A stretch of DNA of 64,000 nucleotides from a bacterium. GTDB lineage: Bacteria > SZUA-79 > Acidulodesulfobacterales > Acidulodesulfobacteraceae. Shown piece by piece: positions 1 to 64,000 of this stretch. Within the stretch, counting starts at the first letter, position 1, and the number at the start of each line of letters is the position of its first letter. The position numbers and the translations under genes were made by a program. The notes under the pieces were generated by a model, which ran no database searches, was not told the DNA's origin, and saw only the letters and a program-made list of their open reading frames with translations. Location: contig JAKAFU010000001.1 of the NCBI GenBank assembly GCA_021825865.1, positions 57,444 through 121,443 of the forward strand. The letters run 5' to 3'.

Positions 1-1032
1 AAACTTAGACGTGGTGACAGAGCCTACAAATTCGACGACTCCTTTAAATATTTTCCCCGGAAAGGAATCGACGGTAACGACGACGGGGTCCCCTTTTTTG
101 ACGTGCGCAATCAACGTCTCTTTTGCATTGGCGGTTACCCAAACTTTTTTAAGATTATTTATCATAAGTATAGGCGTACCCGGCGTAATATACTCGCCTA
201 AATACGACTCTTTCTCGCTTATTACGCCGCTCACCGGCGACTTTATAAACGTATTCAGATAATTTGCACGCGCTAATTTATAAGCGGCGTCTGCAACCTT
301 AATCGCAGCCTCCAAAGGTTTAATAGTTGTATACTTTTTTGCGGTTATAATGCTTTTTGTATATTGCGCATTTACAAAACTTCTTCTTGCGGAAAAATAT
401 GCTGTTAAAGCTGTATTATAATTCTGACGCGCAACCAGATAAGATGTTTTTAGAGTATCAAACTGTTCACGCGTTATAAATTCTTTGCCTAAAAGTTTAA
501 GACCTCTCAAATAATCTCTTTTATCTAATTTAAAGGTCAACTTTGCCGCGGATAAAGCAGAAGAAGACTTTTTTAAATTTAATTTATCTAAATAATAATT
601 ATTAAAAGCCGTCCCTGCAAAATCACCGATTGCTCCGCCTGCGTTAAAAAGATTTTGTTTAGCCAGATCATAATTAGCTTTAGCCTGAAGCATTTCAGGA
701 TAATAAGTAGATTGGTTAATAACTGCTAAGAGTTCGCCTTTTTTAACAGATTCGTTTTTATGAACATATATAGAGCGTATATTGCCTGGAACCATTGAGC
801 TAACGGCGTAAATGTGCCCGTCAACCTCGGCGTCCTCAGTATAAACATGATTTAAAGAGTATAAATACCATTTTAGAACGAATACTCCGCCTATTATTGC
901 TATCAAAACAATGATTGAAGCAAATATTATATTTTTTTTTGTAAATTTGGAGGCACTGTCGTCCGTCCTGCCAGCATTTATGTTTACATCTGCGCTTCCG
1001 CCGTTTTTGTTTTTTCCGCTATCTTCATTCAT
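1..1032 (-). CDS. HlyD/EmrA-family periplasmic adaptor (membrane fusion protein). The C-terminus runs off the left edge of the window.
   Basis: Hand translation of the minus strand from ATG at 1032 gives MNEDSGKNKNGG..KKNIIFASIIVLIAIIGGVFVL (one TM anchor), then ..HVYTEDAEVDGHIYAVSSMVPGNIRSIYVHKNESVKKGELLAVI (lipoyl-like hairpin) and ..IKSPVSGVISEKESYLGEYITPGTPILMI. It stays open to position 1 (344 codons). Not in the ORF track because no stop lies inside the window. It sits directly downstream of a TolC-like gene. Confidence 0.8.
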   Translation of the reverse strand, partial: MNEDSGKNKNGGSADVNINAGRTDDSASKFTKKNIIFASIIVLIAIIGGVFVLKWYLYSLNHVYTEDAEVDGHIYAVSSMVPGNIRSIYVHKNESVKKGELLAVINQSTYYPEMLQAKANYDLAKQNLFNAGGAIGDFAGTAFNNYYLDKLNLKKSSSALSAAKLTFKLDKRDYLRGLKLLGKEFITREQFDTLKTSYLVARQNYNTALTAYFSARRSFVNAQYTKSIITAKKYTTIKPLEAAIKVADAAYKLARANYLNTFIKSPVSGVISEKESYLGEYITPGTPILMINNLKKVWVTANAKETLIAHVKKGDPVVVTVDSFPGKIFKGVVEFVGSVTTSKF

Positions 1033-1167
1033 AATACGAAAAAGCCTCCAAATTCTTACAATAATATTGCATACTTAAATTGTTTATAAAATATAAAATT
1101 AAAATATAGAAAAATATATATAGTATAGATATAATATATAAGTTATCACGATTAATCGACGCACAAA

Positions 1168-2595
1168 TTAATACTTAAACCTGTCTATGCTTAAACGGAT
1201 AAGTTTCCTCTTGAATGAACCGGTTAAAGTTTTAAAATTTAATATAGAACTGTAATAATCCAATTTTTCTGCAAGCAGATTATGGCGCGCAGAGGCAAGT
1301 TCAGCCAGAGCGGTAATTACGTCAACGCTGGTTGCCACGCCCGCTTTATATTCTTCTTCGACAAGTTTATAGTTTTTATGGGCATATGATTCTTCATGTC
1401 TTAAAGCTATTATCTGATATTTAAGATTTTGTATATTATAAAAACCGGATACTACGTCTGCCCTTAAATCCCTTTTTGCCTGAACAAGTTCGTACATATC
1501 GGCATTATTTTGAGACCTTGCCTTTTCAATAGAAATAATCCTGGTGCCTCCCTGAAATAGAGGAAATGTTAAAACTCCCGCTGCAGTCCAGTAATGTTCG
1601 TTTCCTTGAGGAATGAAATGATTATCGGATATGCCGTTATATGTAGCTTCAAAATTTATTTTAGGTATATATTGAGTTTCATAATAGTAAACCTCATCTT
1701 TGGACTCTTTTTTTAAAAATTTGAGAGACTTAAGCCCAGGATTATATTTATATGCTAATTTTATATATTGTTTCAGGCTGTTATTTAACAGTACCGGATT
1801 TTTCGGTTTAACTACTTTAAAATTAAAACTCACTCCTATAATTGCCCGCAAATTTGCTTCAGCGGATTTTAATTTATTTTTTGCGGCGATATACTGCTGC
1901 TTAGCCTGATAATATTCCGATTTTGCCTGTAAAACATCCGTTATAATGGCAAGGCCGGCTTTCAGTTTTGCTTTAGCGAGCTGCATATGCGATAAAGCTT
2001 CCTCCATCGTTTTCCTGTCCGCTTTAACCAGATTTGCATCGCTTAAAACATCGTAGTAATCGCTTGCCGTTTCAAAGAGTTTATTTTGCGAAACATTATT
2101 TAAAGACATCTTGGATGATTTTATAGAATTTTCCGCTGCGTAATAAGCCGGTATAGCCGGTATATTGAGCAGAGGCTGGGTCAATGCAAATGTATAGCCG
2201 TAAGTAGGGTAGAAAAAAGAAAAAATATTGCTTCCGCCGGAAGATGACTGCGAAGAAGATGATGAAGACGGAGAATTCTGATGAAACCTCTGGTCTTTAT
2301 ATGTAAGCGAAATATTCGGAAGCAGCATACTTATAGCCGTCCATTTAAGCAAAGTCGATTGATAATAGGACTCCCGCTGAGACTTGATAGTTCCGTTTAA
2401 TTTTGCCGCATACAAATATGCCTGATTTAAAGTAATAATTTTTTCGCCGTATGATTTTACGGGATGCAGCATAAATAAGACGAAACAAAAAAACAAAAAA
2501 TATATTAAAACAAAAGTCGAGGTTTTAAATATCATATTTTCTATGGAACTATTTTGCTCAAAACTTCTAAAACCGTTTTTACAGAAAATCTTCAT
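1168..2595 (-). CDS. TolC-family outer-membrane efflux protein
   Basis: 475 aa ORF with a hydrophobic N-terminal signal region (start may be the internal ATG at 2535, MIFKTSTFVLIYFLFF..). It shows the two-repeat coiled-coil pattern typical of outer membrane factor proteins (..QAKSEYYQAKQQYIAAKNKLKSAEANLR.., ..LAELASARHNLLAEKLDYY..). It is co-oriented with the HlyD-type adaptor downstream. Confidence 0.75.
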   Translation of the reverse strand: MKIFCKNGFRSFEQNSSIENMIFKTSTFVLIYFLFFCFVLFMLHPVKSYGEKIITLNQAYLYAAKLNGTIKSQRESYYQSTLLKWTAISMLLPNISLTYKDQRFHQNSPSSSSSSQSSSGGSNIFSFFYPTYGYTFALTQPLLNIPAIPAYYAAENSIKSSKMSLNNVSQNKLFETASDYYDVLSDANLVKADRKTMEEALSHMQLAKAKLKAGLAIITDVLQAKSEYYQAKQQYIAAKNKLKSAEANLRAIIGVSFNFKVVKPKNPVLLNNSLKQYIKLAYKYNPGLKSLKFLKKESKDEVYYYETQYIPKINFEATYNGISDNHFIPQGNEHYWTAAGVLTFPLFQGGTRIISIEKARSQNNADMYELVQAKRDLRADVVSGFYNIQNLKYQIIALRHEESYAHKNYKLVEEEYKAGVATSVDVITALAELASARHNLLAEKLDYYSSILNFKTLTGSFKRKLIRLSIDRFKY

Positions 2596-2686
2596 AATAA
2601 TTTATCCTATAATTTATAATACGATTACAAACATACAAATAGTTTTACTTATCTCATTATATCTTTATCGTGTACATTATTTTATT

Positions 2687-2708
2687 ATAATGACTAATTA
2701 GTCATTAT
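2687..2708. promoter_or_regulatory. 22-bp perfect palindrome ATAATGACTAATTAGTCATTAT in the promoter region of the tolC/hlyD efflux operon. Candidate repressor operator.
   Basis: Read directly: the sequence at 2687..2708 equals its own reverse complement. It lies about 90 bp upstream of the TolC-like start on the minus strand. Confidence 0.35.
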
Positions 2709-2752
2709 GCAACATTTTTTTTATACCGCCCTATCATAAAAAAATTAAAAGA

Positions 2753-3502
2753 TTATAAAGAGTGGATTATTAATCCTATAGCCGCAAATGATAAAACAAC
2801 CATCACGATAATATAAAAAAATTTCTGATTGATTCTAAAATGAAGTTTATTTCCAAAAAATAAACCCAATAAGAGAAAAGGCGCTAAAAACAAGGACATT
2901 TTAAAAACTGCAAAGGTCAACAGACCCAGATATATATATAAAAAAGCTCTTGTAATACTGTCAGTTATTGCCACAATCTGAAATGTTGCCCTAAAAGCTC
3001 TTTTATTTAAATGCTTCATTTGCAGATATGCAACAATAGGCGGTCCGCCTCCTCCATATAAACTTCCTATAAATCCGCCGAAGAAACCTAGCGGTGCTCC
3101 CGCACAATTATTTGCAAAAGGTAATTTTTCCTGCTTGACTAAAAATCCGTAAATTACGTACAACAATATAAACAAACCCAAGAATATGGTAAGTTTTTGA
3201 GGATTTGCATATTTCAGCAAAATGCCGCCGAAGAGCAGTCCGGCAATGGTAAAAGGCAGCAGATAATTCAGAGCATGCCACTTAACTTCTTTAAAATCAT
3301 ATGCTCCAAGAATAATGCTTCCTGCAAAATCGAGAATAAAGACGACCGGAACCGTAAACCTTATAGGAAACAGCATGGTCAAAACGGATACTGAAATTAA
3401 TCCTGAGCCGAATCCTATAGTTGCCCGCACAAAAAAAGCGATTAATATGACAAAAACCGCTATAATAATTTTATAAGTAAAGTAGTTAAAAATTAGAGTC
3501 AT
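2753..3502 (-). CDS. TauE/SafE (TSUP, DUF81) family anion/sulfite exporter-type membrane protein
   Basis: 249 aa, about 7-8 hydrophobic segments, two-repeat architecture, with Gly-rich motifs IGFGSGLI and GSLYGGGGPPIVAYL typical of TSUP proteins. Confidence 0.7.
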   Translation of the reverse strand: MTLIFNYFTYKIIIAVFVILIAFFVRATIGFGSGLISVSVLTMLFPIRFTVPVVFILDFAGSIILGAYDFKEVKWHALNYLLPFTIAGLLFGGILLKYANPQKLTIFLGLFILLYVIYGFLVKQEKLPFANNCAGAPLGFFGGFIGSLYGGGGPPIVAYLQMKHLNKRAFRATFQIVAITDSITRAFLYIYLGLLTFAVFKMSLFLAPFLLLGLFFGNKLHFRINQKFFYIIVMVVLSFAAIGLIIHSL

Positions 3503-3592
3503 AAATTCTATTCAACCAAATATTTTTTTAAAAATCATTATTAATTTATTAAAAATATTGAAATTTTAGCGCAATTGCCAATGGGAAGGGGT

Positions 3593-5443
3593 TTAGCTGT
3601 ATAATGTTTTACTGCAGTGCATTAAAAGAATACTTATCGCTGCCGGCGTAATTCCGGATATACGGCTTGCATCGTAAATGGTTTCCGGTTTTATTTTATT
3701 TAATTTTTCTACAACCTCAATAGATAAACCGGATAAACTCTTATAATCCAAATTTTTATCTAAACGGTAATCTTCAAATTTTTTCATTCTTTTTACTTCT
3801 TCTTTTTGTCTGTTTATATAGCCTTCATATTTTATATAAAGTTCAACCCGTTTTAAAATCTCATCGCCGTAATCTTTTATATTTATATACGGCTTATTAC
3901 TATTGAGCAGATTATCGTCACCGCACAATCTGCCTTCTGCATTAAATAGCTGCAATATATCGACTTCCGGTCTTTTAAGAATATTATATAATCGTCCGCC
4001 CTCGGATGTTTTTATAAAATTTAATACTTCATTAAATCCGGCAATTCTCTGCCTGTATATATTGTATCTTTCATCGTCTAATAACCCGATTTTTCTGCCG
4101 TATTCGCATAACCGGAAATCGGCATTATCTTCTCTGAGCAGCAGACGGTATTCTGCCCTTGAAGTAAACATCCTGTAAGGCTCTGTAGTGCCAAGAGTGA
4201 TAAGGTCGTCAATCATAACTCCGATGTACGCTTCGTCCCTTCCTAAAATTAGCTGATTTTCGCCTTTAAGTTTTAATGCTGCGTTTATTCCTGCAATTAG
4301 TCCCTGAGCTGCCGCCTCTTCATAGCCGGAAGTGCCGTTTATCTGTCCAGCAAGAAAAAGATTACCGATTTTTCTTGTTTCAAGCGAATGATAAAGCTCT
4401 GTAGGCAATACATAGTCATATTCAATTGCATAGCCGGGGCGCAGAATCTTGACATTTTCAAGCCCTTCTATCGTCCTTAAAAAATTCAGTTGCGTTTCTA
4501 ACGGCAGACTCGTAGAAAGCCCGTTCGGATAATATTCATTTGAATTGAGCGATTCTTTTTCCAGAAAAATCTGGTGCCTCTCTTTGTCTTTAAATCTGAC
4601 GACTTTATCTTCTATGGAAGGACAGTATCTTGGTCCGGTACCTTTAATAACTCCGCAATATAATGGAGATTTATCCAAATTTCCTTTTATAATATCGTGC
4701 GTCTTTTCATTGGTATATGTAATGAAACAGCTTATCTTGTTTTCAATTTTTCTGCTGGATAACGAAAAAGGGGTGAAACCATCATCGCCACGCTGTTCTT
4801 CAAGCTTGGAAAATGAAATAGTTCTGCCGTCCAATCTCGGCGTTGTTCCCGTTTTCAGTCTGCCCAATTCCAAATTATTCCTACCCAAACTTAAGGATAA
4901 TTTATTTGAGGCAAAATCCCCTGCCCTTCCGGCTTTATAATTAAAAAGACCGATATGAACAAGTCCCCTTAAAAAAGTTCCGGTGGTTAATATCACTGCG
5001 CCGGAAAAAAGTTTATCCCCTGTCCATAATTCCACGCCTTTAACCACATTATTTTCAACTATTAAAGAATCTGCCATAGATTGTATTAATGTTAAATTTT
5101 CAGTATTTTCCAATACAATTTTCATATATTGCTTATATAAAAACATATCCGCCTGAGCACGTGACGACCTGACTGCAGGACCCTTTTTTGTATTTAAGGT
5201 TCTGAATTGAATGCCTGTTGTATCGGTTGCCCGCCCCATTTCTCCTCCAAGGCTGTCAATTTCTCTTACTAAATGACCCTTGGCAAGTCCGCCTATTGCA
5301 GGATTACACGACATTTGACCGATATTGTCCAGATTAATAGTTACAACCGCCGTATTTAGACCCATCCTCGCAGACGCAAGACATGCTTCTATGCCTGCAT
5401 GTCCGCTTCCTACTACGATAATATCAAAATCATTCTTTTTCAT
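3593..5443 (-). CDS. mnmG: tRNA uridine 5-carboxymethylaminomethyl modification enzyme MnmG (GidA)
   Basis: 616 aa. FAD motif DIIVVGSGHAGIEA, then ..NPAIGGLAKGHLVREIDSLGG.., ..TGPRYCPSIEDKV.., ..FLAGQINGTSGYEEAAAQG... Classic origin-proximal position next to mnmE. Confidence 0.97.
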   Translation of the reverse strand: MKKNDFDIIVVGSGHAGIEACLASARMGLNTAVVTINLDNIGQMSCNPAIGGLAKGHLVREIDSLGGEMGRATDTTGIQFRTLNTKKGPAVRSSRAQADMFLYKQYMKIVLENTENLTLIQSMADSLIVENNVVKGVELWTGDKLFSGAVILTTGTFLRGLVHIGLFNYKAGRAGDFASNKLSLSLGRNNLELGRLKTGTTPRLDGRTISFSKLEEQRGDDGFTPFSLSSRKIENKISCFITYTNEKTHDIIKGNLDKSPLYCGVIKGTGPRYCPSIEDKVVRFKDKERHQIFLEKESLNSNEYYPNGLSTSLPLETQLNFLRTIEGLENVKILRPGYAIEYDYVLPTELYHSLETRKIGNLFLAGQINGTSGYEEAAAQGLIAGINAALKLKGENQLILGRDEAYIGVMIDDLITLGTTEPYRMFTSRAEYRLLLREDNADFRLCEYGRKIGLLDDERYNIYRQRIAGFNEVLNFIKTSEGGRLYNILKRPEVDILQLFNAEGRLCGDDNLLNSNKPYINIKDYGDEILKRVELYIKYEGYINRQKEEVKRMKKFEDYRLDKNLDYKSLSGLSIEVVEKLNKIKPETIYDASRISGITPAAISILLMHCSKTLYS

Positions 5444-5503
5444 TATTGTTTAATTTTTCTATTGTTATTTATATTTATATTGTAATTTAAACCTATATAT
5501 AGG

Positions 5504-7045
5504 TTATTTGCCTATACAGAATTCTTTGAATAATGTATCCAGCACATCCTCGTTTGTTACGTTCCCTATGATATTTTCAAGACAATTAATCCCGTCCCTC
5601 AGCTCTATCGATATAATTTCGTACGGCTGGGCATTATTAAAAGCGTTTATAGCATTGTTGAGGCATAGCAAAGATTTTTCAAGAAGGTTCTTCTGTCTTA
5701 TTGTTGTAATGGCGATATTTTCAGGCAAAGCCGATTCCATTTTAAGCATTAAATCGTATAGATATTTTTTTAAAACGTTTATATCTAAATCATTTTCGGT
5801 AGTTATAAAAAAAATGCCTGAAATATTTTCATTCGTATTTGTATTATTCTTGCTGCATATATTTTGAACAAAATATTCGCCGCCGTCTTGCGCATCGGCT
5901 GAAATAAAATTTATGCCGAATTTGCTCTTAAATTGTTCTGTAATATAAGCTTTTTTTTCTATGAGCTCAGCTTTGGACAGTTTATCGGTTTTATTGAAAA
6001 CTAATATCAATTTTTTATTTTTATCGCAATTTTTAACAAATTCCAAATCTTCATCGTTTATATAATTTAAATCAGGTCCTTCTGCAATATCTATCAGATA
6101 CAGAATAATATCTGATTGTTTAATAATTTCGTATGTAAAATCAATCCCCGCTTTTTCGATATTATCGCTTGATATTCTAAGTCCTGCTGTATCGATTATT
6201 TTTAAAGTTTTATTAAATAAAAAAAGGCTTTCCTCAATATAATCGCGGGTTGTGCCAGGACTATCACTTACAATTGCCCTCTGTTTTTTTAATAATTTAT
6301 TTAAAAGGCTGGATTTTCCGGCATTCGGCTTTCCGGCTATAACAACATTTAATCCCTTCTTGCCGGCGGCATATTCATTATAGGAATTTATCATGTATTG
6401 CATAACCTCTTTAAGCTCATTGCCTTTTTGCAGGAACATTTTATTAATGTCTTCAAACTCTTCTTCCGGAAAATCTATCAGCGCCTCAATTGACGCTAAA
6501 ATATATAAAAAATTATCTTTAATGATATTAAGCTTGGCTTCAAGCTTCCCGTTTAATTCATTATTAGCAATTAACAGTGATTTGACGGATGTTGCTTTAA
6601 TGAGCTCTAAAATTGATTCTGCCTGAATTAAATTTATTTTTTTATTTATGTAGGCTCTCTTTGTAAATTCCCCGTTATAAGCAAGCCTTGCGCCTGATTT
6701 TATTATTAATTCTAAAATATATCTCGTATTAAAAACTCCGCCGTGCGGATAAATTTCGGCAATATCTTCCCCCGTGTATGAATGCGGAGACTTCATAAAA
6801 ACAAAACCGGCTTCATCTATTACGGCATTTATAAAATAATCATAAATGTTGCATACGTAAAATTTTTTAGGTTTGCAATCTGAAGCGGTAAAATTTGTTT
6901 GAGCCGTCGTTTTAAATTTAAGAATTTTATTGCAAATATCTATTGAAAGACCGCCTGATATGCGGATTATGCTGACGGCTCCTTCGCCTTCAGGGGTTGA
7001 TATAGCGCATATAGTATCTAATTCACTGTTTAATATCGAATACAT
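5504..7045 (-). CDS. mnmE: tRNA modification GTPase MnmE (TrmE)
   Basis: 513 aa. G1 motif GKPNAGKSSLLN, DTAGLR, NKTD, and the C-terminal CIGK tetrapeptide. Carries an Asn-rich insertion (..CSKNNTNTNENISG..). Confidence 0.95.
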   Translation of the reverse strand: MYSILNSELDTICAISTPEGEGAVSIIRISGGLSIDICNKILKFKTTAQTNFTASDCKPKKFYVCNIYDYFINAVIDEAGFVFMKSPHSYTGEDIAEIYPHGGVFNTRYILELIIKSGARLAYNGEFTKRAYINKKINLIQAESILELIKATSVKSLLIANNELNGKLEAKLNIIKDNFLYILASIEALIDFPEEEFEDINKMFLQKGNELKEVMQYMINSYNEYAAGKKGLNVVIAGKPNAGKSSLLNKLLKKQRAIVSDSPGTTRDYIEESLFLFNKTLKIIDTAGLRISSDNIEKAGIDFTYEIIKQSDIILYLIDIAEGPDLNYINDEDLEFVKNCDKNKKLILVFNKTDKLSKAELIEKKAYITEQFKSKFGINFISADAQDGGEYFVQNICSKNNTNTNENISGIFFITTENDLDINVLKKYLYDLMLKMESALPENIAITTIRQKNLLEKSLLCLNNAINAFNNAQPYEIISIELRDGINCLENIIGNVTNEDVLDTLFKEFCIGK

Positions 7046-7236
7046 AATGGCAAGATTTGTTTAATATTTATATTTCTTTACTGCATATTTATACTGCACA
7101 TTAAGTCTATATCATATTATTGTTTAGGGTTAAATAGAGATAGACAAATATTTTAATACGTAATAAAGCACAGTGACAATTATATCATTAAACCGTAAAC
7201 ATGAAAATAAGAATCGGTTCTATATAATTATCAAAC

Positions 7237-8799
7237 TCAGGCAAACTTTTTATTTATTATATACTGCTGAACAATTGTCAGGATATTATTGACAGTCCAA
7301 TATAAAAGAAGTCCGGCGGGAAAATTAATAAAAATAAACGTGAAAACAATGGGAAGAATCAGCATGATTTTAGCCTGCGTAGGGTCACCGACCATAGGAT
7401 TCATTTTTTGGGAAATTAACATGGTCACACCCATAAGTATTGGCAAAATATAGTAAGGATCAGGTGCTGCAAGATTATGAATCCATAATATAAGCGGAGC
7501 GTTTCTCAGCTGGATTGAAGTGCCTAAGGTTGTATATAAACCGTAAAAAACCGGTATTTGCAATAACATAGGCAAACATCCGCCTAAAGGATTAACCTTA
7601 CTTTCTTTATACATTTCCATAATACGCTTGTTTAATTCAGCTTTATTGTCTTTATATTTTTCTCTTAATTCATTAATTTTAGGGGTTAATTTTTGCATCT
7701 GCTTCATAGATTTAAATCCTGTATATGTAAGCGGATAAAACACGATTCTTATACAGAGTACCAATAAAATAATAGCGAGTCCGTAATTATGAACAAATTT
7801 ATAAAAAAATTCCAGAATATGAAGCAGCGGTATGGCAAGAAAACTGAAAAATCCGAAATTTAATGTAGAAGAAACATTGTGTCCGACAGGATCCAGTAAA
7901 GATAGTTTTTTAGGACCTGCAAAAATATTATATATAAATTGTTTGGATTTACCTGGAGCAATTAATAATTTTTTATGAAATTTATATGCGGCAATATTGT
8001 TGTGCTGATAATAAACAGCGCTGCTGCCGGGATTTATAACCGATAATAAAAAATATTTTGAGCTGAAACCGGCGAAAGAAATATTGCCCGTATATTTGAA
8101 CGGTTTTACGCTGTTTGGAGTAATTGTTTTATTGTTTATATATATTACGGAGGAATAATTTAAATAATTATTTTTCCCTTTTATATCGGGATTCAGACCG
8201 GCCGACAAATCTAAATTGCCTCTGAACAGCACCGGCAATTTAGATATATTTTTGGCATATATTATTAATTTAATTAAATATCTTTCATTATGCTTTTTTG
8301 AAAATTCATATTTTTTTATCAGCAGAATTTTTTTATTGATTTCATAACTAAATTTTAAAGAATCTTTTTTAATCTTCTTGCCTATAAATTTTATTGAAGA
8401 AGATTGTTGGGATGGGATAAAATTAATGACCTGATTTATTTTTGAGGCATTTTGGAGATTAACCTTATTTTTGATATTGTTTGGACTGTAGTAATACTTT
8501 TTTAAACTTAAAGAATATATAGAACCGGCAGGAATATAAAAACCCGCTCTTAAAAGTTTATTCCGGAAAACTAATTTTTTTTCGGGGATTATTGAAATAT
8601 TTAAATTTTTTTTATTTTTAAAATTTACGGCTGATTTTTTTAAATTTATTTTTATACCGGTAGAACTGCTGCTGATTAACTTTTTGTTATTTTTTATCGG
8701 TGCCTTGACGTTGTTTTTTGCAGGCTGCGGCATAAAATACCCCCACCCTACAATTAAAGCAATAGATAAAATAACCGCAATTATAACTCTTTTTTCCAA
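7237..8799 (-). CDS. yidC: Membrane protein insertase YidC (long periplasmic P1 domain form)
   Basis: 520 aa. N-terminal TM, about 300 aa Asn/Lys-rich periplasmic domain, conserved C-terminal core ..KQMQKLTPKINELREKYKDNK..MEMYKESKVNPLGGCLPMLLQIPVF... Confidence 0.93.
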   Translation of the reverse strand: MEKRVIIAVILSIALIVGWGYFMPQPAKNNVKAPIKNNKKLISSSSTGIKINLKKSAVNFKNKKNLNISIIPEKKLVFRNKLLRAGFYIPAGSIYSLSLKKYYYSPNNIKNKVNLQNASKINQVINFIPSQQSSSIKFIGKKIKKDSLKFSYEINKKILLIKKYEFSKKHNERYLIKLIIYAKNISKLPVLFRGNLDLSAGLNPDIKGKNNYLNYSSVIYINNKTITPNSVKPFKYTGNISFAGFSSKYFLLSVINPGSSAVYYQHNNIAAYKFHKKLLIAPGKSKQFIYNIFAGPKKLSLLDPVGHNVSSTLNFGFFSFLAIPLLHILEFFYKFVHNYGLAIILLVLCIRIVFYPLTYTGFKSMKQMQKLTPKINELREKYKDNKAELNKRIMEMYKESKVNPLGGCLPMLLQIPVFYGLYTTLGTSIQLRNAPLILWIHNLAAPDPYYILPILMGVTMLISQKMNPMVGDPTQAKIMLILPIVFTFIFINFPAGLLLYWTVNNILTIVQQYIINKKFA

Positions 8800-8848
8800 A
8801 AAATAGCCGCCTATTAAATTATAATATTATAAATTATATTTTGTTATA

Positions 8849-9121
8849 TTAATGTTTATGAATAACAGGGTCATAACCGCCTTTAGAAAGGGGATTGCAT
8901 CTTAGAACTCTGTAAAGTGAAAGATACAGCGCTTTAAAAACATTAAAAGACTTAAAACACTCTTCGGCATATTCGGAACAAGTCGGATAAAATCTGCAGT
9001 TATTACCTAAATATGGCGATACGAACTTTCTATATATTTTAATTAAAAAAATAAAAAATAAATTAACGGTGTCTTTGCCGATTGAAATTTTTTTTATTTT
9101 TTTTTGTAGATTATTAAACAT
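8849..9121 (-). CDS. yidD: Membrane protein insertion efficiency factor YidD
   Basis: 90 aa with the signature CRFYPTCSEYA...GGYDPV. Located between rnpA and yidC. Confidence 0.85.
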   Translation of the reverse strand: MFNNLQKKIKKISIGKDTVNLFFIFLIKIYRKFVSPYLGNNCRFYPTCSEYAEECFKSFNVFKALYLSLYRVLRCNPLSKGGYDPVIHKH

Positions 9122-9124
9122 TTA

Positions 9125-9451
9125 TTAATTAATTAAGAAATTTAGACTATCATACAACGGTTGAAAAGATAGAGGATATTTTAAAATAACAATCACACAG
9201 CTAAAATTTTTTAAAGAAAATTTATTAAATCTTAAATACTCTTTTATTTTTCTTTTTATGTAATTTTTTTCTGTTGCCTTAAATTTATGTTTTTTAAAAC
9301 CTACGGCATATTTAAAAGCTGCGGAATGATTAAAAAAAATTATAACATCGTTCATTATTCTTTTTTTGCCGTTTTTAAAAACTCTGTCAATTTCCTTTTT
9401 ATTTTTTAAATGATAATTTTTACCGAATTTATAGCTGATTTCTAAAGACAT
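9125..9451 (-). CDS. rnpA: Ribonuclease P protein component
   Basis: 108 aa basic protein directly downstream of rpmH and upstream of yidD. N-terminal ..LKNKKEIDRVFKNGKK.. resembles the RnpA motif. The call rests mostly on conserved synteny. Confidence 0.75.
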   Translation of the reverse strand: MSLEISYKFGKNYHLKNKKEIDRVFKNGKKRIMNDVIIFFNHSAAFKYAVGFKKHKFKATEKNYIKRKIKEYLRFNKFSLKNFSCVIVILKYPLSFQPLYDSLNFLIN

Positions 9452-9478
9452 TATACGTTATTATTCAGAACTTATAAA

Positions 9479-9628
9479 TTATTTAGAACTTATAATAGGA
9501 ACAAGAATTTTTCTTCCTTTTCTTCTTCTTCTGGCAATTACCAGTCTTCCTGCTTTCGTTGCCATACGGCCTAAAAATCCATGTGTTCTTTTTCTTTTTA
9601 AATTACTTGGCTGAAAGGTTCTTTTCAT
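9479..9628 (-). CDS. rpmH: 50S ribosomal protein L34
   Basis: Not in the ORF track (too short). Hand translation of the minus strand from ATG at 9628 gives [49 protein letters not shown] followed by TAA. This is the canonical L34 sequence. Confidence 0.93.
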
Positions 9629-10075
9629 AAATATCTCCGTTTTTTTATTAATAAGTTTTACAATGCTTAACTTATAGATTTAATCAAATCATTAGGTTAA
9701 TGTCAATAAATTTTTAACTATAAATTTAAATATATTTAAATTTATAGAATATATGCTAATTTATATTATATAATTATCGCATATTATAATCGTTTAATTT
9801 TAATCTGTATTGCTAAATTTTAGCAATACATTATATTATATTTATATATTTATAATATATGCGGCTTAAAATATATTACATTTTACAATTGGAAATTTTT
9901 TAATTATAATTAAAATTCGTTGTTTATAAAAATTATTACAGAATTGTTAAATAATTAAATAATTATTTTATTTTATATATATAACTTATTAATTCTATTG
10001 AGTTAATTGACTTATCAACAGCTGTTAACAAAGATGTTTAATTCTAACTAAAAACTTATTATTACCTTACCTAAT
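9629..10075. other. Probable oriC / dnaA promoter region (rpmH-dnaA divergent intergenic)
   Basis: 447 bp, almost pure A/T, at the canonical rpmH | dnaA junction. One near-consensus DnaA box TTATCAACA at 10012..10020 (1 mismatch to TTATCCACA). Weaker TGTTTATAA at 9921..9929. The dnaA-dnaN spacer (11594..11950) is an equally AT-rich alternative. Confidence 0.4.
9806..9830. repeat. 25-bp perfect palindrome TGTATTGCTAAA-T-TTTAGCAATACA
   Basis: Read directly: 12-nt arms around one central nucleotide, inside the rpmH-dnaA intergenic region. Confidence 0.6.
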
Positions 10076-11593
10076 ATGACAAATGATTTTTTTGAACAAT
10101 TCTTAAATAATTTGAAAGAAGAAATAGGCGCTCAAAATTTTAATTTATGGTTTTCTCCTTCAAATATTAACATTAAAGATAACACGATAATATTTTCGGT
10201 GCCTAATAAATTTTACAAGGATATTATTATTGAATCATATAAGGAAATTATTTTAAATTTATGGAAAAAATACAGTAATGATGAATTAAATATTTCATTT
10301 AATGTAAATGAAGAAATTAAAAATAGCCTTGTCGAAACTAAAATTTCAGGTTTAGACGATTTTTTCCCATCCGATATATCTAAAAAAAATAAAGAAAATA
10401 ATGAAAATGTAAATAATTTCAATAAGAATAATACGGCAGATGAATATAAAAAAGATAATTATTCCAATAACGATTTTAATTTTGCCGATAAAACGGACAA
10501 CAACAATACTGACGAAAATAAAGATAAAAAAACAGATATTTCTCAGTCAAACCAGTTAAAAAATATAAAAAAGCATTACTTAAATCTTAATACTAAATAT
10601 ACATTTGAAAATTTTGTTATAGGTTCGGGAAATCAATTTGCGCATGCAGCATGTTTTGCCGTTGCAAATCTTCCGGGACACACTTATAATCCTATGTTTA
10701 TTTATAGCGATGTCGGTCTTGGCAAGACGCATCTTCTTAATGCAATCGGCAATAAAATAATTAAAGAAAAACAATTAAATGTATTTTTAGTTTCATCGGA
10801 ACAATTTACTAATGAAATGATATCGTCTATCAGGGATGATAAAATGGTAGATTTTAGAAATAAATACAGAAACGTTGACGTGCTGTTAATTGACGATATC
10901 CAGTTTATTGCCGGAAAAGAAAGAACCCAGGAAGAATTTTTTTACACATTTAATGCTTTATATGAAAATCAAAAACAGATCGTTGTTTCAAGCGATAAGA
11001 TACCTAGAAATATAGTCAGTTTAGAAGAAAGACTGAGGTCAAGGTTTGAATGGGGTTTAATAGCTGATATTCAGCCTCCGGACTTTGAAACAAGGGTAGC
11101 AATCTTAAAAAAGAAGGCGTTTCTTAATGAAATTGATATCAGCGATGAAATAATTTATTTTATTGCAAGTAAAATTTCAAATAATATAAGGGAATTAGAG
11201 GGCGCTTTGATAAAAGTCGCGGCATTTTCATCTTTTACAGGAAAAAAAATAACACTTGATTTATCAAGAGAGGCCTTGTCTAATCTTATAAAAGAAGAAG
11301 AAAAGCCTATGACCGCGGAAATTATTATTAAAACAGTATGTAATTTTTTTAATATTAAAATACCTGAAATAAAATCTAATAAAAAATTAAAAGAATTTGT
11401 ACTTCCCAGACAGATAGCTATGTATATAATAAGAACAAATACTGATTTATCTTTCCCTGAAATAGGCGATAAATTTGGCGGAAAAGACCATTCATCCGTC
11501 ATTTATGCAGTTGACAAAATTAAAAAAAACTTAAACAAAGATAAAGAATTAGAAAAAACCATTCAAAATATAATTAAAATAATACAAAAATAA
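10076..11593 (+). CDS. dnaA: Chromosomal replication initiator DnaA
   Basis: 505 aa. Walker A GLGKTHLL, ..LLIDDIQF.., sensor ..SNIRELEGAL.., DNA-binding signature ..GGKDHSSVIYA... Domain II is a long Asn/Asp/Lys-rich linker. Confidence 0.97.
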   Translation: MTNDFFEQFLNNLKEEIGAQNFNLWFSPSNINIKDNTIIFSVPNKFYKDIIIESYKEIILNLWKKYSNDELNISFNVNEEIKNSLVETKISGLDDFFPSDISKKNKENNENVNNFNKNNTADEYKKDNYSNNDFNFADKTDNNNTDENKDKKTDISQSNQLKNIKKHYLNLNTKYTFENFVIGSGNQFAHAACFAVANLPGHTYNPMFIYSDVGLGKTHLLNAIGNKIIKEKQLNVFLVSSEQFTNEMISSIRDDKMVDFRNKYRNVDVLLIDDIQFIAGKERTQEEFFYTFNALYENQKQIVVSSDKIPRNIVSLEERLRSRFEWGLIADIQPPDFETRVAILKKKAFLNEIDISDEIIYFIASKISNNIRELEGALIKVAAFSSFTGKKITLDLSREALSNLIKEEEKPMTAEIIIKTVCNFFNIKIPEIKSNKKLKEFVLPRQIAMYIIRTNTDLSFPEIGDKFGGKDHSSVIYAVDKIKKNLNKDKELEKTIQNIIKIIQK

Positions 11594-11950
11594 TATATAT
11601 AATTCAATTACAATTAATTAAATTAATTATATATATTTTATATTTTTTTATAATCATTAAATATTAAACTATTTTAATTTATACAATTATATCTAAATAA
11701 TTATATCTCTATAATAAACAGAAAACTGTTTAAAAATATGTTGAATTTAAAATTAATTTACTAAAAATTAAAAAATTTTTAAAAATTAAACAAAACAGCT
11801 TAAATAACATTAATTATTTATACATATATTTAGACAGGCAGAATTAAATAAATTTAAATACTTATTTTATTTATTAACTTTTTAGTGTATATTACTACTA
11901 TTATTATCTTTTAATTATTAATATATAAGTAGTAATAAGGAAACGGTAAA

Positions 11951-13327
11951 ATGTTCAATTTTAAAATCAAAAAAAATGTTTTTTTAAAAAGTATCCTTGT
12001 AGTGCAGGGAGCTACAGAAAAAAAAATCTCATTACCGGTATTATCTAATCTGTTAATAGAATCGGTTGTTTCTGATGAAAGAATATTACCTGATATAGAT
12101 AACAGCAATGTAATGTCAGATAATAAAAATAACGGATTAATTAAGATAAGCGCTACCGACTTAGAAATCACAATTAAAGATTTTTGCAGCGCCGAAATAA
12201 TAAGCGAAGGTAAAATTACATTAAATGCCAGAACGCTATATAATATAATTAAAGAGTTTCCTGATGAAAAAAATAACAAGGACGGTAAAAACAATAAAAA
12301 CGAAGAGATATATATTGAAATAAAAGAAACCGAAACAGGACTTGTCATAATAAGCTATAAAAAAATTATTTTTAAACTTACAACTATTCCTGCAATAGAT
12401 TATCCTACGCTTCTTGATGTTATAACTGACGATAATTTTAACGTTAATTTTAAGTTTTTAAAATTTATAATAAATAAAGTGATATTTGCAGTATCGCTGT
12501 TGGAAGATACTAAAAAAAGTTTGTCGGGGATTTATTTTATTTTATTAGAAATAGAAGGAAAAAATTATCTGCGGGTCGTGGCTACGGACGGGCATAGATT
12601 ATCATTAGCTCAAATACCTTTATTTAATAATGCCGATAATAAAATCAATGAAATTAATGAAAAATCTTCAGATAATTTAGATTCTATATATAATAAATTT
12701 AAAGAAGGTGTAATAATACCAAAAAAAATTCTTAGCGAATTAATTAAAATAAACTTAGAAGATAAAGATGTTTTCGTCAATATTTCAATTAATTTAAATA
12801 ATATTATTTTTAAATTAAACGATGGAATTAATAATAAAAATAATATAAATTCTATATACGGAACGACTTTTATTTCGCGATTAATAGACGGCAAGTATCC
12901 TAATTACGAAGCTATATTACCTAAAGACAATTATAAAACGGCAATTATAAAAACAGTAGAATTAATAAACTCTATAAAAAGAGTTTATGTATTAGCAGAA
13001 GAAAAATCTCATTCTGTCGAGCTTAGTTTTACTAAAAATTTATTAATTATAAAAACTATTCAAACAAATCAGGGAGAAGCCGTAGATGAAATAGAAATAG
13101 AATATGATGGAGAACCTATAAATATAAAATTAAATTCTAAATATATTCTTGATTTTATCGGTAATATATACGATGAAAAAATTATATTAAAATTTAATAC
13201 TATATCGACGCCTTTAGTTATTGAACCTTTAATTGAAAATAAAGATAATAATAAACTAAAGAATCAGACGGATTTAAACGTATTTGATTATAAATTAACA
13301 GGCGTGTTTATGCCTATGAGGTATTAA
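11951..13327 (+). CDS. dnaN: DNA polymerase III beta sliding clamp
   Basis: 458 aa. ..ATDGHRLS.., ..RLIDGKYPNYEAILP.., C-terminal ..GVFMPMR.. About 80-90 aa longer than usual because of several Asn/Lys-rich insertions. Confidence 0.9.
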   Translation: MFNFKIKKNVFLKSILVVQGATEKKISLPVLSNLLIESVVSDERILPDIDNSNVMSDNKNNGLIKISATDLEITIKDFCSAEIISEGKITLNARTLYNIIKEFPDEKNNKDGKNNKNEEIYIEIKETETGLVIISYKKIIFKLTTIPAIDYPTLLDVITDDNFNVNFKFLKFIINKVIFAVSLLEDTKKSLSGIYFILLEIEGKNYLRVVATDGHRLSLAQIPLFNNADNKINEINEKSSDNLDSIYNKFKEGVIIPKKILSELIKINLEDKDVFVNISINLNNIIFKLNDGINNKNNINSIYGTTFISRLIDGKYPNYEAILPKDNYKTAIIKTVELINSIKRVYVLAEEKSHSVELSFTKNLLIIKTIQTNQGEAVDEIEIEYDGEPINIKLNSKYILDFIGNIYDEKIILKFNTISTPLVIEPLIENKDNNKLKNQTDLNVFDYKLTGVFMPMRY

Positions 13328-15916
<2,589 letters not shown>

Positions 15917-16051
15917 AATAGTTACTGTTTAATCATAAATATTTAATAAGTATATTGATATGGCTGTGCCATTCTTTTATAGTCGTTTTATCATCGATAA
16001 GCAATAGTTAATTTACTATACAACACGCTAAAGCTAAATTACTCTATTATT

Positions 16052-16525
16052 TTATTTATTGGACGGCACAGCCTCTGTATCTTTTTTAACCTTTTTGCTA
16101 GCTGCCGACTTGGTTTTGGCAGGCTGGCGTTTTTTTACTTTTGCATCCGAAGGACTGGATGAAACAGCCTTTTTTGATTTAACAGTTTTTAACTCTGCAG
16201 GTTGTTTTCTTTTTACAGAAGAAGTTTTTTTTGCTGTTACGCGGCTATATTTATTTTTTGCGGATGCTAAAGGATTTTCCAAGGGACTAATATTTTGTTT
16301 ATTAGTTAATTGATTATTATCATGCACTTCCGCAGCGTCATTTTTACCGTCCGTTTTGTCATCCATCGGATTATTCATCTGGTCTTTAAACTCTGAAGTA
16401 GCCTTTTTAAATTCCCTTAAACCTTTTCCCAGAGACTTTCCGATATCCGGCAATCGCTTAGGTCCGAATACCAGCAAAGCAACTACAATAATAATTATGA
16501 TTTCGGGAGTTCCTATTCCAAACAT
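16052..16525 (-). CDS. tatA: Twin-arginine translocase TatA/E-family protein with a long basic tail
   Basis: N-terminus [42 protein letters not shown] is canonical TatA (TM plus amphipathic helix). The remaining roughly 100 aa is Lys/Ser/Ala-rich. Confidence 0.85.
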
Positions 16526-16645
16526 TTTACCTCCTATTTCTCTTATATCTTTAAATTATAACACATTAAAATAAAAAAACAATAAAGCGGTTTAATTATA
16601 TTTTTATATTTTATTTTCAATTTTAAAATAATAAAATAAAATAAT

Positions 16646-16661
16646 TGTCCATTTTGGGACA
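16646..16661 (+). promoter_or_regulatory. Dyad TGTCC-N6-GGACA, candidate enhancer (UAS) for the sigma-54 activator
   Basis: Read directly: TGTCCATTTTGGGACA, about 125 bp upstream of the -24 GG at 16779. A one-mismatch copy (TGTTC-N6-GGACA) lies upstream of the second sigma-54 promoter. Confidence 0.4.
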
Positions 16662-16777
16662 CTATATATTGCGCCTAATCGTACTATTTAGTTTAATTAA
16701 AGCAATTTAATCCGAGAAATTATTTTTAAATTAAATCATTATAGATACTTATAAAAACAGTGCATTATTTTTATATT

Positions 16778-16792
16778 TGGCATTATATTTGC
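16778..16792 (+). promoter_or_regulatory. Sigma-54 (-24/-12) promoter
   Basis: TGGCAT-TATAT-TTGC, against consensus TGGCAC-N5-TTGC. GG-to-GC spacing is correct. It lies 78 bp upstream of the thioredoxin-like gene start (16870). Confidence 0.6.
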
Positions 16793-16869
16793 TAATATAT
16801 AAAAAAGCAATACATTATTAGATATTGTTAGAAAATTAAGATAAAATCTAATTTTTAATAAAGGACAAA

Positions 16870-17373
16870 ATGAAAATTTTAATATTATTGATTATGACTT
16901 TTAACTTTTTAGTTATGCAAAATGCATATGCTCAAAATATACCAAAATTTCAAAAAATTAAATGGATAGGTTTTAAAAAGGCTATTTTTTTAAATAATAA
17001 AATTAAAAAACCATTTTTTTTAGAATTTTATGCGCCTTATTGCGATTATTGTATTCAAATGGACAAAAGAGTATTTTATAAAAAAAAAGTGATAAAAATT
17101 ATTAATAAATATTTTTATCCGGTCAAAATTAACATTGAAGGAAATAAAACGGTAAAATTTTTTAATGGAAAAATTTATAGTAAAAAGCTATTATCTATAA
17201 AACTCAATGTTATGGGGACACCGACGGCAATTTTTTACAGTTCAGGGTTAAAAAAAATTTTTACTCTGCCGGGTTATTGGAATGAAGATGATTTTGTTTT
17301 AGTTACCAGATGGATAGCAAAGAAAAAATATAAAATAGAGTCATTGCGTAAATACTACAAGGAGACAAAGTAA
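16870..17373 (+). CDS. Periplasmic thioredoxin-fold protein (SoxW-like / Thioredoxin_7-like)
   Basis: 167 aa. Signal peptide ..VMQNAYA|Q, redox motif FYAPYCDYCIQM (CxxC), and ..GTPTAIFY.. (the cis-Pro region of the Trx fold). Confidence 0.7.
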   Translation: MKILILLIMTFNFLVMQNAYAQNIPKFQKIKWIGFKKAIFLNNKIKKPFFLEFYAPYCDYCIQMDKRVFYKKKVIKIINKYFYPVKINIEGNKTVKFFNGKIYSKKLLSIKLNVMGTPTAIFYSSGLKKIFTLPGYWNEDDFVLVTRWIAKKKYKIESLRKYYKETK

Positions 17374-17826
17374 ATGGGGAAAATAATAAATTATTGTAAA
17401 ATTAAGAATTTGTTCTTACTATATGTATTAATATCTATGGCGGTTATCTTATGCTCCGTTAAAATTTCTTTTGCTCTTAAATCTCCAAAAACTCTTAGCG
17501 AAGCAATAAAAACAGGCAGAGCGTATTTTTTTAAACCTTACGGTGTAAACGGCAAATCTTGTGCGACATGCCATTTATTAGATAAGAATGTAAAAAAAGG
17601 TAAAATAACTATAAAAGCTATAAAAGGTATCGCTAGATTTTTTCCTAAATGGAAAAACAATAAAATTTATACACTAAAGGAGCAATTGGTGCACTGTATT
17701 GTTTATGGAGAAAACGGTTTTAGACCTAAAAAAGATTCTAATATCATAAAATATCTAGATTTTTACCTATATTACTTGTCTAATGGTTATAGAATAAAAG
17801 TTATCCCATCTAAAAACACGCATTAA
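17374..17826 (+). CDS. Monohaem c-type cytochrome, SoxA-like
   Basis: 150 aa. N-terminal hydrophobic signal, a single CXXCH (SCATCH, His67), and a conserved-looking ..TLKEQLVHCIVYGENG.. with Cys108 lying 41 residues after the haem His. Its start abuts the stop of the upstream Trx-like gene. Confidence 0.6.
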   Translation: MGKIINYCKIKNLFLLYVLISMAVILCSVKISFALKSPKTLSEAIKTGRAYFFKPYGVNGKSCATCHLLDKNVKKGKITIKAIKGIARFFPKWKNNKIYTLKEQLVHCIVYGENGFRPKKDSNIIKYLDFYLYYLSNGYRIKVIPSKNTH

Positions 17827-17883
17827 TAACGTTAGTATTTTATAATATAATTAAAATATACAATTATAATTAGAGGTTTTTGT

Positions 17884-18366
17884 ATGTATATATTTTTAAA
17901 ATTTATATTGTTGTTACTAATTTCTTTTTCTGTTGTATCAATTTACAGCAGAAATGCTTTTTCTTCAACTAATCAAAAAATAAACACGGTTTCTTATTTT
18001 CAGCATAAGACACTAAAAGAATTATATGTGGTGTCGCAGAATCCTAAAAAATGGCCGTTGCTTTTATCCGATATAAGCAACGCAATTATTTATTCTAACA
18101 GATATTTTTTTAGATATAAGATTATTGTAGTTGGTTACGGCCCCGGAGGAATTAAATTTTTTATGAATAAGTATGATAAAAAAAATTATCCCACCATTCA
18201 GAGTTTTCACACTTACGGCGTTAAATTTGTTACATGCCATTTGACCATGAAAACATTAGGTATAAAAAAATCGCATCTGTTCAAATTTGTAAAAATCGCT
18301 TATCCCGGTGCCGTTTTTTATATATTTAAATTGAAAAGCCAAGGATATGTTAATATTAATTATTAG
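17884..18366 (+). CDS. DsrE/DsrF-like (COG1416-type) protein with signal peptide, paralogue A
   Basis: 160 aa. Signal peptide ..SRNAFS|S, and core ..YKIIVVGYGPGGIKFF...YGVKFVTCHLTMKTLGIKK..L..FVKIAYPGAVFYIFKLKSQGY... Roughly 50% identical by eye to the ORF at 28807..29280. Confidence 0.6.
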   Translation: MYIFLKFILLLLISFSVVSIYSRNAFSSTNQKINTVSYFQHKTLKELYVVSQNPKKWPLLLSDISNAIIYSNRYFFRYKIIVVGYGPGGIKFFMNKYDKKNYPTIQSFHTYGVKFVTCHLTMKTLGIKKSHLFKFVKIAYPGAVFYIFKLKSQGYVNINY

Positions 18367-18478
18367 TTCGAAACTGTTAAAAGCATTAAAGTCAAATTGC
18401 TGCATTTGCAGTTCCTGAATATCTATTAAAATTTTAATTAATGAATAATAATAATTCATTTTATTTATAAGGAGACGA

Positions 18479-20164
18479 ATGCTTATTACCTTGAAATCCC
18501 GTTTATATTTTGGCTCGGTTATTATTTTTTTAATTATTTCAATTATTTTTTTTTTCATTCTACGGTATGTTTATTTTTTAAGAAGCGCTTCTTATAATCA
18601 AGAAGCAATAAGTCTTACCTCAATTTCGTTAGTAAAAATCCAAAGGAATGTTCTAAATATAATAAGCTTAGAACATATAGAGAAATATAAAAAAGAAATA
18701 GCAAAATTGAGGAATAAACCGTTTGATAGTAATGTAATCAGCTTGCAGATAGAAAAAATTATAAGAAATACAAAAGAAATTCAAAAAGAGAACATGCTTT
18801 CTCTTAACGGGTACGTTGACGGATTTAAAAAAGAAAAATTCATTTCTATTTTTGGAATAAAAAAATCATTACTGAGAAGGTATAAAAATAAAAAAATAAA
18901 TTTAAAACTAAAAATGTTAAGGAAAGAATTGCTGTCTCATAGAAAAGTCCTTTTTAAAATTACAAGCAATCCGTCCCGTTACGGTTTAATTTATTCTCCA
19001 TCATATATAAAAAAAATGATGAATCCGACTATTAAAAGCGTAGAAGATATAGGTGCGGTGATAACTAAAAAAGTTGCGGATAAAATAAAAGTTTTGTATT
19101 TCAGTTTTATAATAATTCCATTTTTTCTGTTGATAATTCTATTTTTAACCAGTGTATATTTTAAGAAATCTTTCGTTGATAAACTTGAAATAGTAATAAA
19201 AAAAATAAAAGATATAGCGCAAGGAGATTTAATGCAGAAAATAAATATTGTCATGAATCCAAAAAATGAGATTGGAGCCTTAGTAATGCATGTAAATACA
19301 TTAATAGAATCTTTAATAGCAAATGTCAAAAGTATTAAAAAAACTTCATCAAATCTTTCCACCCATGGTGAAGAATTATCAGATTCGTCCAGAGAACTTG
19401 ATAATAATATAAATATTATGAAAACAAAAACTATCGCAATTATTGATTCTATAAAACAGATAAGTTCAGCGGTGGTTGAGATTGCAAAAAATATTTCATC
19501 GGCTAATACTATTGTTAAAAATACTCAGGAAGAAACGGGAAAAGGAACTGATTTAGTTAAAAATGTTATTTCTGAAATGAAGTATATAGATAATGAAGTA
19601 ATAATTGTAAACGATGCAATAAAAGATCTCGGAGTGTCATCTGAAAAGATTGGAGAAATAACGGTTGTTATTGATGAAATTGCCGACCAAACTAATCTTC
19701 TTGCTCTTAATGCAGCAATTGAAGCGGCTAGAGCCGGAGAACAAGGAAGAGGATTTGCAGTTGTGGCAGATGAGGTAAGAAAATTAGCCGAAAGAACAAC
19801 AAAAGCAACAAAAGAAATTACTAACATGATAGTTACGTTGCAGAATGATGTTGCAAAAGCCGTTAAATCAATAGAAGCCGGACGAAATAAAGTATTAAAA
19901 GGGGTGGATGCAGCAAATCTTGCAGGAAACTCAATAGATGAAATAAAATCTTTGGTCGATATGGTTACCGATATGATTACAAGAATTGCGGCGGCAACAG
20001 AAGAACAATCAAATATTTTGGAAGAAATATCCGCCTCGTCTGAATCTATTATGCTTGAGCAAGAGAAAAGCTTAAATACGGGAAAATTGGTTGATATATC
20101 TTCATCGGAGCTGTCTCAGTTATCAATGGCATTAAATAAACAAATCGGAATTTATAAAATATGA
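18479..20164 (+). CDS. Methyl-accepting chemotaxis protein (2 TM, periplasmic sensor domain, HAMP, MA domain)
   Basis: 561 aa. RBS AAGGAG upstream. TM1 ..[15 protein letters not shown].., TM2 ..[19 protein letters not shown].., HAMP ..[12 protein letters not shown]...NEIGAL... Highly conserved signalling hairpin ..[43 protein letters not shown]... Confidence 0.9.
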
Positions 20165-20225
20165 TAATGAAATATTTATATAATTATTAATTAATAGTTA
20201 TGCATATATATACATAACATAAAAT

Positions 20226-21623
20226 ATGCTGAAATTTATAAACGATATTAGCTTAAGAACTAAACTCCTTTTTTCATCTTTTGTTGTCTTATTTTTTATA
20301 ATGATTACCGTTAACTCTATTGCTTTGTACACAATTTATGCTACGCTTGTTTATAGAAATACTTTAAGGAATAATGCACGGAAAAAAATGTGCGTATCGC
20401 AACTAAAATTTTCATTATTGCATAAAGATATTACATCTATAAAAAATATTTTTTATGAAACCCATAAGAATAGGTATATTAACTATCTATATATCAGCAT
20501 ATTAAAAAATAATAAGATAGGCATAAAACATCGGCTTTATTTTGGCTTATATAATGAAAAATTAATAAAAAATATTCCTCCGAATTTAATAAAGCACGAT
20601 AATAAAATCATAGGAAAAGTTTATGTACAATTTAATATTAAAAAAGAATTGCAGTTAATAAGACTAAGGGTTTTTTGGGTTGCGATGAGGTTTTATCTTA
20701 TAAGTTTTATTTTTATATGCATAGGTCTTGTCATATTTTATTTTATAATATCTAAAATTACAGAGCCTCTTTTATTACTTAAAAGCAACATGACGAAAGT
20801 ATCCAATGGAGATTATTCAGTTCATATACAACCTAGTTCTAAAGATGAAATTGGAAGTTTAGCTGATATTTTTAATTCTATGATTAAAAATATAAAAGGA
20901 TATATTAATAAAATAGATTTAATTAGTAAAGAAAGGGAGCAATTAAATTGCATGGCACAGATGGGAGAAATGTCTAGTATGGTAGCGCATGAGATTAAAA
21001 ATGCAGCTTATGTTATTAACTCTAGTAATAAATATATAAAAAATAATCTTCATGCTAAAGATAAAAATTTGATAGAATTTATTAATATTATAGAAGAGGA
21101 ACTAAAAAGACTTAATAATATGACTGTAGGTTTTATGAATTTTGCAAAACAAAGAGAACCAAAATTAGCCGACATTAACTTGAATTATATAATAAATGAA
21201 TCACTCCAGATATTAAATTATGAAATAAAAAATGTCAATATAAAAATTATAAAACAGTTAGATAATTCTATCGGATTAATAAAAGGCGATAAGGAATTAT
21301 TAAAGCAGGTTATTATTAATTTGCTTATTAACGCAATGGATGCAGTTAGCAACGTAAACGACCCTGTGATAAAAATAATAAGTTCTACAGTACATAAAAA
21401 AGATGAAATATCAATAAGCATATCGGATAATGGAGAAGGTATAAAAATTTTGAATATAAATAACGTATTTAAACCCTTTTTTACAACTAAGAAAAGCGGA
21501 ACCGGTTTAGGGCTTGCTATATCTTCAAGAATTGTACTTTTGCATAAAGGATTAATTAAAACTGAAAGAATAGATGGATTTACTGTTTTTACAGTTATAC
21601 TCCCAAGGCGGATAATTTTATAA
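20226..21623 (+). CDS. Sensor histidine kinase (TM-sensor-TM-HAMP-HisKA-HATPase), NtrB/AtoS-like
   Basis: 465 aa. HAMP ..VSNGDYSVHIQPSSKDEIGSLADIFNSM.., H-box ..MSSMVAHEIKNA.., N box ..NLLINAMDA.., G boxes ..DNGEGI.., ..GTGLGLAIS... Confidence 0.88.
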   Translation: MLKFINDISLRTKLLFSSFVVLFFIMITVNSIALYTIYATLVYRNTLRNNARKKMCVSQLKFSLLHKDITSIKNIFYETHKNRYINYLYISILKNNKIGIKHRLYFGLYNEKLIKNIPPNLIKHDNKIIGKVYVQFNIKKELQLIRLRVFWVAMRFYLISFIFICIGLVIFYFIISKITEPLLLLKSNMTKVSNGDYSVHIQPSSKDEIGSLADIFNSMIKNIKGYINKIDLISKEREQLNCMAQMGEMSSMVAHEIKNAAYVINSSNKYIKNNLHAKDKNLIEFINIIEEELKRLNNMTVGFMNFAKQREPKLADINLNYIINESLQILNYEIKNVNIKIIKQLDNSIGLIKGDKELLKQVIINLLINAMDAVSNVNDPVIKIISSTVHKKDEISISISDNGEGIKILNINNVFKPFFTTKKSGTGLGLAISSRIVLLHKGLIKTERIDGFTVFTVILPRRIIL

Positions 21624-21660
21624 TATTTTACTTTATTATACTTTAAGTTAATTTTATATC

Positions 21661-23007
21661 ATGAGCAGAATACTTTTAATTGACGACGAGAAAAATATTT
21701 TAAAAACTGTCGGTTCAAATCTTGAACAAAACGGTTTTAATGTTGATGCAGCCATTAGCGCAGAGGTTGCCCTTGCAAAGTTGGACAGCAATAACTATGA
21801 TGTGATACTTTGCGATTTAATATTAACAGGGATGAACGGATTAGATTTCTTGAGTCTTGTAAGAAATACTAATAAAGATATTATATTTATAATGATTACG
21901 GCAAACGGTTTTATTGACGATGCTGTTAAGGCAATCAAAATAGGAGCCGATGATTTCATAAGCAAACCGATAGATATGGACGGCTTAATTAGTAATATAA
22001 ACATTTTGCTAAGCAAAAAGGCAAACTATTACAATGAAAATAAACCGCAATTTGACACTAAGTTGATTTACAAATCTAAAATTATGGAAGATTTGATTAA
22101 AGAAATAGGAATGATTGCTAAGGCTCCTTCAAATATTCTAATAACGGGCGAAACAGGTACCGGCAAGGAATTAATAGCAAAAATTATTCATGAAATATCA
22201 GGAAGAAAAGGACCTTTTGTCGGAATTAATATTAACGCATACCCTGATAGTTTAATAGAAAATGAACTTTTCGGTCATGCAAAAGGGTCATTTACAAACG
22301 CCATAAACACACAAAAAGGAAAATTCGAACTTGCGTCCAACGGAACATTGTTTTTAGATGAAATTGGAGAAATGCCGTTGTTTGTTCAGTCAAAATTGTT
22401 AAGAATATTGCAGGAGCGTGAATTTTCAATGATAGGTTCTAATGCTGTCATAAAACTGACTGCAAGAATTGTAAGTGCAACAAATATTAACATAGAAAGT
22501 GCCGTATTGCAGAATCAATTTAGAGAAGACTTGTTTTATAGGATAAATGTATTTCATGTAAAGGTCCCTCCGCTCAGGGAACGGAAAGACGATATCATGC
22601 CGCTTGTGTATTATTTTATAAAAAGATTTAATGCGGAAAACAAAAAGAATATAGTTAGTATATCAAAAGATGTTGAAGAAAAATTAATGCAATATAATTT
22701 TCCGGGCAATATAAGGGAACTTGAAAATATAATTGAGAGAGCTATTATCATTACTCCTTTTGATACCATTGAAGTAGATAATTTACCAAATTATTTAAAA
22801 AAAACAAGAGAAGTCCAGTCTATTTTTATGTCTTCCAATAATAATACAGATTATGATTTAAATTTGGATTCGGTAGAAAAAGAACTTATAATTAAGGCAC
22901 TTGAAAAATATAATTATAATCAGACAAAAACAGCTGCTTCTATCGGTATATCCAGAAAACAACTACGAACTAAAATGAAAAAATACGACCTTTTTAATAA
23001 ACGATAG
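21661..23007 (+). CDS. Sigma-54-dependent response regulator (REC-AAA+-Fis HTH; NtrC family bEBP)
   Basis: 448 aa. Receiver ..ILLIDDE..DVILCDLILTGMNG.., Walker A GETGTGKE, loop-1 GSFTNA (variant of GAFTGA), ..LFLDEIGEM.., ..RLNVFHVKVPPLRERKDDI.., C-terminal HTH ..NQTKTAASIGISRKQLRTKMKKY... Confidence 0.93.
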   Translation: MSRILLIDDEKNILKTVGSNLEQNGFNVDAAISAEVALAKLDSNNYDVILCDLILTGMNGLDFLSLVRNTNKDIIFIMITANGFIDDAVKAIKIGADDFISKPIDMDGLISNINILLSKKANYYNENKPQFDTKLIYKSKIMEDLIKEIGMIAKAPSNILITGETGTGKELIAKIIHEISGRKGPFVGININAYPDSLIENELFGHAKGSFTNAINTQKGKFELASNGTLFLDEIGEMPLFVQSKLLRILQEREFSMIGSNAVIKLTARIVSATNINIESAVLQNQFREDLFYRINVFHVKVPPLRERKDDIMPLVYYFIKRFNAENKKNIVSISKDVEEKLMQYNFPGNIRELENIIERAIIITPFDTIEVDNLPNYLKKTREVQSIFMSSNNNTDYDLNLDSVEKELIIKALEKYNYNQTKTAASIGISRKQLRTKMKKYDLFNKR

Positions 23008-23118
23008 ATTATTTTAAATCTAAAATTTAACGGTTGTCGCAAATTAAACTTGATTTTAATTTTTAATAAATAAGGTCGAGCCGATTGGTATCTGGAAAAG
23101 TCCTTTTGTGCACTATAT

Positions 23119-23134
23119 TGTTCTTGTATGGACA
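23119..23134 (+). promoter_or_regulatory. Dyad TGTTC-N6-GGACA, candidate enhancer (UAS) for the sigma-54 activator
   Basis: Read directly: TGTTCTTGTATGGACA, about 72 bp upstream of the -24 GG at 23198. The adjacent ATGGACAATT (23128..23137) is the reverse complement of AATTGTCCAT at 16643..16652. Confidence 0.4.
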
Positions 23135-23196
23135 ATTAATTCTCCTAAAAACAATTGATAGTCGATATAAATCTGGAACTATGCATAATCTTATTA

Positions 23197-23211
23197 TGGC
23201 ACGGTATTTGC
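23197..23211 (+). promoter_or_regulatory. Sigma-54 (-24/-12) promoter, perfect consensus
   Basis: TGGCAC-GGTAT-TTGC read directly. It lies 118 bp upstream of the OMP start (23329) and immediately downstream of the bEBP gene. Confidence 0.7.
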
Positions 23212-23328
23212 TATATATATTCTGCAGTATATAACTATAACTGTGATAAATTTTATTTATTATTAAAAATAAATTTATTATTGTATATTTGTTTAATTAT
23301 TTTCGCATAAAATTCACAGGAGGAGAGG

Positions 23329-25089
23329 ATGCGATTGAAATCAATCTGTATTGGTGCGGTAATATTTTATTTTTTGGTATACTTATGCAATCCTGTTACC
23401 GTGTTTGCAATTAAGCTTAAAAAACAGCAAATTAAACCGCCGCATAGCGGTCTTAGTTTTATGCTTGGAGGCAGGTATATAGGCGCGGCTCTTTATGCCG
23501 AGAATCAAGGGCAAGGATTTCAAAATGTTTCAGGATATCCGAATAATAATTCATTTCAAGAATTTGCCCAAATGTTAAGGGTTAATACATTAATTAAATA
23601 TAAAAAACTTATAAGTTTATATACCCAGTTTGCACTTTCAAGCGATTATAACGGCATTGCAAACTATTATGGCGGAATTCCCCCTGGATTCCAAACGCTG
23701 GCTCAAAATCCTGTGCCGGTCGGTTTTAATAATGATTTTGATACATTTGGCATTAGAGAAGTTTATATTAATTTAAGATTGCCAAATCAATATTTCAGAC
23801 ATATTATATTTGGCAGAACATTTTTGCATTTTGGTCTCGGAGTAGCTATAAGAACAGATGTTGATGGTATATTTGATAATTTTAATGTCGGCAATTTTAA
23901 TATAACCGCAGGTACCATGATAACATCGATGGCAGCTGCCGGGACATATTGTTATTCTTCAAACAAACTCAATCCTTGTAACACATTGCAAGGACTTGCC
24001 GGAACAACCGAAGGGTTTTATCCGACCTCTGCCATGGGCTATACCCATGTGCAAATGGGAACAATCCCTGTGATTCAATTCATAACAAAAAAACCCGTAA
24101 GGCATACGATTTTTAGCGCATGGTTTTCAGAGGCGCATCTTAATCAATTTCAGGCTCCGTTATATAATGTGCCAAATTCTGTTTATTTTCAAACATTTGG
24201 TTCATATACTAACGACAATAATTTTTGGCCTACCCTTAACATTACTTTGGCGGGCGGTTCGTTATGGTATGAAAACGGCAAAAATAAGCTTGCGATTGAA
24301 TTTGATTATCTCAGAGGTAAAGCTATGCCGACGTCGGCTGCTTTGTCTGATGGACTGCTTAATAGTCGCTCCGCTAATCATTATTTATGGACCCAGTGGG
24401 GAGGAGCTAACCCGAATTCTCCGCTGACTGCTCCTTTGCTGGTTGAACCGGCAGGCAACAATGCTTACGACACTATTAATTCATACGATATTTATGCCAA
24501 AGGCTCAACATTAACGAGCATTAAAAAGATGCCTCTTATGATAGGATTTAAATTTGGGCTTGGTGCTCCGGTAGAGGCAGGTTCATATGACATGTCCGAT
24601 TATTCAAGGGTTCAAAATCAACCTACTTTATTTGGCAATCTTATAACTTCTAACTGGCAGATGATACAGATACTCGCCCCCGGAAATAGTTATATGTATG
24701 GTGCACCGTTGTCTTCCAATCTGGAAAACAAAAGAATTGAAGAGATTTTATTCAGAGAGTTTTTACCTGATAAAAATAATTTAACTGAAGCTGTGATACA
24801 GGCTAACTGGGTAAAATCAAATATACATGTAAACGGCAAATATGTTCCTCTTTTTGGCGGAAGCAACATAGGAACAGAATTTGACCTCGATTTTGTGCAT
24901 GTTATTAAAAAAGGTTTTTTCTGGAAAGCTTGGGCGTCTTATATGTTCACAGGAAGAGGACTTGAGACATTTTATGGTCCGGGTAATTATTCGTCCGGCT
25001 GCGTAACTAGTGCTTCAACCGCATGCTTAGATACTGCGACGCATAAAAATATAGCTGCAGTAGGCACTGCTATTGTATGGAATTTTTAA
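23329..25089 (+). CDS. Predicted outer-membrane beta-barrel protein / porin of unrecognised family
   Basis: 586 aa. RBS AGGAGG. Signal peptide ..NPVTVFA|I. Gly/Asn/Tyr/aromatic-rich alternating composition. C-terminal ..GTAIVWNF (terminal Phe, the OMP sorting signature). Confidence 0.55.
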   Translation: MRLKSICIGAVIFYFLVYLCNPVTVFAIKLKKQQIKPPHSGLSFMLGGRYIGAALYAENQGQGFQNVSGYPNNNSFQEFAQMLRVNTLIKYKKLISLYTQFALSSDYNGIANYYGGIPPGFQTLAQNPVPVGFNNDFDTFGIREVYINLRLPNQYFRHIIFGRTFLHFGLGVAIRTDVDGIFDNFNVGNFNITAGTMITSMAAAGTYCYSSNKLNPCNTLQGLAGTTEGFYPTSAMGYTHVQMGTIPVIQFITKKPVRHTIFSAWFSEAHLNQFQAPLYNVPNSVYFQTFGSYTNDNNFWPTLNITLAGGSLWYENGKNKLAIEFDYLRGKAMPTSAALSDGLLNSRSANHYLWTQWGGANPNSPLTAPLLVEPAGNNAYDTINSYDIYAKGSTLTSIKKMPLMIGFKFGLGAPVEAGSYDMSDYSRVQNQPTLFGNLITSNWQMIQILAPGNSYMYGAPLSSNLENKRIEEILFREFLPDKNNLTEAVIQANWVKSNIHVNGKYVPLFGGSNIGTEFDLDFVHVIKKGFFWKAWASYMFTGRGLETFYGPGNYSSGCVTSASTACLDTATHKNIAAVGTAIVWNF

Positions 25090-25236
25090 TTTATTTAATA
25101 TATTATTGAAAGTTTTAAATCAAGTGTAAAAGAATGACAATATCTTATACGAAACATATGTGATTTAATCAAGTTTTCTATGTATACGATTTTAATTAAT
25201 AAAAAATAATTTTAACATTAAGGAGATTACGATATC

Positions 25237-25800
25237 ATGAACAAAAATATTAGGCAGTTTGCCGATGACGGCGAGAAGATAGTATTAAATACAAATAAAA
25301 TAACAAGAAGGGATTTTATAAAAAAAACAATTTTAACGACTGCTTTGACGATAGGAGCAAGTTCAATATTGAATGTTCCGAGAGATTCTTTTGCCAAAAG
25401 CATTTCACTTAAGCCGGTTAAGATGAAAACAAATTATGTTAAAACCATTAATGGGAAAGAAGTAAAGTGGATTGCTAATCCGACTGCCGAAGAAAAATTG
25501 CTGATTCCAAAAATAAGTCTCCCATTAATTGCGCAGGACGGGGCTATGGTGCCGATAAAAATGGAAGCCAAAAAGCCGCAAACCGACAATTTATATTTAA
25601 AAACTTTTTATATATGCGATTTAAATAATCCGCACCTATTGTTGGGTTCATTTGACTTGACGCCATTTAACGGTAAAGCGTATATTTCTACCAGAATAAA
25701 ATTGATGCAAGAGTCATATGTTCAGGTTCTGGCAGAATATTCCAATAATGAAGTTTATGGTGCAAGGAAACTTGTTAAAGTGACCGTAGGAGGATGCTGA
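25237..25800 (+). CDS. soxY: Sulfur-carrier protein SoxY (Tat-exported)
   Basis: 187 aa. Twin-arginine signal ..KITRRDFIKKTILTTAL... Immunoglobulin-like body. C-terminal swinging arm ..KLVKVTVGGC followed by TGA. Directly upstream of soxZ. Confidence 0.85.
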   Translation: MNKNIRQFADDGEKIVLNTNKITRRDFIKKTILTTALTIGASSILNVPRDSFAKSISLKPVKMKTNYVKTINGKEVKWIANPTAEEKLLIPKISLPLIAQDGAMVPIKMEAKKPQTDNLYLKTFYICDLNNPHLLLGSFDLTPFNGKAYISTRIKLMQESYVQVLAEYSNNEVYGARKLVKVTVGGC

Positions 25801-25886
25801 TTTTATTTTAAAAAATGTAAAATAATCAAAAAATTTTAACTTAGTTAATTAAAATCATGTATTTTTAATAAAATGAGGGATCAAAA

Positions 25887-26216
25887 ATGAAAATTGGAAC
25901 GATAATGGTAAGGGTGCCGAGAAAAGTAAAAAAAGGAAAAAATTTTAAAGTTTTAACTTTAACAGAACATCCTATGAATACAGGGCTTGTGAAAAATTCT
26001 AAAACAGGTAAAATTATACCCGAATGGATAATTAATAAAGTTAATATATTCTATGATAAAAAATTGATAACAACATGTAATTACGGCATAGGAATTGCGG
26101 CAAATCCTTTTTTAGCGTTTTATGTAAAGGCTGAAAAAAGTGCACCGTTAGATTTTGTAATGCATGACAACAAAGGCAATGTATATAAAAAATCTGTTCT
26201 GATAAATGTTTATTAA
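25887..26216 (+). CDS. soxZ: SoxZ, partner of SoxY
   Basis: 109 aa. ..VRVPRKVKKGKNFKVLTLTEHPMNTGLVKNSKTGKIIPEWII..ANPFLAFYVKA.. matches the SoxZ pattern (..HPMETG..G..IP..). Confidence 0.85.
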   Translation: MKIGTIMVRVPRKVKKGKNFKVLTLTEHPMNTGLVKNSKTGKIIPEWIINKVNIFYDKKLITTCNYGIGIAANPFLAFYVKAEKSAPLDFVMHDNKGNVYKKSVLINVY

Positions 26217-26240
26217 CTATATTACAATTACGGAGATTCA

Positions 26241-26726
26241 ATGAAAAAATTTATTGTTTTATTTTTATTTGTAATTATTTATTGCGGAGGTTCGGTCAAC
26301 AATGTTTTTGCTTTAAGTAAAAATAATAATAAAGCATTTTATATATTAAAAATAAAAAAGAGGTTTAAAGATGTTGTCTTCAATTTAAAGCAATCCATAA
26401 TAAATGATAATTATGTTATAGTTTCAGTAAATCCTATTTCTCAAGGTATACAAGGCATAGGAAAAAAAATATCAAAATTAGATGTCATTGAATTTTGTAA
26501 TTTATCTTACGCATACGATATTCTAAACGGCAATAAAAATTATGCGGCTTTTATGCCATGCAGAGTCGCTGTATATAAACAAGGAAAATATGTAGTTATT
26601 ATAGGATTTTTACCATCCTTTGCACTTAAATTTTTTAAAAATAATACTCCTATGATGAAAAAAACAGCATTGAAAGTAAGTCGTCAGATGGTGAGCATTA
26701 TAAATTCAGTAAAAGATGGTTTTTAA
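26241..26726 (+). CDS. DUF302-domain protein with signal peptide
   Basis: 161 aa. Signal ..VNNVFA|L. ..AAFMPCRVAVYKQGKYVVI.. resembles the DUF302 core motif (..lPCrv.vye..g..). Confidence 0.65.
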   Translation: MKKFIVLFLFVIIYCGGSVNNVFALSKNNNKAFYILKIKKRFKDVVFNLKQSIINDNYVIVSVNPISQGIQGIGKKISKLDVIEFCNLSYAYDILNGNKNYAAFMPCRVAVYKQGKYVVIIGFLPSFALKFFKNNTPMMKKTALKVSRQMVSIINSVKDGF

Positions 26727-26904
26727 AAAATTTATTAACATTAGGTTAGGCAATATATATTTTATGAATGTTAGCAGATTGATGCATAGACTATAAACAA
26801 TTAAGTTCTTAATCATGGTTGCTATGAAATTTTTAAGATAAAATAATAAAATTTTCTGTTTTATTTCATTTTAATTCAATTTATTAATGGAGATATAAAA
26901 AGCC

Positions 26905-28593
26905 ATGGAAAATACTGTTACAAGAAGAGATTTTTTAAAAAAAACTGCACTCCTTACAGGCTATTTAGCGATTAATCCTGTAAATTTGCTTAAGTATAAG
27001 CCTGTAGGGAATCTCACTATCATTTGGAATTCAGATTCCCATGCGCATTTAAAACCGGTATTGTATAGGGAACCGTCAGTAAATATAGGTCCTAAAATCA
27101 TGAACGGCAGACCCGGTCATTTAGTCGGAGATTCTTTCTGTCTGTATTATGATATAAACCCAAAGTCGGCTATGGGATATTTTTGTTCTTACAAAAATTT
27201 TAATAACCTATCTAAGGAATATGGACCTATGGGCGGATATGCTCATATGAGCACGGTAATAAATAAAATTAGGGATGAAAGATATGGCAAAACTATATTA
27301 CTTGATACCGGCGATTCATGGCAAGGAACCGGCATTGCTCTTTTGACGAAAGGAAAGGCTGTCTATACTGTTCAAAATGCGATGGGTTATGACGCAATGA
27401 CCGGGCATTGGGAATTTACTTACGGAAAGGAACAATTGCTGGAAAATATAAAAAATCTAAATTTCCCTTTTATTGCCCAGAATGTAAAAAATGCAACATG
27501 GGGAAATTTAATTTTTAAACCATATATTATAAAGGAAGTTAATGGGCTAAGAGTGGGTATAATCGGACAGGCATTCCCGTATGTTCCGCTTGCGCACCCG
27601 GCTCATTTTGTCGAAGGGTGGTCATTTGGCATAGATACCCACCATGCCCAAAAAATGGTAGATCAATTAAAAAATACTGAAAAAGTTGATATCGTAGTTG
27701 TACTTTCACATAACGGACTTGAAGTTGATAGAAAATTTGCAGCTTTAATTAAGGGCATAGATGTAATTGTGGGAGGTCATACCCATGATATTCTTCCAGC
27801 ACCTGAAATTATAAACAATACCATAATAGTTCAGGCAGGAACCCATGGAAAATTTATCGGAAGATTAGATTTAAATGTTTCAAATAAAAAAATTACGGCT
27901 TATGACCATAAGCTTATACCTATTGTCTCAAATTGGATTAAACCGGATCCTAAAATTACGCAGGTCATAGAAGACGAATTTAAACCCTATAATAATATAT
28001 TAAATGAGAAATTAGGGACGACGGAAAGTCTATTATACAGGCGGGCCACATTTATCAGTACGGTTGATAACGTTGCAGAGCAGGCTTTTATAGAAAAATT
28101 TGATGCTCCATTGTTTTTTGCCCCCGGTTGGCGTTGGGGGGAAACTTTGCTTCCAGGTTCCGATATTACTATGGAAAATGTTTATGGCGAATATGGAACA
28201 ACTTATCCTGAGGTTTACAAAACCCTTCTTACGGGAAAACAGTTATTATTATCGCAATTAAGTGTTCTGAGCGATGTTTTTGCGAAAGATGCTTATTTAC
28301 AGATGGGCGGAGACGCCACCCGTGTCTCCAATTCAAAATTTCATATACATATAAATGAATCATTTAATAAGAGAATCAAAAGCTGGGAAATTAACGGAAA
28401 ACCATTAAATTTGAATAAAAAATACTGGGCTGTATCAACAGGCGGAAAAATGCAAAACATGAACTCAGATGATAAAGGGTTAACAAAATTTAAAGCATGC
28501 GATGTTATTGCAGAATACATCAGAAATCATAAAATTATTCAATCAATCCAAACGGAAAAAGTTATATATCGCAAATCGCCAACCGCCGGTTAA
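26905..28593 (+). CDS. soxB: Thiosulfohydrolase SoxB (Tat-exported di-metal phosphoesterase / 5'-nucleotidase fold)
   Basis: 562 aa. Tat signal ..VTRRDFLKKTALLTG... Metallophosphoesterase motifs ..NSDSHAH.., ..TGDSWQGTG.., ..GHWEFTYG.., ..LSHNG.., ..GGHTHD... C-terminal 5'-nucleotidase-like domain. Confidence 0.9.
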   Translation: MENTVTRRDFLKKTALLTGYLAINPVNLLKYKPVGNLTIIWNSDSHAHLKPVLYREPSVNIGPKIMNGRPGHLVGDSFCLYYDINPKSAMGYFCSYKNFNNLSKEYGPMGGYAHMSTVINKIRDERYGKTILLDTGDSWQGTGIALLTKGKAVYTVQNAMGYDAMTGHWEFTYGKEQLLENIKNLNFPFIAQNVKNATWGNLIFKPYIIKEVNGLRVGIIGQAFPYVPLAHPAHFVEGWSFGIDTHHAQKMVDQLKNTEKVDIVVVLSHNGLEVDRKFAALIKGIDVIVGGHTHDILPAPEIINNTIIVQAGTHGKFIGRLDLNVSNKKITAYDHKLIPIVSNWIKPDPKITQVIEDEFKPYNNILNEKLGTTESLLYRRATFISTVDNVAEQAFIEKFDAPLFFAPGWRWGETLLPGSDITMENVYGEYGTTYPEVYKTLLTGKQLLLSQLSVLSDVFAKDAYLQMGGDATRVSNSKFHIHINESFNKRIKSWEINGKPLNLNKKYWAVSTGGKMQNMNSDDKGLTKFKACDVIAEYIRNHKIIQSIQTEKVIYRKSPTAG

Positions 28594-28806
28594 TACAATG
28601 CATCAAATATATTTATTAATAATGCCATCTTCCATCGAAGCGGTTTATTGCTGAATAAAATTGGCTAACTTGCGATTATTATTTACATACCGTAATTAGA
28701 CTGATAGTAAAATTAAATCAAATAAATAAAAATTATTTATAAATGTTGCATGCTGCTATATCATTCAATATTGGCTTTTATAACTAAATGATACCAGGAG
28801 AAAATT

Positions 28807-29280
28807 ATGAAAAATATATTAAATATAGTTGTTTGTGTGTTCTTCACCATTTTTTTAACTTTTGTATTTATACAAAATTCATATGCAAGAGTTAAAGACA
28901 TAAATGCGTTGAAATATTTTAAACATCATAAATTGAAAGAACTTTATCAGGTACCTCAAAATCCAAAATATTGGAGTTTATTATTGAATAATATTTCAAA
29001 CAACGTTAGAATTTCAGACACGCATTTTATTAATTATAAAATTCTTGTGGTAGCTTACGGTCCTGCTCTTAAACTTTTTATGAAATCTGACAAAAAATAT
29101 TATCCATTACTTCAGAGTATTGCCAGCTATGGCGTGAAATTAGTAGCATGCCATCAAACAATGTTAGGTATGCATGTAAAAAAATCGCAAATTTTTAAAT
29201 TTGTGCATATTGTTTATCCGGGTGCAATATTTTACATTGTACAAAAAGAAAATGAAGGCTATGCGTATCTGCAGCCGTAA
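28807..29280 (+). CDS. DsrE/DsrF-like (COG1416-type) protein with signal peptide, paralogue B
   Basis: 157 aa. Signal ..QNSYA|R. Core ..YKILVVAYGPALKLF...YGVKLVACHQTMLGMHVKK..FVHIVYPGAIFYIVQKENEGYAYLQP. Paralogue of 17884..18366. Confidence 0.6.
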   Translation: MKNILNIVVCVFFTIFLTFVFIQNSYARVKDINALKYFKHHKLKELYQVPQNPKYWSLLLNNISNNVRISDTHFINYKILVVAYGPALKLFMKSDKKYYPLLQSIASYGVKLVACHQTMLGMHVKKSQIFKFVHIVYPGAIFYIVQKENEGYAYLQP

Positions 29281-29316
29281 AAATAATTAAAATTAATTAA
29301 TTTTAATTATTTTTAC
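29277..29316. repeat. 40-bp perfect A/T-rich palindrome overlapping the stop codon of the DsrE-like gene. Possible weak bidirectional terminator or binding site.
   Basis: GTAAAAATAATTAAAATTAATTAATTTTAATTATTTTTAC equals its own reverse complement (checked base by base). Confidence 0.45.
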
Positions 29317-29480
29317 TATATTTCATTAATTTATATTTTTATGGTTATAAGCTGAGTTGAAATATTGATAATAAGTTTTTTATCTAAAATATAAATCAAT
29401 ATTGATTTATATAATATTTTATTTATGCAGTATAAAATGGCATTGCAATATATTATCTAAATAGATATTATATTTAGTTA

Positions 29481-30158
29481 ATGAGCAAAATAAAAAATAA
29501 TGACGAATTTATTTTAAAAGTAAACGATATTTTTTACAGTATTCAGGGAGAATCTTCATTTGCGGGCTCCCCCTGTTTTTTTGTAAGACTGGCAGGATGC
29601 AATATAAGATGTCCGTATTGCGACACAAAAGAAGCGCTGACGGATACAAACGCAAAATCAATGCATATCGGCGATATTATGACAGAAATAATAAAATGCG
29701 GCGAAAATGTAAAATTAGTGGAAATAACGGGCGGAGAACCTTTAATACAGAAAGGCGTTTATGAATTAATGAAAAGATTTTTAAATTTAAAATATACCGT
29801 GCTTGTTGAAACAAACGGCACGCTCAGTCTTAAAAGTATCCCGGATAAAGTCGTTAAAATAATGGATATAAAATGCCCGTCAAGCGGATATGCAAATTAT
29901 AACAATTTTGAAAATCTAAATTATATCAATAAAAACGATGAATTAAAATTTATTATAGGAAACACCGCAGATTATGAATTTGCTAAGAATTTTATAAACG
30001 TAAACAGAAAAATCATCAAAACGGAAAAAATAATATTCGGCGCTGTAGATGTCGCCGAAAATCAATTTTCACCGCATATTTTAGCCGAAAAGATTTTATC
30101 TGACAGGCTAAATGTTAAAATAGGATTACAGCTGCATAAATTCCTCGATTTGAAGTAG
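29481..30158 (+). CDS. queE: 7-carboxy-7-deazaguanine synthase QueE (radical SAM)
   Basis: 225 aa. ..FYSIQGESSFAGSPCFFVRLAGCNIRCPYCDT.. (CX3CX2C cluster plus the QueE N-terminal motif), ..EITGGEPL... Confidence 0.85.
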   Translation: MSKIKNNDEFILKVNDIFYSIQGESSFAGSPCFFVRLAGCNIRCPYCDTKEALTDTNAKSMHIGDIMTEIIKCGENVKLVEITGGEPLIQKGVYELMKRFLNLKYTVLVETNGTLSLKSIPDKVVKIMDIKCPSSGYANYNNFENLNYINKNDELKFIIGNTADYEFAKNFINVNRKIIKTEKIIFGAVDVAENQFSPHILAEKILSDRLNVKIGLQLHKFLDLK

Positions 30159-30211
30159 TTTTTGGCTTTTTTTATATATAGTTCTAAATCCTGTGATATA
30201 ATTAACAAATT

Positions 30212-31333
30212 ATGATTAGCGGACTATTTCTTTTTATTATTGTTATAGCTGTTTTAACGATTATTATCTCAATCATTATTGTTAAAAACAATATATATAT
30301 TCCTACCTTTTCAGGCGCTATAGCCGTCGCTTTCGGTATCATGATAAACGGGGCATTTCAGCAGGAGCATTTTTTAAAACGGTTAATAGGACCGTATGCG
30401 GTTTATTTATTGATTTCTGTATTAATTATTATTGTTTTAAGCAATTTAAACGAACTTCGTTCAAAAAAATATTATTTAAGCCATCATTTCTCAGATGAAA
30501 TACATACATTTGCAACCGGAACTTATGTGATTGCTTTTTTTACCGTTACCCTGTCAATTGTTAAAGAACTCGGCAATATATTAATATTAGCTTACATTTT
30601 ATTTATTGCAGGCTGTGTTATTTATTTGCTGTATTTGTTCATTTCCGTAAAGAATTATAAGGCAATATGGCAGGAAAATTATTCTAAAAAAATTCTTATG
30701 TATAATTTAAACGGGGTTATTCTTTTAATATCAGTAGCTACAAGCTATGTAGTTATAGACGGGAGTCTGCTTCTGGGAAAATTTTTCAGAGGAAGTGCGG
30801 ATAACATACTCCTGATTTTATCTGCATTATTTTATTTTGCAGGGTTATACATGATAATAAGAAATTATATAAAATATAAATATAAAATCATGGATAATTG
30901 GAAAATCGGTAATGTCATAGTACACGGCGCAATATCTACATTTGGTCTTGCCTGTGTTATTGCCGGATTCAGCAGTAATATTAATGGTCTGGTCTGGATA
31001 GCGGCCCTGCTCCTGTTTATTATAGTAGAAATTTATGAGATAATATTTATGATTAAAAGAATTAAATATTACGGCGTCGATAAAGGTGTCTTGACTTATT
31101 CAACAAATCAGTGGGCAAGAAATTTTACTTTCGGGATGTTCCTTGCATTTTCAATAATGTTTAAAATTAAAGATTCAGTATATTATAAAATTAACTTATT
31201 GGATTTTATTTATAATTTAATTTTTTCGTATGGCAAATATTTTGTAATAGGCTTTTTTATCGTTGAATTAATTGTATTTGCATATAATATCAACAGGTTA
31301 AATAAACCAAAAATATACGAGGGTGATGCTTGA
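30212..31333 (+). CDS. Polytopic membrane protein, family not recognised (about 10 TM)
   Basis: 373 aa, almost entirely hydrophobic segments separated by short basic loops. I can identify no diagnostic motif. Confidence 0.55.
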   Translation: MISGLFLFIIVIAVLTIIISIIIVKNNIYIPTFSGAIAVAFGIMINGAFQQEHFLKRLIGPYAVYLLISVLIIIVLSNLNELRSKKYYLSHHFSDEIHTFATGTYVIAFFTVTLSIVKELGNILILAYILFIAGCVIYLLYLFISVKNYKAIWQENYSKKILMYNLNGVILLISVATSYVVIDGSLLLGKFFRGSADNILLILSALFYFAGLYMIIRNYIKYKYKIMDNWKIGNVIVHGAISTFGLACVIAGFSSNINGLVWIAALLLFIIVEIYEIIFMIKRIKYYGVDKGVLTYSTNQWARNFTFGMFLAFSIMFKIKDSVYYKINLLDFIYNLIFSYGKYFVIGFFIVELIVFAYNINRLNKPKIYEGDA

Positions 31334-31587
31334 CTTCGTTTTTTTATAATTATATAATAAAAAATATATTATTAAATATTGGTAATATTTATTTTTATTT
31401 AAAATATGTTTATTATTATGTTTCCTGCCTTGCCTTATGATTATAAAACTGTAAAACTAAAACATTTATTTAAAAAAAAATAGAATATTAAATTTTTGTA
31501 TTTTTTATTATGCAGTCCTGATATATTTATTGTAATTTTTTTATAGTTATTTTGTTTATTAATTTAATGTTAATTTTAAGAGGAATT

Positions 31588-32415
31588 ATGATGGGAAAAT
31601 CACGTAAATTTACCGGTAATACGAAAAAAAGTTTGTTATCCGGAAATAAATATTTACTCGCTTCGCTGCGCGGTAAAACGTTCAGGATAATCGCTCTATT
31701 ATTATTTTTAGCAGTACCTGTTTTGGCTTTTTCCGGTTGCGCGTCAATGAGCGGCACTACCAGTTCAACCACGTCAACAAGCGGTATGAGCGCAGGCAAT
31801 ATGAACTTGCAGACAAAAATGAGTTCATCTATTTTTCTTCAGCCTGTTCCGCCGAGCGAAAAGGTAGTTTATGTAAGAGCCACAAATACAAGTTCCGCAT
31901 CGGGACTGAATTTTAAAACTGCTTTAGAACAGGCGTTAATTGCCAGAGGATACAGGATTACAAATAATCCTCAGGATGCTTATTTTATGCTTTTGTCAAA
32001 TGTATTATACCTCGGCAAAGAAACCCACGCTTACACTGCGGCAGGCGCATTGGCAGGAGGTTTCGGAGGAGCGTTGGTAGGTTCAAGATACGGTTCGGTC
32101 GGCAGCACTATCGGCGGCGGATTGGTAGGCGGACTTATAGGCGCTGCAATAGGTGCGGCATTTCAGCATAAAAAATACATGATGGTTGTTGATATCCAGC
32201 TGGAACAAAGACAGAAGGGCTCATATACGACTAACGGAACGGCGACATCTGAAGGATTAGGAAATACGACTACTACTTACAATGCAGGCGTTAAAAACTG
32301 GGCAATTTACAGAGACAGGGTTGTTGCTACGGCCAGCGCAATTAATCTAAGATTCAGCTCTGCAGAGCCGGCGTTAAAGACGGTTGTCGGAAGAGAAATT
32401 TCAAACTTATTATAA
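31588..32415 (+). CDS. traT: TraT-like outer-membrane lipoprotein (complement-resistance / surface-exclusion family)
   Basis: Start chosen at ATG 31588 behind RBS AAGAGGA (the ORF track begins 36 nt earlier). Lipobox ..VLAFSGC. It is collinear with F-plasmid TraT as I recall it: ..LQTKMSSSIFLQP...VYVRATNTS.., ..ARGYRITNNPQDAYFML.., the Gly-rich block ..GGFGGALVGS..GGGLVGGLIGAAIGAA.., ..YMMVVDIQLEQR.., and ..INLRFSSAEPALKTVVGREISNLL. Confidence 0.85.
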   Translation: MMGKSRKFTGNTKKSLLSGNKYLLASLRGKTFRIIALLLFLAVPVLAFSGCASMSGTTSSTTSTSGMSAGNMNLQTKMSSSIFLQPVPPSEKVVYVRATNTSSASGLNFKTALEQALIARGYRITNNPQDAYFMLLSNVLYLGKETHAYTAAGALAGGFGGALVGSRYGSVGSTIGGGLVGGLIGAAIGAAFQHKKYMMVVDIQLEQRQKGSYTTNGTATSEGLGNTTTTYNAGVKNWAIYRDRVVATASAINLRFSSAEPALKTVVGREISNLL

Positions 32416-32478
32416 TTATATAGAATAATAATAATATTAAGATTGTTGTTAATGATATACGACTTATATAAATTATTT

Positions 32479-32529
32479 ATGCCGTATAATTTTATAGTAC
32501 AAAAATATAAAATTATACGGCATTTTTTT
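32479..32529 (+). terminator. Rho-independent terminator after traT
   Basis: Perfect 18-bp stem ATGCCGTATAATTTTATA / TATAAAATTATACGGCAT, a 9-nt loop, then a run of 7 T. Confidence 0.7.
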
Positions 32530-32626
32530 AGCTATAAGATTTAAAATTCCATATTTTAAGCGTACTCTCCCTTACCTTATTTGTTCAAAACATATTAATA
32601 GAAATAGAACATTAAAAATATAAAAT

Positions 32627-33049
32627 CTACATTATCCTGCCCGCTTTTCCCGATAATGTCATAATATTATTAAATACAAAAATGCATACGGCTGTAAATT
32701 CAAGAAATGCAAAAATAGAGAAACACAACTGTGTTATTAAGCTATAGCCGGGATTATCGCCTGATATTATCCAAATTAGCGCCATGCCCAAAAGTCCGAT
32801 ATTAGCTAAGTAAAATTGTATAATTATTAATCTGTCGCTGTAAAGTTTAAATCCGCTGAATCTGGGCAGCACGTGATAACCAACGGAATATATCATCATT
32901 GCTATAAAACCTAATAAAAGAAAATGCACATGCGTTAAAAGAAGATAGCTTATAGAAGGCGGATAAATTGCCATTATAAAACCTAGTAGCGCCCCAAAAA
33001 CAAAATACAGCAAAGACGCAACGGTAAAATATCGTATTGCAGGACTCAT
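32627..33049 (-). CDS. Small 4-TM membrane protein with HVH motif (faintly haem-copper-oxidase-subunit-I-like). Function unknown.
   Basis: 140 aa, four hydrophobic helices. ..LLLTHVHFLLLGFIAMMIYSVGYHVLPRFSG... Family assignment is tentative. Confidence 0.5.
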   Translation of the reverse strand: MSPAIRYFTVASLLYFVFGALLGFIMAIYPPSISYLLLTHVHFLLLGFIAMMIYSVGYHVLPRFSGFKLYSDRLIIIQFYLANIGLLGMALIWIISGDNPGYSLITQLCFSIFAFLEFTAVCIFVFNNIMTLSGKAGRIM

Positions 33050-33275
33050 AGATTATTACACCTCGCATAAAGTTAATACATTAGTTAACAATTAAATTAT
33101 TTAATCATAGATTAAATAAAATTAAATATGGTTTTTTATATTTTTGTTAGCCGTTATCAAATTATAGAACAAAGCCATTATATATAATATTAAAGCAGTT
33201 AAAAATGATAAAAATCACATAGCAGTCCGCAAAAGAATTATATAGCAGATAGTCAGTATGCGGAAGCACCGGCTG

Positions 33276-33911
33276 TTAATTTTTATTGTTTTGATAATAT
33301 TGACAATATTGGTTTATAAAACATTGCGGGCATTTTGGATTTCTGGCAATGCAGTAAATCCGGCCGTGATTTACGAGCCACCTGTGCATTTTCATCCAAA
33401 GCTCGGGTTTAATAAGATTTGTTAAATCCGTTTCTGTATTTTCAACATTTGTAGAATTGGCAAGACCTATGCGATTTGCTACCCTGAAAACATGAGTATC
33501 GACCGGAAATCTGTTCTGTCCGTAAAATGTACCAAGGATAACATTTGCAGATTTTCTGCCGATGCCCGGCAAATCCACTAATGCATCAAAATCGGAAGGA
33601 ACATCGTCATTAAACTTATTTTTTAATATTTCTGAAGTTTTAATTATATTTTTGGCTTTAGTATGGTACATGCCGCATGTTTTAATCTGCTCTTCAAATA
33701 TTTCAAGGGGAACATCGGCGAGGTCGGAAGGTTTTTTGTATAATTTAAATAATTCTCCGGTTATTATATTAACCCGTTTATCGGTGCATTGCGCAGATAG
33801 AATCACTGCTATAAGAAGCTGAAAGGCATTGCCGAAATTTAAAAAAGGTTTAAGCTCGCCGTAATTTTTTTCAAACAGATTAATGATATTATTTAATTTA
33901 ATTTTATCCAT
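33276..33911 (-). CDS. nth: Endonuclease III
   Basis: 211 aa. HhH-GPD ..LVDLPGIGRKSANVILG.., catalytic ..VDTHVFRV.., and the 4Fe-4S cluster C-X6-C-X2-C-X5-C (CIARNPKCPQCFINQYC). Confidence 0.93.
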   Translation of the reverse strand: MDKIKLNNIINLFEKNYGELKPFLNFGNAFQLLIAVILSAQCTDKRVNIITGELFKLYKKPSDLADVPLEIFEEQIKTCGMYHTKAKNIIKTSEILKNKFNDDVPSDFDALVDLPGIGRKSANVILGTFYGQNRFPVDTHVFRVANRIGLANSTNVENTETDLTNLIKPELWMKMHRWLVNHGRIYCIARNPKCPQCFINQYCQYYQNNKN

Positions 33912-33976
33912 TATTTATTACAATTTTATAGTTGTTTCCTTATAAAATAAATTAAATAATTAATAGAGCATAATTT

Positions 33977-34696
33977 TTAGTAAGAGTTTAAAATATTCAG
34001 CTGTATTTCCGTCAACTGCGAAATAGCTTTTTTGGCGATAGCGCCAAATTTATTAATGAGTTCAAAATCTATAGGAGTTTTTTCCGCGCACCCCTGAATT
34101 TCGATTAAGTTTCCGCTTCCCGTCATTATAAAATTAAAGTCAAGTTCGGCGTTGGAATCTTCAGAATAATCAAGGTCAAGTAAAATTTCGCTATTCACAA
34201 TTCCAAGGCTTATAGCGGCGACGGAATCGTAAAACGGCATCTTTTCAATTCTGTTCTGTTTTAATAATTTTAGAAAAGCCAAATGCGCTGCTACATATGC
34301 GCCGGTAATAGAGGCTGTTCTTGTTCCGCCGTCGGCGCTTATGACATCGCAGTCGAGCAGCAGCGTAATATCCGGAAAATCTGAAAAATTAACCGCCGCT
34401 CTTAGAGCTCTTCCGATAAGTCTTTGAATTTCTTGGGCTCTTCCGTTGATTTTACCTTTTGAAGAATCCCGCTGCATTCTGGTCTGGGTTGAACGCGGTA
34501 GCATAGAGTATTCTGCCGTAATCCAGCCTTGCCCTTTATCTTTTAAAAAAGGAGGAACCTTATTTTCAACGCTTGCCGTGCATATTACATGGGTATCGCC
34601 GCATTTTATCATGCATGAACCTTCGGCATACTTCATATAGTCCGGAATGATTGTTATTTCTCTCATTTCATCAAAAGCGCGATTTTTTTTTCTCAT
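33977..34696 (-). CDS. rph: Ribonuclease PH
   Basis: 239 aa. ..GWITAEYSMLPRST..R..R....GKINGRAQEIQRLIGRALR.., ..DCDVISADGGTRTASITGAYVA... Confidence 0.95.
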   Translation of the reverse strand: MRKKNRAFDEMREITIIPDYMKYAEGSCMIKCGDTHVICTASVENKVPPFLKDKGQGWITAEYSMLPRSTQTRMQRDSSKGKINGRAQEIQRLIGRALRAAVNFSDFPDITLLLDCDVISADGGTRTASITGAYVAAHLAFLKLLKQNRIEKMPFYDSVAAISLGIVNSEILLDLDYSEDSNAELDFNFIMTGSGNLIEIQGCAEKTPIDFELINKFGAIAKKAISQLTEIQLNILNSY

Positions 34697-34778
34697 TTTA
34701 TTTTAAACATTCTATTTCTATTGTATAATTTAACTTATAAATTAGTTTAGCTTAAATTAAATATCAAACTATGTCGAT

Positions 34779-35027
34779 CTATGCCGATGTCCATTTTTTG
34801 TTCTGAATAACAAACATATAAAGGCCGTTAAACTTCATTGTATTCAAAAGCTTAGTGCCTACTAACGAACATACGGACGGTATGTCGTTAAGCATAGATT
34901 CTTTATCAGAGATTACCATAAGCGTTGATTCAGGTTTTAATGCTTTTAGTTTTCCGACGACCGCCAGAACAGGGGGTCCTCAGCATAAACCTCTTATGTC
35001 TAAAGTATTTATCGAGTCTGTATCCAT
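34779..35027 (-). CDS. TusA/SirA-like sulfur-carrier protein with an in-frame TGA at the catalytic Cys position (candidate selenoprotein; alternatively a pseudogene)
   Basis: Hand translation of the minus strand from ATG 35027 gives MDTDSINTLDIRGLC-[TGA 34980..34982]-GPPVLAVVGKLKALKPESTLMVISDKESMLNDIPSVCSLVGTKLLNTMKFNGLYMFVIQNKKWTSA, then TAG at 34779..34781. That is 82 codons, the TusA size. It matches the TusA motif LDxRGLxCPxP, with the TGA aligned to the essential Cys. The rest of the fold pattern is intact (..L.V..D.....DIP..C...G......). Missed by the ORF track, which shows only a spurious plus-strand ORF here. Confidence 0.6.
34933..34991 (-). other. Candidate bacterial SECIS-like structure around and after the TGA
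   Basis: Folded by eye on the mRNA. Inner hairpin GACCCCC-UGUUCU-GGCGGUC (6 bp plus one C-C mismatch, G/U-containing loop) starts 2 nt after UGA. Outer helix GGUUUAUGCU (ending at the U of UGA) pairs with AGCAUUAAAACC, with a 2-nt bulge. Confidence 0.3.
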
Positions 35028-35133
35028 TTTAATTTTACTCCTGTAATTTAAATTTAAATAATTTGGACTTATTATTTGTTATGGTACTTTGTAAAAATTT
35101 TTAATTTTTAGTATAACTAATGAGAAATTATAT

Positions 35134-35601
35134 TTATAAATTTATATTTTGAACCGCCGCATCGAGAACACCGTTTATAAAAAACGGAGAATCTGCATTG
35201 CCGAATTTTTTTGCTATTTCAATAGCCTCATTAATAGTGACATTTTTTGGAATTTCGGAATGAAACAATATTTCAAACATAGACTGCCTTAAAATGTTTC
35301 TGTCTATTCTTGACATTCTGTCAATAGACCAATTTTTTGATACTTTTTGAATAAGCAAATCAATTTTATCAAGATTATTTAAAGTTCCGGCTGCAATGTC
35401 TTTAAAAAAATCAAATATTTCCAAAGATTCTTTCTTTGTGTATAATTCGCCCGCAGAACTTATAAAACCATTATAAATGAGACTTTCAGAGGCAAAATTC
35501 ATAAAAAAAGCATTAAGTCTAAATTCGGTAGAATCAATCCCGCCGTCTGCTTCATATAAAAATTGCACTGCAAGTTCTCTTGCCATTCTTCTTTTTGTCA
35601 T
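35134..35601 (-). CDS. nusB: Transcription antitermination factor NusB
   Basis: 155 aa. ..RRMARELAVQFLYE.., ..WSIDRMSRIDRNILRQSMFEIL.., ..NEAIEIAKKFG....FINGVLD... Downstream of ribH, as in many bacteria. Confidence 0.9.
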   Translation of the reverse strand: MTKRRMARELAVQFLYEADGGIDSTEFRLNAFFMNFASESLIYNGFISSAGELYTKKESLEIFDFFKDIAAGTLNNLDKIDLLIQKVSKNWSIDRMSRIDRNILRQSMFEILFHSEIPKNVTINEAIEIAKKFGNADSPFFINGVLDAAVQNINL

Positions 35602-35649
35602 TATTAAGATATTATTTATATTGAAAGATTTTAAATTAAACTAAATATA

Positions 35650-36120
35650 TCATTTTTTAAGTTTTGCAAATAATGTAACCATCTCAACAATGGACATCGC
35701 CGCATCGAAGCCTTTATTGCCCATTTTAGTGCCCGCTCTCGATATTGCCTGTTCTATCGATTCGGAAGTAATAATACCGTAACTGACCGGAGTATTAGAG
35801 TTTACGGCCAGCTCCGAAACCATTTTGGCAACCTGTTGCGACAATAGGTCAAAATGATTTGTTTCTCCCCTTATCAAAGTACCTAAGCATACAATTCCGT
35901 CGTATTTTTTTGTTTCCGCCATTATTTTAATGGCCATAGGCAGCTCAAATGCGCCCGGAACTTTAACCACTGTTATATCCGATTCGTTGGCTCCGGAACG
36001 CGTCAGATAATCTATCGCTCCGTCCAAAAGTTTAGAATTTATAAATTCATTAAATCTGGATACGGCAATGCCGAATTTGAATCCTGCGGCGCTTAAATTT
36101 CCTTCTATTACATTATACAT
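35650..36120 (-). CDS. ribH: 6,7-dimethyl-8-ribityllumazine synthase
   Basis: 156 aa. ..FGIAVSRFNEFI...L..GA.., ..VVKVPGAFELP.., ..YDGIVCLGTLIRGETNHFD.., ..GIITSESIEQAISRAG... Confidence 0.95.
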   Translation of the reverse strand: MYNVIEGNLSAAGFKFGIAVSRFNEFINSKLLDGAIDYLTRSGANESDITVVKVPGAFELPMAIKIMAETKKYDGIVCLGTLIRGETNHFDLLSQQVAKMVSELAVNSNTPVSYGIITSESIEQAISRAGTKMGNKGFDAAMSIVEMVTLFAKLKK

Positions 36121-36142
36121 TTTAAAAGACCCCGTTTACTTA

Positions 36143-37369
36143 TTATTTTTTTATTGTTTTTTTATTATCTATATGCAGTATATGACCCATTTTTTCTTTT
36201 TTAGTTGTTAAATAATGCAAATTTTTGTGCGTAGGACAAATTTCAATAGGTACTCTTTCGACTACACTGAGGCCGTAGCCTTCAAGACCTATGATTTTTT
36301 TTGGATTATTTGTCATCAATCTCATTTTTCCGACGCCTAAGTCGACTAAAATTTGAGCTCCTACGCCGTATTCCCTCAAATCTGCTTTGAATCCTAATTT
36401 TTCGTTGGCTTCAACCGTATCATAGCCTTTGTCTTGCAGATTATACGCCTTAAGTTTGTTTACAAGTCCTATCCCCCTGCCTTCCTGACTGAGATAAAGT
36501 ATAACGCCCTTTCCTTCTTTTTCTATCATCTCCATAGCGTTCTTTAACTGGTCTCCGCAGTCGCATCTTTCGGAACCGAAGACGTCGCCTGTCAAACATT
36601 GCGAATGCACCCTGACTAAAATCGGTTCGTCTTTTTTTATATCCCCTTTAACCAAAGCAACATGTTCTTTAAAATCGATATCGTTTGAATATGCTATTAT
36701 TTTAAATTCGCCGCCGAATCTTGTAGGGATATTAGATTCAACCAATCTTTTTACATGTTTTTCATGTTTTACCCTATAGTTTATAATATCCTGTATCGTC
36801 AATATTTTTAAATCATGCTGTTTGGCAAATTCTATTAAATCCGGCATTCTTGCCATAGTTCCGTCATCTTTCATAATTTCGCATATTACGCCGGCAGGTT
36901 TAAGTCCCGCAATAGCTGCAATATCGGTAGAACCTTCGGTTTGCCCTGTCCTGACCAGAACGCCTCCGTTTTTGGCGGTAATCGGAAAAATGTGTCCCGG
37001 TCTTACGAGGTCTGTCGGTTTTGCGTCATCTTTTACGGCAGTGAGAATAGTCTGCGCCCTGTCAAAAGCAGAAATACCTGTCGTAACCCCTTCCGCCGCT
37101 TCTATTGAAACCGTAAAGGCGGTAGAAAATTTAGATTGATTATTCGCAGCCTGAGGAGGCAGATTCAGCTGGTCTGCTTTTTCCTGAGTCAGGGTAAGGC
37201 ATATTAATCCGCGTGCGTATTTTGTCATAAAGTTTATTGCTTCCGGTGTTACCATCTCGGCTGCCATGGTAAGGTCGCCCTCATTCTCTCTGTCTTCATC
37301 GTCAACCAAGATAATCATTTTCCCTTTTTTAATTTCTTCGGCTGCTTCTTCAACCGTTGTCATCGGCAT
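36143..37369 (-). CDS. ribBA: Bifunctional 3,4-dihydroxy-2-butanone-4-phosphate synthase / GTP cyclohydrolase II
   Basis: 408 aa. ..[12 protein letters not shown].., ..RPGHIFP.., ..RTGQTEGS.., and the GCH-II Zn motif ..[22 protein letters not shown]... Confidence 0.95.
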
Positions 37370-37421
37370 AATAAAACCTCTTATTTTTTTAAATTTAATT
37401 TAATTTAATTGTTCAAGTAAT

Positions 37422-38201
37422 TTATTTGAGAAAGCCGTTTTCATAAAGAAATTCGCGGGTTATATCAGTTTTTTTTATGTTTTTAAAGCTGCCGGTCTGT
37501 TCCGCCCCATATTTCTTTAATGAATACGAGTTTTTATTATAAGTACCGTGTCCTGCGTCATTTCTAAGGTTATTGCCGCCGGAGCCAGCTGCAGAGCCTG
37601 AATTTTCAAACAATTTTTCAGCATTATTTATGACGGCTTTTTCTATTATATCAAATTCGATATTGACAAACCCGCCTATTTTTATATCGCCTAAATTTGT
37701 AAATTTGTAAGTCAAAGGTATGATGCTCACATAAAAATCGTTATTTTTAATTTCATTAATTGTCAGACTGATGCCGTCAACCGCAATTGAACCTTTGTTG
37801 ATTAAATATTTAGAGGATTCGGGAGCGTTATTTGTAATACCTATTAAATAGGCATTGCTATATTGCCGTTTATTGATGATTTTTCCCGTTCCGTCAATAT
37901 GCCCTAACACAAAATGCCCGGATATATCGCTATTTACCGACAATGCCGGTTCAATGTTAACTTTAGTTCCGACTTTCATGTATTTTAATGACGATTTTTT
38001 AAATGTTTCCGGCGAAAAATCAAAATATACAGTCTTAGCGGTTATAGTTCTTACGGTCAGACATATTCCGTTAACGGCTATGCTCTGACCTATATATGAT
38101 TTTACGGAGCATTCAGGAAGGTAAACCCCCAATATTCCGCTGTTTGAACGAAACGTTATAGATCTGACCTCGCCTTTCTCTTTAATTATTCCGGTGAACA
38201 T
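37422..38201 (-). CDS. ribE: Riboflavin synthase alpha chain, with a roughly 50 aa C-terminal extension
   Basis: 259 aa. MFTGIIKEKGEV.., two lumazine-binding repeats (..SIAVNGICLTV.., ..SIAVDGISLTI..), plus a Gly/Ser/Asn-rich tail. Confidence 0.9.
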   Translation of the reverse strand: MFTGIIKEKGEVRSITFRSNSGILGVYLPECSVKSYIGQSIAVNGICLTVRTITAKTVYFDFSPETFKKSSLKYMKVGTKVNIEPALSVNSDISGHFVLGHIDGTGKIINKRQYSNAYLIGITNNAPESSKYLINKGSIAVDGISLTINEIKNNDFYVSIIPLTYKFTNLGDIKIGGFVNIEFDIIEKAVINNAEKLFENSGSAAGSGGNNLRNDAGHGTYNKNSYSLKKYGAEQTGSFKNIKKTDITREFLYENGFLK

Positions 38202-38409
38202 AATTTATATTTTAATAATTTATTTTAATAATTTAAGTTGCCGCTCGGTTTATTTATTAGAATACAATAGAAAGCTGAGATATTAAGATGTAATTAAAAA
38301 ATAAATAACAAAAAATCATCTTATTAATTGCCGTTTTAAATTAACCGCCGTATCGTCATTATATAACTCTGATATTGCTATGCTTGAATATCTTTAAACG
38401 CAGTAAAAA

Positions 38410-39804
38410 TTATGATTCGGGATAATAAATTAAAAAAACATCGTCGCCCGTTTTTTTTATATCCAAATTTTTTAATTTAATCAACTGTTTATTAGCGTAT
38501 AAATCATTCAGGCCGTCGTTAACGGCATTCCCAGGCTGCAAATTATTATTAAATTTATTTAAATTCAGATTTGAAAAATTAATTAAATCGAATGCGCTTA
38601 TAGAATTTCCGATAAAATTATTAAAATCCGCAGCCGTATTGTCAATAATATTAATATTCCCTACCAGATAAGGCGTTATATTAAATATTAATTTATCGTA
38701 AAGTCTATTTGATACAAGATAAGCAAATAAATTTGGTCCAGGCTCTACAAATATACTTGTAATACCGTATGCTGCGCATTCTTTAAAAATCTCGGCGATG
38801 TCAAGATAATGCTTTTTTTGCGTAACATCGCAACTGCTGCCGATAGTAAAACCGTTGTTTTCGGCGCTCCCTGTTGAATAATTTTTTAATCTGTCTTCAT
38901 AACTATTATTATATAATACTTCTTTTATAATTGCACCTTTTTGTTCAAGCAATTTTTTTCTTTTTAATTTTTCTTTACTATATTCGAAAGAAGTGAAAAT
39001 AAAAATTTTATCGTCATCATTTCTATATTTGAATAATTTTGAGCCGGCAGGCGTCATAAGATTTGAGTCAATAATAATTTTTGCAAACTTTTTTTCGGCA
39101 ATATTGTTATCCTTGCAGTATCTGATATTTAATCTGGGATTATCGCTTATAACCGTGTTGGCAGATACCATGATAGCGTCATGCATAAGCCGTAAATTAT
39201 GGGTATATCGTAAAGATTTTTCCGATGACAGATAAAACGGAGCATTATTCCTAGCATTACTTTTACTATCCCCCTTTACATTTTTACGGTAAAATCCAAC
39301 TTTTCCATCTATACTGATTGCAAGTTTGACCGTAATAAAGGGGAGATAGGCGTTAATATTTTTTATAAATATTTCGTTCAGTTTTTTTGCCCTGTCCTCT
39401 AAAATGCCGTATTTAACTTCAATTCCGTTATTTTCAAGGTATTTGAAACCGCTGCCCGAAACCCGAGGATTAGGGTCCTTCATGGCTGCAACTACGCGCG
39501 AAATTCCGTATTTTTTGATTGATTCAACGCATGGAGGAGTTTTTCCAAAATGGCTGCAGGGCTCTAAGCTTACATATAAAGTTGCCCCTTTTGCGCTGCC
39601 GCCTGCCATTTTAAGAGCAATAATTTCAGCGTGCGGTCCGCCTGCTTTTTTATGATATCCTGAGCCTATAACTTCGCCATTTTTAACAATTACGGAACCT
39701 ACCATAGGATTGGGGGACGTAAAACCGGCTGCTTTTTTTGCAAGATTTAATGTTTTGGCAATGTAATATTCATCGATGCGAGCAGTCATTTTATTTTTTT
39801 TCAA
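38410..39804 (-). CDS. ribD: Bifunctional riboflavin biosynthesis deaminase/reductase RibD, with insertions in the reductase domain
   Basis: 464 aa. Deaminase Zn motifs ..GGPHAEIIAL.. and ..EPCSHFGKTPPC... About 90-100 aa longer than usual. Its 5' end overlaps the nrdR stop by 14 nt. Confidence 0.9.
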   Translation of the reverse strand: MKKNKMTARIDEYYIAKTLNLAKKAAGFTSPNPMVGSVIVKNGEVIGSGYHKKAGGPHAEIIALKMAGGSAKGATLYVSLEPCSHFGKTPPCVESIKKYGISRVVAAMKDPNPRVSGSGFKYLENNGIEVKYGILEDRAKKLNEIFIKNINAYLPFITVKLAISIDGKVGFYRKNVKGDSKSNARNNAPFYLSSEKSLRYTHNLRLMHDAIMVSANTVISDNPRLNIRYCKDNNIAEKKFAKIIIDSNLMTPAGSKLFKYRNDDDKIFIFTSFEYSKEKLKRKKLLEQKGAIIKEVLYNNSYEDRLKNYSTGSAENNGFTIGSSCDVTQKKHYLDIAEIFKECAAYGITSIFVEPGPNLFAYLVSNRLYDKLIFNITPYLVGNINIIDNTAADFNNFIGNSISAFDLINFSNLNLNKFNNNLQPGNAVNDGLNDLYANKQLIKLKNLDIKKTGDDVFLIYYPES

Positions 39805-40246
39805 TTAAATCGGATACTGTTTCGTATAATTCGTTTATATCTTTAAACGACAGATAGACTGAAGCAAATCTCACATAGCTTATAGCATCGATATTTTTTA
39901 GTTTATTGAGAGCAAATTTTCCGATTTCCGTGCTTTGTATTTCGCTCAGACTGCTTTCCTCAATCCATTTTTCAACTGATTGGATTATAGTTTCTATATC
40001 TTCTATGGAAACAGGTCTTTTTTCACATGCTTTAATTAAACCGTTCAATATTTTCTGTCTGTCAAAAGCTTCGCGTCTGCCGTCTTTTTTAATAATTAAA
40101 GGCAATGACATGACAATGGTTTCTAATGTATAAAATTTTTTGCCGCAAAAATTGCACTGCCTTTTTCTCCGGACTGCTTTTGCATCTTTAGATAACCTTG
40201 AATCTATAACTTTATCGTCTTCACTTGAACAAAACGGACATTTCAT
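39791..40246 (-). CDS. nrdR: Transcriptional repressor NrdR (zinc ribbon plus ATP-cone)
   Basis: 151 aa. MKCPFCSS..KVIDSR........RRKRQCNFCGKKFYTLE.., with an ATP-cone after it. Confidence 0.93.
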   Translation of the reverse strand: MKCPFCSSEDDKVIDSRLSKDAKAVRRKRQCNFCGKKFYTLETIVMSLPLIIKKDGRREAFDRQKILNGLIKACEKRPVSIEDIETIIQSVEKWIEESSLSEIQSTEIGKFALNKLKNIDAISYVRFASVYLSFKDINELYETVSDLIEKK

Positions 40247-40597
40247 AGATAATTAAGTATTAATGAGATATTATATATGTATATATATTTGATTACTATG
40301 ATATCACTATATATGTATTTTGCAATAAATAAAATCGATATTAAAATAAAGATAAATTTAAGGCAGATAATAATTTTATTACCAATATAACTATAACTTA
40401 AGTATAATAATATTGACAGAGCGGTGCATGGAATAATATAACATTTTTCAGCGCAGTTTGTTATTATGCAATTTTTATTTATATAAAATACTGCTATTAT
40501 AATATGAATTTATAAAAATAAAAAACTAAAAATTTTTTATATTTTATAAGCCTAAAATTTTTTATTATTTATGATGATGATTTAAAATAATTTGAAA

Positions 40598-40652
40598 GTA
40601 AAAAGTAAAAGTAAAAGTGCAAGTAAAAATAAAAATAAAAGTAAAAGTGAAA
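40598..40652 (+). repeat. Imperfect tandem hexanucleotide array (GTAAAA-like, about 9 units)
   Basis: gtaaaaa gtaaaa gtaaaa gtgcaa gtaaaa ataaaa ataaaa gtaaaa gtgaaa, read directly, immediately upstream of the ATG at 40658. Confidence 0.6.
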
Positions 40653-40657
40653 TAAAG

Positions 40658-41386
40658 ATGTTTCACAAAAATTCTATCAAAGACAGCAATGCTTTTACAT
40701 TAATTGAACTTGTAATGGTTTTAGTTTTAATAGGAATAGTCGGCATAATAGGCGTTATAGGGCTTGGTTCCGCCGTTTCAAGCGACAGAGCAATTTATGA
40801 AAGGCAGCTTGAATCATCTATCAGATATGCCCAGCAGTATTCTATGTCCCATTACTGTTTTGCATTTGTAGTTTTTATAAATCCTTCTGCGAAAACCGCA
40901 TCCGGTCTGTCCGCTAATTCAAATTTCTGCTCCGTATCTTCCGGCGGCGTAAACTCGGGTGCAGAATACGGCGGATACCAGATATGCACGTGTCCTTCGT
41001 CAAACAGCTCAATAAATAACGGAATTACATCGTCGTCTGCCCCTGTTTTAATAAATAATCCTCTGGCACAGACCGCAAGTTATTTTCAAACCGCATTTAA
41101 CTATAACATAAAATATTCCGTTCAAAATAATTCCGTTGCTGTACCAAATATAACCGGAAATTATTTTGCTTTTAATTCGGAAGGACAGCCCGGTGTTTTT
41201 TCCGCTTCCGCTTCCGCAGATGCTTTTTGCTCACCCGGCAGCGCTCAATATTTTACGCCGTTTTCGGCATCTACACATTCTGCAGTAAATTATTTTATCC
41301 AAATCTCTTTCGGCAGCATATCAGGGGATTCTTTTTATGTTTATCCTGATACAGGGCTTGTAAGCAGCAGCGGCACCCTGCAATAA
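40658..41386 (+). CDS. Prepilin-type N-terminal methylation-domain protein (FimT/GspH-like minor pilin or pseudopilin)
   Basis: Start placed at ATG 40658 (the ORF track uses TTG 40592). Short basic leader MFHKNSIKDSN, then AFTLIELVMVLVLIGIVGIIG (class III signal / pilin helix with Glu at +5). Ser/Asn/Ala-rich C-terminal domain. Confidence 0.75.
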   Translation: MFHKNSIKDSNAFTLIELVMVLVLIGIVGIIGVIGLGSAVSSDRAIYERQLESSIRYAQQYSMSHYCFAFVVFINPSAKTASGLSANSNFCSVSSGGVNSGAEYGGYQICTCPSSNSSINNGITSSSAPVLINNPLAQTASYFQTAFNYNIKYSVQNNSVAVPNITGNYFAFNSEGQPGVFSASASADAFCSPGSAQYFTPFSASTHSAVNYFIQISFGSISGDSFYVYPDTGLVSSSGTLQ

Positions 41387-41542
41387 TAACAAAATTATTT
41401 ATTTTATCCATTCACAAATAATTTATTTGATGATATAATATTTTTTTTTAATTCTGTTTATCGGAAGTTAGTTAATTAATGCGGAAAATTTATTTTTATT
41501 TTATTTATTTAAAAAAACACACAAGAAAGGGGGAAATTATTT

Positions 41543-41938
41543 ATGTTTATGCAAAAAATTAAAAATCTGTTTTCGGTATCTGCAGTTTCTTTATCGGTAG
41601 GTTTATTTGTTTTTGGTTTAGCAGTGTTTGCAATGCCAAAGTTTTCCAGCGCTAAAACAAAAACTTTTTATTGTCCGTTAGGCTATTCTTTTAATTCAAA
41701 ATTAGAACTGTGCGAAGGCGACGGTAGCCTGAAAGGCTACAACACCACACCTGATACAAAAATAAACGTTTTTAAATCAAAACACCATGTTTTTATTTGC
41801 CCCAACAAGTACGTCTATTCTAAAAAAATTCAGCTGTGCAGAGGCGAAGGTTCTTTGAAGGGCAGCAATATTCAGCCTACCGTTTTGTCCAGAAAAGCAA
41901 AACCCGTTCATTCAAATAAATCAAATCAGGTAAAATAA
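41543..41938 (+). CDS. Small secreted protein with two Cys-containing tandem repeats. Function unknown.
   Basis: 131 aa. RBS GGGGGA. Signal peptide ..FSSA|K. Repeats FYCPLGYSFNSKLELCEGDGSLKGYNTTP and FICPNKYVYSKKIQLCRGEGSLKGSNIQP. Confidence 0.5.
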   Translation: MFMQKIKNLFSVSAVSLSVGLFVFGLAVFAMPKFSSAKTKTFYCPLGYSFNSKLELCEGDGSLKGYNTTPDTKINVFKSKHHVFICPNKYVYSKKIQLCRGEGSLKGSNIQPTVLSRKAKPVHSNKSNQVK

Positions 41939-41956
41939 TAAAATATAAAAAATAAA

Positions 41957-42940
41957 GTGAAAATAATAGCAATATTAAGAAATCAGAAGATGTTTGATAT
42001 ACTAAAAGAATATGCCGATTTAAATAATTTTAGTATTATTCATTATGCAGATGTTAAAGATTTTTTTGCAGATTATTCTTCATACCTAAATGACGATATT
42101 TATATGGTTGTCAACGCAGGAATGGATATAGGGCGTGACGTGTTATCGCTAAAAAATCTTAAAGCCGTTCAGCAGTTCGGCATCGGTTTTGAAAATGTTG
42201 ACTTAGACGAAGCGGCAAAAAATAAAATACCTGTTTTTAACGTTCCTACAAAAGGTACGGCGAATGCAACGTCTGTTGCAGAACTGTCAATGTTTTATGC
42301 TCTTGCTCTTGCAAGAGATTATAACGGATGTATAAATTCTATCAATCACGGCATTGCAAATGAACCTATGGGTATCAGTCTCGCCGGAAAAAAATTCGGC
42401 ATTATAGGCATGGGCGGAATAGGTCTTGAGCTCATAAGACTTCTTAAGCCTTTTAATACTGTTATTTACGGCATTAAACATTCGAGGACGGAAAAGGATT
42501 ACGCAAAAAAATTAGGCATAGAGTTTGCGGGAACATTTGACGATGATTTTAAAATTATTCTGCCCGAATTAGATTTTATTATTCTTGCGCTTCCGCTTAA
42601 TGAAACTACGCAAAATATTTTAAACGCCGAAACAATAGCGCTGCTGAAAAAAGGTTCCTACGTAATAAACGTAGGCAGAGCCGGACTTATTGAAAAAAAC
42701 GCCCTTGTGCAGGCATTAAAAAGCGGAAAGATTAAAGGCGCAGGGCTTGATGTTCTGTGGGAGGAACCGGCGCATATAAAAGATGACATATTTCATTTTA
42801 ATGTTATAGCGACTCCTCACATCGGCGGAGCCACCGAATCGTCAATTCACGATATAGCTAGAATTTGTATAGAAAATCTTAAGAATTATATCGCCCATAA
42901 AAGCTTAATAAATTGCGTAAATTCGGAAGCATTAAGTTAG
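41957..42940 (+). CDS. D-isomer-specific 2-hydroxyacid dehydrogenase family protein (PGDH/GHPR-like)
   Basis: 327 aa. NAD fold ..GKKFGIIGMGGIGLEL.., ..NVGRAGLI.., catalytic ..ATPHIGGAT... GTG start as in the ORF track. Confidence 0.85.
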   Translation: MKIIAILRNQKMFDILKEYADLNNFSIIHYADVKDFFADYSSYLNDDIYMVVNAGMDIGRDVLSLKNLKAVQQFGIGFENVDLDEAAKNKIPVFNVPTKGTANATSVAELSMFYALALARDYNGCINSINHGIANEPMGISLAGKKFGIIGMGGIGLELIRLLKPFNTVIYGIKHSRTEKDYAKKLGIEFAGTFDDDFKIILPELDFIILALPLNETTQNILNAETIALLKKGSYVINVGRAGLIEKNALVQALKSGKIKGAGLDVLWEEPAHIKDDIFHFNVIATPHIGGATESSIHDIARICIENLKNYIAHKSLINCVNSEALS

Positions 42941-43046
42941 AAGGCGGCAGGCAGATATAGAGCTCGGAAGTTTATTATCGCCCTATTATTGCCTTTATTA
43001 TTAAACAGATAAATACATTAAAAATAGAAAAACAAAAAGGACATTT

Positions 43047-45914
43047 ATGGATTATAAAAATACGCTTAATTTGCCGTCTACCGATTTTCCTATGAAGGCT
43101 AATCTGAAGACCACCGAAGAAAAATTTTTAAAAGAGTGGGATGAGATGGATTTATACGGAAAAATGTCGGAAAAAGCAAAAGAAAAAAATTTTAAAACAT
43201 TTATTCTCCATGACGGTCCGCCGTATGCAAACGGTCATATTCATCTCGGCACTGCTCTGAATAAAATTTTAAAAGATATTATAATACGATTTAAATTTAT
43301 GCAGGGCTATTACGCCCCTTACATACCCGGCTGGGATTGCCATGGTCTTCCTATAGAGCATAATGTAGATAAAAGTTTAAAACATAAGGACGCCATTTCT
43401 CAGTTGGAAAAAAGAAAACTCTGCAGGCAGTATGCTGCAGAATTTGTAGAAATCCAGAAAGCCGAATTTAAACGCCTTGGCGGCGTCGGCAGGTATGACG
43501 AGCCGTATTTAACAATGAATTATTCTTATGAAGCCAATACCGTCAGGAAGCTGGCAGATTTCATTAAAAACGGCGGGCTTTACAGAGCAAATAAACCGAT
43601 ATATTGGTGCAGTTCGTGCAGAACCGCGCTTGCCGAAGCCGAGGTTGAATATGCGGAAAAAACATCGCCTTCAATCTATGTCAAATTTAAAATGAAATCG
43701 GAACTCGATGTTCTTGCAAATCTGCCTGAAGGCGAAAATGTTTTTGCGGTAATATGGACGACTACTCCATGGACATTGCCGGCGAATCTCGCAATATCCG
43801 TCAATCCGGATTTCGATTATGTTTTTGTTGAGGTAAATTGCAATTTAAACGGCAGCAGCAAAAATGGCAAAGAAATATATATATTAGAAGAAAGTCTTGC
43901 CGAAGAAACTTTAAAAAAATTTGGATTTAAAGACGGCGAATTTAAAATACTGGCAAAAACCAATGGAAAAAACCTGGAAAATAAGGTAGCTGCGCATCCG
44001 TTTTTAAACAGAGACTCTATTATTATTCTGGGCAAGCATGTAAAAAAAGATACCGGTACGGGTCTTGTTCATACTGCGCCCGGTCACGGAGACGATGATT
44101 ATGCCGTCGGATTAAAATATAATTTGCCCGCATATGCTCCGGTTAATAATGAAGGCAGATTTGTAGACGACGTAGAGTTTTTTGCCGGTATGCGTGTTTT
44201 TGATTCTAATCCTCATGTTATAGAAAAATTAAAAGAAACAGATGCATTAGTTCTTGAAGAAAAAATTGAACATTCTTATCCTCATTGCTGGAGATGTAAA
44301 AATCCGGTTATTCTGCGTTCTACAAAGCAGTGGTTTATTTCAATGTCTATAAATAACCTTCGTGACAATGCTCTTAAAGCTGTTAAAGAAAACGTCAAAT
44401 GGATACCTCAGTGGGGAGTGGACAGAATATCGGGAATGCTTGAGGTAAGACCGGACTGGTGTGTTTCAAGGCAGAGGTCATGGGGTGTTCCAATCACGGC
44501 TTTTTATTGCAAACAATGCGGAGAGCCGCTGATAGATTATGATATTACGATGAAAATAGCAGATGAATTCGAAAAATACGGCGCAGATATCTGGTTTGAA
44601 AAAGACGCCGGTTATTTCTTGAACGAAGCAAAAATCAATAAGCATGCCAAATGCAGCAAATGCGGCGGCGAAGTATTTGAAAAAGAAAGCGATATATTAG
44701 ATGTATGGTTTGACAGCGGAGTAAGTTATTTTTGCGTTCTGAAAAATGATAGAGATATGAAAGGCATCGGTTTTCCGGCCGACTTATATCTAGAAGGTTC
44801 CGATCAGCACAGAGGATGGTTTCACTCAAGCCTTTTAATAGCAATCGGCTCTCAGGACGGCACCCCTTACAAGTCCGTTTTAACGCATGGATTTGTCGTG
44901 GACAGTTCAGGAAGAAAAATGTCCAAATCTCTTGGCAATGTCATCGCTCCCGATGAAATTATAAATAAATACGGAGCTGATATTTTAAGACTTTGGGCGG
45001 CTTCTGAAGATTATAAAAATGATATGAGAATTTCTAATGAAATATTATCCCGCCTTTCCGAAGGCTACAGAAAAATAAGAAATACAATAAGATTTATGCT
45101 CGGCAATCTGTATGATTTCGATGAAAACGCAGATGCCGTGAACTTTGAGGATCTGCGCGATATAGACAAATATGAAATGCATAATATATCTCTGCTTGCG
45201 CAAAATTTATCAAAACATTATTTAAACTATGATTTTCACCTTGTATATCAAAATATATACAGATTTGTTACGAGTTTTTCATCTTTTTATCTGGATATCG
45301 CAAAAGATTCTCTTTATGTAGAAGCAAAAAATTCATTCAAAAGAAGGTCTATACAAACGGTTCTCTATCATGGTTTGGATGTGCTGATTAAATATCTTGG
45401 TCCTGTTTTGCCTTTTACATCCCAGGAGGCGTGGAGCTATTTTAACAAAAAAAATAAAGAAATACAGCTTGTATTCGAACATTTTGACGAACCGTTTAAT
45501 AAAAAAGACGAAAGTTATATTGATTTTGAACTTGCAGAAAGGTTTGAAAAACTTATTGAAATAAGAAATATTATTTTATCATCTTTAGAAAAAGCAAGAG
45601 CCGAAAAAACTATTGGCAGTTCTCTGGAAGCATTGGTAATAATAAGAGCTTCCGAAGAAGATTATAAATTATTATCAGAATTTCAAATAAACGAATTGAA
45701 AGAAATATTTATTGTGTCCGATTTGCAGATTGAACGGCTGCAGCCGGATGAGGCAAACGGAGAGTTTATTTCAGAATCTATTGTAAAACCTGCTCCCGGG
45801 AAAAAATGCGCAAGATGCTGGACATTTAAAGAAAGTGTAGGAACTCATAGCGATTATAACGATGTTTGCGACAGATGCTATGATGTATTAATAGATTTGC
45901 AGGCAGGCAATTAA
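43047..45914 (+). CDS. ileS: Isoleucyl-tRNA synthetase
   Basis: 955 aa. ..HDGPPYANGHIHLGTALNKILKD.. (HIGH), ..GWDCHGLPIE.., ..KMSKSLGN.. (KMSKS), and a C-terminal Zn motif ..CARCW...CDRC... Confidence 0.97.
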   Translation: MDYKNTLNLPSTDFPMKANLKTTEEKFLKEWDEMDLYGKMSEKAKEKNFKTFILHDGPPYANGHIHLGTALNKILKDIIIRFKFMQGYYAPYIPGWDCHGLPIEHNVDKSLKHKDAISQLEKRKLCRQYAAEFVEIQKAEFKRLGGVGRYDEPYLTMNYSYEANTVRKLADFIKNGGLYRANKPIYWCSSCRTALAEAEVEYAEKTSPSIYVKFKMKSELDVLANLPEGENVFAVIWTTTPWTLPANLAISVNPDFDYVFVEVNCNLNGSSKNGKEIYILEESLAEETLKKFGFKDGEFKILAKTNGKNLENKVAAHPFLNRDSIIILGKHVKKDTGTGLVHTAPGHGDDDYAVGLKYNLPAYAPVNNEGRFVDDVEFFAGMRVFDSNPHVIEKLKETDALVLEEKIEHSYPHCWRCKNPVILRSTKQWFISMSINNLRDNALKAVKENVKWIPQWGVDRISGMLEVRPDWCVSRQRSWGVPITAFYCKQCGEPLIDYDITMKIADEFEKYGADIWFEKDAGYFLNEAKINKHAKCSKCGGEVFEKESDILDVWFDSGVSYFCVLKNDRDMKGIGFPADLYLEGSDQHRGWFHSSLLIAIGSQDGTPYKSVLTHGFVVDSSGRKMSKSLGNVIAPDEIINKYGADILRLWAASEDYKNDMRISNEILSRLSEGYRKIRNTIRFMLGNLYDFDENADAVNFEDLRDIDKYEMHNISLLAQNLSKHYLNYDFHLVYQNIYRFVTSFSSFYLDIAKDSLYVEAKNSFKRRSIQTVLYHGLDVLIKYLGPVLPFTSQEAWSYFNKKNKEIQLVFEHFDEPFNKKDESYIDFELAERFEKLIEIRNIILSSLEKARAEKTIGSSLEALVIIRASEEDYKLLSEFQINELKEIFIVSDLQIERLQPDEANGEFISESIVKPAPGKKCARCWTFKESVGTHSDYNDVCDRCYDVLIDLQAGN

Positions 45915-45962
45915 ATCAAATACAGCAGTAGGATAAAAATATTGTGAAAGAACGAAAACACT

Positions 45963-46961
45963 ATGAAAAAGAAAAAAATAATCGCAGCCAATTTTAAAAT
46001 GAACAAAACGCATATCGAGGTGCGCGAATATCTGAAGTCGTTTTTTAAAAAGCTGAAAGAATTCAGCAGCACCGGTGAAACTTATGATTTTAACGATAAT
46101 GCGGAAATAGTCTTTGCACCCTCCTTTACGGCTCTTAATGAAGCGTATAATATAATTGAAGAAAATCTAGAATTTAGCAATATTGTTAAACTTGCTTCGC
46201 AAAATATTTATTGCGAAGCATCCGGTGCATATACCGGTGAAATATCCATAGATATGATTAAAGCATTCAATTGTTCATACGCTATCATAGGTCATTCAGA
46301 AAGAAGATGGATATTCAACGAATCAGAAGAGCTTATTGCTAAAAAAATTTCTGCTGTATTAAATTACAATAAGAAAATAGAAACGGATACCCGCAATGCT
46401 CGCGATAAGAACGCAGAAAAGGAAAAGCGCAGCGTCAAATCTGCCGCTATATCGCCCATATTGTGCGTCGGTGAAAATTTAGAGATTAGAAAAAGCGGAA
46501 AAGCCTTTGATTTTGTAGCAGCGCAGTTAAACAGCGCATTAACTGGCTATACAAAAGAGTTAAACGGCGGAACCGCACAGAATAAGGACATGTTTCGTCC
46601 GATAAAAACATCGAAAAGTATTAATAAACATCATGAAGACAGCGTCAATACTAACGCTTCAGATATTGATACCGATACTGATGCCGGAAGACTCGTAATT
46701 GCCTATGAACCTATATGGGCGATAGGTACGGGAGCGTCTATAGAACCTGAAGACGGTGAAAAGATGCATAAATTTATATATGAATATTTGACCGATAATT
46801 ATTCTATTGAAAATTTTTCGGTAATCTACGGCGGAAGCGTTACCGAAAAAAATATTAACGTCTTAATGGAAAAAGCTCATATCGACGGCGTATTAGTCGG
46901 CGGAGCAAGTCTGGACCCCCAATCTTTTTTTAATATATACAGTTTTGCCGTTTCAAAATAA
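45963..46961 (+). CDS. tpiA: Triosephosphate isomerase, with two large insertions
   Basis: 332 aa. ..IAANFKMNKT.., ..IIGHSERR.., ..LCVGE.., ..IAYEPIWAIGTG.., ..IYGGSV... About 80 aa longer than typical TIM. Confidence 0.9.
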   Translation: MKKKKIIAANFKMNKTHIEVREYLKSFFKKLKEFSSTGETYDFNDNAEIVFAPSFTALNEAYNIIEENLEFSNIVKLASQNIYCEASGAYTGEISIDMIKAFNCSYAIIGHSERRWIFNESEELIAKKISAVLNYNKKIETDTRNARDKNAEKEKRSVKSAAISPILCVGENLEIRKSGKAFDFVAAQLNSALTGYTKELNGGTAQNKDMFRPIKTSKSINKHHEDSVNTNASDIDTDTDAGRLVIAYEPIWAIGTGASIEPEDGEKMHKFIYEYLTDNYSIENFSVIYGGSVTEKNINVLMEKAHIDGVLVGGASLDPQSFFNIYSFAVSK

Positions 46962-47168
46962 AATATTGCATATCGCAAATATTGCAAAGGCGCGAAAATA
47001 CAGCAGTGCAGCGATAGCATATTTTCAATTGCGGTTATCCTGCGGCAAATTAATCTTCATTTAAAGTTATAAATAATATATAATATAAAAATATGTATAT
47101 GTAATACTATATATATTAACAGCATACAACTTACTTAACATAATATTAATAAACGGGTTGATAAAAAG

Positions 47169-48554
47169 ATGAGCGATAATTTTAAAAGTATTCAGCAGGT
47201 GCAGCCGCCTAAAGGGACAAGAGATTTTCTTCCCAACGCTATGATTTTGAGAAGAGATATAATAGAAAAAATTAGGAAATGTTTTGAACTTTATGGATTC
47301 AGCGAAATAGATTCGCCGGTTTTTGAGTATTTTGAACTTCTTTCAAGAAAATGCGGAGAAGAAATAGAGAAAGAGATTTATACTTTTAAAGACAAAGCGG
47401 ACAGAAAACTTGGCTTAAGATTTGAGTTCACTTCTCCGCTCGGTAGATATTATGCTTCAAATAATTCAAAACTCACAAAACCTTTCAAAAGATATATAAT
47501 AGGAAAAGTTTACAGATATGAAAATACCCAGAATGGCAGGTACAGGGAGTTTTATCAGGCAGATGCGGATATTGTCGGGGTTTACTCAATGTTTGCAGAA
47601 CTTGAACTAATGGATTTGGCTGTTTTTACACTTGAAAAATTGGGGCTAAATAATTATGAAATACATCTGAATAATAGAAAAATATTAGACGGCATTATTG
47701 AATTATCCGGCATACCGGCAGATAAAAAGGAAGCTGCATTAAGAATTTTAGATAAATTGTCCAAAATAGGTGAAAATAAAACTATAAAAGAATTTATAGA
47801 AAACGGTTTAACCGAAGAAAATTATAAATCTTTTATTAATTTAGTAAACGGCAGCAGTTTTGCAGAAGAAATTAATGCCGCCAATTATGACGACGGCGAT
47901 ACAGAAAATAATCCGAATATAATATTTTTAGAATCTCTAAAGGAAAAACTTAAAAATAACGCTCAGTCTTTAGAGGGGATAAATGAGCTTATAGATATTT
48001 TTAAAAATTCGAATAAATTTAAGATTGGTAAATATTTAAAGTTTGACCCGCTGCTTGTAAGGGGTCTCGGCTATTACACCGGACCGATATTTGAAATAAA
48101 ATCATTAGATGTTAATATCGGCAGTTTTGCGGCAGGCGGCAGATACGATAACCTGCTCGAACTTTATGGAGCGCGCCCTGAAGGGGCTTGCGGATTATCG
48201 TTCGGCGTTGACAGAATTATAGATATAATTAATGCGAAAAACCCGTATTATATTGATGAACTGCCGTCTTCTACCAAGGTATTTGTCGCATATCTTGAAC
48301 CTGACGAAAAAATAATAGATTATGCTTTTAATGTAGCAAAAGAGCTAAGAGCAAACGGCATAACCAGCGAAATAAATCTTAATGAAAAATTGAATATATC
48401 TAAACAGCTGAAATATGCCGACTCAAGAAATATCGGCTATGCCGTCGTGATAGGCAGCAATGAACTTTTTGAAAATAAAATCAAGTTAAAAGATATGAAA
48501 AAAGCGGAAGAATTATTTGTATCTCTTGAAGAAGCCGTAGAAATTTTAAAATAA
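47169..48554 (+). CDS. hisS: Histidyl-tRNA synthetase
   Basis: 461 aa. ..PKGTRDFLP.., motif 2 ..YRYENTQNGRYREFYQADADI.., ..AAGGRYDNL.., ..GLSFGVDR.., and an anticodon-binding domain. Confidence 0.93.
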   Translation: MSDNFKSIQQVQPPKGTRDFLPNAMILRRDIIEKIRKCFELYGFSEIDSPVFEYFELLSRKCGEEIEKEIYTFKDKADRKLGLRFEFTSPLGRYYASNNSKLTKPFKRYIIGKVYRYENTQNGRYREFYQADADIVGVYSMFAELELMDLAVFTLEKLGLNNYEIHLNNRKILDGIIELSGIPADKKEAALRILDKLSKIGENKTIKEFIENGLTEENYKSFINLVNGSSFAEEINAANYDDGDTENNPNIIFLESLKEKLKNNAQSLEGINELIDIFKNSNKFKIGKYLKFDPLLVRGLGYYTGPIFEIKSLDVNIGSFAAGGRYDNLLELYGARPEGACGLSFGVDRIIDIINAKNPYYIDELPSSTKVFVAYLEPDEKIIDYAFNVAKELRANGITSEINLNEKLNISKQLKYADSRNIGYAVVIGSNELFENKIKLKDMKKAEELFVSLEEAVEILK

Positions 48555-48595
48555 AACTTTTAAAATAAAGCTATGATAAACAACGATGATAAACT

Positions 48596-51500
48596 ATGAA
48601 TAGAGTCGTAAAATCCAGAGCATTTGCCGCAGGCATTCTGATTATTTTATTGTATATTGCCGCTTCTTTCGGAATTTATTGTTTAATCAATCATATAAAC
48701 GATAAGGCAAAGATTAATAATTCATTTTATAAAAAGACTCTATATCTTGCCAAAGACTTTTATTTCTTAAATTTATATTTAAAACAATACAAAAATATTA
48801 ATAATCGCCGCGCGCAATCCAACCGGCTCTCCAACCTGCGTAATACTGCACAAATAAATTCTAAATTGAATGGTGAACCGGACGCGAATACTGCTAATTT
48901 AATTTCTCAATTAAATTCTAAAGTCAATTCTAAAATATATTCGATAAATAAAAGTTTCCGATATTTATTTAAAAATTTGAAAAGCAGCGATAAATCTTTA
49001 TTAAAATTAATACATCCTGTTTTATACAGAGCTTTCATAGATTGGAAGAGTGAATCTCTGCCGGAATTAAAATTATTAGAAAAACAGAAGAATGTTAAAA
49101 ATATACCCATCGCACACCTATCTTTCATATTTTACCGCAATTCGCGGCTATTAAGAAAAGTATCGGATGCGTCAATGAAAAAAAATATGAATTATATAAG
49201 CGATTCCATGCATCTGCTGAGCCTGCTTCTTTTTATAAATTTCTTAATGGTAATTATTATAAGCCCTCTGTTTCTGTATTATATTATTAAGGTTAAAATT
49301 CAGGCGGAAGATAATGAAAAGTCGATTCAGTCGATATTTAGCCAGATGGTTAGCGGTCTGGTTCTTTTCAGGGACAAATTTATTTACGTAAATCCGGAAG
49401 GCGAGAAAATACTGGGATATTCGTCGGAAGAATTAAAAAATATGAATAATTGGGATATTATGTCATATGAATTTAAAGAAAGCGCAAAATCTAGATATGC
49501 CGAGGCTATTAAACATGAAGGCGAAAGGGGCGAATTTCTATATAAAATTATCGGCAAAAATAATGAAATAAAGTGGGTTCTTTTTCATTCCCTGACCATA
49601 AATTATAAAAATAAACCTACAAGATTAGCTAATTTTATAGATTTAACGGAACGGAAAAATGCGGAGGACAAAGTAAAAAATCTTACAAGACTTTATTCTA
49701 CCCTCAGCGAAATAAATCAGCTGCTTTTGAGGGTTGAAAATATTGACGATGTTTATGAAAATATATGCAGAATTGCTGTTGAAAAAGGTCAGTTTAAAAT
49801 GGCTTCATGCGGTTTTCCGGATGAGCGCAGCGGCAATAAGATAGTCGTTAAATTTTCTTACGGTTTTGTCGGAGACTATCTGGATGATTTTAACATATAT
49901 GCTGATGATGCAATGCCTGAAGGAAAAGGACCCGGAGCTGCGGCTTTCAGAGAGGACAGAATTGTAATCAATAATGATACGGAAAACAATCCGATGATGA
50001 TTCCGTGGAGAGATAAAGCCCTAAAAATGGGTTTTTTATCCAGTGCAAGCATGCCGTTAAAACAGCAAAATAAAATAATCGGGATATTTAATTTATATGC
50101 CGGAGAAAAAGATTTTTTTGACGATAGAGAGATTGCCCTGTTAGAAGAATTAATGAAAGATATTTCTTTTATGATAAATAAAATTGATTTGGAAAAAGAA
50201 ATTAATTTTATTTCATTTTACGACGCTCTTACAAAACTTCCCAACAGAAATTTTTTCATAGAAAGCGTAAATAATTTTCTGGAAAGAATAGAAGGCCGCC
50301 CTGCAGCCATAATCTTGCTTGATTTTTATAAATTGTCGTATATTAATAATACATTCGGTTACGGCGCCGGAGACGAACTGCTTGTCAAGACCGCTGAAGT
50401 GCTAAAAGATGCCTTTATCCCCACCGATATAATTTCAAGAATAGGCGGGGATGAATTTGCAGTATTCATAAGCAATTTAAGCGATAAGGATTCAGCAGTG
50501 CAGTTTATTGACAAAATAAAGCAGTGTTTTAAAGATGAAATAACTATCGGTACTCACAAATTTAATATTTCTTATAATATAGGAGTATCAATTTATCCTG
50601 ATGACGGAATTACGGCAAATGACCTTTTAAAATCTGCCGATATTGCTCTGTCAAACGCAAAAACTCAGGGTGAAAACGATTATGAATTTTTTATCTCCTC
50701 CATGAATATAAAAGCCTCTGAATTTTTAATGATGAAAAAACACCTTACGGATGCGTTCATTAATAAAGAATTTGTCGTGTATTACCAGCCGTATTTTAAG
50801 GTGGATAAATTATATAAATTAAACAGATTAAATAAGGCTAATGATTATAGCGCAATAGATATAAACAATATTGCTCTGTTAAATCCTGTTATACAAGGCA
50901 TGGAAGCGCTTATGCGCTGGAACAGTCCTGATTTAGGTCTTGTTTCGCCGGTAAAATTTATTCCTCTACTTGAAGAAATGGGTTTAATAAGGCAGCTCGA
51001 AGAATTTCTGATTGAAGCGGTATGCAGCGATTTGCAAAACTGGAAAAAAATGAACTTAAATGTAGTTCCCGTTTCTATAAATATTTCCCCAGTAAGTTTT
51101 GACTATGAAGTAAAATGGTACTGCAATCCCGAATTGCTTAACAATTCGGCGCATATTTTTGAAGGCGGGAAATTAAGTTTGGCGGATACTATTTTTCAGA
51201 CTATAAACAGGCATGGTCTTGAATATTCTTTGATAAACATAGAAGTAACCGAGGGTTTATTTATCCATCATTTTGACTGTGCTCTGAAAATATTAAACAC
51301 ATTTAAAGAAAAAGGTATGAAAATATATATTGACGATTTCGGTACCGGATATTCCTCCTTGTCGTATATAAAAAATATCCCTGCCGATGTTATTAAGATA
51401 GATATTTCATTTATCAAAAGCATGATGGAAAATCAGAAAGTTTTTGCAATCGTCAATACCATTGTGGAACTTTCCGCAAGATTAGGTATGGAAACTATAA

Positions 51501-51619
51501 GCGAAGGCGTTGAAACAGTTGAACAGCTTGTAAAATTGCAATCTCTCGGCGCAAATATGGTTCAGGGATATCTTTTCTCAAAGCCTGTTTCTGAGACAGA
51601 GATACGCAAAATGCTTTAA
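48596..51619 (+). CDS. Membrane-anchored PAS-GAF-GGDEF-EAL signalling protein (c-di-GMP turnover)
   Basis: 1007 aa. N-terminal TM, periplasmic-like region and second TM. PAS (..VLFRDKFIYVNPEGEKILGYS..), then GAF. GGDEF ..ISRIGGDEFAV... EAL ..GMEALMRW.., ..DDFGTGYSSLSYI.., ..KIDISFI.., ..EGVET...QG... Confidence 0.9.
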   Translation: MNRVVKSRAFAAGILIILLYIAASFGIYCLINHINDKAKINNSFYKKTLYLAKDFYFLNLYLKQYKNINNRRAQSNRLSNLRNTAQINSKLNGEPDANTANLISQLNSKVNSKIYSINKSFRYLFKNLKSSDKSLLKLIHPVLYRAFIDWKSESLPELKLLEKQKNVKNIPIAHLSFIFYRNSRLLRKVSDASMKKNMNYISDSMHLLSLLLFINFLMVIIISPLFLYYIIKVKIQAEDNEKSIQSIFSQMVSGLVLFRDKFIYVNPEGEKILGYSSEELKNMNNWDIMSYEFKESAKSRYAEAIKHEGERGEFLYKIIGKNNEIKWVLFHSLTINYKNKPTRLANFIDLTERKNAEDKVKNLTRLYSTLSEINQLLLRVENIDDVYENICRIAVEKGQFKMASCGFPDERSGNKIVVKFSYGFVGDYLDDFNIYADDAMPEGKGPGAAAFREDRIVINNDTENNPMMIPWRDKALKMGFLSSASMPLKQQNKIIGIFNLYAGEKDFFDDREIALLEELMKDISFMINKIDLEKEINFISFYDALTKLPNRNFFIESVNNFLERIEGRPAAIILLDFYKLSYINNTFGYGAGDELLVKTAEVLKDAFIPTDIISRIGGDEFAVFISNLSDKDSAVQFIDKIKQCFKDEITIGTHKFNISYNIGVSIYPDDGITANDLLKSADIALSNAKTQGENDYEFFISSMNIKASEFLMMKKHLTDAFINKEFVVYYQPYFKVDKLYKLNRLNKANDYSAIDINNIALLNPVIQGMEALMRWNSPDLGLVSPVKFIPLLEEMGLIRQLEEFLIEAVCSDLQNWKKMNLNVVPVSINISPVSFDYEVKWYCNPELLNNSAHIFEGGKLSLADTIFQTINRHGLEYSLINIEVTEGLFIHHFDCALKILNTFKEKGMKIYIDDFGTGYSSLSYIKNIPADVIKIDISFIKSMMENQKVFAIVNTIVELSARLGMETISEGVETVEQLVKLQSLGANMVQGYLFSKPVSETEIRKML

Positions 51620-52230
51620 AAGATATAAAAAAACTTAAAATATTCATTTTTTATTTTTTGATTTATTGTAATTTTTTAAAAAAAACTCTTTTAATGGGTT
51701 AAAATTGGTTCATACAATTTATATCGGCAATTTTTTTTGCGGTGAGGGAATAACATTCTTGACATTTTTAAAATAATGGTTTAAAATTAATAATAAGTGA
51801 AATATAGCTTAAGTTCTATAGTATTTATTATTTTATTCTTATTTTGCTCAAAACGTTTGTATCTGTGGCAATATTCCGTTTTATGTATTAATTTATTGAT
51901 TATTTATTTTAATAAATTGATAATTTGATGCAGACTAATTTATCGTATTATTCATACGCAGTGTGTATATTTTTATTTTCGCCTATAGTTTATCTTTATT
52001 ATATTTTAAATATAAAATATAAAAAAGTGATGAAGGCAGCCTTTATTTACCTGGATTTTTATTTATCTTCTTCAGTAAAGTCAGTAAAAAATTAAATTTT
52101 CCTTACTTTTTGATTGACTAACTAAACTTATTATCTAAATTAAAATGCAAAATGTACGATGTGCCAGAGAAACATTTGCAATCAAAAAAGATTAACTGTT
52201 TAAACATATCTTTAGTATAAAAAAGAGCAT

Positions 52231-53655
52231 ATGAAAAAATTTAAAAAAGTATTAATAGCCAACAGGGGTGAAATAGCTTCCCGTGTTATAAGAGCATGCA
52301 AAGAGCTTGGTATTAAGACGGTTGCAATTTATTCCGAAGCCGATTCGCAGGCTTTGCACGTTAAAAAAGCAGACGAGGCATATCTTGTCGGACCTGGTCC
52401 TATTTCAGGGTATTTAAATGTCAATAGAATAGTTGATCTTGCAGTCAATATAGGAGTCGATGCGATACACCCAGGCTACGGTTTTTTGTCGGAAAACGCC
52501 AAATTTCCAGCATACTGTGAAAAAAGAGGAATTGTTTTTATAGGTCCGTCAGCCAAGTCTATCTCTATGATGGGCGATAAAATAGAATCAAAGAAACTTA
52601 TGCGTCAGGCAGGCGTGCCCGTTGTCGGAGGTTCTGAAGGCGGGGTCGAATCTGAGGAAGATGCATTGAATATTGCAAATAACACCGGGTATCCGGTAAT
52701 GATAAAAGCCTCCGCAGGCGGCGGCGGCAAAGGAATAAGAATTTGTTTTAACGACGATGACATCAAAAAAAATTTTTCGCTATCAAGGTCTGAAGCTGAA
52801 AAAGCTTTCGGAAATCCTGAAGTTTTTATTGAAAAATACATAGATAAGCCTCATCACATAGAATTTCAAATTCTTGCGGATAATTACGGCAATATAATAC
52901 ATCTCGGCGAAAGAGATTGTTCTATTCAAAGAAAACATCAGAAACTTATCGAGATTGCGCCTTCTCTCATATTAACCGAAGAGTTAAGGAAAAAAATGGG
53001 CGAGTCTGCCATTGCTGCGGCTAAAGCCTGTGATTACAGAAATGCCGGAACCATAGAATATATTATGGATAAAAACGGCAATTATTATTTCATGGAGATG
53101 AACACCAGAATTCAGGTTGAACATCCTGTTACCGAAATGATTACAGGGGTAGATATAGTAGGAGAGCAGATCCAAATTGCGATGGGCAAAGAATTAGATA
53201 TTAAACAGGAAGACGTTGTATTAAGGGGCTATGCTATAGAATGCAGAATTAATGCTGAAAATCCGAGAAAAGATTTTGCTCCCAGCACTGGGAAGATTAC
53301 GGCGTACTACTCGCCCGGAGGCATCGGAGTCAGGATAGACGGGTCGGTATATAAAGACTACGTTTTGCCGCCTTATTACGATTCAATGATTGCTAAAATG
53401 ACTGTTTACGGAAGAACATGGGACGAAACGGTAAGAAGAGCATCGAGAGCCCTGCAGGAATTTGTCGTAAAAGGCATAAAAACTACAATACCGTTTCAGT
53501 TAAAAATTATAGAAGACGAAGATTTTATAAAAGGAAATTTTGATACTCATTTTATTGAAGAAAGACAATATTTAAGGGATTATAAGGTACAGCGCGATCC
53601 GTTTGACAGGATTCTTGCTATATCGGCTGCCATTGCAGCGTATTACGGTATATAA
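52231..53655 (+). CDS. Biotin carboxylase subunit (pyruvate carboxylase subunit A / AccC-type; 2-oxoglutarate carboxylase small subunit is an alternative)
   Basis: 474 aa. ..KVLIANRGEIA.., ATP-grasp ..MIKASAGGGGKGIR.., ..EMNTRIQVEHPVTE... Confidence 0.93.
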   Translation: MKKFKKVLIANRGEIASRVIRACKELGIKTVAIYSEADSQALHVKKADEAYLVGPGPISGYLNVNRIVDLAVNIGVDAIHPGYGFLSENAKFPAYCEKRGIVFIGPSAKSISMMGDKIESKKLMRQAGVPVVGGSEGGVESEEDALNIANNTGYPVMIKASAGGGGKGIRICFNDDDIKKNFSLSRSEAEKAFGNPEVFIEKYIDKPHHIEFQILADNYGNIIHLGERDCSIQRKHQKLIEIAPSLILTEELRKKMGESAIAAAKACDYRNAGTIEYIMDKNGNYYFMEMNTRIQVEHPVTEMITGVDIVGEQIQIAMGKELDIKQEDVVLRGYAIECRINAENPRKDFAPSTGKITAYYSPGGIGVRIDGSVYKDYVLPPYYDSMIAKMTVYGRTWDETVRRASRALQEFVVKGIKTTIPFQLKIIEDEDFIKGNFDTHFIEERQYLRDYKVQRDPFDRILAISAAIAAYYGI

Positions 53656-53840
53656 AACTTTCTTATGCCGTCGGATGTTAATTCATTGTTAATGGATTGA
53701 TAACAATAGTAAAAATTAAAATCATAAAAATAAATTAGTCGTTTTATTTTAATCTGATTAATTTTAAATTGTTCTGCTTGAAAATGATTAAAACAAATAA
53801 CTAAACTAAGTTAATTTATAAAAATAACGGGCGTAATATT

Positions 53841-55745
53841 ATGAATGAAAAAAAAGAAAATTATATCAGAAAAGTTGATTTTATGGAAGTCGCCTTAAGA
53901 GATGCGCATCAGTCGTTGCTGGCTACGAGAATGACCACTCCCGATATTTTGGGGATAGCTCCCGTCCTTGATACTATAGGGTTTTGGTCGTTAGAGGTGT
54001 GGGGAGGAGCGACTTTTGATTCATGTCTGAGATTTCTAAAAGAAGACCCGTGGGAAAGACTTAAAAAATTACGCAAATCTTACAAACATTCCCGTCTTCA
54101 AATGCTTTTAAGAGGACAGAATTTAGTAGGATACCGTCATTACGCCGACGATGTCGTAGAAAAATTTATAGATTTAAGCGTTAATAACGGAATAGATGTA
54201 TTCAGGATATTTGATTCGCTGAATGATTTCAGAAATATCAGAAAATCAATGGAAGCCGTAAAAAAAAGAAAAAAGATAGCGGAAGCGACAATATGCTATA
54301 CGACCAGCCCTGTTCACACAAATGAATTATTTACTGAAATGGCGGTGGAACTTGCAGAAATGGGAGCCGATACAATAGCCATTAAAGATATGGCGGGTTT
54401 GCTTTCCCCGATAAAAGCCTATGAACTTGTATCTATGATTAAAAAAGTCGTAAATTTACCTATCCATGTTCATTCGCATTCAACAAGCGGTTTTGCTTCA
54501 ATGGCATTGTTAAAAGCAGTTGAAGGCGGGGCGGATATCATAGATACCGCAATATCGTCAATGTGCTGCGGAACGTCCCATCCGCCGACGGAATCCATGG
54601 TATTTACTTTATCGGAAATGGGTTACGATGTCGACCTTGACCTTGAAAAACTTAAGGAAGTTGCCGATTATTTTAGAAAAGTAAGAAAAAAATATAAAGT
54701 TTTTGAGAGTGAATATACGGGTCTTAATGCCGATGTGCTTGTTACTCAGGTTCCGGGCGGAATGATGTCGAATCTTGCAAATCAGCTTAAAGAACAAAAT
54801 GCGCTTGATAAAATGGATGAAGTTTTATACGAAGTGCCCCAGGTGCGTGAAGATTTAGGATATCCTCCTTTAGTAACGCCGACTTCGCAGATTATCGGAA
54901 CTCAGGCAGCTCTTAACGTAATAACCGGAGAAAAATATAAAGTTATAACAAGCGAGACGAAAAATTATCTAAAGGGTTTTTACGGCAAAGCGCCGGCTGC
55001 AATAAACGAAGATGTAAGAAAAAGGGCTTTAGGCAATGAAGAATTTATAACCGTAAGACCGGCTGACCTCCTAGAACCTGAATTGGGACAGAATATAGAC
55101 AAAATTAAAGAATTTATAACCGGCGACGAAGATATTATGAGCTATATATTATTTCCGCAGATTTCCATTGAATTTTTTCAAGACAGAAAAGACGGAAAAT
55201 TGCCGGATTATACAATTCAAACAGACGGTATGGAATTTGCCGCTGATATGTCAGGAGGGTTAGTGCTTTCCGATGAATTTGTGGAAGCGGAAAAATTTAG
55301 AGACGGCGATCTTGTGCCGAGTGAATTTATTGTTACCGTGCACGGCGAAAATTATAAAATAAAAGTTGCGGGCGTAGGGCATAAATCTGACCAGAAAAGA
55401 CCGTTCTTTTTAAATGTAGACGGAACAATGGAAGAAGTAACAATTGAGTCGCTTACGGAAATCGTCCCGAGCTACGGAGGCGAAATAGTCGGCGAAAATG
55501 TCGCCAGGTCAAAACGTCCTTCGCCTAAAAGAGAGGGAGATGTCTATGCTCCGATGCCCGGCAGAATTACAAAATTATTGGTAAAAAAAGGCGACACCGT
55601 AAGTGCGGGTGATACCGTGCTTATAGTTGAAGCTATGAAAATGGAAAATGAAATTCATACGCCCATAGACGGTGTTATCAAGGAAGTATATGTTAAAGAA
55701 GGCGATATGGCGAACCCTGACGAGACGCTTATATACGTTGAGTAG
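53841..55745 (+). CDS. Carboxyltransferase plus biotinyl-carrier subunit (pyruvate carboxylase subunit B / OadA-like)
   Basis: 634 aa. ..ALRDAHQSLLATR.., ..EVWGGATFD.., ..HVHSHSTSG.., and C-terminal biotinylation motif ..VEAMKMENEI... Confidence 0.9.
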   Translation: MNEKKENYIRKVDFMEVALRDAHQSLLATRMTTPDILGIAPVLDTIGFWSLEVWGGATFDSCLRFLKEDPWERLKKLRKSYKHSRLQMLLRGQNLVGYRHYADDVVEKFIDLSVNNGIDVFRIFDSLNDFRNIRKSMEAVKKRKKIAEATICYTTSPVHTNELFTEMAVELAEMGADTIAIKDMAGLLSPIKAYELVSMIKKVVNLPIHVHSHSTSGFASMALLKAVEGGADIIDTAISSMCCGTSHPPTESMVFTLSEMGYDVDLDLEKLKEVADYFRKVRKKYKVFESEYTGLNADVLVTQVPGGMMSNLANQLKEQNALDKMDEVLYEVPQVREDLGYPPLVTPTSQIIGTQAALNVITGEKYKVITSETKNYLKGFYGKAPAAINEDVRKRALGNEEFITVRPADLLEPELGQNIDKIKEFITGDEDIMSYILFPQISIEFFQDRKDGKLPDYTIQTDGMEFAADMSGGLVLSDEFVEAEKFRDGDLVPSEFIVTVHGENYKIKVAGVGHKSDQKRPFFLNVDGTMEEVTIESLTEIVPSYGGEIVGENVARSKRPSPKREGDVYAPMPGRITKLLVKKGDTVSAGDTVLIVEAMKMENEIHTPIDGVIKEVYVKEGDMANPDETLIYVE

Positions 55746-55806
55746 ATTTTGCAGTATAATAATATAAAAATGATTGATTAATATTAAAATTTAGAAGGTG
55801 GTTTAA

Positions 55807-56625
55807 TTGACGGTACGTAATCCGGCGGTGGCGGGTTCTTTTTATCCTGCAGATATAAATCAGACAAATGAGCTTATAAAATCTTTTAATGTGAGTATTC
55901 CGGAAAATAAAATAAATGCTTTCGGAATAGTTTCTCCGCATGCAGGGTATGTTTATTCAGGAAAGACGGCTTTTATGGGGTTTTCTTCTATTAACATTAA
56001 AAAAAATATAATAATTATAGGCCCTAATCATACCGGTTTAGGCGCTGCTTTCTCTGTTATGAATGAAGGAAATTATAATTTTGGTTCATTTAATGTGCCG
56101 ATTAATTCCGCTCTTGCAGATGAAATTATTAACCAGACAGACAGTCCTTTCCGGCATGACGATAAAGCACAGATGAAAGAACATTCGCTTGAAGTGCAGA
56201 TTCCGCTGATTCATTATTTTATGTCGGATTTTTCAATAGTTCCGCTTGTCATATCGTATGTCAGATATAACGACGTAATAAAAGCCGCTAAAGCTATTTA
56301 TAACGCCATTGTAAAATTGGACTTGCTTGACGACGTTCTTGTGGTAGCAAGTTCTGACATGACTCATTACGAAAGCGCCGAAGAGGCTAAGATGAAAGAT
56401 TCTATAGCTATAAACGAAATTCTTCGGCTGGATTCCGAAGGTCTTTATAACAAAGTTATAAATAATAATATTTCTATGTGCGGTTTTATTCCTGTTTCAA
56501 TTATGCTGCTAATCGCAAAAATGGCAGGGAAAAATAGCGCAAAATTAATTAATTATACAAACTCCGGAGAGGCTTCGGGGGATTATTCAAGCGTTGTAGG
56601 TTATTCTTCTATTGTAGTATATTAA
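55807..56625 (+). CDS. MEMO1-family protein (AmmeMemoRadiSam system protein B)
   Basis: 272 aa. TTG start behind RBS GAAGGTGG. ..RNPAVAGSFYPA.., ..VSPHAGYVYSG.., ..GPNHTG.., ..SSDMTHY... Confidence 0.8.
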   Translation: MTVRNPAVAGSFYPADINQTNELIKSFNVSIPENKINAFGIVSPHAGYVYSGKTAFMGFSSINIKKNIIIIGPNHTGLGAAFSVMNEGNYNFGSFNVPINSALADEIINQTDSPFRHDDKAQMKEHSLEVQIPLIHYFMSDFSIVPLVISYVRYNDVIKAAKAIYNAIVKLDLLDDVLVVASSDMTHYESAEEAKMKDSIAINEILRLDSEGLYNKVINNNISMCGFIPVSIMLLIAKMAGKNSAKLINYTNSGEASGDYSSVVGYSSIVVY

Positions 56626-56767
56626 TAATCAAAATGCATAATTTGCCGCGTATTATAAACCAATAAAATGTAAGGCAGGTCATGTAATTTTTTTTGCGTT
56701 TTAAATAATAACTTATAAAAATATATATAGCCGTATATACAATAATAATATATTATATGGTAACAAT

Positions 56768-58342
56768 ATGGTAAAAACAAGATTTGCGCCGAGTCCGACG
56801 GGATATCTGCATATCGGCGGAGCCCGGACTGCACTGTTTAATTATATATATGCCAAACATTTCGGCGGCAGATTTATTTTAAGAATTGAAGATACAGACT
56901 TAGAGCGGTCTTTAAAAGCGTATGAAGAAGATATCATTAAAAGTATGCAGTGGCTTGGACTGGTGTCCGACGAACCTGTTCTGTACCAATCTCAGAGATT
57001 AGATATATACAAAGAATATTGCAAAAAACTTTTAGATGAAGGTAAAGCCTACAACTGCTACTGTACTGCAGAATCCCTCGAAGAAGATAAAAACAAACTT
57101 ATAGCAGAAGGCAAAAAACCGATGTACTCAGGAAAGTGCCGTAACTTATCTGATGAAGAACAGAATCTAAATTTACCGCATGTAGTGAGATTTAAAACAG
57201 ACAGAAGCGGCGGCGGTAAGTTTACCAAATTTAAAGACCTGATACGGGACCAGTCTGTTTCTGTCAATCACAGTGAAATTGACGATTTTGTTATTATGCG
57301 GACAGACGGGATTCCTACATATAATTTCGCCGTTGTTATAGACGACGCCCTTATGGGCATTACACACATTATAAGAGGAGACGACCATTTAAGCAACACC
57401 CCTAAGCAGGTATTGCTTTACGAAGCTCTTGGATTTGAGCCTCCTGCATTTGCCCATGTTTCAATGATTCTAGGAAATGACGGCAAAAGACTGTCTAAAA
57501 GACACGGAGCGACGGCAGTTACGCAATATAAAAATGACGGCTTTTTACCCGAAGCTCTTATAAATTATCTCGTAAGATTAGGCTGGTCTCACGGCAACGA
57601 TGAAATATTGTCCCTTGACGAGATGATACAATATTTTGATTTAAAACATATAAGCAAATCCGCAGGCGTATTTAATAAAGAAAAATTATTATGGCTTAAT
57701 GCCCATTATATAAAACAAAAAACGGCTGAGGAATTAGTAAGTCTGATAAATGATATCAATATAAATAACATAAATAATGAAAATAATAACAATAACGGTG
57801 AAAAAGATAAAATAATCCAATACGGCGAAAATGTTGCGGTTTTAATAGACGCTTTAAAGCCAAGAACAAAAACATTGGTTGAAATAAAAGAAAAAATGGG
57901 TTTTTATTTAAATGAAGGCAATATTTCTTATGATAAGAACCTGCTCAGTGAAATAGACAAATTTAAACTAAATGAGTCAGATAATAATGAATATGATGCT
58001 CATTCGGAACATAAAGAATCTGCTGCGGATGAAGTTATATATTTTTTAAATCAATTAATGGATTTTGTCAAAAATTTGCAGTTAAACAGTCTAAACTTAA
58101 ATGGCGCAGGCTGCCTTAATTTTATAAAAGAATCTTTCGACGATTTTTTTTCTAAAAACAAATGGACGTTAAAACATAAAGCTATGTTAATAAGAATAGC
58201 GCTTACAGGAGAAAAAATAAGCCCCGGCATCTATGAAGTTATTTTTGCGCTGGGCGAAGCAAGAACTCTGAGCAGGATAAATGATTTTATAGAGTTTGTA
58301 AGGGAAAACAATGACAGAGATTGCAGTAAAGCAATAACATGA
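56768..58342 (+). CDS. gltX: Glutamyl-tRNA synthetase
   Basis: 524 aa. ..RFAPSPTGYLHIGGARTALFN.., ..RIEDTD.., ..RGDDHLSNTPKQ.., ..RLSKRHG... Asn-run insertion (..NINNINNENNNNNG..). Confidence 0.95.
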   Translation: MVKTRFAPSPTGYLHIGGARTALFNYIYAKHFGGRFILRIEDTDLERSLKAYEEDIIKSMQWLGLVSDEPVLYQSQRLDIYKEYCKKLLDEGKAYNCYCTAESLEEDKNKLIAEGKKPMYSGKCRNLSDEEQNLNLPHVVRFKTDRSGGGKFTKFKDLIRDQSVSVNHSEIDDFVIMRTDGIPTYNFAVVIDDALMGITHIIRGDDHLSNTPKQVLLYEALGFEPPAFAHVSMILGNDGKRLSKRHGATAVTQYKNDGFLPEALINYLVRLGWSHGNDEILSLDEMIQYFDLKHISKSAGVFNKEKLLWLNAHYIKQKTAEELVSLINDININNINNENNNNNGEKDKIIQYGENVAVLIDALKPRTKTLVEIKEKMGFYLNEGNISYDKNLLSEIDKFKLNESDNNEYDAHSEHKESAADEVIYFLNQLMDFVKNLQLNSLNLNGAGCLNFIKESFDDFFSKNKWTLKHKAMLIRIALTGEKISPGIYEVIFALGEARTLSRINDFIEFVRENNDRDCSKAIT

Positions 58343-58432
58343 GCAATAATGAACAATTACCCGCTCTTATGGGCGGAGTTTTCCTGTAATATTTATAATA
58401 AATAAAAAATAAGAAGCGATGATAAAAGCATT

Positions 58433-59032
58433 ATGAAATTAATTTGCGGTATTGATGAGGTCGGCAGAGGATGTTTAGCCGGTCCTGTAATATCAGCCGC
58501 AATAATTATCGATAAAAAATTAATTCCATCCGGTATTAAAGACTCCAAATTATTAACCCCAGACAAAAGAGAATATTTTTTTGATTATTTAATGAAAAAT
58601 GCGACTTCCGTATCAATCGGTACGGCATCCAATGTTGAAATTGATGAAATTAATATATTAAATGCCGCATTGCTTTCTATGGAAAGAGCGTTTAATAATC
58701 TAACCGTAAAACCTGATGTAGTCATTATAGACGGTCCTTATATTCCTAAAGGGCTGAAAAATATGAATGCAATGGACACTGCTTCATCCCGCAATACTTC
58801 ATTTAAAGCGTTGTCAGTTATAAAGGCAGATATCAAAGTAAAATTAGTATCCTGCGCTTCTATTGCAGCAAAGGTTGTAAGGGATAGAATTATGATAGAA
58901 TATTACGATAAAAAATATCACGGATACGGTTTTAAAAATCATAAAGGATATGCAACAAAGGAACATAAAGAAAATATTATAAAATTAGGATTAACCGATA
59001 TACATAGAAAAACATTTAAATTTGACAGATAA
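58433..59032 (+). CDS. rnhB: Ribonuclease HII
   Basis: 199 aa. ..CGIDEVGRGCLAGPV.., ..DSKLLT..R.., ..ASIAAKVVRD... Confidence 0.93.
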   Translation: MKLICGIDEVGRGCLAGPVISAAIIIDKKLIPSGIKDSKLLTPDKREYFFDYLMKNATSVSIGTASNVEIDEINILNAALLSMERAFNNLTVKPDVVIIDGPYIPKGLKNMNAMDTASSRNTSFKALSVIKADIKVKLVSCASIAAKVVRDRIMIEYYDKKYHGYGFKNHKGYATKEHKENIIKLGLTDIHRKTFKFDR

Positions 59033-59069
59033 AAATTAACATACATAGAAAAACATTTAAATTTGACAG
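59000..59069 (+). repeat. 29-bp perfect direct repeat (period 41 bp) duplicating the 3' end of rnhB
   Basis: ATACATAGAAAAACATTTAAATTTGACAG occurs at 59000..59028 (coding ..IHRKTFKFDR) and again at 59041..59069, just past the stop. Confidence 0.85.
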
Positions 59070-59267
59070 GCAATAAATCCGTCTGTTTTCAATTCATCAT
59101 CATATTATCAGGTTATCAGATTTTAAGAAATATTATCGTAAATATGTTCTGATTATTATTATATTTTTGGAATAGTTATCACAAATATGTTTTAATTAAT
59201 TTATCTATGAATTATAATATTAAAAAAGATTAACGGTAAATTAACGAAATAATATTTATGAAATAAA

Positions 59268-59639
59268 ATGAAGGCGAAATCATTAAACAGGAAAAAAGGA
59301 GAAACCGGAGAAAAATTAGCTAAAGAATTTTTAGAGAAATTAGGATATAAAATTATAGCAGCTAATTTTAGAAAAAAATGCGGGGAAATTGATATAATAG
59401 CTGATAAAAGTCAAAACAACATTTATTTTATCGAGGTTAAATCAAGATTTCAGAATAATTTTGGAATGCCTTTAGAAGCCGTTAACGGTAAAAAGATGGA
59501 TAAGATAGCAAAAGTGTCGGAACTATTTTTGCTGGAATATCCGGAAACGCCGAAATCAATAAACTATGCAATAATATCAATAGAATATCTATCTAACAGT
59601 TCGATTAAACTTATATTTTTTGAAAATGGATTTGATTAA
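59268..59639 (+). CDS. YraN-family (UPF0102) endonuclease-like protein
   Basis: 123 aa. ..KKGETGEKLAKEFLEKLGYKIIAANFRKKCGEIDIIA....IYFIEVKSR... The rnhB-yraN adjacency is common. Confidence 0.8.
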   Translation: MKAKSLNRKKGETGEKLAKEFLEKLGYKIIAANFRKKCGEIDIIADKSQNNIYFIEVKSRFQNNFGMPLEAVNGKKMDKIAKVSELFLLEYPETPKSINYAIISIEYLSNSSIKLIFFENGFD

Positions 59640-60600
59640 ATTATCTTTAGCGCAAATTGCTCCAGTGCCGGGATTATTAGCTTATAATCTTGAGAAGCAT
59701 CTGGAATATATAGACAGAGCAAAACAGGCAGGCAGCGAGCTTGTAATATTTCCGGAACTGTCCCTGACGGGCTATTTTTTGAAAGATGCCGTTTATGATT
59801 CCGCTATAGACTTCAACGATATTATAGTAAATAATATTGCTGCAGACAAAGTTCAAACTCGAAATATCGGAAACGGCGGCTGCAGAAATACAATAAATAA
59901 TAAAAATGAAATAAAAAATAAGAATGATGAGATAAAAAATAATAGCTATATTTTAGACGAGCTTTTAGATAAAAGCAGCGAAATTGCAGTAATTGCAGGA
60001 TTTGTTGAATCCGATGAAGACTTTAACTTTTATAACAGCACATGTTGTTTATCTGGAGGCAATATACTGCATGTCCATAGGAAAGTATATTTGCCGACTT
60101 ACGGTATGTTTGAAGAAATGCGCTATTTTAAACAGGGCAAAGCATTTGGAGTGTTCGATATTTTAGGAACAAAGGCAGCTATATTGACATGCGAGGACGC
60201 ATGGCATCTGTCTTCTTCATATATCGCGGTTAATAAAGGCGCCAAGCTGATTATAATTAATTCTGCTTCTCCTGCCAGAGGAATTGAAGAAGAAAATGCT
60301 CAATTCAGTTCCGTTAAGATGTGGGAAGAACTGCTCTCGGTCATAGCCTTTTATTATAAAAGCTATGTTATATATGTAAACAGGGTAGGTTTTGAAGACG
60401 GAATAGGTTTTTCGGGAGGTTCGTGCGTATTTTCCCCTAACGGCACAAAGGATTATTGTCTTGATTATCTTGACGAAGGATTGCTGAATATTGAACTCAA
60501 TCTTGATTTTTTAAAAAATGAAAGGTTTAAAACTCCTATATTGAGAGACGAAAACTTAGATATTACCTTAAAAGAACTTAACGGCATAATAAACCGCTAA
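59620..60600 (+). CDS. Carbon-nitrogen hydrolase (nitrilase superfamily) protein, likely the glutaminase partner of NadE
   Basis: 326 aa. Glu-Lys-Cys triad contexts ..VIFPELSLTGY.., ..HRKVYLPTYG.., ..AILTCEDAW... Asn/Lys-rich insertion. Directly upstream of nadE. Confidence 0.8.
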   Translation: MKMDLIKLSLAQIAPVPGLLAYNLEKHLEYIDRAKQAGSELVIFPELSLTGYFLKDAVYDSAIDFNDIIVNNIAADKVQTRNIGNGGCRNTINNKNEIKNKNDEIKNNSYILDELLDKSSEIAVIAGFVESDEDFNFYNSTCCLSGGNILHVHRKVYLPTYGMFEEMRYFKQGKAFGVFDILGTKAAILTCEDAWHLSSSYIAVNKGAKLIIINSASPARGIEEENAQFSSVKMWEELLSVIAFYYKSYVIYVNRVGFEDGIGFSGGSCVFSPNGTKDYCLDYLDEGLLNIELNLDFLKNERFKTPILRDENLDITLKELNGIINR

Positions 60601-60625
60601 TTAAATATTAAAAAAATAAATAACG

Positions 60626-61525
60626 ATGCTCAATCAATATCTGCCGAAGATAGATTCGACTAATTTCAAAAATATTAATAAACTGCTTATGAATTTTATT
60701 AGAGAAGAAGTAGGCAGAACCGGTGTAAATAAAATTGTGCTGGGGCTCTCAGGCGGTATAGATTCTGCTGTCTCTTGCTATCTCGCGGCAGCGGCGCTCG
60801 GAAGCGAAAATGTTTCGGCAGTTATGATGCCATACAAAACGAGTTCATCAAAAAGCCTTGAAGATGCTATGCTTGTTGTAAAAGATTTAAACATAAGTTA
60901 TTATATCGCTGATATAACCGACCAGATTGACAGTTATTTTGCTCAGTCGGTTTACAATAAATCATATTATAATAATTCAAATTTGGATTTTGAAAAAAAA
61001 TATAATGAAAATGATTATGAATTAAAACTCAGAATGGGCAATAAAATGGCACGGGAAAGGATGTCTATTTTATATGACTATTCCTATATTTTAAATTCTT
61101 TAGTGTTGGGTACAAGCAATAAATCAGAACTGTTATTGGGCTACGGAACAATTTACGGCGATATGGCGTCTGCCGTAAATCCGATAGGCGATATTTACAA
61201 AACGCAGATATATCAGCTTGCAAAATATCTCGGTATTCCGGATAGTCTGGTAAACAAAGCCCCTTCGGCAGATTTATGGCAGGACCAGTCCGATGAAGAA
61301 GAACTCGGATTCACTTATAAATTGGCAGACGAAATTATGTATCTTTTAATAGACAAAATGTACAAGCCGGAAGTTGTGATATCTATGGGCTATGCTCCAG
61401 CTGTTATAGAGAAGATTTATAATAAAATAAAAAAATCGCAATTCAAAAGAAGATTGCCGTTAATTGCAAAAGTATCGCAAAGGACTATAAACATAGATTT
61501 CAGATATTTAAGAGACTGGGTTTGA
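60626..61525 (+). CDS. nadE: NAD+ synthetase (single-domain NadE)
   Basis: 299 aa. PP-loop ..LGLSGGIDSAV.., ..VLGTSNKSELLLGYGTIYGD.., ..PIGDIYKTQIYQLAKYLGIP... Confidence 0.9.
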   Translation: MLNQYLPKIDSTNFKNINKLLMNFIREEVGRTGVNKIVLGLSGGIDSAVSCYLAAAALGSENVSAVMMPYKTSSSKSLEDAMLVVKDLNISYYIADITDQIDSYFAQSVYNKSYYNNSNLDFEKKYNENDYELKLRMGNKMARERMSILYDYSYILNSLVLGTSNKSELLLGYGTIYGDMASAVNPIGDIYKTQIYQLAKYLGIPDSLVNKAPSADLWQDQSDEEELGFTYKLADEIMYLLIDKMYKPEVVISMGYAPAVIEKIYNKIKKSQFKRRLPLIAKVSQRTINIDFRYLRDWV

Positions 61526-61663
61526 GATGCGTGGGCTGCTATTGTAACAATAAACTGCGGTTTTTATATATTTGCAATCGAACGCAACAGTGTTTGAGAT
61601 GTGCCGCTATTATAAAAATAAACTTAAAAAATACTATAATAATTAACGTAAAATTGCACCATT

Positions 61664-62365
61664 ATGTACAGTTTGTATGTCGTTGCAACCCCAATAGGAA
61701 ATCTCGAAGATATTACGATAAGGGCTTTGAAGACTTTACGTTCGGTCAGTTTAATAGCCTGCGAAGACACGAGAAAAACGAGAATCCTTACCTCAAGATA
61801 TCATATAAAATCCCGCCTTGTTTCATATCATGAATATAACAAAAGAGGTGCGGCGGAAAATATAGTTTTACATATTCTTAAAACAGGCGACGCTGCTTTA
61901 GTGACTGAAGCCGGAACGCCGCTCATTTCCGACCCCGGTTCTTATCTTGTGAGAATGTGCATTGAAAGAGATATAAGGGTTATACCTATTCCGGGACCTT
62001 CCAGCGTTATAGCTGCCTTGTCCGTATCCGGCGTGGATGTGTCGGAGTTTACTTTTGTGGGTTTTTTGCCTAAAAAACCCGGGAAAAGAAAAAATATGCT
62101 CCTGAGATTGCAGAAGGAAGGAAGAACCTTTGTCGTATTTGAAGCGGCAAGAGATATTGAAAAATTATTTGATGTAATAGAAAATATTTTCGGCAATATA
62201 AAAATCTGTTATGCAAAAGAGCTCACTAAGTTTTTTGAAAATATTAAAACCAAAGAAATAAAATGTCTGCGTGAAGATTTTAAAAGCAATCCTGAACTTC
62301 TAAAAGGCGAAATTACATTAATAGTGTCGCCGGCAGTGACCCCTAAAATTGTAACAAAAATTTAA
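61664..62365 (+). CDS. rsmI: 16S rRNA (cytidine1402-2'-O)-methyltransferase RsmI
   Basis: 233 aa. ..LYVVATPIGNLEDITIRALKTL..V..IACEDTR.., ..LVTEAGTPLISDPG.., ..IPGPSSVIAAL... Confidence 0.9.
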   Translation: MYSLYVVATPIGNLEDITIRALKTLRSVSLIACEDTRKTRILTSRYHIKSRLVSYHEYNKRGAAENIVLHILKTGDAALVTEAGTPLISDPGSYLVRMCIERDIRVIPIPGPSSVIAALSVSGVDVSEFTFVGFLPKKPGKRKNMLLRLQKEGRTFVVFEAARDIEKLFDVIENIFGNIKICYAKELTKFFENIKTKEIKCLREDFKSNPELLKGEITLIVSPAVTPKIVTKI

Positions 62366-62370
62366 CATTT

Positions 62371-62405
62371 CTGTCATCAAACTGTAATACTCCGTTTAGT
62401 ATAAT
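62371..62405 (+). promoter_or_regulatory. Pho box (CTGTCAT-CAAA-CTGTAAT) plus -10 TATAAT: candidate PhoB-dependent promoter
   Basis: Read directly. The two 7-bp direct repeats at 62371..62377 and 62382..62388 match the E. coli-type Pho box CTGTCAT-N4-CTGTMAY. TATAAT at 62400..62405 lies 11 nt downstream. It is 120 bp upstream of a phosphate-transporter gene. Confidence 0.55.
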
Positions 62406-62524
62406 ACCTCTTAATTGAACAATAAAGAATATGGTTAATTTTCATATTTTACTGTTCTGCAGTTATTTTGCGGTATCAAGTAAAACAAACTCAAAAGCAC
62501 ATACTAAAAGAGAGGGGAGGATTT

Positions 62525-63970
62525 ATGAACGAAAGCGGAGAGTTAAGAAGCAAGCTGCTTCAGGATGTTGATGAAGTCGGTCTTGCGAAGCATCATTTTA
62601 GAACTATGTTTACGGCCGGCATGGGATTTTTTACGGACGCTTATGATTTGTTTATTATAGGTGTTACCATAGCCCTGTTAGCTCCGATATGGCATCTGAC
62701 GCCCGTCGACATTGCATGGCTCGGCTCTACATCATTAATAGGCGCAGCGATGGGCGCATATGTTTTCGGCAGGATATCCGATATTTTCGGAAGAAAGGCT
62801 ATTTACGGACTTGAAGTAGTCATACTGTCAATAGCCGCTATAGGTTCCGCCTTTTCTCAGGATATCATGCAGCTTATCATATGGAGATTTATACTCGGTA
62901 TCGGTATAGGCGGCGATTATCCGATAAGCGCGATTATTATGAGCGAATATTCAAACAGAAAAGACAGGGGCAAATTAATCGGCATGGTATTTTCACTGCA
63001 GGGAATAGGATTAATAGCAGGTCCTATGGTTGCAATTTTAATACTTATGCTCGGCGTTCCGCATGATATAGCATGGAGAATTTTATTAGGATTAGGCGCA
63101 ATTCCTGCTGCAAGCGTTATCTATCTTAGAAGAAAGATTAAAGAAACGCCGCATTTTTCGCTTTCGGTTAAAGGTAATGTTGACGGCACTGTTGCGGCGA
63201 TAAATGATATAACCGGTTCAAATATTAAAGTCAAACACGACAATCAGCAGGCAGGGGTAAAAGCAAAGGCAAAATGGACGGATATATTAAAATATCCTTA
63301 TAACGTGAGACTGTTAGGTACTATGGGAAGCTGGTTTTTAGTCGACTGGGCATTTTACGGAAACTCAATTTCATGGCCTCTTGTTATGAAGTCGTTTCTT
63401 CCGCATGCAACGTTTATACAGGGCTTAGCTTTAGCAACAATTGTTTTTATAGTTTTTGCCGCGCCGTTTTACTGGATAGCGTCTTTTAATTTGGATACAC
63501 TGGGAAGAAAATTTATACAGACATTCGGATTTATCGGTATGGCACTAGCCTATCTTATAATATCATTGGTAAGTTATGCAGGATATACTTTAGTACCTGT
63601 AGCTTTTATGCTGATATTCGGATTAAGCTATATATTTATAGAGTTTGGACCGAATATGACGACATTTATTTATCCTGCCGAAGTATATCCGACTTCCATA
63701 AGAGGTCTTGGAGACGGTTTATCCGCCGGAGCAGGAAAAACAGGGGCATTTATCGGAACATTTCTTTTTCCGCTGCTTCTAACCACCATAAAGATTCAGG
63801 GGACATTTTTAGTTCTTGCTATAATTGCAGCAGGAGGAGCTATTTTAACCCTTGTAACGCTGCCTGAAACAAAAAATGTATCTTTAGCTACGGTCAGCGA
63901 AGAAAATCAGTTTGTTAAGGATGACAGTCCTGAATCATTGCAGATGGAAGGACATCCAGCAATAAAATAA
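62525..63970 (+). CDS. MFS inorganic phosphate:H+ symporter of the PHS (Pho84/PHT1-like) family
   Basis: Start placed at ATG 62525 behind RBS GAGGGGAGGA (the ORF track starts at TTG 62468). ..[15 protein letters not shown].. and ..[36 protein letters not shown].. match the PHS signature blocks ([31 protein letters not shown]). 12 TM. Confidence 0.85.
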   Translation: [481 protein letters not shown]

Positions 63971-64000
63971 ATTAGTACCGGCAAATGTAAATTAGCATAA

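Follow-up and report, generated by a model that had tools for sequence, protein, structure and literature searches.

In the sox-II cluster of Acidithiobacillus caldus, a TspR palindrome and a sigma-54 promoter were described together with a DUF302 gene beside soxB (PMC6335251, PMC5248467). The published TspR enhancer site (UAS) of this cluster is TGTCCCAAATGGGACA (PMC6335251), TspS carries an sCache_3_2 domain (PMC12194929), and a DUF302 gene lies between soxA and soxB in Acidithiobacillus and others (PMC5248467). For the phylum SZUA-79 (Ca. Acidulodesulfobacteriota), a partial SoxABYZ system without SoxCD has been published (PMC6776010, PMC12506266), and soxB transcripts were reported for MAGs of this group, the habitat of which is acid mine drainage (PMC6776010).

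The genome analyzed here comes from an uncultured bacterium of this phylum and is closely related to that of Ca. Acididesulfobacter guangdongensis. The window is the whole 64-kb stretch of DNA, in which an earlier note had outlined a self-contained, sensor-controlled, truncated Sox system split around a signalling cassette. Taken together with the proposed mechanism and history, the locus is probably the Sox system of Ca. Acididesulfobacter, a SoxCD-less and SoxX-less pathway of periplasmic thiosulfate or sulfane-sulfur oxidation under a TspS/TspR-type sigma-54 switch. The inducer, promoter activity, and each enzymatic step are predictions.

Gene content and conservation of the locus

All 12 genes of the earlier note were confirmed at their places on the + strand, spanning 16870–29280 (Table 1). 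The same gene order was found in five further independent assemblies (L001, L002, and L086–L088), and the locus is therefore not an assembly artefact. Across the six assemblies the layout is identical, protein identity is 83–99%, and every ORF of the locus is full length.

Table 1. Features of the sox locus (positions in the window)
Feature	Position	Strand	Evidence or remark
UAS palindrome 1, TGTCCATTTTGGGACA	16646..16661	.	117 nt 5' of P1 -24 box; putative bEBP enhancer
Sigma-54 promoter P1, -24/-12 TGGCATTATATTTGCT	16778..16793	+	77 nt 5' of Trx start codon
Secreted thioredoxin-fold (Trx) CxxC protein, Cys58/Cys61	16870..17373	+	PF13098
Mini-SoxA, single-module c-type cytochrome, 150 aa	17374..17826	+	PF21342
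Secreted DsrE-like 1, COG1416 type, single Cys118	17884..18366	+	weak Pfam DsrE matches
Methyl-accepting chemotaxis protein (MCP)	18479..20164	+	PF00015, E 7e-48
Sensor histidine kinase, HAMP-HisKA-HATPase_c	20226..21623	+	domain and TM matches
NtrC-family sigma-54 activator (bEBP), REC-AAA+-HTH_8	21661..23007	+	PF00158, E 2e-62; REC, HTH_8
UAS palindrome 2, TGTTCTTGTATGGACA, 1 mismatch	23119..23134	.	63 nt 5' of P2 -24 box
Sigma-54 promoter P2, TGGCACGGTATTTGCT, perfect match	23197..23212	+	117 nt 5' of OMP start codon
Secreted protein, 586 aa, putative outer-membrane beta-barrel (OMP), orphan family	23329..25089	+	signal peptide
SoxY carrier protein, Tat signal	25237..25800	+	PF13501, E 6e-24
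SoxZ	25887..26216	+	TIGR04490, 81.6 bits, above cut-off 76
Secreted DUF302 protein, directly 5' of soxB	26241..26726	+	PF03625; PDB 1q9u
SoxB thiosulfohydrolase, Tat signal	26905..28593	+	TIGR04486, 637 bits, above cut-off 550
Secreted DsrE-like 2, COG1416 type, single mature Cys115	28807..29280	+	PF02635

SoxB and SoxZ exceed the NCBI equivalog cut-offs; SoxY scored 84.5 bits on TIGR04488, under the cut-off of 125, and ends in ...VTVGGC. SoxY and SoxB share the twin-arginine motif TRRDF[IL]KKT, and SoxB identity is 73–99% inside the phylum and at most 38% outside.

Both DsrE-like proteins resemble the COG1416 structures 1l1s and 2pd2 (DsrE-like 2 against MTH1491, 1l1s: E 5e-6, Cys aligned), and are 45% identical to each other, with the Cys of the C-x-x-T-M motif invariant and one N-terminal hydrophobic segment each (signal peptides). 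A DsrE-like gene lies immediately 3' of soxB in 13 of the 13 relatives with downstream sequence, the orthologue of DsrE-like 1 holding this place in L006, L009, L010, and L013. Relatives' loci hold up to three secreted DsrE paralogues, with a lipoprotein among them; in the wider secreted DsrE-like family, most members are encoded away from sox genes. The DUF302 protein has one N-terminal hydrophobic segment (export signal), and its gene precedes soxB in most relatives' loci.

The 586-aa protein has no internal hydrophobic helix and ends in ...VWNF; Pfam and PDB searches with it gave no match, and just 7 relatives were found among 1.84 billion (1.84e9) representative proteins. Its homologues show weak, sub-threshold Alginate_exp matches, and it is a putative outer-membrane beta-barrel. 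The neighborhood comparison proposed in the earlier note bore out the association of soxB with DsrE-like and DUF302 genes; OMP homologues (38–41% identity) were located beside the kinase-activator pair in three Acidulodesulfobacterium-type loci (L009, L010, and L017). The DsrE-like, DUF302, and OMP genes, which the note had listed as extra components, recur with sox in relatives' neighborhoods and are conserved partners, not chance neighbors.

The thioredoxin-fold protein has a signal peptide, DsbD/DsbH-like similarity, and a match to PDB 4fyb, and may be a functional analogue of SoxW/SoxS or of the DsbD gamma domain. In relatives its gene is the first or second of the sox operon, often after ccdA. 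The description of the locus as self-contained was not supported: no CcdA/SoxV-type reductant importer for this protein and no electron-accepting cytochrome were found in the window. In relatives, ccdA is part of the sox operon.

The split layout had been taken as a design built around the signalling cassette. Other genera have Trx-soxYZ-DUF302-soxB-DsrE-soxA-DsrE, preceded by the kinase and activator genes, and in other phylum members the sox genes are contiguous, with the kinase-activator pair 5' of them. This comparison of gene orders points not to a design principle but to a derived rearrangement confined to the clade of Ca. A. guangdongensis-like genomes. From an ancestral contiguous operon, the Trx gene, one DsrE gene, and soxA (module b) would have moved across the regulator genes, presumably together with a duplicate of UAS and promoter. 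Relatives have ccdA, SoxA module a, and a third DsrE copy, none of which is among the window genes.

Sigma-54 promoters and the signalling cassette

When the whole 64 kb was scanned for sigma-54 boxes, P1 and P2 were the sole matches with at most one mismatch, each correctly placed ahead of one sulfur operon, and no additional box was detected within either operon. The perfect TGTCC-N6-GGACA palindrome occurs once in the 64 kb, at 16646, and two UAS-promoter pairs were observed in the window vs none in 300 simulated windows. The earlier claim of sensor control through sigma-54 promoters on both sides was thereby strengthened. The UAS and sigma-54 promoter were found again in the 12 relatives with a recovered upstream region. 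A UAS with a sigma-54-like box stands 5' of the sox operon in L003, L006–L011, L013, L016, L017, and L086; L001, L002, and L086 have the pair 5' of the OMP operon, at the same place as here. In relatives the UAS is sometimes tandem, 33 or 22 nt apart.

The MCP has two TM helices (9–27 and 205–223), and its periplasmic domain, about 175 aa long, matched no known sensor family in the family search. The histidine kinase likewise has two TM segments; its periplasmic domain is about 125 aa long, and its closest NCBIfam families are AtoS/ZraS-like; no sCache domain was detected in its sensor region by the domain search. Homologues of the kinase (37–44% identity, in 8 relatives) and of the activator (52–57%) lie 5' of sox, the pair being immediately 5' of sox in 8 more distant relatives, and an MCP of 43–44% identity adjoins the pair in L008 and L016.

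That the cassette stands here by coincidence and controls something else, such as motility or another sigma-54 regulon, is scarcely credible. The MCP lacks a recognizable sulfur-related sensor domain, no similarity was found between its sensor domain and that of the kinase, and the sox operons of L003 and L007 have no kinase-activator pair nearby, all of which would fit such a reading. However, the same palindromic enhancer and sigma-54 promoters stand on both flanking operons and nowhere else in the window, the kinase-activator pair recurs beside sox across the phylum, and L007 has kept the UAS and sigma-54 promoter although its regulators are not nearby.

The reduced SoxA and the missing cytochromes

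Mini-SoxA has one N-terminal hydrophobic segment (export signal), a CATCH haem motif (Cys63-His67), and a putative axial ligand, Cys108, which in the alignment falls on the Cys that ligates the haem in SoxA structures 1h31 and 2c1d. In the profile search it matched SoxA 2c1d (E 7e-15), and the nine best fold matches of its predicted model, which is of low confidence, were all SoxA or TsdA. On TIGR04484 it scored 44.5 bits, below the cut-off of 110, over model positions 94–207 of 212; the fused 270-aa SoxA of L008 passes this equivalog model with 138.8 bits. Mini-SoxA aligns to module b of relatives' fused dihaem SoxA, and fused dihaem, split, and single-module forms occur across the phylum. 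By these alignments, the SoxA-like monohaem cytochrome of the earlier note is what remains of a dihaem SoxA, its C-terminal module; sister lineages have kept the dihaem protein whole.

Only one credible CxxCH ORF, mini-SoxA, was found in the window, and soxX and soxD are therefore not in it; among the 20 largest remaining window ORFs, all housekeeping or unrelated, none was SoxC-like. The view of a truncated Sox locus, with SoxY, SoxZ, SoxB, and a SoxA-type haem protein and with no soxX or soxCD, was upheld within the window. The soxX, soxCD, and ccdA genes could lie elsewhere in the genome. Canonical SoxA functions as a SoxAX heterodimer, and for this reason we know of no biochemical precedent for a lone 115-residue SoxA module. 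In Rhodovulum and Paracoccus SoxA, an Arg that is important for catalysis stands four residues N-terminal to the axial Cys; mini-SoxA has Gln at the aligned position.

Mini-SoxA might be a decaying remnant and this clade's Sox system a degraded one, with SoxYZ-SoxB inactive or reliant on a SoxAX encoded elsewhere and the split layout a functionally meaningless by-product of genome rearrangement. The score far under the SoxA cut-off, the series from fused through split to single module across the phylum, and the absence from the window of ccdA, module a, and a third DsrE gene are what decay would leave. Yet the single module is present in two separate genera at 35–40% identity with CxxCH, axial Cys, and signal peptide retained, which argues for purifying selection on it; the relocated genes have an intact UAS and sigma-54 promoter to themselves, and the ORFs and layout are preserved in all six assemblies. 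Decay is accordingly very improbable.

Proposed mechanism and substrate

The regulation scheme of the preferred reading, a working Sox system under a TspS/TspR-type switch, was assembled from the motifs found here and from the A. caldus system, which has been studied by experiment. In this scheme, the membrane kinase would respond to a reduced sulfur compound in the periplasm, thiosulfate being the likeliest, and phosphorylate the NtrC-type activator, which would bind the predicted TGTCC-N6-GGACA sites at 16646 and 23119 and open P1 (16778) and P2 (23197). P1 would transcribe the genes for Trx, mini-SoxA, and DsrE-like 1, and P2 those for OMP, SoxY, SoxZ, DUF302, SoxB, and DsrE-like 2. Since neither a terminator nor a sigma-54 box was found after the DsrE-like 1 gene, at the end of the P1 operon, the P1 transcript may continue into the MCP, kinase, and activator genes, which would give positive autoregulation. 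The MCP may provide taxis tied to the same resource.

The SoxYZ and SoxB steps are established Sox biochemistry; the other chemical steps are conjectural. The substrate would cross the outer membrane, possibly via the co-regulated orphan OMP, and the one-module His/Cys-haem SoxA would join thiosulfate oxidatively to the C-terminal Cys of SoxY, from which SoxB would hydrolyse off sulfate. As there is no SoxCD, SoxY would keep the sulfane sulfur. The best candidates for accepting it as persulfide are the secreted DsrE-like proteins with their single Cys, which would hand it on to S0/polysulfide or the cell's Dsr machinery; the Trx-fold protein would hold the carrier cysteines reduced, as SoxS/SoxW do.

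Strongly acidic water makes thiosulfate unstable, and the natural substrate may therefore differ. The same proteins, possibly acting in another order, would then process zero-valent sulfur, polysulfide, or polythionate-derived sulfur in acid water, not free thiosulfate; mobilising sulfane sulfur and loading it onto SoxY would fall to the OMP and the secreted DsrE-like proteins, and mini-SoxA would be mainly an electron outlet or sulfane-activating haem, not a SoxAX-type thiosulfate ligase. We regard this as unlikely. It draws on the lack of SoxX and of the Arg near the axial Cys of solved SoxA proteins, the several DsrE paralogues per locus, the dedicated co-regulated OMP, a secreted tandem rhodanese nearby in L010, and the acid mine drainage habitat (PMC6776010). 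On the other side, the regulator site matches that of the A. caldus system proposed to respond to thiosulfate, and in habitats just as acidic Acidithiobacillus oxidises thiosulfate by Sox (PMC6335251). Moreover, none of the loci lacks a bona fide SoxB. To our knowledge, the sole reaction of SoxB is the hydrolysis of SoxY-bound thiosulfonate.

Comparison with known systems

Four features of the locus are unusual: SoxA is cut down to its C-terminal His/Cys haem module, SoxX is missing from the window, a gene for a secreted single-Cys COG1416 DsrE-like protein follows soxB in all 13 relatives, and the 586-aa putative outer-membrane protein has seven known relatives. The kinase and activator may play TspS-like and TspR-like roles, a likeness seen in site and context; unlike TspS, the kinase has no detected sCache_3_2 domain (PMC12194929). 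The TGTCC-N6-GGACA sites have half-sites and spacing identical to those of the A. caldus TspR UAS (PMC6335251), and DUF302 beside soxB is likewise shared with the sox-II cluster (PMC5248467). The wiring, which the earlier note had taken as a departure from the textbook arrangement, is thus of a known sigma-54/enhancer type. SoxABYZ without SoxCD is already known in this group.

Gene content, export signals and host lineage

Twelve ORFs, all in the same direction, were found across 16.6-29.3 kb of the window, and ORF calls and profile searches put all 12 genes listed in the earlier note where it had placed them (coordinates in the table). The profile searches assigned a secreted Trx-fold CxxC protein, a 150-aa monohaem protein of the SoxA/TsdA family (mini-SoxA) and two DsrE-like proteins; a chemoreceptor (MCP), a HAMP histidine kinase (HK) and a REC-AAA+-HTH_8 sigma-54 activator (bEBP); and SoxY, SoxZ, a DUF302 protein, SoxB and a 586-aa protein without a family (OMP, a putative outer-membrane protein).

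SoxB scored 637.1 bits on the TIGR04486 equivalog (cut-off 550) and carried a Tat signal, and SoxZ scored 81.6 on TIGR04490 (cut-off 76) and was without a signal, as usual. SoxY matched PF13501 and reached 84.5 on TIGR04488 (cut-off 125); its C-terminus, ...VTVGGC, has the Cys and is missing the trailing GG of the canonical GGCGG. Twin-arginine motifs were present on SoxB and SoxY, and a single N-terminal hydrophobic segment on each of the Trx protein, mini-SoxA, both DsrE-like proteins, the DUF302 protein and the OMP. These predicted export signals are consistent with a periplasmic pathway. The sox region is adjoined by a divergent tatA.

By SoxB-based retrieval of related loci, the window was placed in Ca. 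Acididesulfobacter / Acidulodesulfobacterium, an uncultured acid-mine-drainage lineage (GTDB phylum SZUA-79, alias Ca. Acidulodesulfobacteriota). Its SoxB was 99% and 96% identical to those of two MAGs, 83% to that of Ca. A. diazotrophicus AP1, 78% to that of Ca. Acidulodesulfobacterium sp. H_13, and at most 38% to any beyond the phylum; mini-SoxA was 91% identical to a Ca. A. guangdongensis protein. The order yidC-dnaA-dnaN-gyrB-tatA-whole sox region was the same in five other independent assemblies, and the layout is therefore real.

Coordinates of features in the window and in related loci (L-numbers) retrieved for comparison
Sequence	Position	Strand	Feature	Remark
Window	1168-2595	-	TolC-like outer-membrane efflux protein	adjoins TauE/SafE-type gene
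Window	2753-3502	-	TauE/SafE-type protein	putative sulfite or sulfonate exporter
Window	8800-10075		chromosomal origin region	flanks 1168-15916
Window	16646		UAS (enhancer palindrome) TGTCCATTTTGGGACA	sole perfect TGTCC-N6-GGACA in window; 117 nt 5' of first -24 box
Window	16778		sigma-54 promoter P1	77 nt 5' of first gene of Trx-mini-SoxA-DsrE-like 1
Window	17374-17826		mini-SoxA	150 aa
Window	17884-18366		DsrE-like 1	
Window	18479-23007		MCP, HK, bEBP	
Window	23119		UAS TGTTCTTGTATGGACA	one mismatch; 63 nt 5' of second -24 box
Window	23197		sigma-54 promoter P2	117 nt 5' of first gene of OMP-soxY-soxZ-DUF302-soxB-DsrE-like 2
Window	23329-25089		OMP	586 aa
Window	28807-29280		DsrE-like 2	
Window	29481-32415	+	radical-SAM (225 aa), 373-aa polytopic membrane protein without family, TraT-like lipoprotein	3' of DsrE-like 2
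Window	29610		UAS copy, one mismatch	inside radical-SAM gene; probably chance
Window	32627-33049	-	stand-alone 140-aa polytopic membrane protein	PF00115 positions 309-402 only, E 6e-11
Window	48596-51619	+	1007-aa PAS-GAF-GGDEF-EAL signalling protein	amid housekeeping genes
L006	4558/4580		tandem UAS	22 nt apart
L007	6311/6344		tandem UAS	33 nt apart
L008	6698/6731		tandem UAS	33 nt apart
L016	5233/5266		tandem UAS	33 nt apart
L017	6739/6772		tandem UAS	33 nt apart
L010	42-5727		secreted tandem rhodanese, 446-aa multihaem cytochrome c, TetR regulator	precede OMP-HK-bEBP-sox
L010	13552-14921		ccdA and TlpA-like thioredoxin	after OMP-HK-bEBP-sox block

Sigma-54 promoters, enhancer palindrome and regulators

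The whole 64-kb window was searched for TGGCAC-N5-TTGCW with at most one mismatch. Exactly two matches were obtained, one before each sulfur operon, which bears out the sigma-54 promoters that the earlier note had proposed on both sides, and no sigma-54 box lay within either operon. A UAS precedes both boxes, and such a UAS-plus-promoter pair did not occur once in 300 Markov-simulated windows. The scans for sigma-70 promoters and terminators were uninformative at about 29% GC (96 found, 88 expected), so that spacing and the lack of sigma-54 boxes inside the operons were the only guides to the operon ends.

The UAS motif was also found in 12 related loci, in the same arrangement wherever the upstream region was recovered: with a sigma-54 box 5' of the sox operon (L003, L006-L011, L013, L016, L017, L086) or 5' of the OMP operon (L001, L002, L086). 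Tandem UAS pairs lay 66-156 nt 5' of the sigma-54 box. The 33-nt spacing corresponds to three helical turns, and the pairs suggest cooperative binding of activator dimers.

The HK and bEBP genes are adjacent to sox in the window and lie directly 5' of the sox operon in eight more distant relatives. Together with the enhancer and promoter evidence, which argues against it, this arrangement makes it barely credible that the MCP/HK/bEBP cassette regulates something else. The nearest NCBIfam models were AtoS/ZraS for the kinase and AtoC/NtrC/ZraR for the activator, every score being below cut-off. In A. caldus, TspS/TspR is an experimentally studied sigma-54 system 5' of sox-II with the published UAS TGTCCCAAATGGGACA (review PMC6335251), and the TspS kinase has an sCache_3_2 extracellular sensor domain (PMC12194929). 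The periplasmic segments of the window kinase and three homologues gave no Pfam match, to sCache_3_2 or any other family, even at E <=10; the pair is therefore called TspS/TspR-like and not TspS/TspR, and by analogy it would work like TspS/TspR. As to the wiring, which the earlier note had regarded as atypical, the sensor-linked sigma-54 control stands, but its logic was already known from TspS/TspR of A. caldus sox-II.

The MCP matched PF00015 (E 7e-48) and, weakly, HAMP, and had two TM segments; homologues with 43-44% identity adjoin the regulators in L008 and L016 too. A sensor domain shared by the MCP and the kinase was considered and rejected, as BLASTP gave no similarity and neither protein had a Pfam sensor family.

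The SoxA module and missing Sox components

Mini-SoxA aligned with the C-terminal catalytic domain of solved SoxA, CxxCH and axial Cys included, and consists of this C-terminal module alone (44.5 bits; SoxA equivalog cut-off 110). Its Cys108 was aligned to the active-site haem-ligand Cys (...RGCI... of 1h31, ...VGCV... of 2c1d), and the haem is putatively His/Cys-ligated. A profile of the family matched SoxA structures at E 7e-15 and 5e-14 and TsdA at 1e-6. In an AF2 model built from 21 sequences, the nine best fold matches were all SoxA/TsdA (E 0.014-0.07); the pLDDT was only 65, so the fold search was merely supportive. The Arg near the axial Cys of SoxA has a catalytic role; the Arg found four residues before this Cys in two solved SoxA sequences is Gln in mini-SoxA.

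Three states of SoxA were found within the phylum. A fused 270-aa dihaem SoxA was present in L004, L005, L008 and L011, that of L008 passing the NCBI SoxA equivalog cut-off (138.8 bits). The N-terminal and C-terminal haem modules (a and b) were separate monohaem genes with a DsrE-like gene between them in L003, L007 and L019, and module b stood alone in L009, L010, L013 and the window clade. Judged from the sequences, these states line up as a natural series of splitting and loss of domains. When 5.8 billion proteins were searched with its profile, the module family was confined to the phylum, bar a marginal Marinobacter SoxA match.

With one credible CxxCH ORF in 64 kb, neither soxX nor soxD is in the window: no second such ORF was found as SoxX, and there was no dihaem SoxD candidate. 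The ORFs listed for the relatives L007 and L010 likewise included no SoxX. A Pfam scan of the 20 largest remaining window ORFs revealed no SoxC or other molybdoenzyme; all had housekeeping or other unrelated roles and lay around the origin of the chromosome (mnmG, mnmE, yidC, dnaA, dnaN, gyrB, rib genes, tRNA synthetases). The absence of soxX and soxCD from the window, as stated in the earlier note, thus held. Neither ccdA/soxV nor SoxA module a nor a rhodanese was found on searching the window. That the locus is a decaying Sox system is very unlikely: the SoxA module is conserved in two genera and has its own intact promoter.

MAG surveys of the lineage have recorded soxA, soxB, soxY and soxZ only, without soxCD, and soxB transcripts have been reported (PMC6776010, PMC12506266). 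SoxCD absence is reported phylum-wide, and the host phylum has dsrAB, dsrEFH and dsrL (PMC6776010, PMC12506266, PMC13500833). In a 2026 survey, SZUA-79 was among the Sox-bearing phyla without SoxCD, and sox clusters without soxX were also recorded (PMC13500833). The regulators, DsrE-like genes, DUF302 and OMP are not described in this MAG literature of the lineage (PMC6776010, PMC12506266, PMC13500833).

DsrE-like proteins, DUF302 and the outer-membrane protein

The DsrE-like proteins matched PF02635 and belong to the COG1416 branch with MTH1491 (1l1s) and ST0148 (2pd2), with similarity over the whole domain and the Cys aligned. They have one Cys, in the motif C-x-x-T-M, invariant in 11 sequences, and all copies have signal peptides. 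We know of no established function for COG1416 proteins. F- or H-type partners were not found in the locus. Secreted proteins like these, about 145 aa long, occur widely (754 matches) and are annotated only as "DsrE family protein". A general link between secreted DsrE-like proteins and sox was rejected, all three proteobacterial contexts checked being unrelated to sox.

In Ectothiorhodospiraceae / Thioalkalispiraceae MAGs (L024-L026, L030), a secreted COG1416 DsrE-like gene was observed directly 5' of a SoxB paralogue, with soxYZ not nearby; the pair is a recurring two-gene module in these MAGs. The paralogues that were scored (L026, L030) reached 327-372 bits on TIGR04486 (cut-off 550).

DUF302 beside soxB has previously been recorded in Acidithiobacillus, Thermithiobacillus and Thiohalorhabdus (PMC5248467).

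The 586-aa OMP starts with a signal peptide, is free of hydrophobic helices and ends in ...VWNF. A word-indexed homologue search returned only the protein itself, and seven relatives were all that HMMER found when run exhaustively against 1.84 billion representative proteins. The single-sequence AF2 model (pLDDT 31) was too poor for fold assignment, and a profile of five homologues had no match in the PDB, even at E <=10. Alginate_exp (PF13372) did not match the window OMP; its homologue P0142 and the L010 OMP gave sub-threshold matches to this AlgE-type family, in the C-terminal part of the profile only (E 0.0018 and 0.09). The protein represents an orphan family and is putatively a barrel of the outer membrane.

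Gene order and its history

The gene-neighbourhood comparison proposed in the earlier note was run on the related loci. A DsrE-like gene lay directly 3' of soxB in all loci with downstream sequence (13/13), and the partner genes recur, but the split of the locus is confined to the Ca. A. guangdongensis-like clade. Other genera have the contiguous order (OMP)-HK-bEBP-(MCP, opposite strand)-[UAS, sigma-54]-(ccdA)-Trx-soxY-soxZ-(DUF302)-soxB-DsrE-soxA-DsrE-(DsrE). Only in the Ca. A. guangdongensis-like clade are Trx, soxA and one DsrE gene located 5' of MCP-HK-bEBP, preceded by an enhancer and promoter copy of their own, and in the window clade the OMP gene heads the soxYZB operon. DsrE-like 1 is orthologous to the copy after soxB in L006, L009, L010 and L013, and DsrE-like 2 to the copy after soxA in other loci. 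From these orders, the split layout is derived, through transplantation of Trx, one DsrE gene and module b of soxA. The first observation on this locus is confirmed and its interpretation is largely right; the novelty implied is overstated.

The radical-SAM and 373-aa membrane protein genes 3' of DsrE-like 2 are conserved at this place in both L001 and L002, and the TraT-like gene is conserved there in L002. The block in L010, from Ca. Acidulodesulfobacterium sp. H_13, has additional genes on both sides (table) and is without DUF302.

Other features of the window

The chromosomal origin region contains a 24% GC stretch coinciding with the change of GC-skew sign and is flanked by yidC-mnmE-mnmG (-) and dnaA-dnaN-gyrB (+); in L086, rpmH-rnpA-yidD was seen 5' of yidC. 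E. coli-type DnaA boxes were not enriched near dnaA (16 found, 18.6 expected). The stand-alone 140-aa membrane protein could be a haem-copper oxidase subunit I fragment or a small COX1-like protein, and no adjoining oxidase ORFs were found. The TauE/SafE-TolC-like pair may have a bearing on sulfur metabolism, but nothing was found to tie it to the sox regulon.

Proposed mechanism

On the basis of the gene identities, export signals, conserved promoter and enhancer motifs and gene partnerships observed here, the locus probably encodes a regulated truncated Sox core. Following the A. caldus model, thiosulfate would be sensed in the periplasm, and the phosphorylated activator would bind the palindrome and open the sigma-54 promoters. 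P1 may read through into MCP-HK-bEBP, and the MCP may tie taxis to the same resource. As in established Sox biochemistry, SoxA would couple thiosulfate to the SoxY Cys and SoxB would release sulfate. The single SoxA module would work without SoxX, and the Trx protein may keep the carrier Cys reduced, as SoxS/SoxW do.

A relay step, in which the DsrE-like proteins would take the leftover sulfane sulfur from SoxY and replace SoxCD or SoxL, is possible, if fairly doubtful. The OMP may be an entry or exit channel. Read jointly, these steps would give the phylum a SoxX-independent minimal Sox cycle, with a His/Cys-haem module of about 115 residues doing the SoxAX reaction, and a periplasmic persulfide relay of secreted single-Cys DsrE-like proteins in place of SoxCD/SoxL would pass sulfane from SoxY to a lineage-specific outer-membrane channel or the Dsr system. 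This combination as a whole is on balance unlikely. If true, COG1416 proteins would gain their first function, and a DsrE-type sulfur relay would for the first time be known from the periplasm. A different use of the same proteins, in which they act in acid water on sulfur from S0, polysulfide or polythionate and the DsrE-like proteins load SoxY rather than unload it, is quite unlikely.

Ca. Acidulodesulfobacteriota are abundant and uncultured in acid mine drainage and hydrothermal sulfide communities and have both reductive- and oxidative-type sulfur genes. The Sox genes of the phylum are a conserved sigma-54/TspR-type unit, and the defined promoters and enhancers are handles on when sulfur is oxidised. 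The range of the TspR-type enhancer is extended from Acidithiobacillia to an unrelated phylum of the same habitat.

Comparison with known systems

The solved COG1416 proteins and the DsrEFH, DsrE3 and TusBCD relays are cytoplasmic, whereas the window DsrE-like proteins are secreted and encoded within a periplasmic Sox operon. DsrEFH/TusBCD is a cytoplasmic E/F/H heterohexamer acting on DsrC or TusE, a definition that the window copies fall outside.

The truncated Sox (SoxAXYZB without SoxCD) of Allochromatium, Chlorobi and Aquificota works together with rDsr or sHdr. SoxYZ, SoxB and a SoxA-type cytochrome are shared with the window and SoxCD is absent from both, but those systems have retained SoxX or a fused SoxAX and often have SoxK as well, and the window is without SoxX. 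For the sulfane, SoxL (a rhodanese) or sulfur globules have been proposed there as acceptor, not a secreted DsrE-like protein, and the regulators differ.

The sox-II cluster of A. caldus / A. thiooxidans (tspS-tspR-soxXYZA-hyp(DUF302)-soxB) resembles the locus in having an HK and an NtrC-type activator beside a SoxCD-less sox (PMC6335251, PMC5248467, PMC12194929). The sigma-54 promoter, the DUF302 gene immediately beside soxB and the acidic sulfur-rich habitat are also alike, and the UAS half-sites and spacing are identical (TGTCC-N6-GGACA and TGTCCCAAATGGGACA). In contrast to sox-II, the window has no soxX, its SoxA is cut to one haem module and moved to a second operon, and it has in addition secreted DsrE-like genes, a Trx-fold gene, the orphan OMP and an MCP; the sensor of its kinase is not a recognisable sCache_3_2, and the host phylum is different.

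The contiguous sox of the sister lineages (Ca. Acididesulfobacter diazotrophicus AP1, Ca. Acidulodesulfobacterium sp. H_13 and related MAGs) comprises the same families, with SoxB 73-84% identical, the same UAS and sigma-54 promoter, and DsrE-like genes after soxB. It forms one block, and in several of these lineages SoxA is either fused as a dihaem protein or split in two, whereas the window clade is rearranged. The Sox gene content of the lineage is already known, at annotation level, from published MAG studies; what is new is a half-SoxA without SoxX, the tie of secreted DsrE-like proteins to soxB, the co-regulated orphan OMP and the occurrence of the TspR-type enhancer in an unrelated phylum. 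The locus is a lineage-specific form of a known arrangement, namely a SoxCD-less Sox with a TspSR-type sigma-54 switch and DUF302 beside soxB.

Follow-up and report, generated by a model that had tools for sequence, protein, structure and literature searches.

Phosphorylation drives activators of the NtrC family to oligomerize on dyads, loop the DNA, and open the sigma-54 closed complex in an ATP-dependent manner. Their dimers occupy dyad enhancers 70 to 150 bp 5' of a -24/-12 promoter, often in tandem and in helical phase, and the half-site of NtrC itself is TGCACC. TspS/TspR of Acidithiobacillus caldus is a sigma-54-dependent system whose activator, TspR, once phosphorylated, binds TGTCCCAAATGGGACA and turns on the sox-II cluster, according to the account in PMC6335251, which cites Li et al. 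2017. In the same account, thiosulfate is the proposed signal (PMC6335251). A periplasmic sCache_3_2 sensor domain has been reported for TspS of Acidithiobacillia (PMC12194929). Other regulators likewise control sox operons upon exposure to reduced sulfur compounds, namely SoxR of Paracoccus (ArsR family), the CsoR-like protein TTHA1953 of Thermus, and SulRS of Sulfurimonas (OmpR family). They act as repressors of the sigma-70 type or as activators of the OmpR type, their binding sites are unrelated, and none of them works with sigma-54.

We analyzed a 64-kb stretch of DNA (here, the window) from an uncultured sulfur oxidizer whose genome (G000) comprises 1.9 Mb in 74 contigs, with 32.8% GC and 90.5% completeness. 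The Asn- and Lys-rich composition of its proteins suggests that the host is a mesophile. In the window, the order is tatA, a dyad and promoter (UAS-1 and P1), operon 1, a gene for a methyl-accepting chemotaxis protein (MCP), a histidine kinase gene, an activator gene, a second dyad and promoter (UAS-2 and P2), operon 2, and queE. Operon products other than the OMP-like protein, which belongs to no Pfam family, were assigned with Pfam and NCBIfam. The genes are as follows.

16052..16525, minus strand: tatA, divergent from operon 1
16870..17373, plus strand: operon 1, thioredoxin-like protein
17374..17826, plus strand: operon 1, SoxA/TsdA-like cytochrome c
17884..18366, plus strand: operon 1, weakly DsrE-like protein
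18479..20164, plus strand: MCP (Pfam MCPsignal, 6.9e-48), placed after operon 1 and before the two-component genes
20226..21623, plus strand: sensor histidine kinase, TspS-like, with a transmembrane segment (TM), a small periplasmic domain, a second TM, HAMP, HisKA, and HATPase_c
21661..23007, plus strand: sigma-54 enhancer-binding response regulator, TspR-like, with REC, AAA+ (Sigma54_activat), and HTH_8
23329..25089, plus strand: operon 2, OMP-like protein of 586 amino acids
25237..25800, plus strand: operon 2, soxY
25887..26216, plus strand: operon 2, soxZ
26241..26726, plus strand: operon 2, DUF302 protein
26905..28593, plus strand: operon 2, soxB (TIGR04486 at 2e-191)
28807..29280, plus strand: operon 2, DsrE-family protein

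The locus resembles that of A. caldus TspS/TspR in two respects. A kinase and a REC-AAA+-HTH_8 activator are encoded beside a truncated sox cluster, in which we saw no soxCD, and a sigma-54 promoter precedes the sox genes. In contrast to A. caldus, the host belongs to a distant, AT-rich lineage (32.8% GC), and the sox genes form two units, one on either side of the regulator genes, and each unit has a dyad and a promoter. An MCP gene also lies within the cluster, and operon 2 opens with a large OMP-like gene. We likened the activator to TspR of A. caldus (A5904_2485) by its architecture, its site, and its linkage to sox; for a possible orthology of the two, the evidence is indirect and consists of the common site and a recognition helix that the activator shares with other sulfur-linked activators. 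NtrB/NtrC, ZraSR, and AtoSC have the same domain architecture, and the best NCBIfam matches were AtoC, NtrC, and ZraR, all far under their cutoffs. The arrangement of dyads 5' of -24/-12 promoters is also that of NtrC-family systems, but the half-site is TGTCC, the regulon is sox, and the sensor is different.

The initial annotation had proposed that a sigma-54 promoter and an upstream dyad at each of the two sulfur operons link them into one regulon and that the dyad binds the regulator encoded at 21661..23007. When we reread the sequence, we found all of its coordinates for these elements to be correct.

16646..16661, no strand assigned: UAS-1, perfect dyad TGTCC-ATTTTG-GGACA, with the extended form AATTGTCC...GGACAC; candidate site of the TspR-like activator
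16778..16792, plus strand: P1, sigma-54 promoter TGGCAT-TATAT-TTGC (TGGCATTATATTTGC), 78 bp 5' of the ATG of the thioredoxin-like gene
23119..23134, no strand assigned: UAS-2, dyad TGTTC-TTGTAT-GGACA, with one arm mismatch and the right flank GGACAATT
23197..23211, plus strand: P2, sigma-54 promoter TGGCAC-GGTAT-TTGC (TGGCACGGTATTTGC), 118 bp 5' of the ATG of the 586-amino-acid OMP-like gene

P2 had been called a perfect -24/-12 element; it matches the strict pattern and also agrees with the extended consensus TGGCACG-N4-TTGCW. UAS-1 ends 116 bp before the TGGCA of P1, and for UAS-2 and P2 this gap is 62 bp. We found that P1 and P2 are the sole matches to TGGCA-N6-TTGC in the window (shuffled windows give 0.48). 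The whole 1.9-Mb genome has 15 such strict matches, with about 6 estimated by chance from base composition. The genome encodes rpoN (Sigma54_DBD, 1.5e-55, contig C19).

UAS-1 and UAS-2 are likewise the only matches to TGTYC-N6-GGACA in the window, for which shuffles give 0.06. When we scanned the whole genome, we found five positions, two of which are UAS-1 and UAS-2. These two sit at most 130 bp 5' of strict sigma-54 sites (2 of the 15; Poisson P of about 1e-5 to 3e-5). The remaining three comprise two intragenic matches and one between convergent open reading frames with no sigma-54 promoter near.

As given in PMC6335251, the TspR site TGTCCCAAATGGGACA has arms and spacing identical to those of the UAS-1 dyad, TGTCC-N6-GGACA, and UAS-2 differs from it by one mismatch. 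This identity indicates that the sox regulon here is of the TspS/TspR type. It had also been reported that AATTGTCCAT at UAS-1 recurs as its reverse complement ATGGACAATT at UAS-2. This match is real, and it arises because the dyad is part of an extended palindrome, ATTGTCC-N6-GGACAAT, which we found in relatives. UAS-2 departs from the perfect dyad at one arm position.

The dyads could nonetheless be chance resemblances in AT-rich intergenic DNA that have no function, with the promoters served by other sequences or unused. Base composition would in fact account for about 6 of the 15 strict promoter matches, and short similarities between intergenic regions are common in this genome. When we paired 181-bp intergenic windows of the genome at random, 56% of the pairs had a common 10-mer or longer, and 14% had a common 8-mer with at least three G/C positions. 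The initial annotation had regarded the two G+C-containing motifs common to both promoter regions as unlikely to arise by chance. With 14% of random pairs sharing such 8-mers, that argument is weak when taken alone, and because random intergenic pairs so often share 10-mers or G+C-containing 8-mers, we dropped the similarity of the two regions as evidence. The significance of the dyad rests on its symmetry, its position 5' of sigma-54 promoters, and its conservation in relatives. Against the idea of chance, shuffled windows give only 0.06 dyad matches, and the comparisons with other genomes described below also speak against it.

Three close relatives (G003, G004, and G005), whose proteins are 85 to 99% identical, have the entire cluster in synteny. 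P1 is unchanged in G003 and G004, where the arms of UAS-1 are conserved as well. The -24 and -12 elements of P2 are kept in all three genomes. The arms of UAS-2 are invariant among these genomes and the genome under study, and 3 of its 6 spacer positions vary. The intergenic regions of the three closest genomes are too similar overall to settle the matter, so we extended the comparison to 10 sox loci of the family, spread over four genera, in which the activator is 52 to 57% identical or located elsewhere in the genome. All 10 loci carry TGTCC-N6-GGACA or a one-mismatch form of it, 50 to 165 bp 5' of a -24/-12 promoter that faces the sox operon. In the 143 kb of these loci, all 13 matches to the looser pattern TGTNC-N6-GNACA fall at this position upstream of the promoter. 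In the 10 loci, the dyad usually comes right after the kinase and activator genes; six relatives that belong to three other genera have it directly 3' of their sox-linked kinase-activator pair. A second dyad, 22 or 33 bp away from the main one, is present in several relatives, and this spacing is compatible with dimers bound in tandem and in helical phase. Each promoter here has one strong dyad, compared with two in several relatives.

We built a weight matrix from 10 dyads taken only from other species and genera and scanned the whole 1.9-Mb genome with it. UAS-1 ranked first (23.0 bits) and UAS-2 third (17.0 bits), which made UAS-2 the second-best intergenic match. The other top scorers lie in coding DNA or in intergenic DNA with no sigma-54 promoter nearby, with one exception, a paralogous system with a different half-site. 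A matrix that owes nothing to this species thus places both dyads near the top of the genome, the arms are conserved over four genera while the spacers vary, and the activator site that PMC6335251 describes as defined by experiment is the same dyad. In light of these results, we regard a chance origin of the dyads as extremely improbable.

Two genomes of the same genus, G002 and G006, separate the dyad from the regulator. In both, the sox operon beside tatA retains the dyad and promoter, and an 86%-identical kinase-activator pair sits apart from sox, next to queE. The dyad thus belongs to the sox promoter, independently of where the regulator gene ends. This bears on whether the dyads might work as RNA hairpins, for instance in attenuation or, at P2, in terminating the activator transcript, and not as protein-binding DNA. 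A terminator scan does list UAS-1 as a 5-bp stem, and in G008, G010, and G013 no more than about 15 bp separate the activator stop codon from the start of the dyad. However, the stem measures just 5 bp, no T-run follows UAS-2, and UAS-1 terminates nothing, since it lies upstream of both flanking genes (tatA being divergent). G002 and G006, moreover, retain the dyad with no regulator gene upstream of it. We also found that the sequence of the arms is conserved and that of the spacer is not, and an identity of the arms beyond mere complementarity points to protein recognition. The terminator scan, the orientation of the genes, and the arrangement in G002 and G006 led us to reject the terminator reading, and we give a hairpin role of any kind hardly any credence. 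The same scan found no convincing terminator within the cluster and no terminator-like site between the operon 2 genes.

The kinase gene lies directly 5' of the activator gene, with a gap of 38 bp, and its product has Pfam matches to HAMP (4.4e-11), HATPase_c (4.1e-19), and, weakly, HisKA. Unlike what has been reported for TspS, the kinase has no Pfam match to sCache_3_2 or other Cache domains even at an E value of 1 or below. An AlphaFold2 model of residues 1 to 235 (pLDDT 74) consists of a long helix and a small sheet. The best Foldseek matches of this model were WalK (TMq 0.72), the PDC-type sensor domains of WalK and CitA, and other sensors of the PDC/Cache type; matches of the isolated domain had E values above 0.1. 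The sensor region looks PDC/Cache-like in this model, which is of moderate confidence. The activator matches Response_reg (2e-26), Sigma54_activat (1.8e-62), AAA_lid_14 (9.8e-26), and HTH_8 (1.4e-13). Its recognition helix is ISRKQLRTKMKKY, and its L1 loop, in a difference from the A. caldus system, reads GSFTNA in place of GAFTGA.

The genome encodes about 10 sigma-54 activators, this one among them. The regulator genes are flanked by soxY, soxZ, soxB, and the SoxA-like cytochrome gene, and the linkage to sox holds in four genera. A phylogenetic tree groups the family's sox-linked activators in a single clade, for which SH-aLRT support is 100%. This clade is carried by all 21 SoxB-positive genomes of the family and by 6 of the 17 SoxB-negative ones; the Fisher P of 1e-5 is overstated because the genomes are related. 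G001, which lacks SoxB, also lacks an orthologue of the sox-linked activator.

If the dyads are regulatory, they might still be bound by another protein, such as a paralogue of the activator encoded on contig C19 or an unrelated dimeric repressor or coregulator, with the adjacent activator using other sites. The C19 paralogue belongs to a kinase-activator pair that falls inside the sox-linked clade. The recognition helix of the sox-linked activator differs from those of the other activators of G000 with the exception of this paralogue, whose helix, ISRKKLITKIK, is very similar. As a member of the clade, the paralogue could in principle cross-bind. G002 and G006, in which the regulator is not next to the dyad, also indicate that adjacency is not obligatory. 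Yet the paralogue is paired with a kinase of its own, and the separate sigma-54 promoter that it faces carries a different half-site, TGCCC-N6-GGGCA. The dyad is found directly 3' of the sox-linked kinase-activator genes in the six relatives from three other genera, it is identical to the TspR site given in PMC6335251, and G001, a genome without SoxB, is also without the sox-linked activator. We consider it unlikely that the dyads are sites of another protein.

We favor the reading in which the adjacent activator uses them. The proposal that both sulfur operons belong to one sigma-54 regulon through the dyad gains support from its conservation across genera, the matrix scan, the co-occurrence of the activator clade with soxB, and the identity to the TspR site. 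The same four lines, including the published TspR site, bear out the dyad as the likely, predicted site of the regulator encoded at 21661..23007. We identify the kinase and activator as a TspS/TspR-like system because of this conservation, the matrix ranks, the clade co-occurrence, and the shared dyad. From sequence comparisons, it is thus very likely that the TspS/TspR-like pair at 20226-23007 drives both sox operons through the dyads, with binding predicted. Some observations count against this reading: UAS-2 has an arm mismatch, each promoter has a single strong dyad, the kinase has no sCache_3_2 match, the C19 paralogue falls in the same clade, and the tree does not place the clade from other phyla as sister to that of this family. 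The type of system is already known (TspS/TspR), and the mechanism is not new; the lineage is distant and AT-rich, the layout is split, and an MCP gene is embedded in it.

According to this model, the kinase would sense a reduced sulfur compound in the periplasm, for which the A. caldus system makes thiosulfate the most likely candidate, and would phosphorylate the activator. Dimers of the activator would then occupy UAS-1 and UAS-2, and an AAA+ ring would assemble from the bound activator. Looping over about 70 to 125 bp of AT-rich DNA would bring this ring to the closed sigma-54 holoenzyme at P1 and P2, which it would remodel. Transcripts would be expected to start near 16803 and 23222. From P1, the unit switched on would comprise the genes for the thioredoxin-like protein, the SoxA-like cytochrome c, and the DsrE-like protein, and transcription may continue into the genes for the MCP, the kinase, and the activator, which would give positive feedback. 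From P2, it would comprise the genes for the OMP-like protein, SoxY, SoxZ, the DUF302 protein, SoxB, and DsrE. This assignment gives an uncultured, AT-rich sulfur oxidizer a regulatory annotation that is well supported, a single sox regulon with one kinase-activator pair, two enhancer-promoter units, and at least 11 structural genes.

The similarity to A. caldus suggests that a DNA-binding specificity known from an acidophilic proteobacterium has been kept across very distant bacteria. If it has been kept, metagenomes can be searched for sulfur-responsive genes by looking for a dyad combined with a sigma-54 promoter. This approach would assign the OMP-like protein, DUF302, the periplasmic DsrE-like proteins, and the MCP to sulfur metabolism.

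We scanned public genomes for the dyad followed by the promoter at a distance of N{86,116} and found at least 119 loci. There was no Acidithiobacillus record among the matches listed. Many of the listed matches consist of TGTCCG-N4-CGGACA beside activators with a different helix (LTRASLYRR or VSRAALYRK). We rejected these loci as members of the same system on the grounds that the helix-turn-helix of the neighboring activators differs. Also among the matches listed, TGTCCC-N4-GGGACA with sigma-54 promoters adjoins kinase-activator pairs 40 to 44% identical to ours in Nitrospirota and Desulfobulbales. The activators of these two groups carry the helix ISRKQLRTKMK and share the pattern ISRKQLxTKMK with the sox-linked activator. 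In Desulfobulbales, the promoter precedes genes for Sulf_transp (YeeE/YedE) and TusA, and in Nitrospirota it precedes genes for TauE and a molybdopterin oxidoreductase.

Common descent of this cross-phylum class of activators is plausible from sequence; the tree did not resolve the clade from other phyla as sister to the activator clade of this family. We tentatively suggest, at somewhat less than even confidence, that TGTCC-N6-GGACA together with ISRKQLxTKMK marks an ancient cross-phylum class of sigma-54 activators for reduced sulfur that was rewired onto different sulfur modules. These modules may be Sox in this lineage and in Acidithiobacillia, YeeE/YedE with TusA in Desulfobulbales, and TauE with a molybdopterin oxidoreductase in Nitrospirota. 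If this is true, the dyad with a -24/-12 promoter could serve as a genome-wide tag for finding sulfur-metabolism genes that have so far escaped recognition, such as those for the OMP-like protein of 586 amino acids and for the periplasmic DUF302 and DsrE-like proteins of this locus. The split of the regulon, in this genus, into two enhancer-promoter units around the regulator genes and an MCP gene could likewise couple chemotaxis, autoregulation, and sox expression.

We also followed up a second similarity between the two promoter regions, in which TTTTGGGACACTATATATTG had been said to resemble TTTTGTGCACTATATTG. The resemblance is present, but it is not a conserved motif: it is partly kept within the genus and absent from other genera. 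The close relative G004 has CACTAAAC in its place. The two copies also lie on opposite sides of the dyad at P1 and P2. Two dyad-like elements were noted in the same regions.

16670..16685, no strand assigned: possible weak secondary site TGCGC-CTAATC-GTACT, 24 bp from the center of UAS-1; low confidence
23099..23114, no strand assigned: degenerate dyad-like element AGTCC-TTTTGT-GCACT, overlapping the second similarity; very low confidence

The first scores 6.4 bits with the matrix, the second-best score in the P1 region and not significant on its own. The second scores 0.1 bits, the second-best score in the P2 region; its conservation within the genus is partial, and G004 has an altered form. 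Both may be degenerate secondary sites, a reading to which these scores give weak support. We rejected CACTATAT... as a second motif, as it is confined to the genus, altered in G004, and overlaps weak secondary matrix matches.

The MCP gene is preceded by a 113-bp gap that holds sigma-70-like matches, which could give basal expression. When we compared the sensor domains of the MCP and the kinase, we found no similarity between them. An MCP homologue also adjoins two-component genes and dyads in another genus (loci L067 and L073).

We compared the sox and regulator region of the window (16000-29500) with loci L065 (from G006), L066 (from G002), L200, and L201 and found a rearrangement between members of the genus. 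G002 and G006 have the entire sox operon adjoining gyrB-tatA and the kinase-activator pair at a separate locus, adjoining queE. In G000 (the genome of the window), G003, G004, and G005, the sox and regulator loci are joined in one, and the sox genes are divided into two enhancer-promoter units flanking the regulator genes.

We found that the sox dyad (TGTCC-N6-GGACA or a one-mismatch form) sits between two divergent sigma-54 promoters in G006 (L065:8046-8260) and G002 (L066:8262-8477). The first faces the sox operon, and the second, TGGTAT-ATTAA-TTGCA, faces tatA. Because the second promoter faces tatA, this arrangement suggests that tatA may be co-activated in these species. No sigma-54 promoter of this kind was seen ahead of tatA in the window.

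Elsewhere in G000, outside the window, we found a third intergenic dyad and a second kinase-activator pair:

Contig C4, 1692-1707: third intergenic dyad, TGTTCATTATGGGACA, 13.7 bits, between convergent ORFs
Contig C19, 102651-107575: paralogous kinase and activator pair, with divergent transcription from a sigma-54 promoter
Contig C19, 105573: the sigma-54 promoter, TGGCATATAAATTGC

We sought a -24/-12 match within 400 bp of the C4 dyad and found none. The C19 kinase is 468 aa long, and the activator (444 aa, 58% identity) falls within the sox-activator clade. Upstream of the promoter is TTTGCCC-AAATAT-GGGCAAA, with a GTCCA-AAA-TGGAC palindrome adjoining it. The C19 pair appears to be a recent duplicate whose half-site has been altered from TGTCC to TGCCC. 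The gene downstream of the promoter encodes a 545-aa protein that has a hydrophobic segment at its N terminus and, judged by eye, looks like a beta-propeller (PQQ/BamB-like).

Among the matches listed, loci from MAGs of Desulfobacterales, Desulfobulbaceae, and Nitrospirae carry a TGTCCC-N4-GGGACA dyad and a sigma-54 promoter beside a related kinase-activator pair:

L192:3983-8000
L130:1-4108
L154:1-1594

Downstream of these promoters lie other sulfur genes, encoding either TusA together with a Sulf_transp (YeeE/YedE) protein and a PMT_2-like membrane protein, or a molybdopterin oxidoreductase together with TauE/SafE proteins. TGTCCG-N4-CGGACA dyads form a large separate class, located 86 to 116 bp upstream of sigma-54 promoters in public genomes (L076-L194). 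Their hosts, among the matches listed, include Acidobacteriota, Latescibacterota, Aminicenantes, Niveispirillum, and Burkholderiales, and the adjoining activators have a different recognition helix.

The L1 loop of the activator, which contacts sigma-54, is encoded at window 22261-22278 and reads GSFTNA in G000, G003, and G004. It is GSFTGA in 5 of the 10 sox-linked orthologues examined, including those of other genera (G008, G010, G013, and G018); the other five gave no match to the search pattern. Some Desulfobulbaceae relatives have GAFTCA or GAFTNA.

We also examined other proteins of the region:

Window 23329-25089: OMP-like 586-aa protein, first gene of operon 2
Window 17884-18366 and 28807-29280: paralogous proteins of ~160 aa, last in each of the two operons
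Window 18479-20164, L067:8139-9830, and L073:3384-5075: MCP genes linked to sox two-component genes

No family was found for the OMP-like protein in Pfam or NCBIfam. Homologues with 35 to 46% identity are present in 21 of the 24 other family genomes searched, mostly outside sox clusters, and some of their loci have sigma-54 promoter matches nearby. The ~160-aa paralogues have hydrophobic N-terminal segments and are likely secreted. One matches Pfam DsrE at the cutoff (27 bits), the other weakly, and relatives carry up to four copies of this DsrE-like protein, interleaved with SoxA/X-like cytochromes. The MCPs are 42 to 44% identical between genera. We compared the MCP ligand-binding region with the kinase sensor and found no similarity. 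Because MCP and sox two-component genes are linked in two genera, this gene order hints that chemotaxis may be coupled to the same sulfur signal.

Follow-up and report, generated by a model that had tools for sequence, protein, structure and literature searches.

A gap in the gene annotation of a bacterial contig, between nusB and rph, raises the question of whether a TGA codon is a stop or encodes selenocysteine (Sec), and of what the product would do. The gap lies in the window, i.e. the whole 64-kb stretch of DNA that was analysed, and its minus strand reads as a gene for a TusA-like protein. TusA is a central cytoplasmic sulfur hub, involved in tRNA thiolation, molybdenum cofactor synthesis and dissimilatory sulfur oxidation, the latter running via DsrEFH/DsrC or sHdr.

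A TusA-like gene with a single in-frame TGA

The minus-strand translation of the gene (Table 1) is MDTDSINTLDIRGLC*GPPVLAVVGKLKALKPESTLMVISDKESMLNDIPSVCSLVGTKLLNTMKFNGLYMFVIQNKKWTSA*, where the asterisks stand for the TGA and the terminal TAG. The TGA is followed by 66 sense codons up to the TAG at 34779..34781, and the N-terminal sequence, MD(T/N/M)(D/N)SI(N/S)TLD, is kept among the closest relatives. No other frame of the window is split by a TGA inside an otherwise non-coding gap, and no other TGA-split gene with a continuous frame was found there. A scan for promoters and terminators returned sites that are no commoner than chance in AT-rich DNA.

Table 1. Features of the TusA-like gene, in window positions.
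Feature	Position	Strand	Remarks
Sec-containing TusA-like CDS	34779..35027	minus	82 residues including the proposed Sec16, then TAG stop
ATG start codon	35025..35027	minus	From sequence and translation
Shine-Dalgarno-like AGGAG	35038..35042	minus	10 nt 5' of the ATG; read from the sequence, putative function
TGC, Cys15	34983..34985	minus	Directly before Sec16 (vicinal Cys-Sec dyad)
In-frame TGA	34980..34982	minus	Proposed selenocysteine codon, residue 16
Optional two-pair hairpin extension	34952..34969	minus	U-A and U-A in the window
Core SECIS-like hairpin	34954..34967	minus	Distance from UGA to loop start, 17 nt
Hairpin 5' arm, CUGGC	34967..34963	minus	
GGUC tetraloop	34962..34959	minus	
Hairpin 3' arm, GUCGG	34958..34954	minus	
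46-residue ORF of standard gene callers	34779..34919	minus	Starts at internal Met37
TGT, Cys53	34869..34871	minus	Cys of the conserved NDIPxxC motif

When Sec is written as Cys, the Pfam TusA profile (PF01206) matches residues 8-75 (profile positions 2-69/70) across the TGA; the score is 42.6 bits (cut-off 28.6) and the E-value 5e-11. The AlphaFold model (pLDDT 86.5) has the order beta-alpha-beta-alpha-beta-beta, with strands at residues 6-10, 35-40, 59-66 and 69-75 and helices at 18-29 and 45-55. The best PDB match found by Foldseek is E. coli TusA (TM 0.79/0.83); YhhP, YeeD and SirA-like structures are also matched. In this model Sec16 is predicted to cap helix 1 at its N-terminus.

The preliminary description of this DNA had proposed a complete 82-codon TusA-like gene, whose single TGA replaces the codon of the persulfide-carrying Cys. 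The translation and the Pfam match agree with this gene structure, and the TGA does align with Cys19 of E. coli TusA (PDB 1DCJ and 3LVJ). The family motif on which the proposal was based, LDxRGLxCPxP, holds only in part: the alignment to the Cys stands, and the canonical C-P-x-P does not, since the Cys-Sec pair is followed by G-P-P. The local motif is L-D-I-R-G-L-C-U-G-P-P. The Cys-Pro-x-Pro of the TusA/SirA family is absent, with Sec in place of Cys and Gly or Leu in place of the first Pro. The family thus includes a variant of its active site, C-U-G-P-P, whose last three residues are L-P-P or L-Q-P in two members.

The NCBIfam equivalog model for TusA of the tRNA 2-thiouridine pathway (NF001423) gives 43.7 bits for a cut-off of 78, and the protein, being below this cut-off, is not orthologous to E. 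coli TusA. The scores against the YedF models NF008242 and TIGR03527 are likewise below the cut-offs, by a wide margin (26.8 vs 79 and 15.6 vs 110 bits, respectively), and the protein is a single 82-residue domain, which lacks the DsrE-like domain that the TIGR03527 type has at its C-terminus. NCBIfam has no dedicated model for this family, hereafter Sec-TusA.

The position of Cys15 is occupied by Cys in 19 of 19 sequences (TGC in 18, TGT in one), and it is equally invariant in a sister family with a Cys-Cys pair. This adjacent Cys had been overlooked; the Cys-Sec dyad that it forms opens a metal-binding or redox alternative. Cys53 is a Cys in 15/16 sequences and aligns with the cysteine of the DIPGFC motif of E. 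coli TusA.

Decoding of the UGA codon

The Cys-TGA pair is kept in all 19 distinct relatives that were recovered, and none of them has Cys at the TGA codon. They come from Ca. Acidulodesulfobacterota, Nitrospirota and unassigned metagenome contigs, with identities down to 44%, and represent at least two phyla, three different gene neighbourhoods and gene GC contents of 34 to 56%. None of the 19 has an additional stop or a frameshift, and the sequence is conserved on both sides of the TGA. Among the LDIRGLC codons 5' of the TGA, 506 synonymous differences were counted vs 120 non-synonymous ones, which indicates that selection acts on the protein, in this frame, before the TGA as well. The window itself is colinear with contigs of Ca. 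Acididesulfobacter (80-90% nucleotide identity).

The Sec clade is monophyletic in 97 of 100 resamplings. The search returned no orthologue with Cys at more than about 42% identity, and Sec-TusA is an obligately Sec clade. The closest full-length relatives (about 38% mean identity) form a family of at least 209 proteins, CC-TusA, in which the dipeptide aligned with Cys-Sec is Cys-Cys in 121 of 123 sequences. The database copies of Sec-TusA that we have seen are all mis-annotated, either as fragments of 46-71 residues (entries P0002-P0009, P0016 and P0019) or with Trp at the UGA.

Downstream of the UGA lies a conserved hairpin with covarying pairs. In the core 5-bp stem, 100% of the 70 cells are paired, compensatory changes occur at two stem pairs (C-G/U-A/A-U and U-G/G-C/U-A), and the covariation score was reached by none of 500 shuffles. 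RNAalifold independently predicts the same hairpin. The GGUC tetraloop is invariant and its 17-nt distance from the UGA identical in all members. The codons CTG GCG GTC GTC are frozen in 16/16 sequences (P of about 5e-4 for the synonymous sites, calculated from the codon usage of the window). The stem can be prolonged by two pairs, one of which (21-36) is U-A in 8 sequences, C-G in 3 and broken in 3, and the other (20-37) U-A in 12 and broken in 2; this extension is not universal.

In bacterial SECIS elements the apical loop is 16-37 nt from the UGA (PMC10778597), and the hairpin has 5-6 bp and an invariant G in the loop (PMC4607533). The spacing, the stem and the loop G of the GGUC hairpin all agree with these published values. 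An Rfam search, at gathering as well as permissive thresholds, returned no SECIS-type match. Thermodynamic folding of the window sequence alone favours another hairpin, with the UGA inside its stem, and the evidence for the GGUC hairpin is therefore comparative. The minimum-free-energy hairpin (loop UGUUCU, -16 kcal/mol, z = -1.9) was rejected as a functional element: compensatory changes are lacking, 9 of 14 sequences cannot form one of the pairs, the 5' pairs are disrupted in sequences L024, L026 and L029, and the loop is only 8 nt after the UGA. In the 345 kb searched, there was no further TGA followed by a GGUC hairpin in a continuous frame.

The conserved TGA, the SECIS-like hairpin and the Cys homologues strongly support the earlier suggestion of a selenoprotein, and the comparison of sequences makes it very probable that the gene encodes one by the known recoding mechanism. 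The mRNA would be translated through UGA16, under the direction of a bacterial SECIS element located within the ORF. By analogy with E. coli fdhF, SelB loaded with Sec-tRNA(Sec) would bind to the hairpin when the UGA occupies the A site of the ribosome.

The Sec machinery of the host order can be traced in published tables. The KEGG groups K01008, K01042 and K03833 correspond to selD, selA and selB, respectively. The three are scored 1 1 1 1 for AP1-AP4, the four founding genomes of the order, which include the same genus (PMC6776010, Suppl. Table S3). Neither sel genes nor tRNA-Sec were found in the 345 kb that were searched. This DNA, the window and related loci, covers only a minor fraction of any one genome, the full size being about 2 Mb. 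When the window and 15 loci were searched for tRNA-Sec, a single tRNA-His was the result, and tblastn with E. coli SelA and SelD probes gave no match in this limited sample.

It is very unlikely that decoding of the UGA instead dispenses with the Sec machinery and inserts a standard amino acid (Trp, Cys or Gly), by read-through or reassignment. Database entry P0001 does have W at this position, but the W is a gene-caller artefact, because the underlying DNA has TGA, which does not encode W under the bacterial code. As had been argued previously, there is no general reassignment of TGA: it is the normal stop of 7/49 long ORFs of the window, where 98/98 Trp codons are TGG. Reassignment would also make a covarying SECIS-type hairpin purposeless, and the residue that homologues have at the aligned position is Cys, the classic counterpart of Sec. 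As for a pseudogene or two unrelated short ORFs separated by a real stop, gene callers annotate only the 46-63 downstream residues, but this reading is effectively refuted by comparative data: 19 distinct sequences from different phyla share the single TGA and have no other lesion, one frame is under strong purifying selection on either side of it, the Pfam domain and the predicted fold require both parts, and the clade is old and monophyletic, with a minimum identity of 44%.

Possible functions of Sec-TusA

Throughout the host order, the gene occupies the X position of a ribH-nusB-X-rph slot, a housekeeping context which suggests constitutive expression. No sulfur-relay partner is conserved beside it. 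In other lineages its neighbours are a radical-SAM protein, conserved in five contigs and absent from the window, and a histidine kinase; in one Nitrospirota contig a protein with a YHS metal-binding domain is 0.5 kb away. Sox genes, a DsrE-like gene and a tusA KO occur in the host, and most genomes of its order also carry dsrEFH/dsrC. The habitat of the host is metal-rich acid mine drainage, where the abundance of the genus correlates with Cu and Zn (PMC6776010).

The product would be a TusA-fold protein of about 9 kDa, with a Sec at the position of E. coli Cys19 and an invariant Cys before it. Its most likely function is a sulfur or selenium relay, with soft-metal binding as a serious rival. 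We tentatively propose, as a reading that could well be right, that the selenolate is the nucleophile of a chalcogen relay. It may accept sulfane sulfur, a thiosulfonate or selenium from a donor such as a cysteine desulfurase, a rhodanese or a DsrE-type protein, carry the cargo as a Se-S adduct and hand it on. The adduct could be resolved by Cys15 through an intramolecular Cys-Sec selenenylsulfide, and the low pKa of the selenol would preserve reactivity in an acidophile.

To our knowledge, all characterised TusA-fold proteins are sulfur or thiosulfate carriers, as the titles of PDB entries also indicate, which argues for the relay. So do the Sec forms of rhodanese, DsrE-like and YeeE/YedE proteins that are already known (PMC13188914), and the sulfur genes of the host and its order listed above. 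The lack of a conserved relay partner beside the gene and its radical-SAM and histidine-kinase neighbours in other lineages argue against it, and so do the replacement of C-P-x-P by U-G-P-P, the regulators that adjoin the sister family and the existence of metal proteins among the families with a Cys-Sec motif (CU).

The last three of these observations also bear on the soft-metal hypothesis, according to which the selenoprotein is real and its Cys-Sec pair is a ligand of a soft metal or metalloid (Hg, Cu(I), As(III) or Cd), in a metallochaperone or in the partner of a sensor. We consider this rather unlikely, yet to be taken seriously. The C-P-x-P of the sulfur-carrying TusA proteins is lost, and among the selenoproteins with a CU motif that the 2026 catalogue lists, several (CopZ-like form 2, MerB-like SaoL, HgcA and MbdU) are metal or organometal proteins. 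The YHS-domain neighbour and the metal-rich habitat (PMC6776010) point in the same direction. CC-TusA genes adjoin an ECF sigma factor (with a small membrane protein) or a MerR-family regulator that is closest to the metal-responsive types ZntR, CueR, CadR and MerR, with E-values of 1e-19 to 1e-15, all below the NCBIfam cut-offs; however, these contexts are from only two loci of the sister family and none from the Sec family. We know of no characterised TusA-fold protein that is a metal chaperone, which counts against metal binding, and in the host order the gene is in a housekeeping slot rather than in a metal-resistance operon.

A more specific form of this hypothesis, which we regard as somewhat less probable still, is that the Cys-Sec protein is a dedicated module for soft metals, metalloids or selenium, acting as a selenium-based metallochaperone or signal input in acidophiles and Nitrospirota, while its CC sisters serve the MerR and ECF regulators. 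If true, this would give the TusA fold a new function.

It is improbable, in our opinion, that the selenoprotein is a thiol-selenol oxidoreductase in which Cys15 and Sec16 cycle through a selenenylsulfide and reduce a partner such as a radical-SAM enzyme. The vicinal C-U and the G that follows are invariant, and C-U-G resembles the GCUG end of mammalian thioredoxin reductase, which counts in favour of this activity. A radical-SAM neighbour is conserved in the five contigs mentioned above, and most selenoproteins are redox proteins (PMC13188914). On the other hand, TusA is not a known oxidoreductase fold, and the window lacks the radical-SAM neighbour.

Whichever function is retained for Sec-TusA, among which we prefer the relay, this is a new selenoprotein family, previously uncatalogued. 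TusA/PF01206 is not among the 119 families of prokaryotic selenoproteins catalogued in May 2026 (PMC13188914), and no Sec-containing TusA, SirA, COG0425 or UPF0033 protein was found in the literature, including the selenoproteome reviews of 2022 and 2026. Sec-TusA extends the catalogued set of Sec proteins of sulfur trafficking, which already includes rhodanese, DsrE-like and YeeE/YedE proteins as partner families of TusA, by another family, and its Cys-Sec dyad makes it a tractable 9-kDa model of Se-S transfer chemistry or of selenium-based metal binding. Expression in E. coli may be feasible, because the SECIS element closely resembles that of fdhF. A dedicated profile would correct the annotation in Acidulodesulfobacterota, Nitrospirota and related metagenomes.

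Comparison with known systems

E. coli TusA (YhhP/SirA; 1DCJ, 3LVJ) belongs to the same Pfam family as Sec-TusA and shares its fold (rmsd 1.3 A), its DIPxxC motif and the site of its reactive residue, which caps helix 1 at the N-terminus. The identity is only about 26-28%, Sec replaces Cys, there is an extra Cys before it, U-G-P-P is found instead of C-P-x-P, and the tusBCDE and iscS context is missing. Two other TusA-fold proteins are YeeD (TsuB; PDB 8K1R, TM 0.83), involved in thiosulfate uptake, and YedF ("SirA-like"), which is tied to selenium metabolism by its gene context (PMC5322559). Both are Cys proteins. Sec-TusA has no yedE/yeeE neighbour.

CC-TusA (G-[LM]-C-C-[SA]-x-P) has the length and the motifs of Sec-TusA, with Cys-Cys in place of Cys-Sec. 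It is an all-Cys, separate clade, present in Sulfuriferula, Ectothiorhodospiraceae and similar lineages of sulfur oxidisers. Databases label it only as "sulfurtransferase TusA family protein", and no characterisation of this subfamily was found in the literature.

The SECIS element of E. coli fdhF is also a hairpin within the ORF and has an identical GGUC tetraloop, 18 nt after its UGA vs 17 nt in Sec-TusA. The stem of the latter is unrelated and shorter (a 5-bp core, with two G-U pairs in the window) and lacks a conserved long lower stem. The bulged U of the fdhF element has no evident counterpart.

In the Sec rhodanese-like (forms 1-5), DsrE-like and YeeE/YedE proteins, Sec likewise takes the place of the reactive Cys in a protein that handles sulfur. 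These selenoproteins were predicted from the same type of comparative evidence (PMC13188914, Table 1), and they belong to other folds and families than Sec-TusA.

Finally, the adjacent Cys and Sec are common to Sec-TusA and to the CU-motif selenoproteins SaoL, HgcA, SaoC, MbdU, CopZ-like form 2 and KCU-star/DUF466, which are typically truncated at the CU site in databases (bioRxiv 10.1101/2022.07.06.499078). The sequences and folds of these proteins are unrelated to those of Sec-TusA, and several of them are metal or organometal proteins.

A TusA-family gene with an in-frame TGA

The gap between nusB and rph contains, on the minus strand (34779..35027), a gene called here Sec-TusA, which reads MDTDSINTLDIRGLC-TGA-GPPVLAVVGKLKALKPESTLMVISDKESMLNDIPSVCSLVGTKLLNTMKFNGLYMFVIQNKKWTSA-TAG. 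Translation confirms the preliminary description, which had proposed an overlooked gene with a single TGA followed by 66 codons and a TAG; the mechanical ORF list gives just a 46-aa fragment (34779..34919). In the host order, the slot ribH-nusB-X-rph always houses this gene, and such a housekeeping slot is no direct clue to function. The riboflavin operon nrdR-ribD-ribE-ribBA-ribH-nusB (35134-40246, minus strand) leads directly into Sec-TusA, and a sulfur-oxidation cluster lies upstream (23329-30158). The ORFs of both contexts were named by colinearity with the related locus L006; SoxZ, called in L006, was not located in the window.

Features of the Sec-TusA locus and of related loci (window positions unless a locus is named)
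Feature	Position	Strand	Basis or remark
AGGAG 5' of the ATG	35042..35038	minus	read from sequence
ATG start	35027..35025	minus	read from sequence
In-frame TGA	34982..34980	minus	sole interruption; 66 sense codons after it
Putative SECIS hairpin CUGGC-GGUC-GUCGG	34967..34954	minus	5-bp stem, GGUC tetraloop starting 17 nt after UGA; frozen codons, covariation
TAG stop	34781..34779	minus	read from sequence
Flanking 155-aa ORF	35134..35601		NusB (PF01029) in colinear contigs
Flanking 239-aa ORF	33977..34696		RNase PH (PF01138) in colinear contigs
SoxY	25237-25800		colinearity with L006
DUF302-like ORF	26241-26726		colinearity with L006
SoxB-like ORF, 5'-nucleotidase C-terminal domain	26905-28593		colinearity with L006
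DsrE-like ORF	28807-29280		colinearity with L006
Small radical-SAM ORF	29481-30158		colinearity with L006
Radical-SAM/histidine-kinase neighbours	L012 606-938; L019 2712-4304; L020 2004-2735; L021 2204-3775, 3960-4994; L022 543-2129, 2371-2946
CC-TusA cassette loci	L030 5254-6231; L031; L032 5759-6701; L033

When the TGA is written as Cys, the Pfam TusA profile (positions 2-69/70) spans the stop, from residue 8 to 75, with 42.6 bits against a cut-off of 28.6; at the Pfam level the protein is a TusA family member. Every NCBIfam score is under its cut-off, so that Sec-TusA does not qualify as an equivalog of either TusA or YedF; the canonical CPxP motif is absent as well. In E. coli TusA the persulfide-accepting cysteine is Cys19, and residue 16 of Sec-TusA aligns with it (solved structures 1DCJ and 3LVJ). 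The TGA therefore falls, as proposed, on the persulfide-carrying position of the active site, but the C-P-x-P reading of the motif does not hold, since the sequence is C-U-G-P-P, with a vicinal Cys-Sec pair.

The AlphaFold model of P0001, a database protein from a relative (aligned with 55 all-Cys relatives), has a mean pLDDT of 86.5 and a beta-alpha-beta-alpha-beta-beta topology, and residue 16 caps the N-terminus of helix 18-29. Its best PDB match is E. coli TusA in complex with IscS (3LVJ, TM 0.79/0.83, rmsd 1.3 Å); YhhP (1DCJ), the YeeD domain of the YeeE-YeeD thiosulfate-uptake complex (8K1R) and the SirA-like protein 3HZ7 are also among the best matches.

Conservation of the TGA and of a downstream hairpin

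A word-indexed search across 5.8 billion proteins brought up a single full-length relative, P0001, which is 83% identical and has W in place of the TGA, together with six fragments of 46-63 aa, all starting downstream of the TGA site. The W is a gene-caller artefact because the DNA behind P0001 (L001 281-529) has a TGA there. The public ENA gene call renders it as Trp, which gives a spurious full-length protein (W16); a TGA=Trp genetic code was presumably chosen for this short, low-GC contig. All database copies encountered are either cut short or mistranslated, and Trp-translated entries such as P0001 can conceal selenoproteins as apparent Trp variants.

Relatives were gathered from the DNA of every fragment, from family-alignment scans of species-representative genomes and metagenomes, and from more fragments traced in an exhaustive search of 1.84 billion representatives. 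The 19 distinct nucleotide sequences come from Ca. Acididesulfobacter MAGs (80-90% protein identity), more divergent genomes sharing the nusB-X-rph arrangement (L024-L029), Nitrospirota MAGs (L003/L023, L018) and unassigned soil or wetland contigs with other neighbours (L004, L012, L019-L022), and the GC content of the gene ranges from 34% to 56%. All 19 keep TGY-TGA at the Sec site, with no further stop or frameshift. The L-D-I-R-G-L-C codons preceding the TGA show 506 synonymous versus 120 non-synonymous differences over all pairs, so that selection at the protein level acts on the N-terminal 15 residues too, in the frame used by the remainder of the gene.

These two observations effectively rule out a pseudogene. 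General recoding of TGA is ruled out too, since TGA ends 7 of the 49 long window ORFs (TAA 36, TAG 6), as the preliminary description had noted of TGA as a genuine stop, and all 98 Trp codons in these ORFs are TGG. Sec-TusA is the only TGA-split frame inside the non-coding gaps of the window.

Downstream of the TGA, the L-A-V-V codons are CTG GCG GTC GTC in 16/16 sequences first compared, a string with a probability of about 5e-4 given the window's own codon usage; the lone V-to-A change in this stretch retains GCC. All other invariant four- to six-fold degenerate residues vary freely (codon entropy 0.7-1.9 bits). The stem of the corresponding GGUC hairpin becomes CGGGC/GCCCG, UGGGC/GUCCA or AGGGC/GCCCU in more divergent members, where the loop is still GGUC and the paired changes alter the encoded residues too (L to R or W; G to R, H or L). 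Two stem pairs show compensatory changes (C-G/U-A/A-U and U-G/G-C/U-A) and a third varies between G-U and G-C. All 70 cells of a 14-sequence alignment are paired (100%, compared to 24-76% in slid registers), the covariation score was reached by 0/500 shuffles, and RNAalifold independently predicts the same helix. An alternative hairpin favoured by single-sequence folding was rejected: covariation gives it no support, and its pairing is disrupted in many members.

The spacing from UGA to loop is exactly 17 nt in every member. Bacterial SECIS elements are described as having their apical loop 16-37 nt from the UGA (PMC10778597) and an apical hairpin of 5-6 bp with an invariant loop G (PMC4607533); the Sec-TusA hairpin agrees with both. 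The anticipated SECIS was thus found as a conserved covarying hairpin, with no match in an Rfam search. As judged from these comparisons, UGA16 is read through during translation, and selection maintains a SECIS-type hairpin at the proper distance from it.

A second TGA followed by 20 nt and CTTAT-GGTC-ATAAG occurs at 27930 (minus strand) and is conserved at L006 16971. No continuous reading frame crosses this TGA, and the element is probably due to chance or an ordinary stop context.

Cysteine counterparts and Sec machinery

In the exhaustive search of 1.84 billion representatives, no full-length relative exceeded about 42% identity. Those nearest to Sec-TusA all have the motif G-[LM]-C-C-[SA]-x-P and belong to an all-Cys sister family, CC-TusA, which appears uncharacterised. 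A profile search found at least 209 members, from lineages including Sulfuriferula, Ectothiorhodospiraceae and Burkholderiales; where named, they are called 'sulfurtransferase TusA family protein'. The dyad is Cys-Cys in 121/123, and Sec aligns with its second Cys, as in classical Cys/Sec pairs. A neighbour-joining tree groups the 18 Sec sequences (minimum identity 44%) as one clade in 97/100 column resamplings; their mean identity to CC-TusA is 38%. This points to one old Cys/Sec switch, retained since, and not to sporadic nonsense mutations.

The selenoprotein reading of the preliminary description is supported by the 19/19 TGA, the covarying hairpin and the Cys homologues, and Sec-TusA is very probably a selenoprotein form of TusA, in both identity and recoding mechanism.

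No tRNA-Sec, SelA or SelD was found in the window or the related loci, which amount to a small fraction of a genome. Over 15-20 kb the window is colinear with named Ca. Acididesulfobacter contigs, at 80.6% nucleotide identity for species AP1 and up to 90% for other assemblies. We take K01008, K01042 and K03833 to be selD, selA and selB (KEGG), and K04085 to be tusA. The first three are present in all four founding genomes of the host order, AP1-AP4 (PMC6776010, Supplementary Table S3), and the lineage therefore has the Sec trait, which the window's own genome presumably shares. K04085 and K00123 (formate dehydrogenase major subunit) are also present in all four, and dsrEFH/dsrC in three (PMC6776010).

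Possible functions and comparison with known systems

The likeliest of three roles, proposed tentatively, is a chalcogen relay in which the selenolate at the TusA active-site position would act as nucleophile. Sulfane sulfur, thiosulfonate or selenium would be accepted from a desulfurase, a rhodanese or a DsrE-type protein and then handed on, with Cys15 perhaps resolving the adduct by forming a selenenylsulfide.

The main rival, binding of a soft metal or metalloid by the Cys-Sec dyad, is less likely. It would fit with several CU-motif selenoproteins of the 2026 catalogue, which are metal or organometal proteins, with the MerR-family regulator that adjoins one of the two CC-TusA loci examined (most like ZntR, CueR, CadR and MerR, all matches being below NCBIfam cut-offs), with the ECF sigma factor and small YgaP-like membrane protein that adjoin the other, and with a YHS-domain protein near Sec-TusA in one Nitrospirota contig.

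The CC-TusA cassettes of these two lineages consist of a YgaP-like TM protein, an ECF sigma factor and CC-TusA, or of a 75-aa ORF, CC-TusA and a MerR-family regulator. The YHS/TRASH metal-binding-domain protein (L018 10777-11079) lies about 0.5 kb downstream of Sec-TusA; YHS-domain proteins are a listed selenoprotein family, and the ORF read has no in-frame TGA.

A thiol-selenol redox role, the third possibility, is improbable. A possible client is a conserved radical-SAM protein (PF04055, about 525 aa) that directly follows Sec-TusA in five independent non-Acidulodesulfobacterales contigs and may be its operon partner, but the window has no homologue of this protein. Its B12-binding-domain match is weak and sub-threshold and its NCBIfam subfamily matches are all far below cut-off. 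Where the contig is long enough (L019, L021, L022), a histidine-kinase-like protein (HATPase_c) comes next.

A Cys-type TusA paralogue (PF01206, E = 6e-14; LDAKNLRCVLL, also without CPxP) lies immediately upstream of Sec-TusA at L020 774-1013 and L021 1209-1448. In L026, a 457-aa FAD-linked oxidase gene (FAD_binding_4/FAD-oxidase_C, 6648-8021) lies downstream of rph and ham1; the otherwise identical L027 has no called counterpart in a gap of just about 0.7 kb (6645-7355), which suggests a deletion or a difference between the assemblies.

No Sec-containing TusA, SirA, COG0425 or UPF0033 protein was found in the full-text literature searched, subscription-only papers being outside its reach, and the family could stand under a generic name in supplementary lists of large screens. 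SirA-like/YedF proteins are treated in the literature as Cys-containing selenium-metabolism factors. A May 2026 review, 'the most comprehensive inventory', lists 119 prokaryotic selenoprotein families and subfamilies, including rhodanese (five forms), DsrE-like and YeeE/YedE, with no PF01206/TusA entry (PMC13188914); a 2022 selenoproteome review does not mention Sec-TusA and NCBIfam release 20 has no dedicated model. We rate Sec-TusA as a new selenoprotein family using the standard bacterial recoding mechanism. It fills a gap in the sulfur-trafficking selenoproteome and is mechanistically unsurprising; new selenoprotein families turn up regularly.

By analogy with established bacterial Sec insertion, SelB with Sec-tRNA(Sec) would bind the GGUC hairpin at the moment when the UGA reaches the ribosomal A site. 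The SECIS of E. coli fdhF (TGA, 18 nt, GCA-GGTC-TGC, checked against a set of 5,426 E. coli genomes) carries an identical tetraloop, and its distance from the UGA is almost equal.
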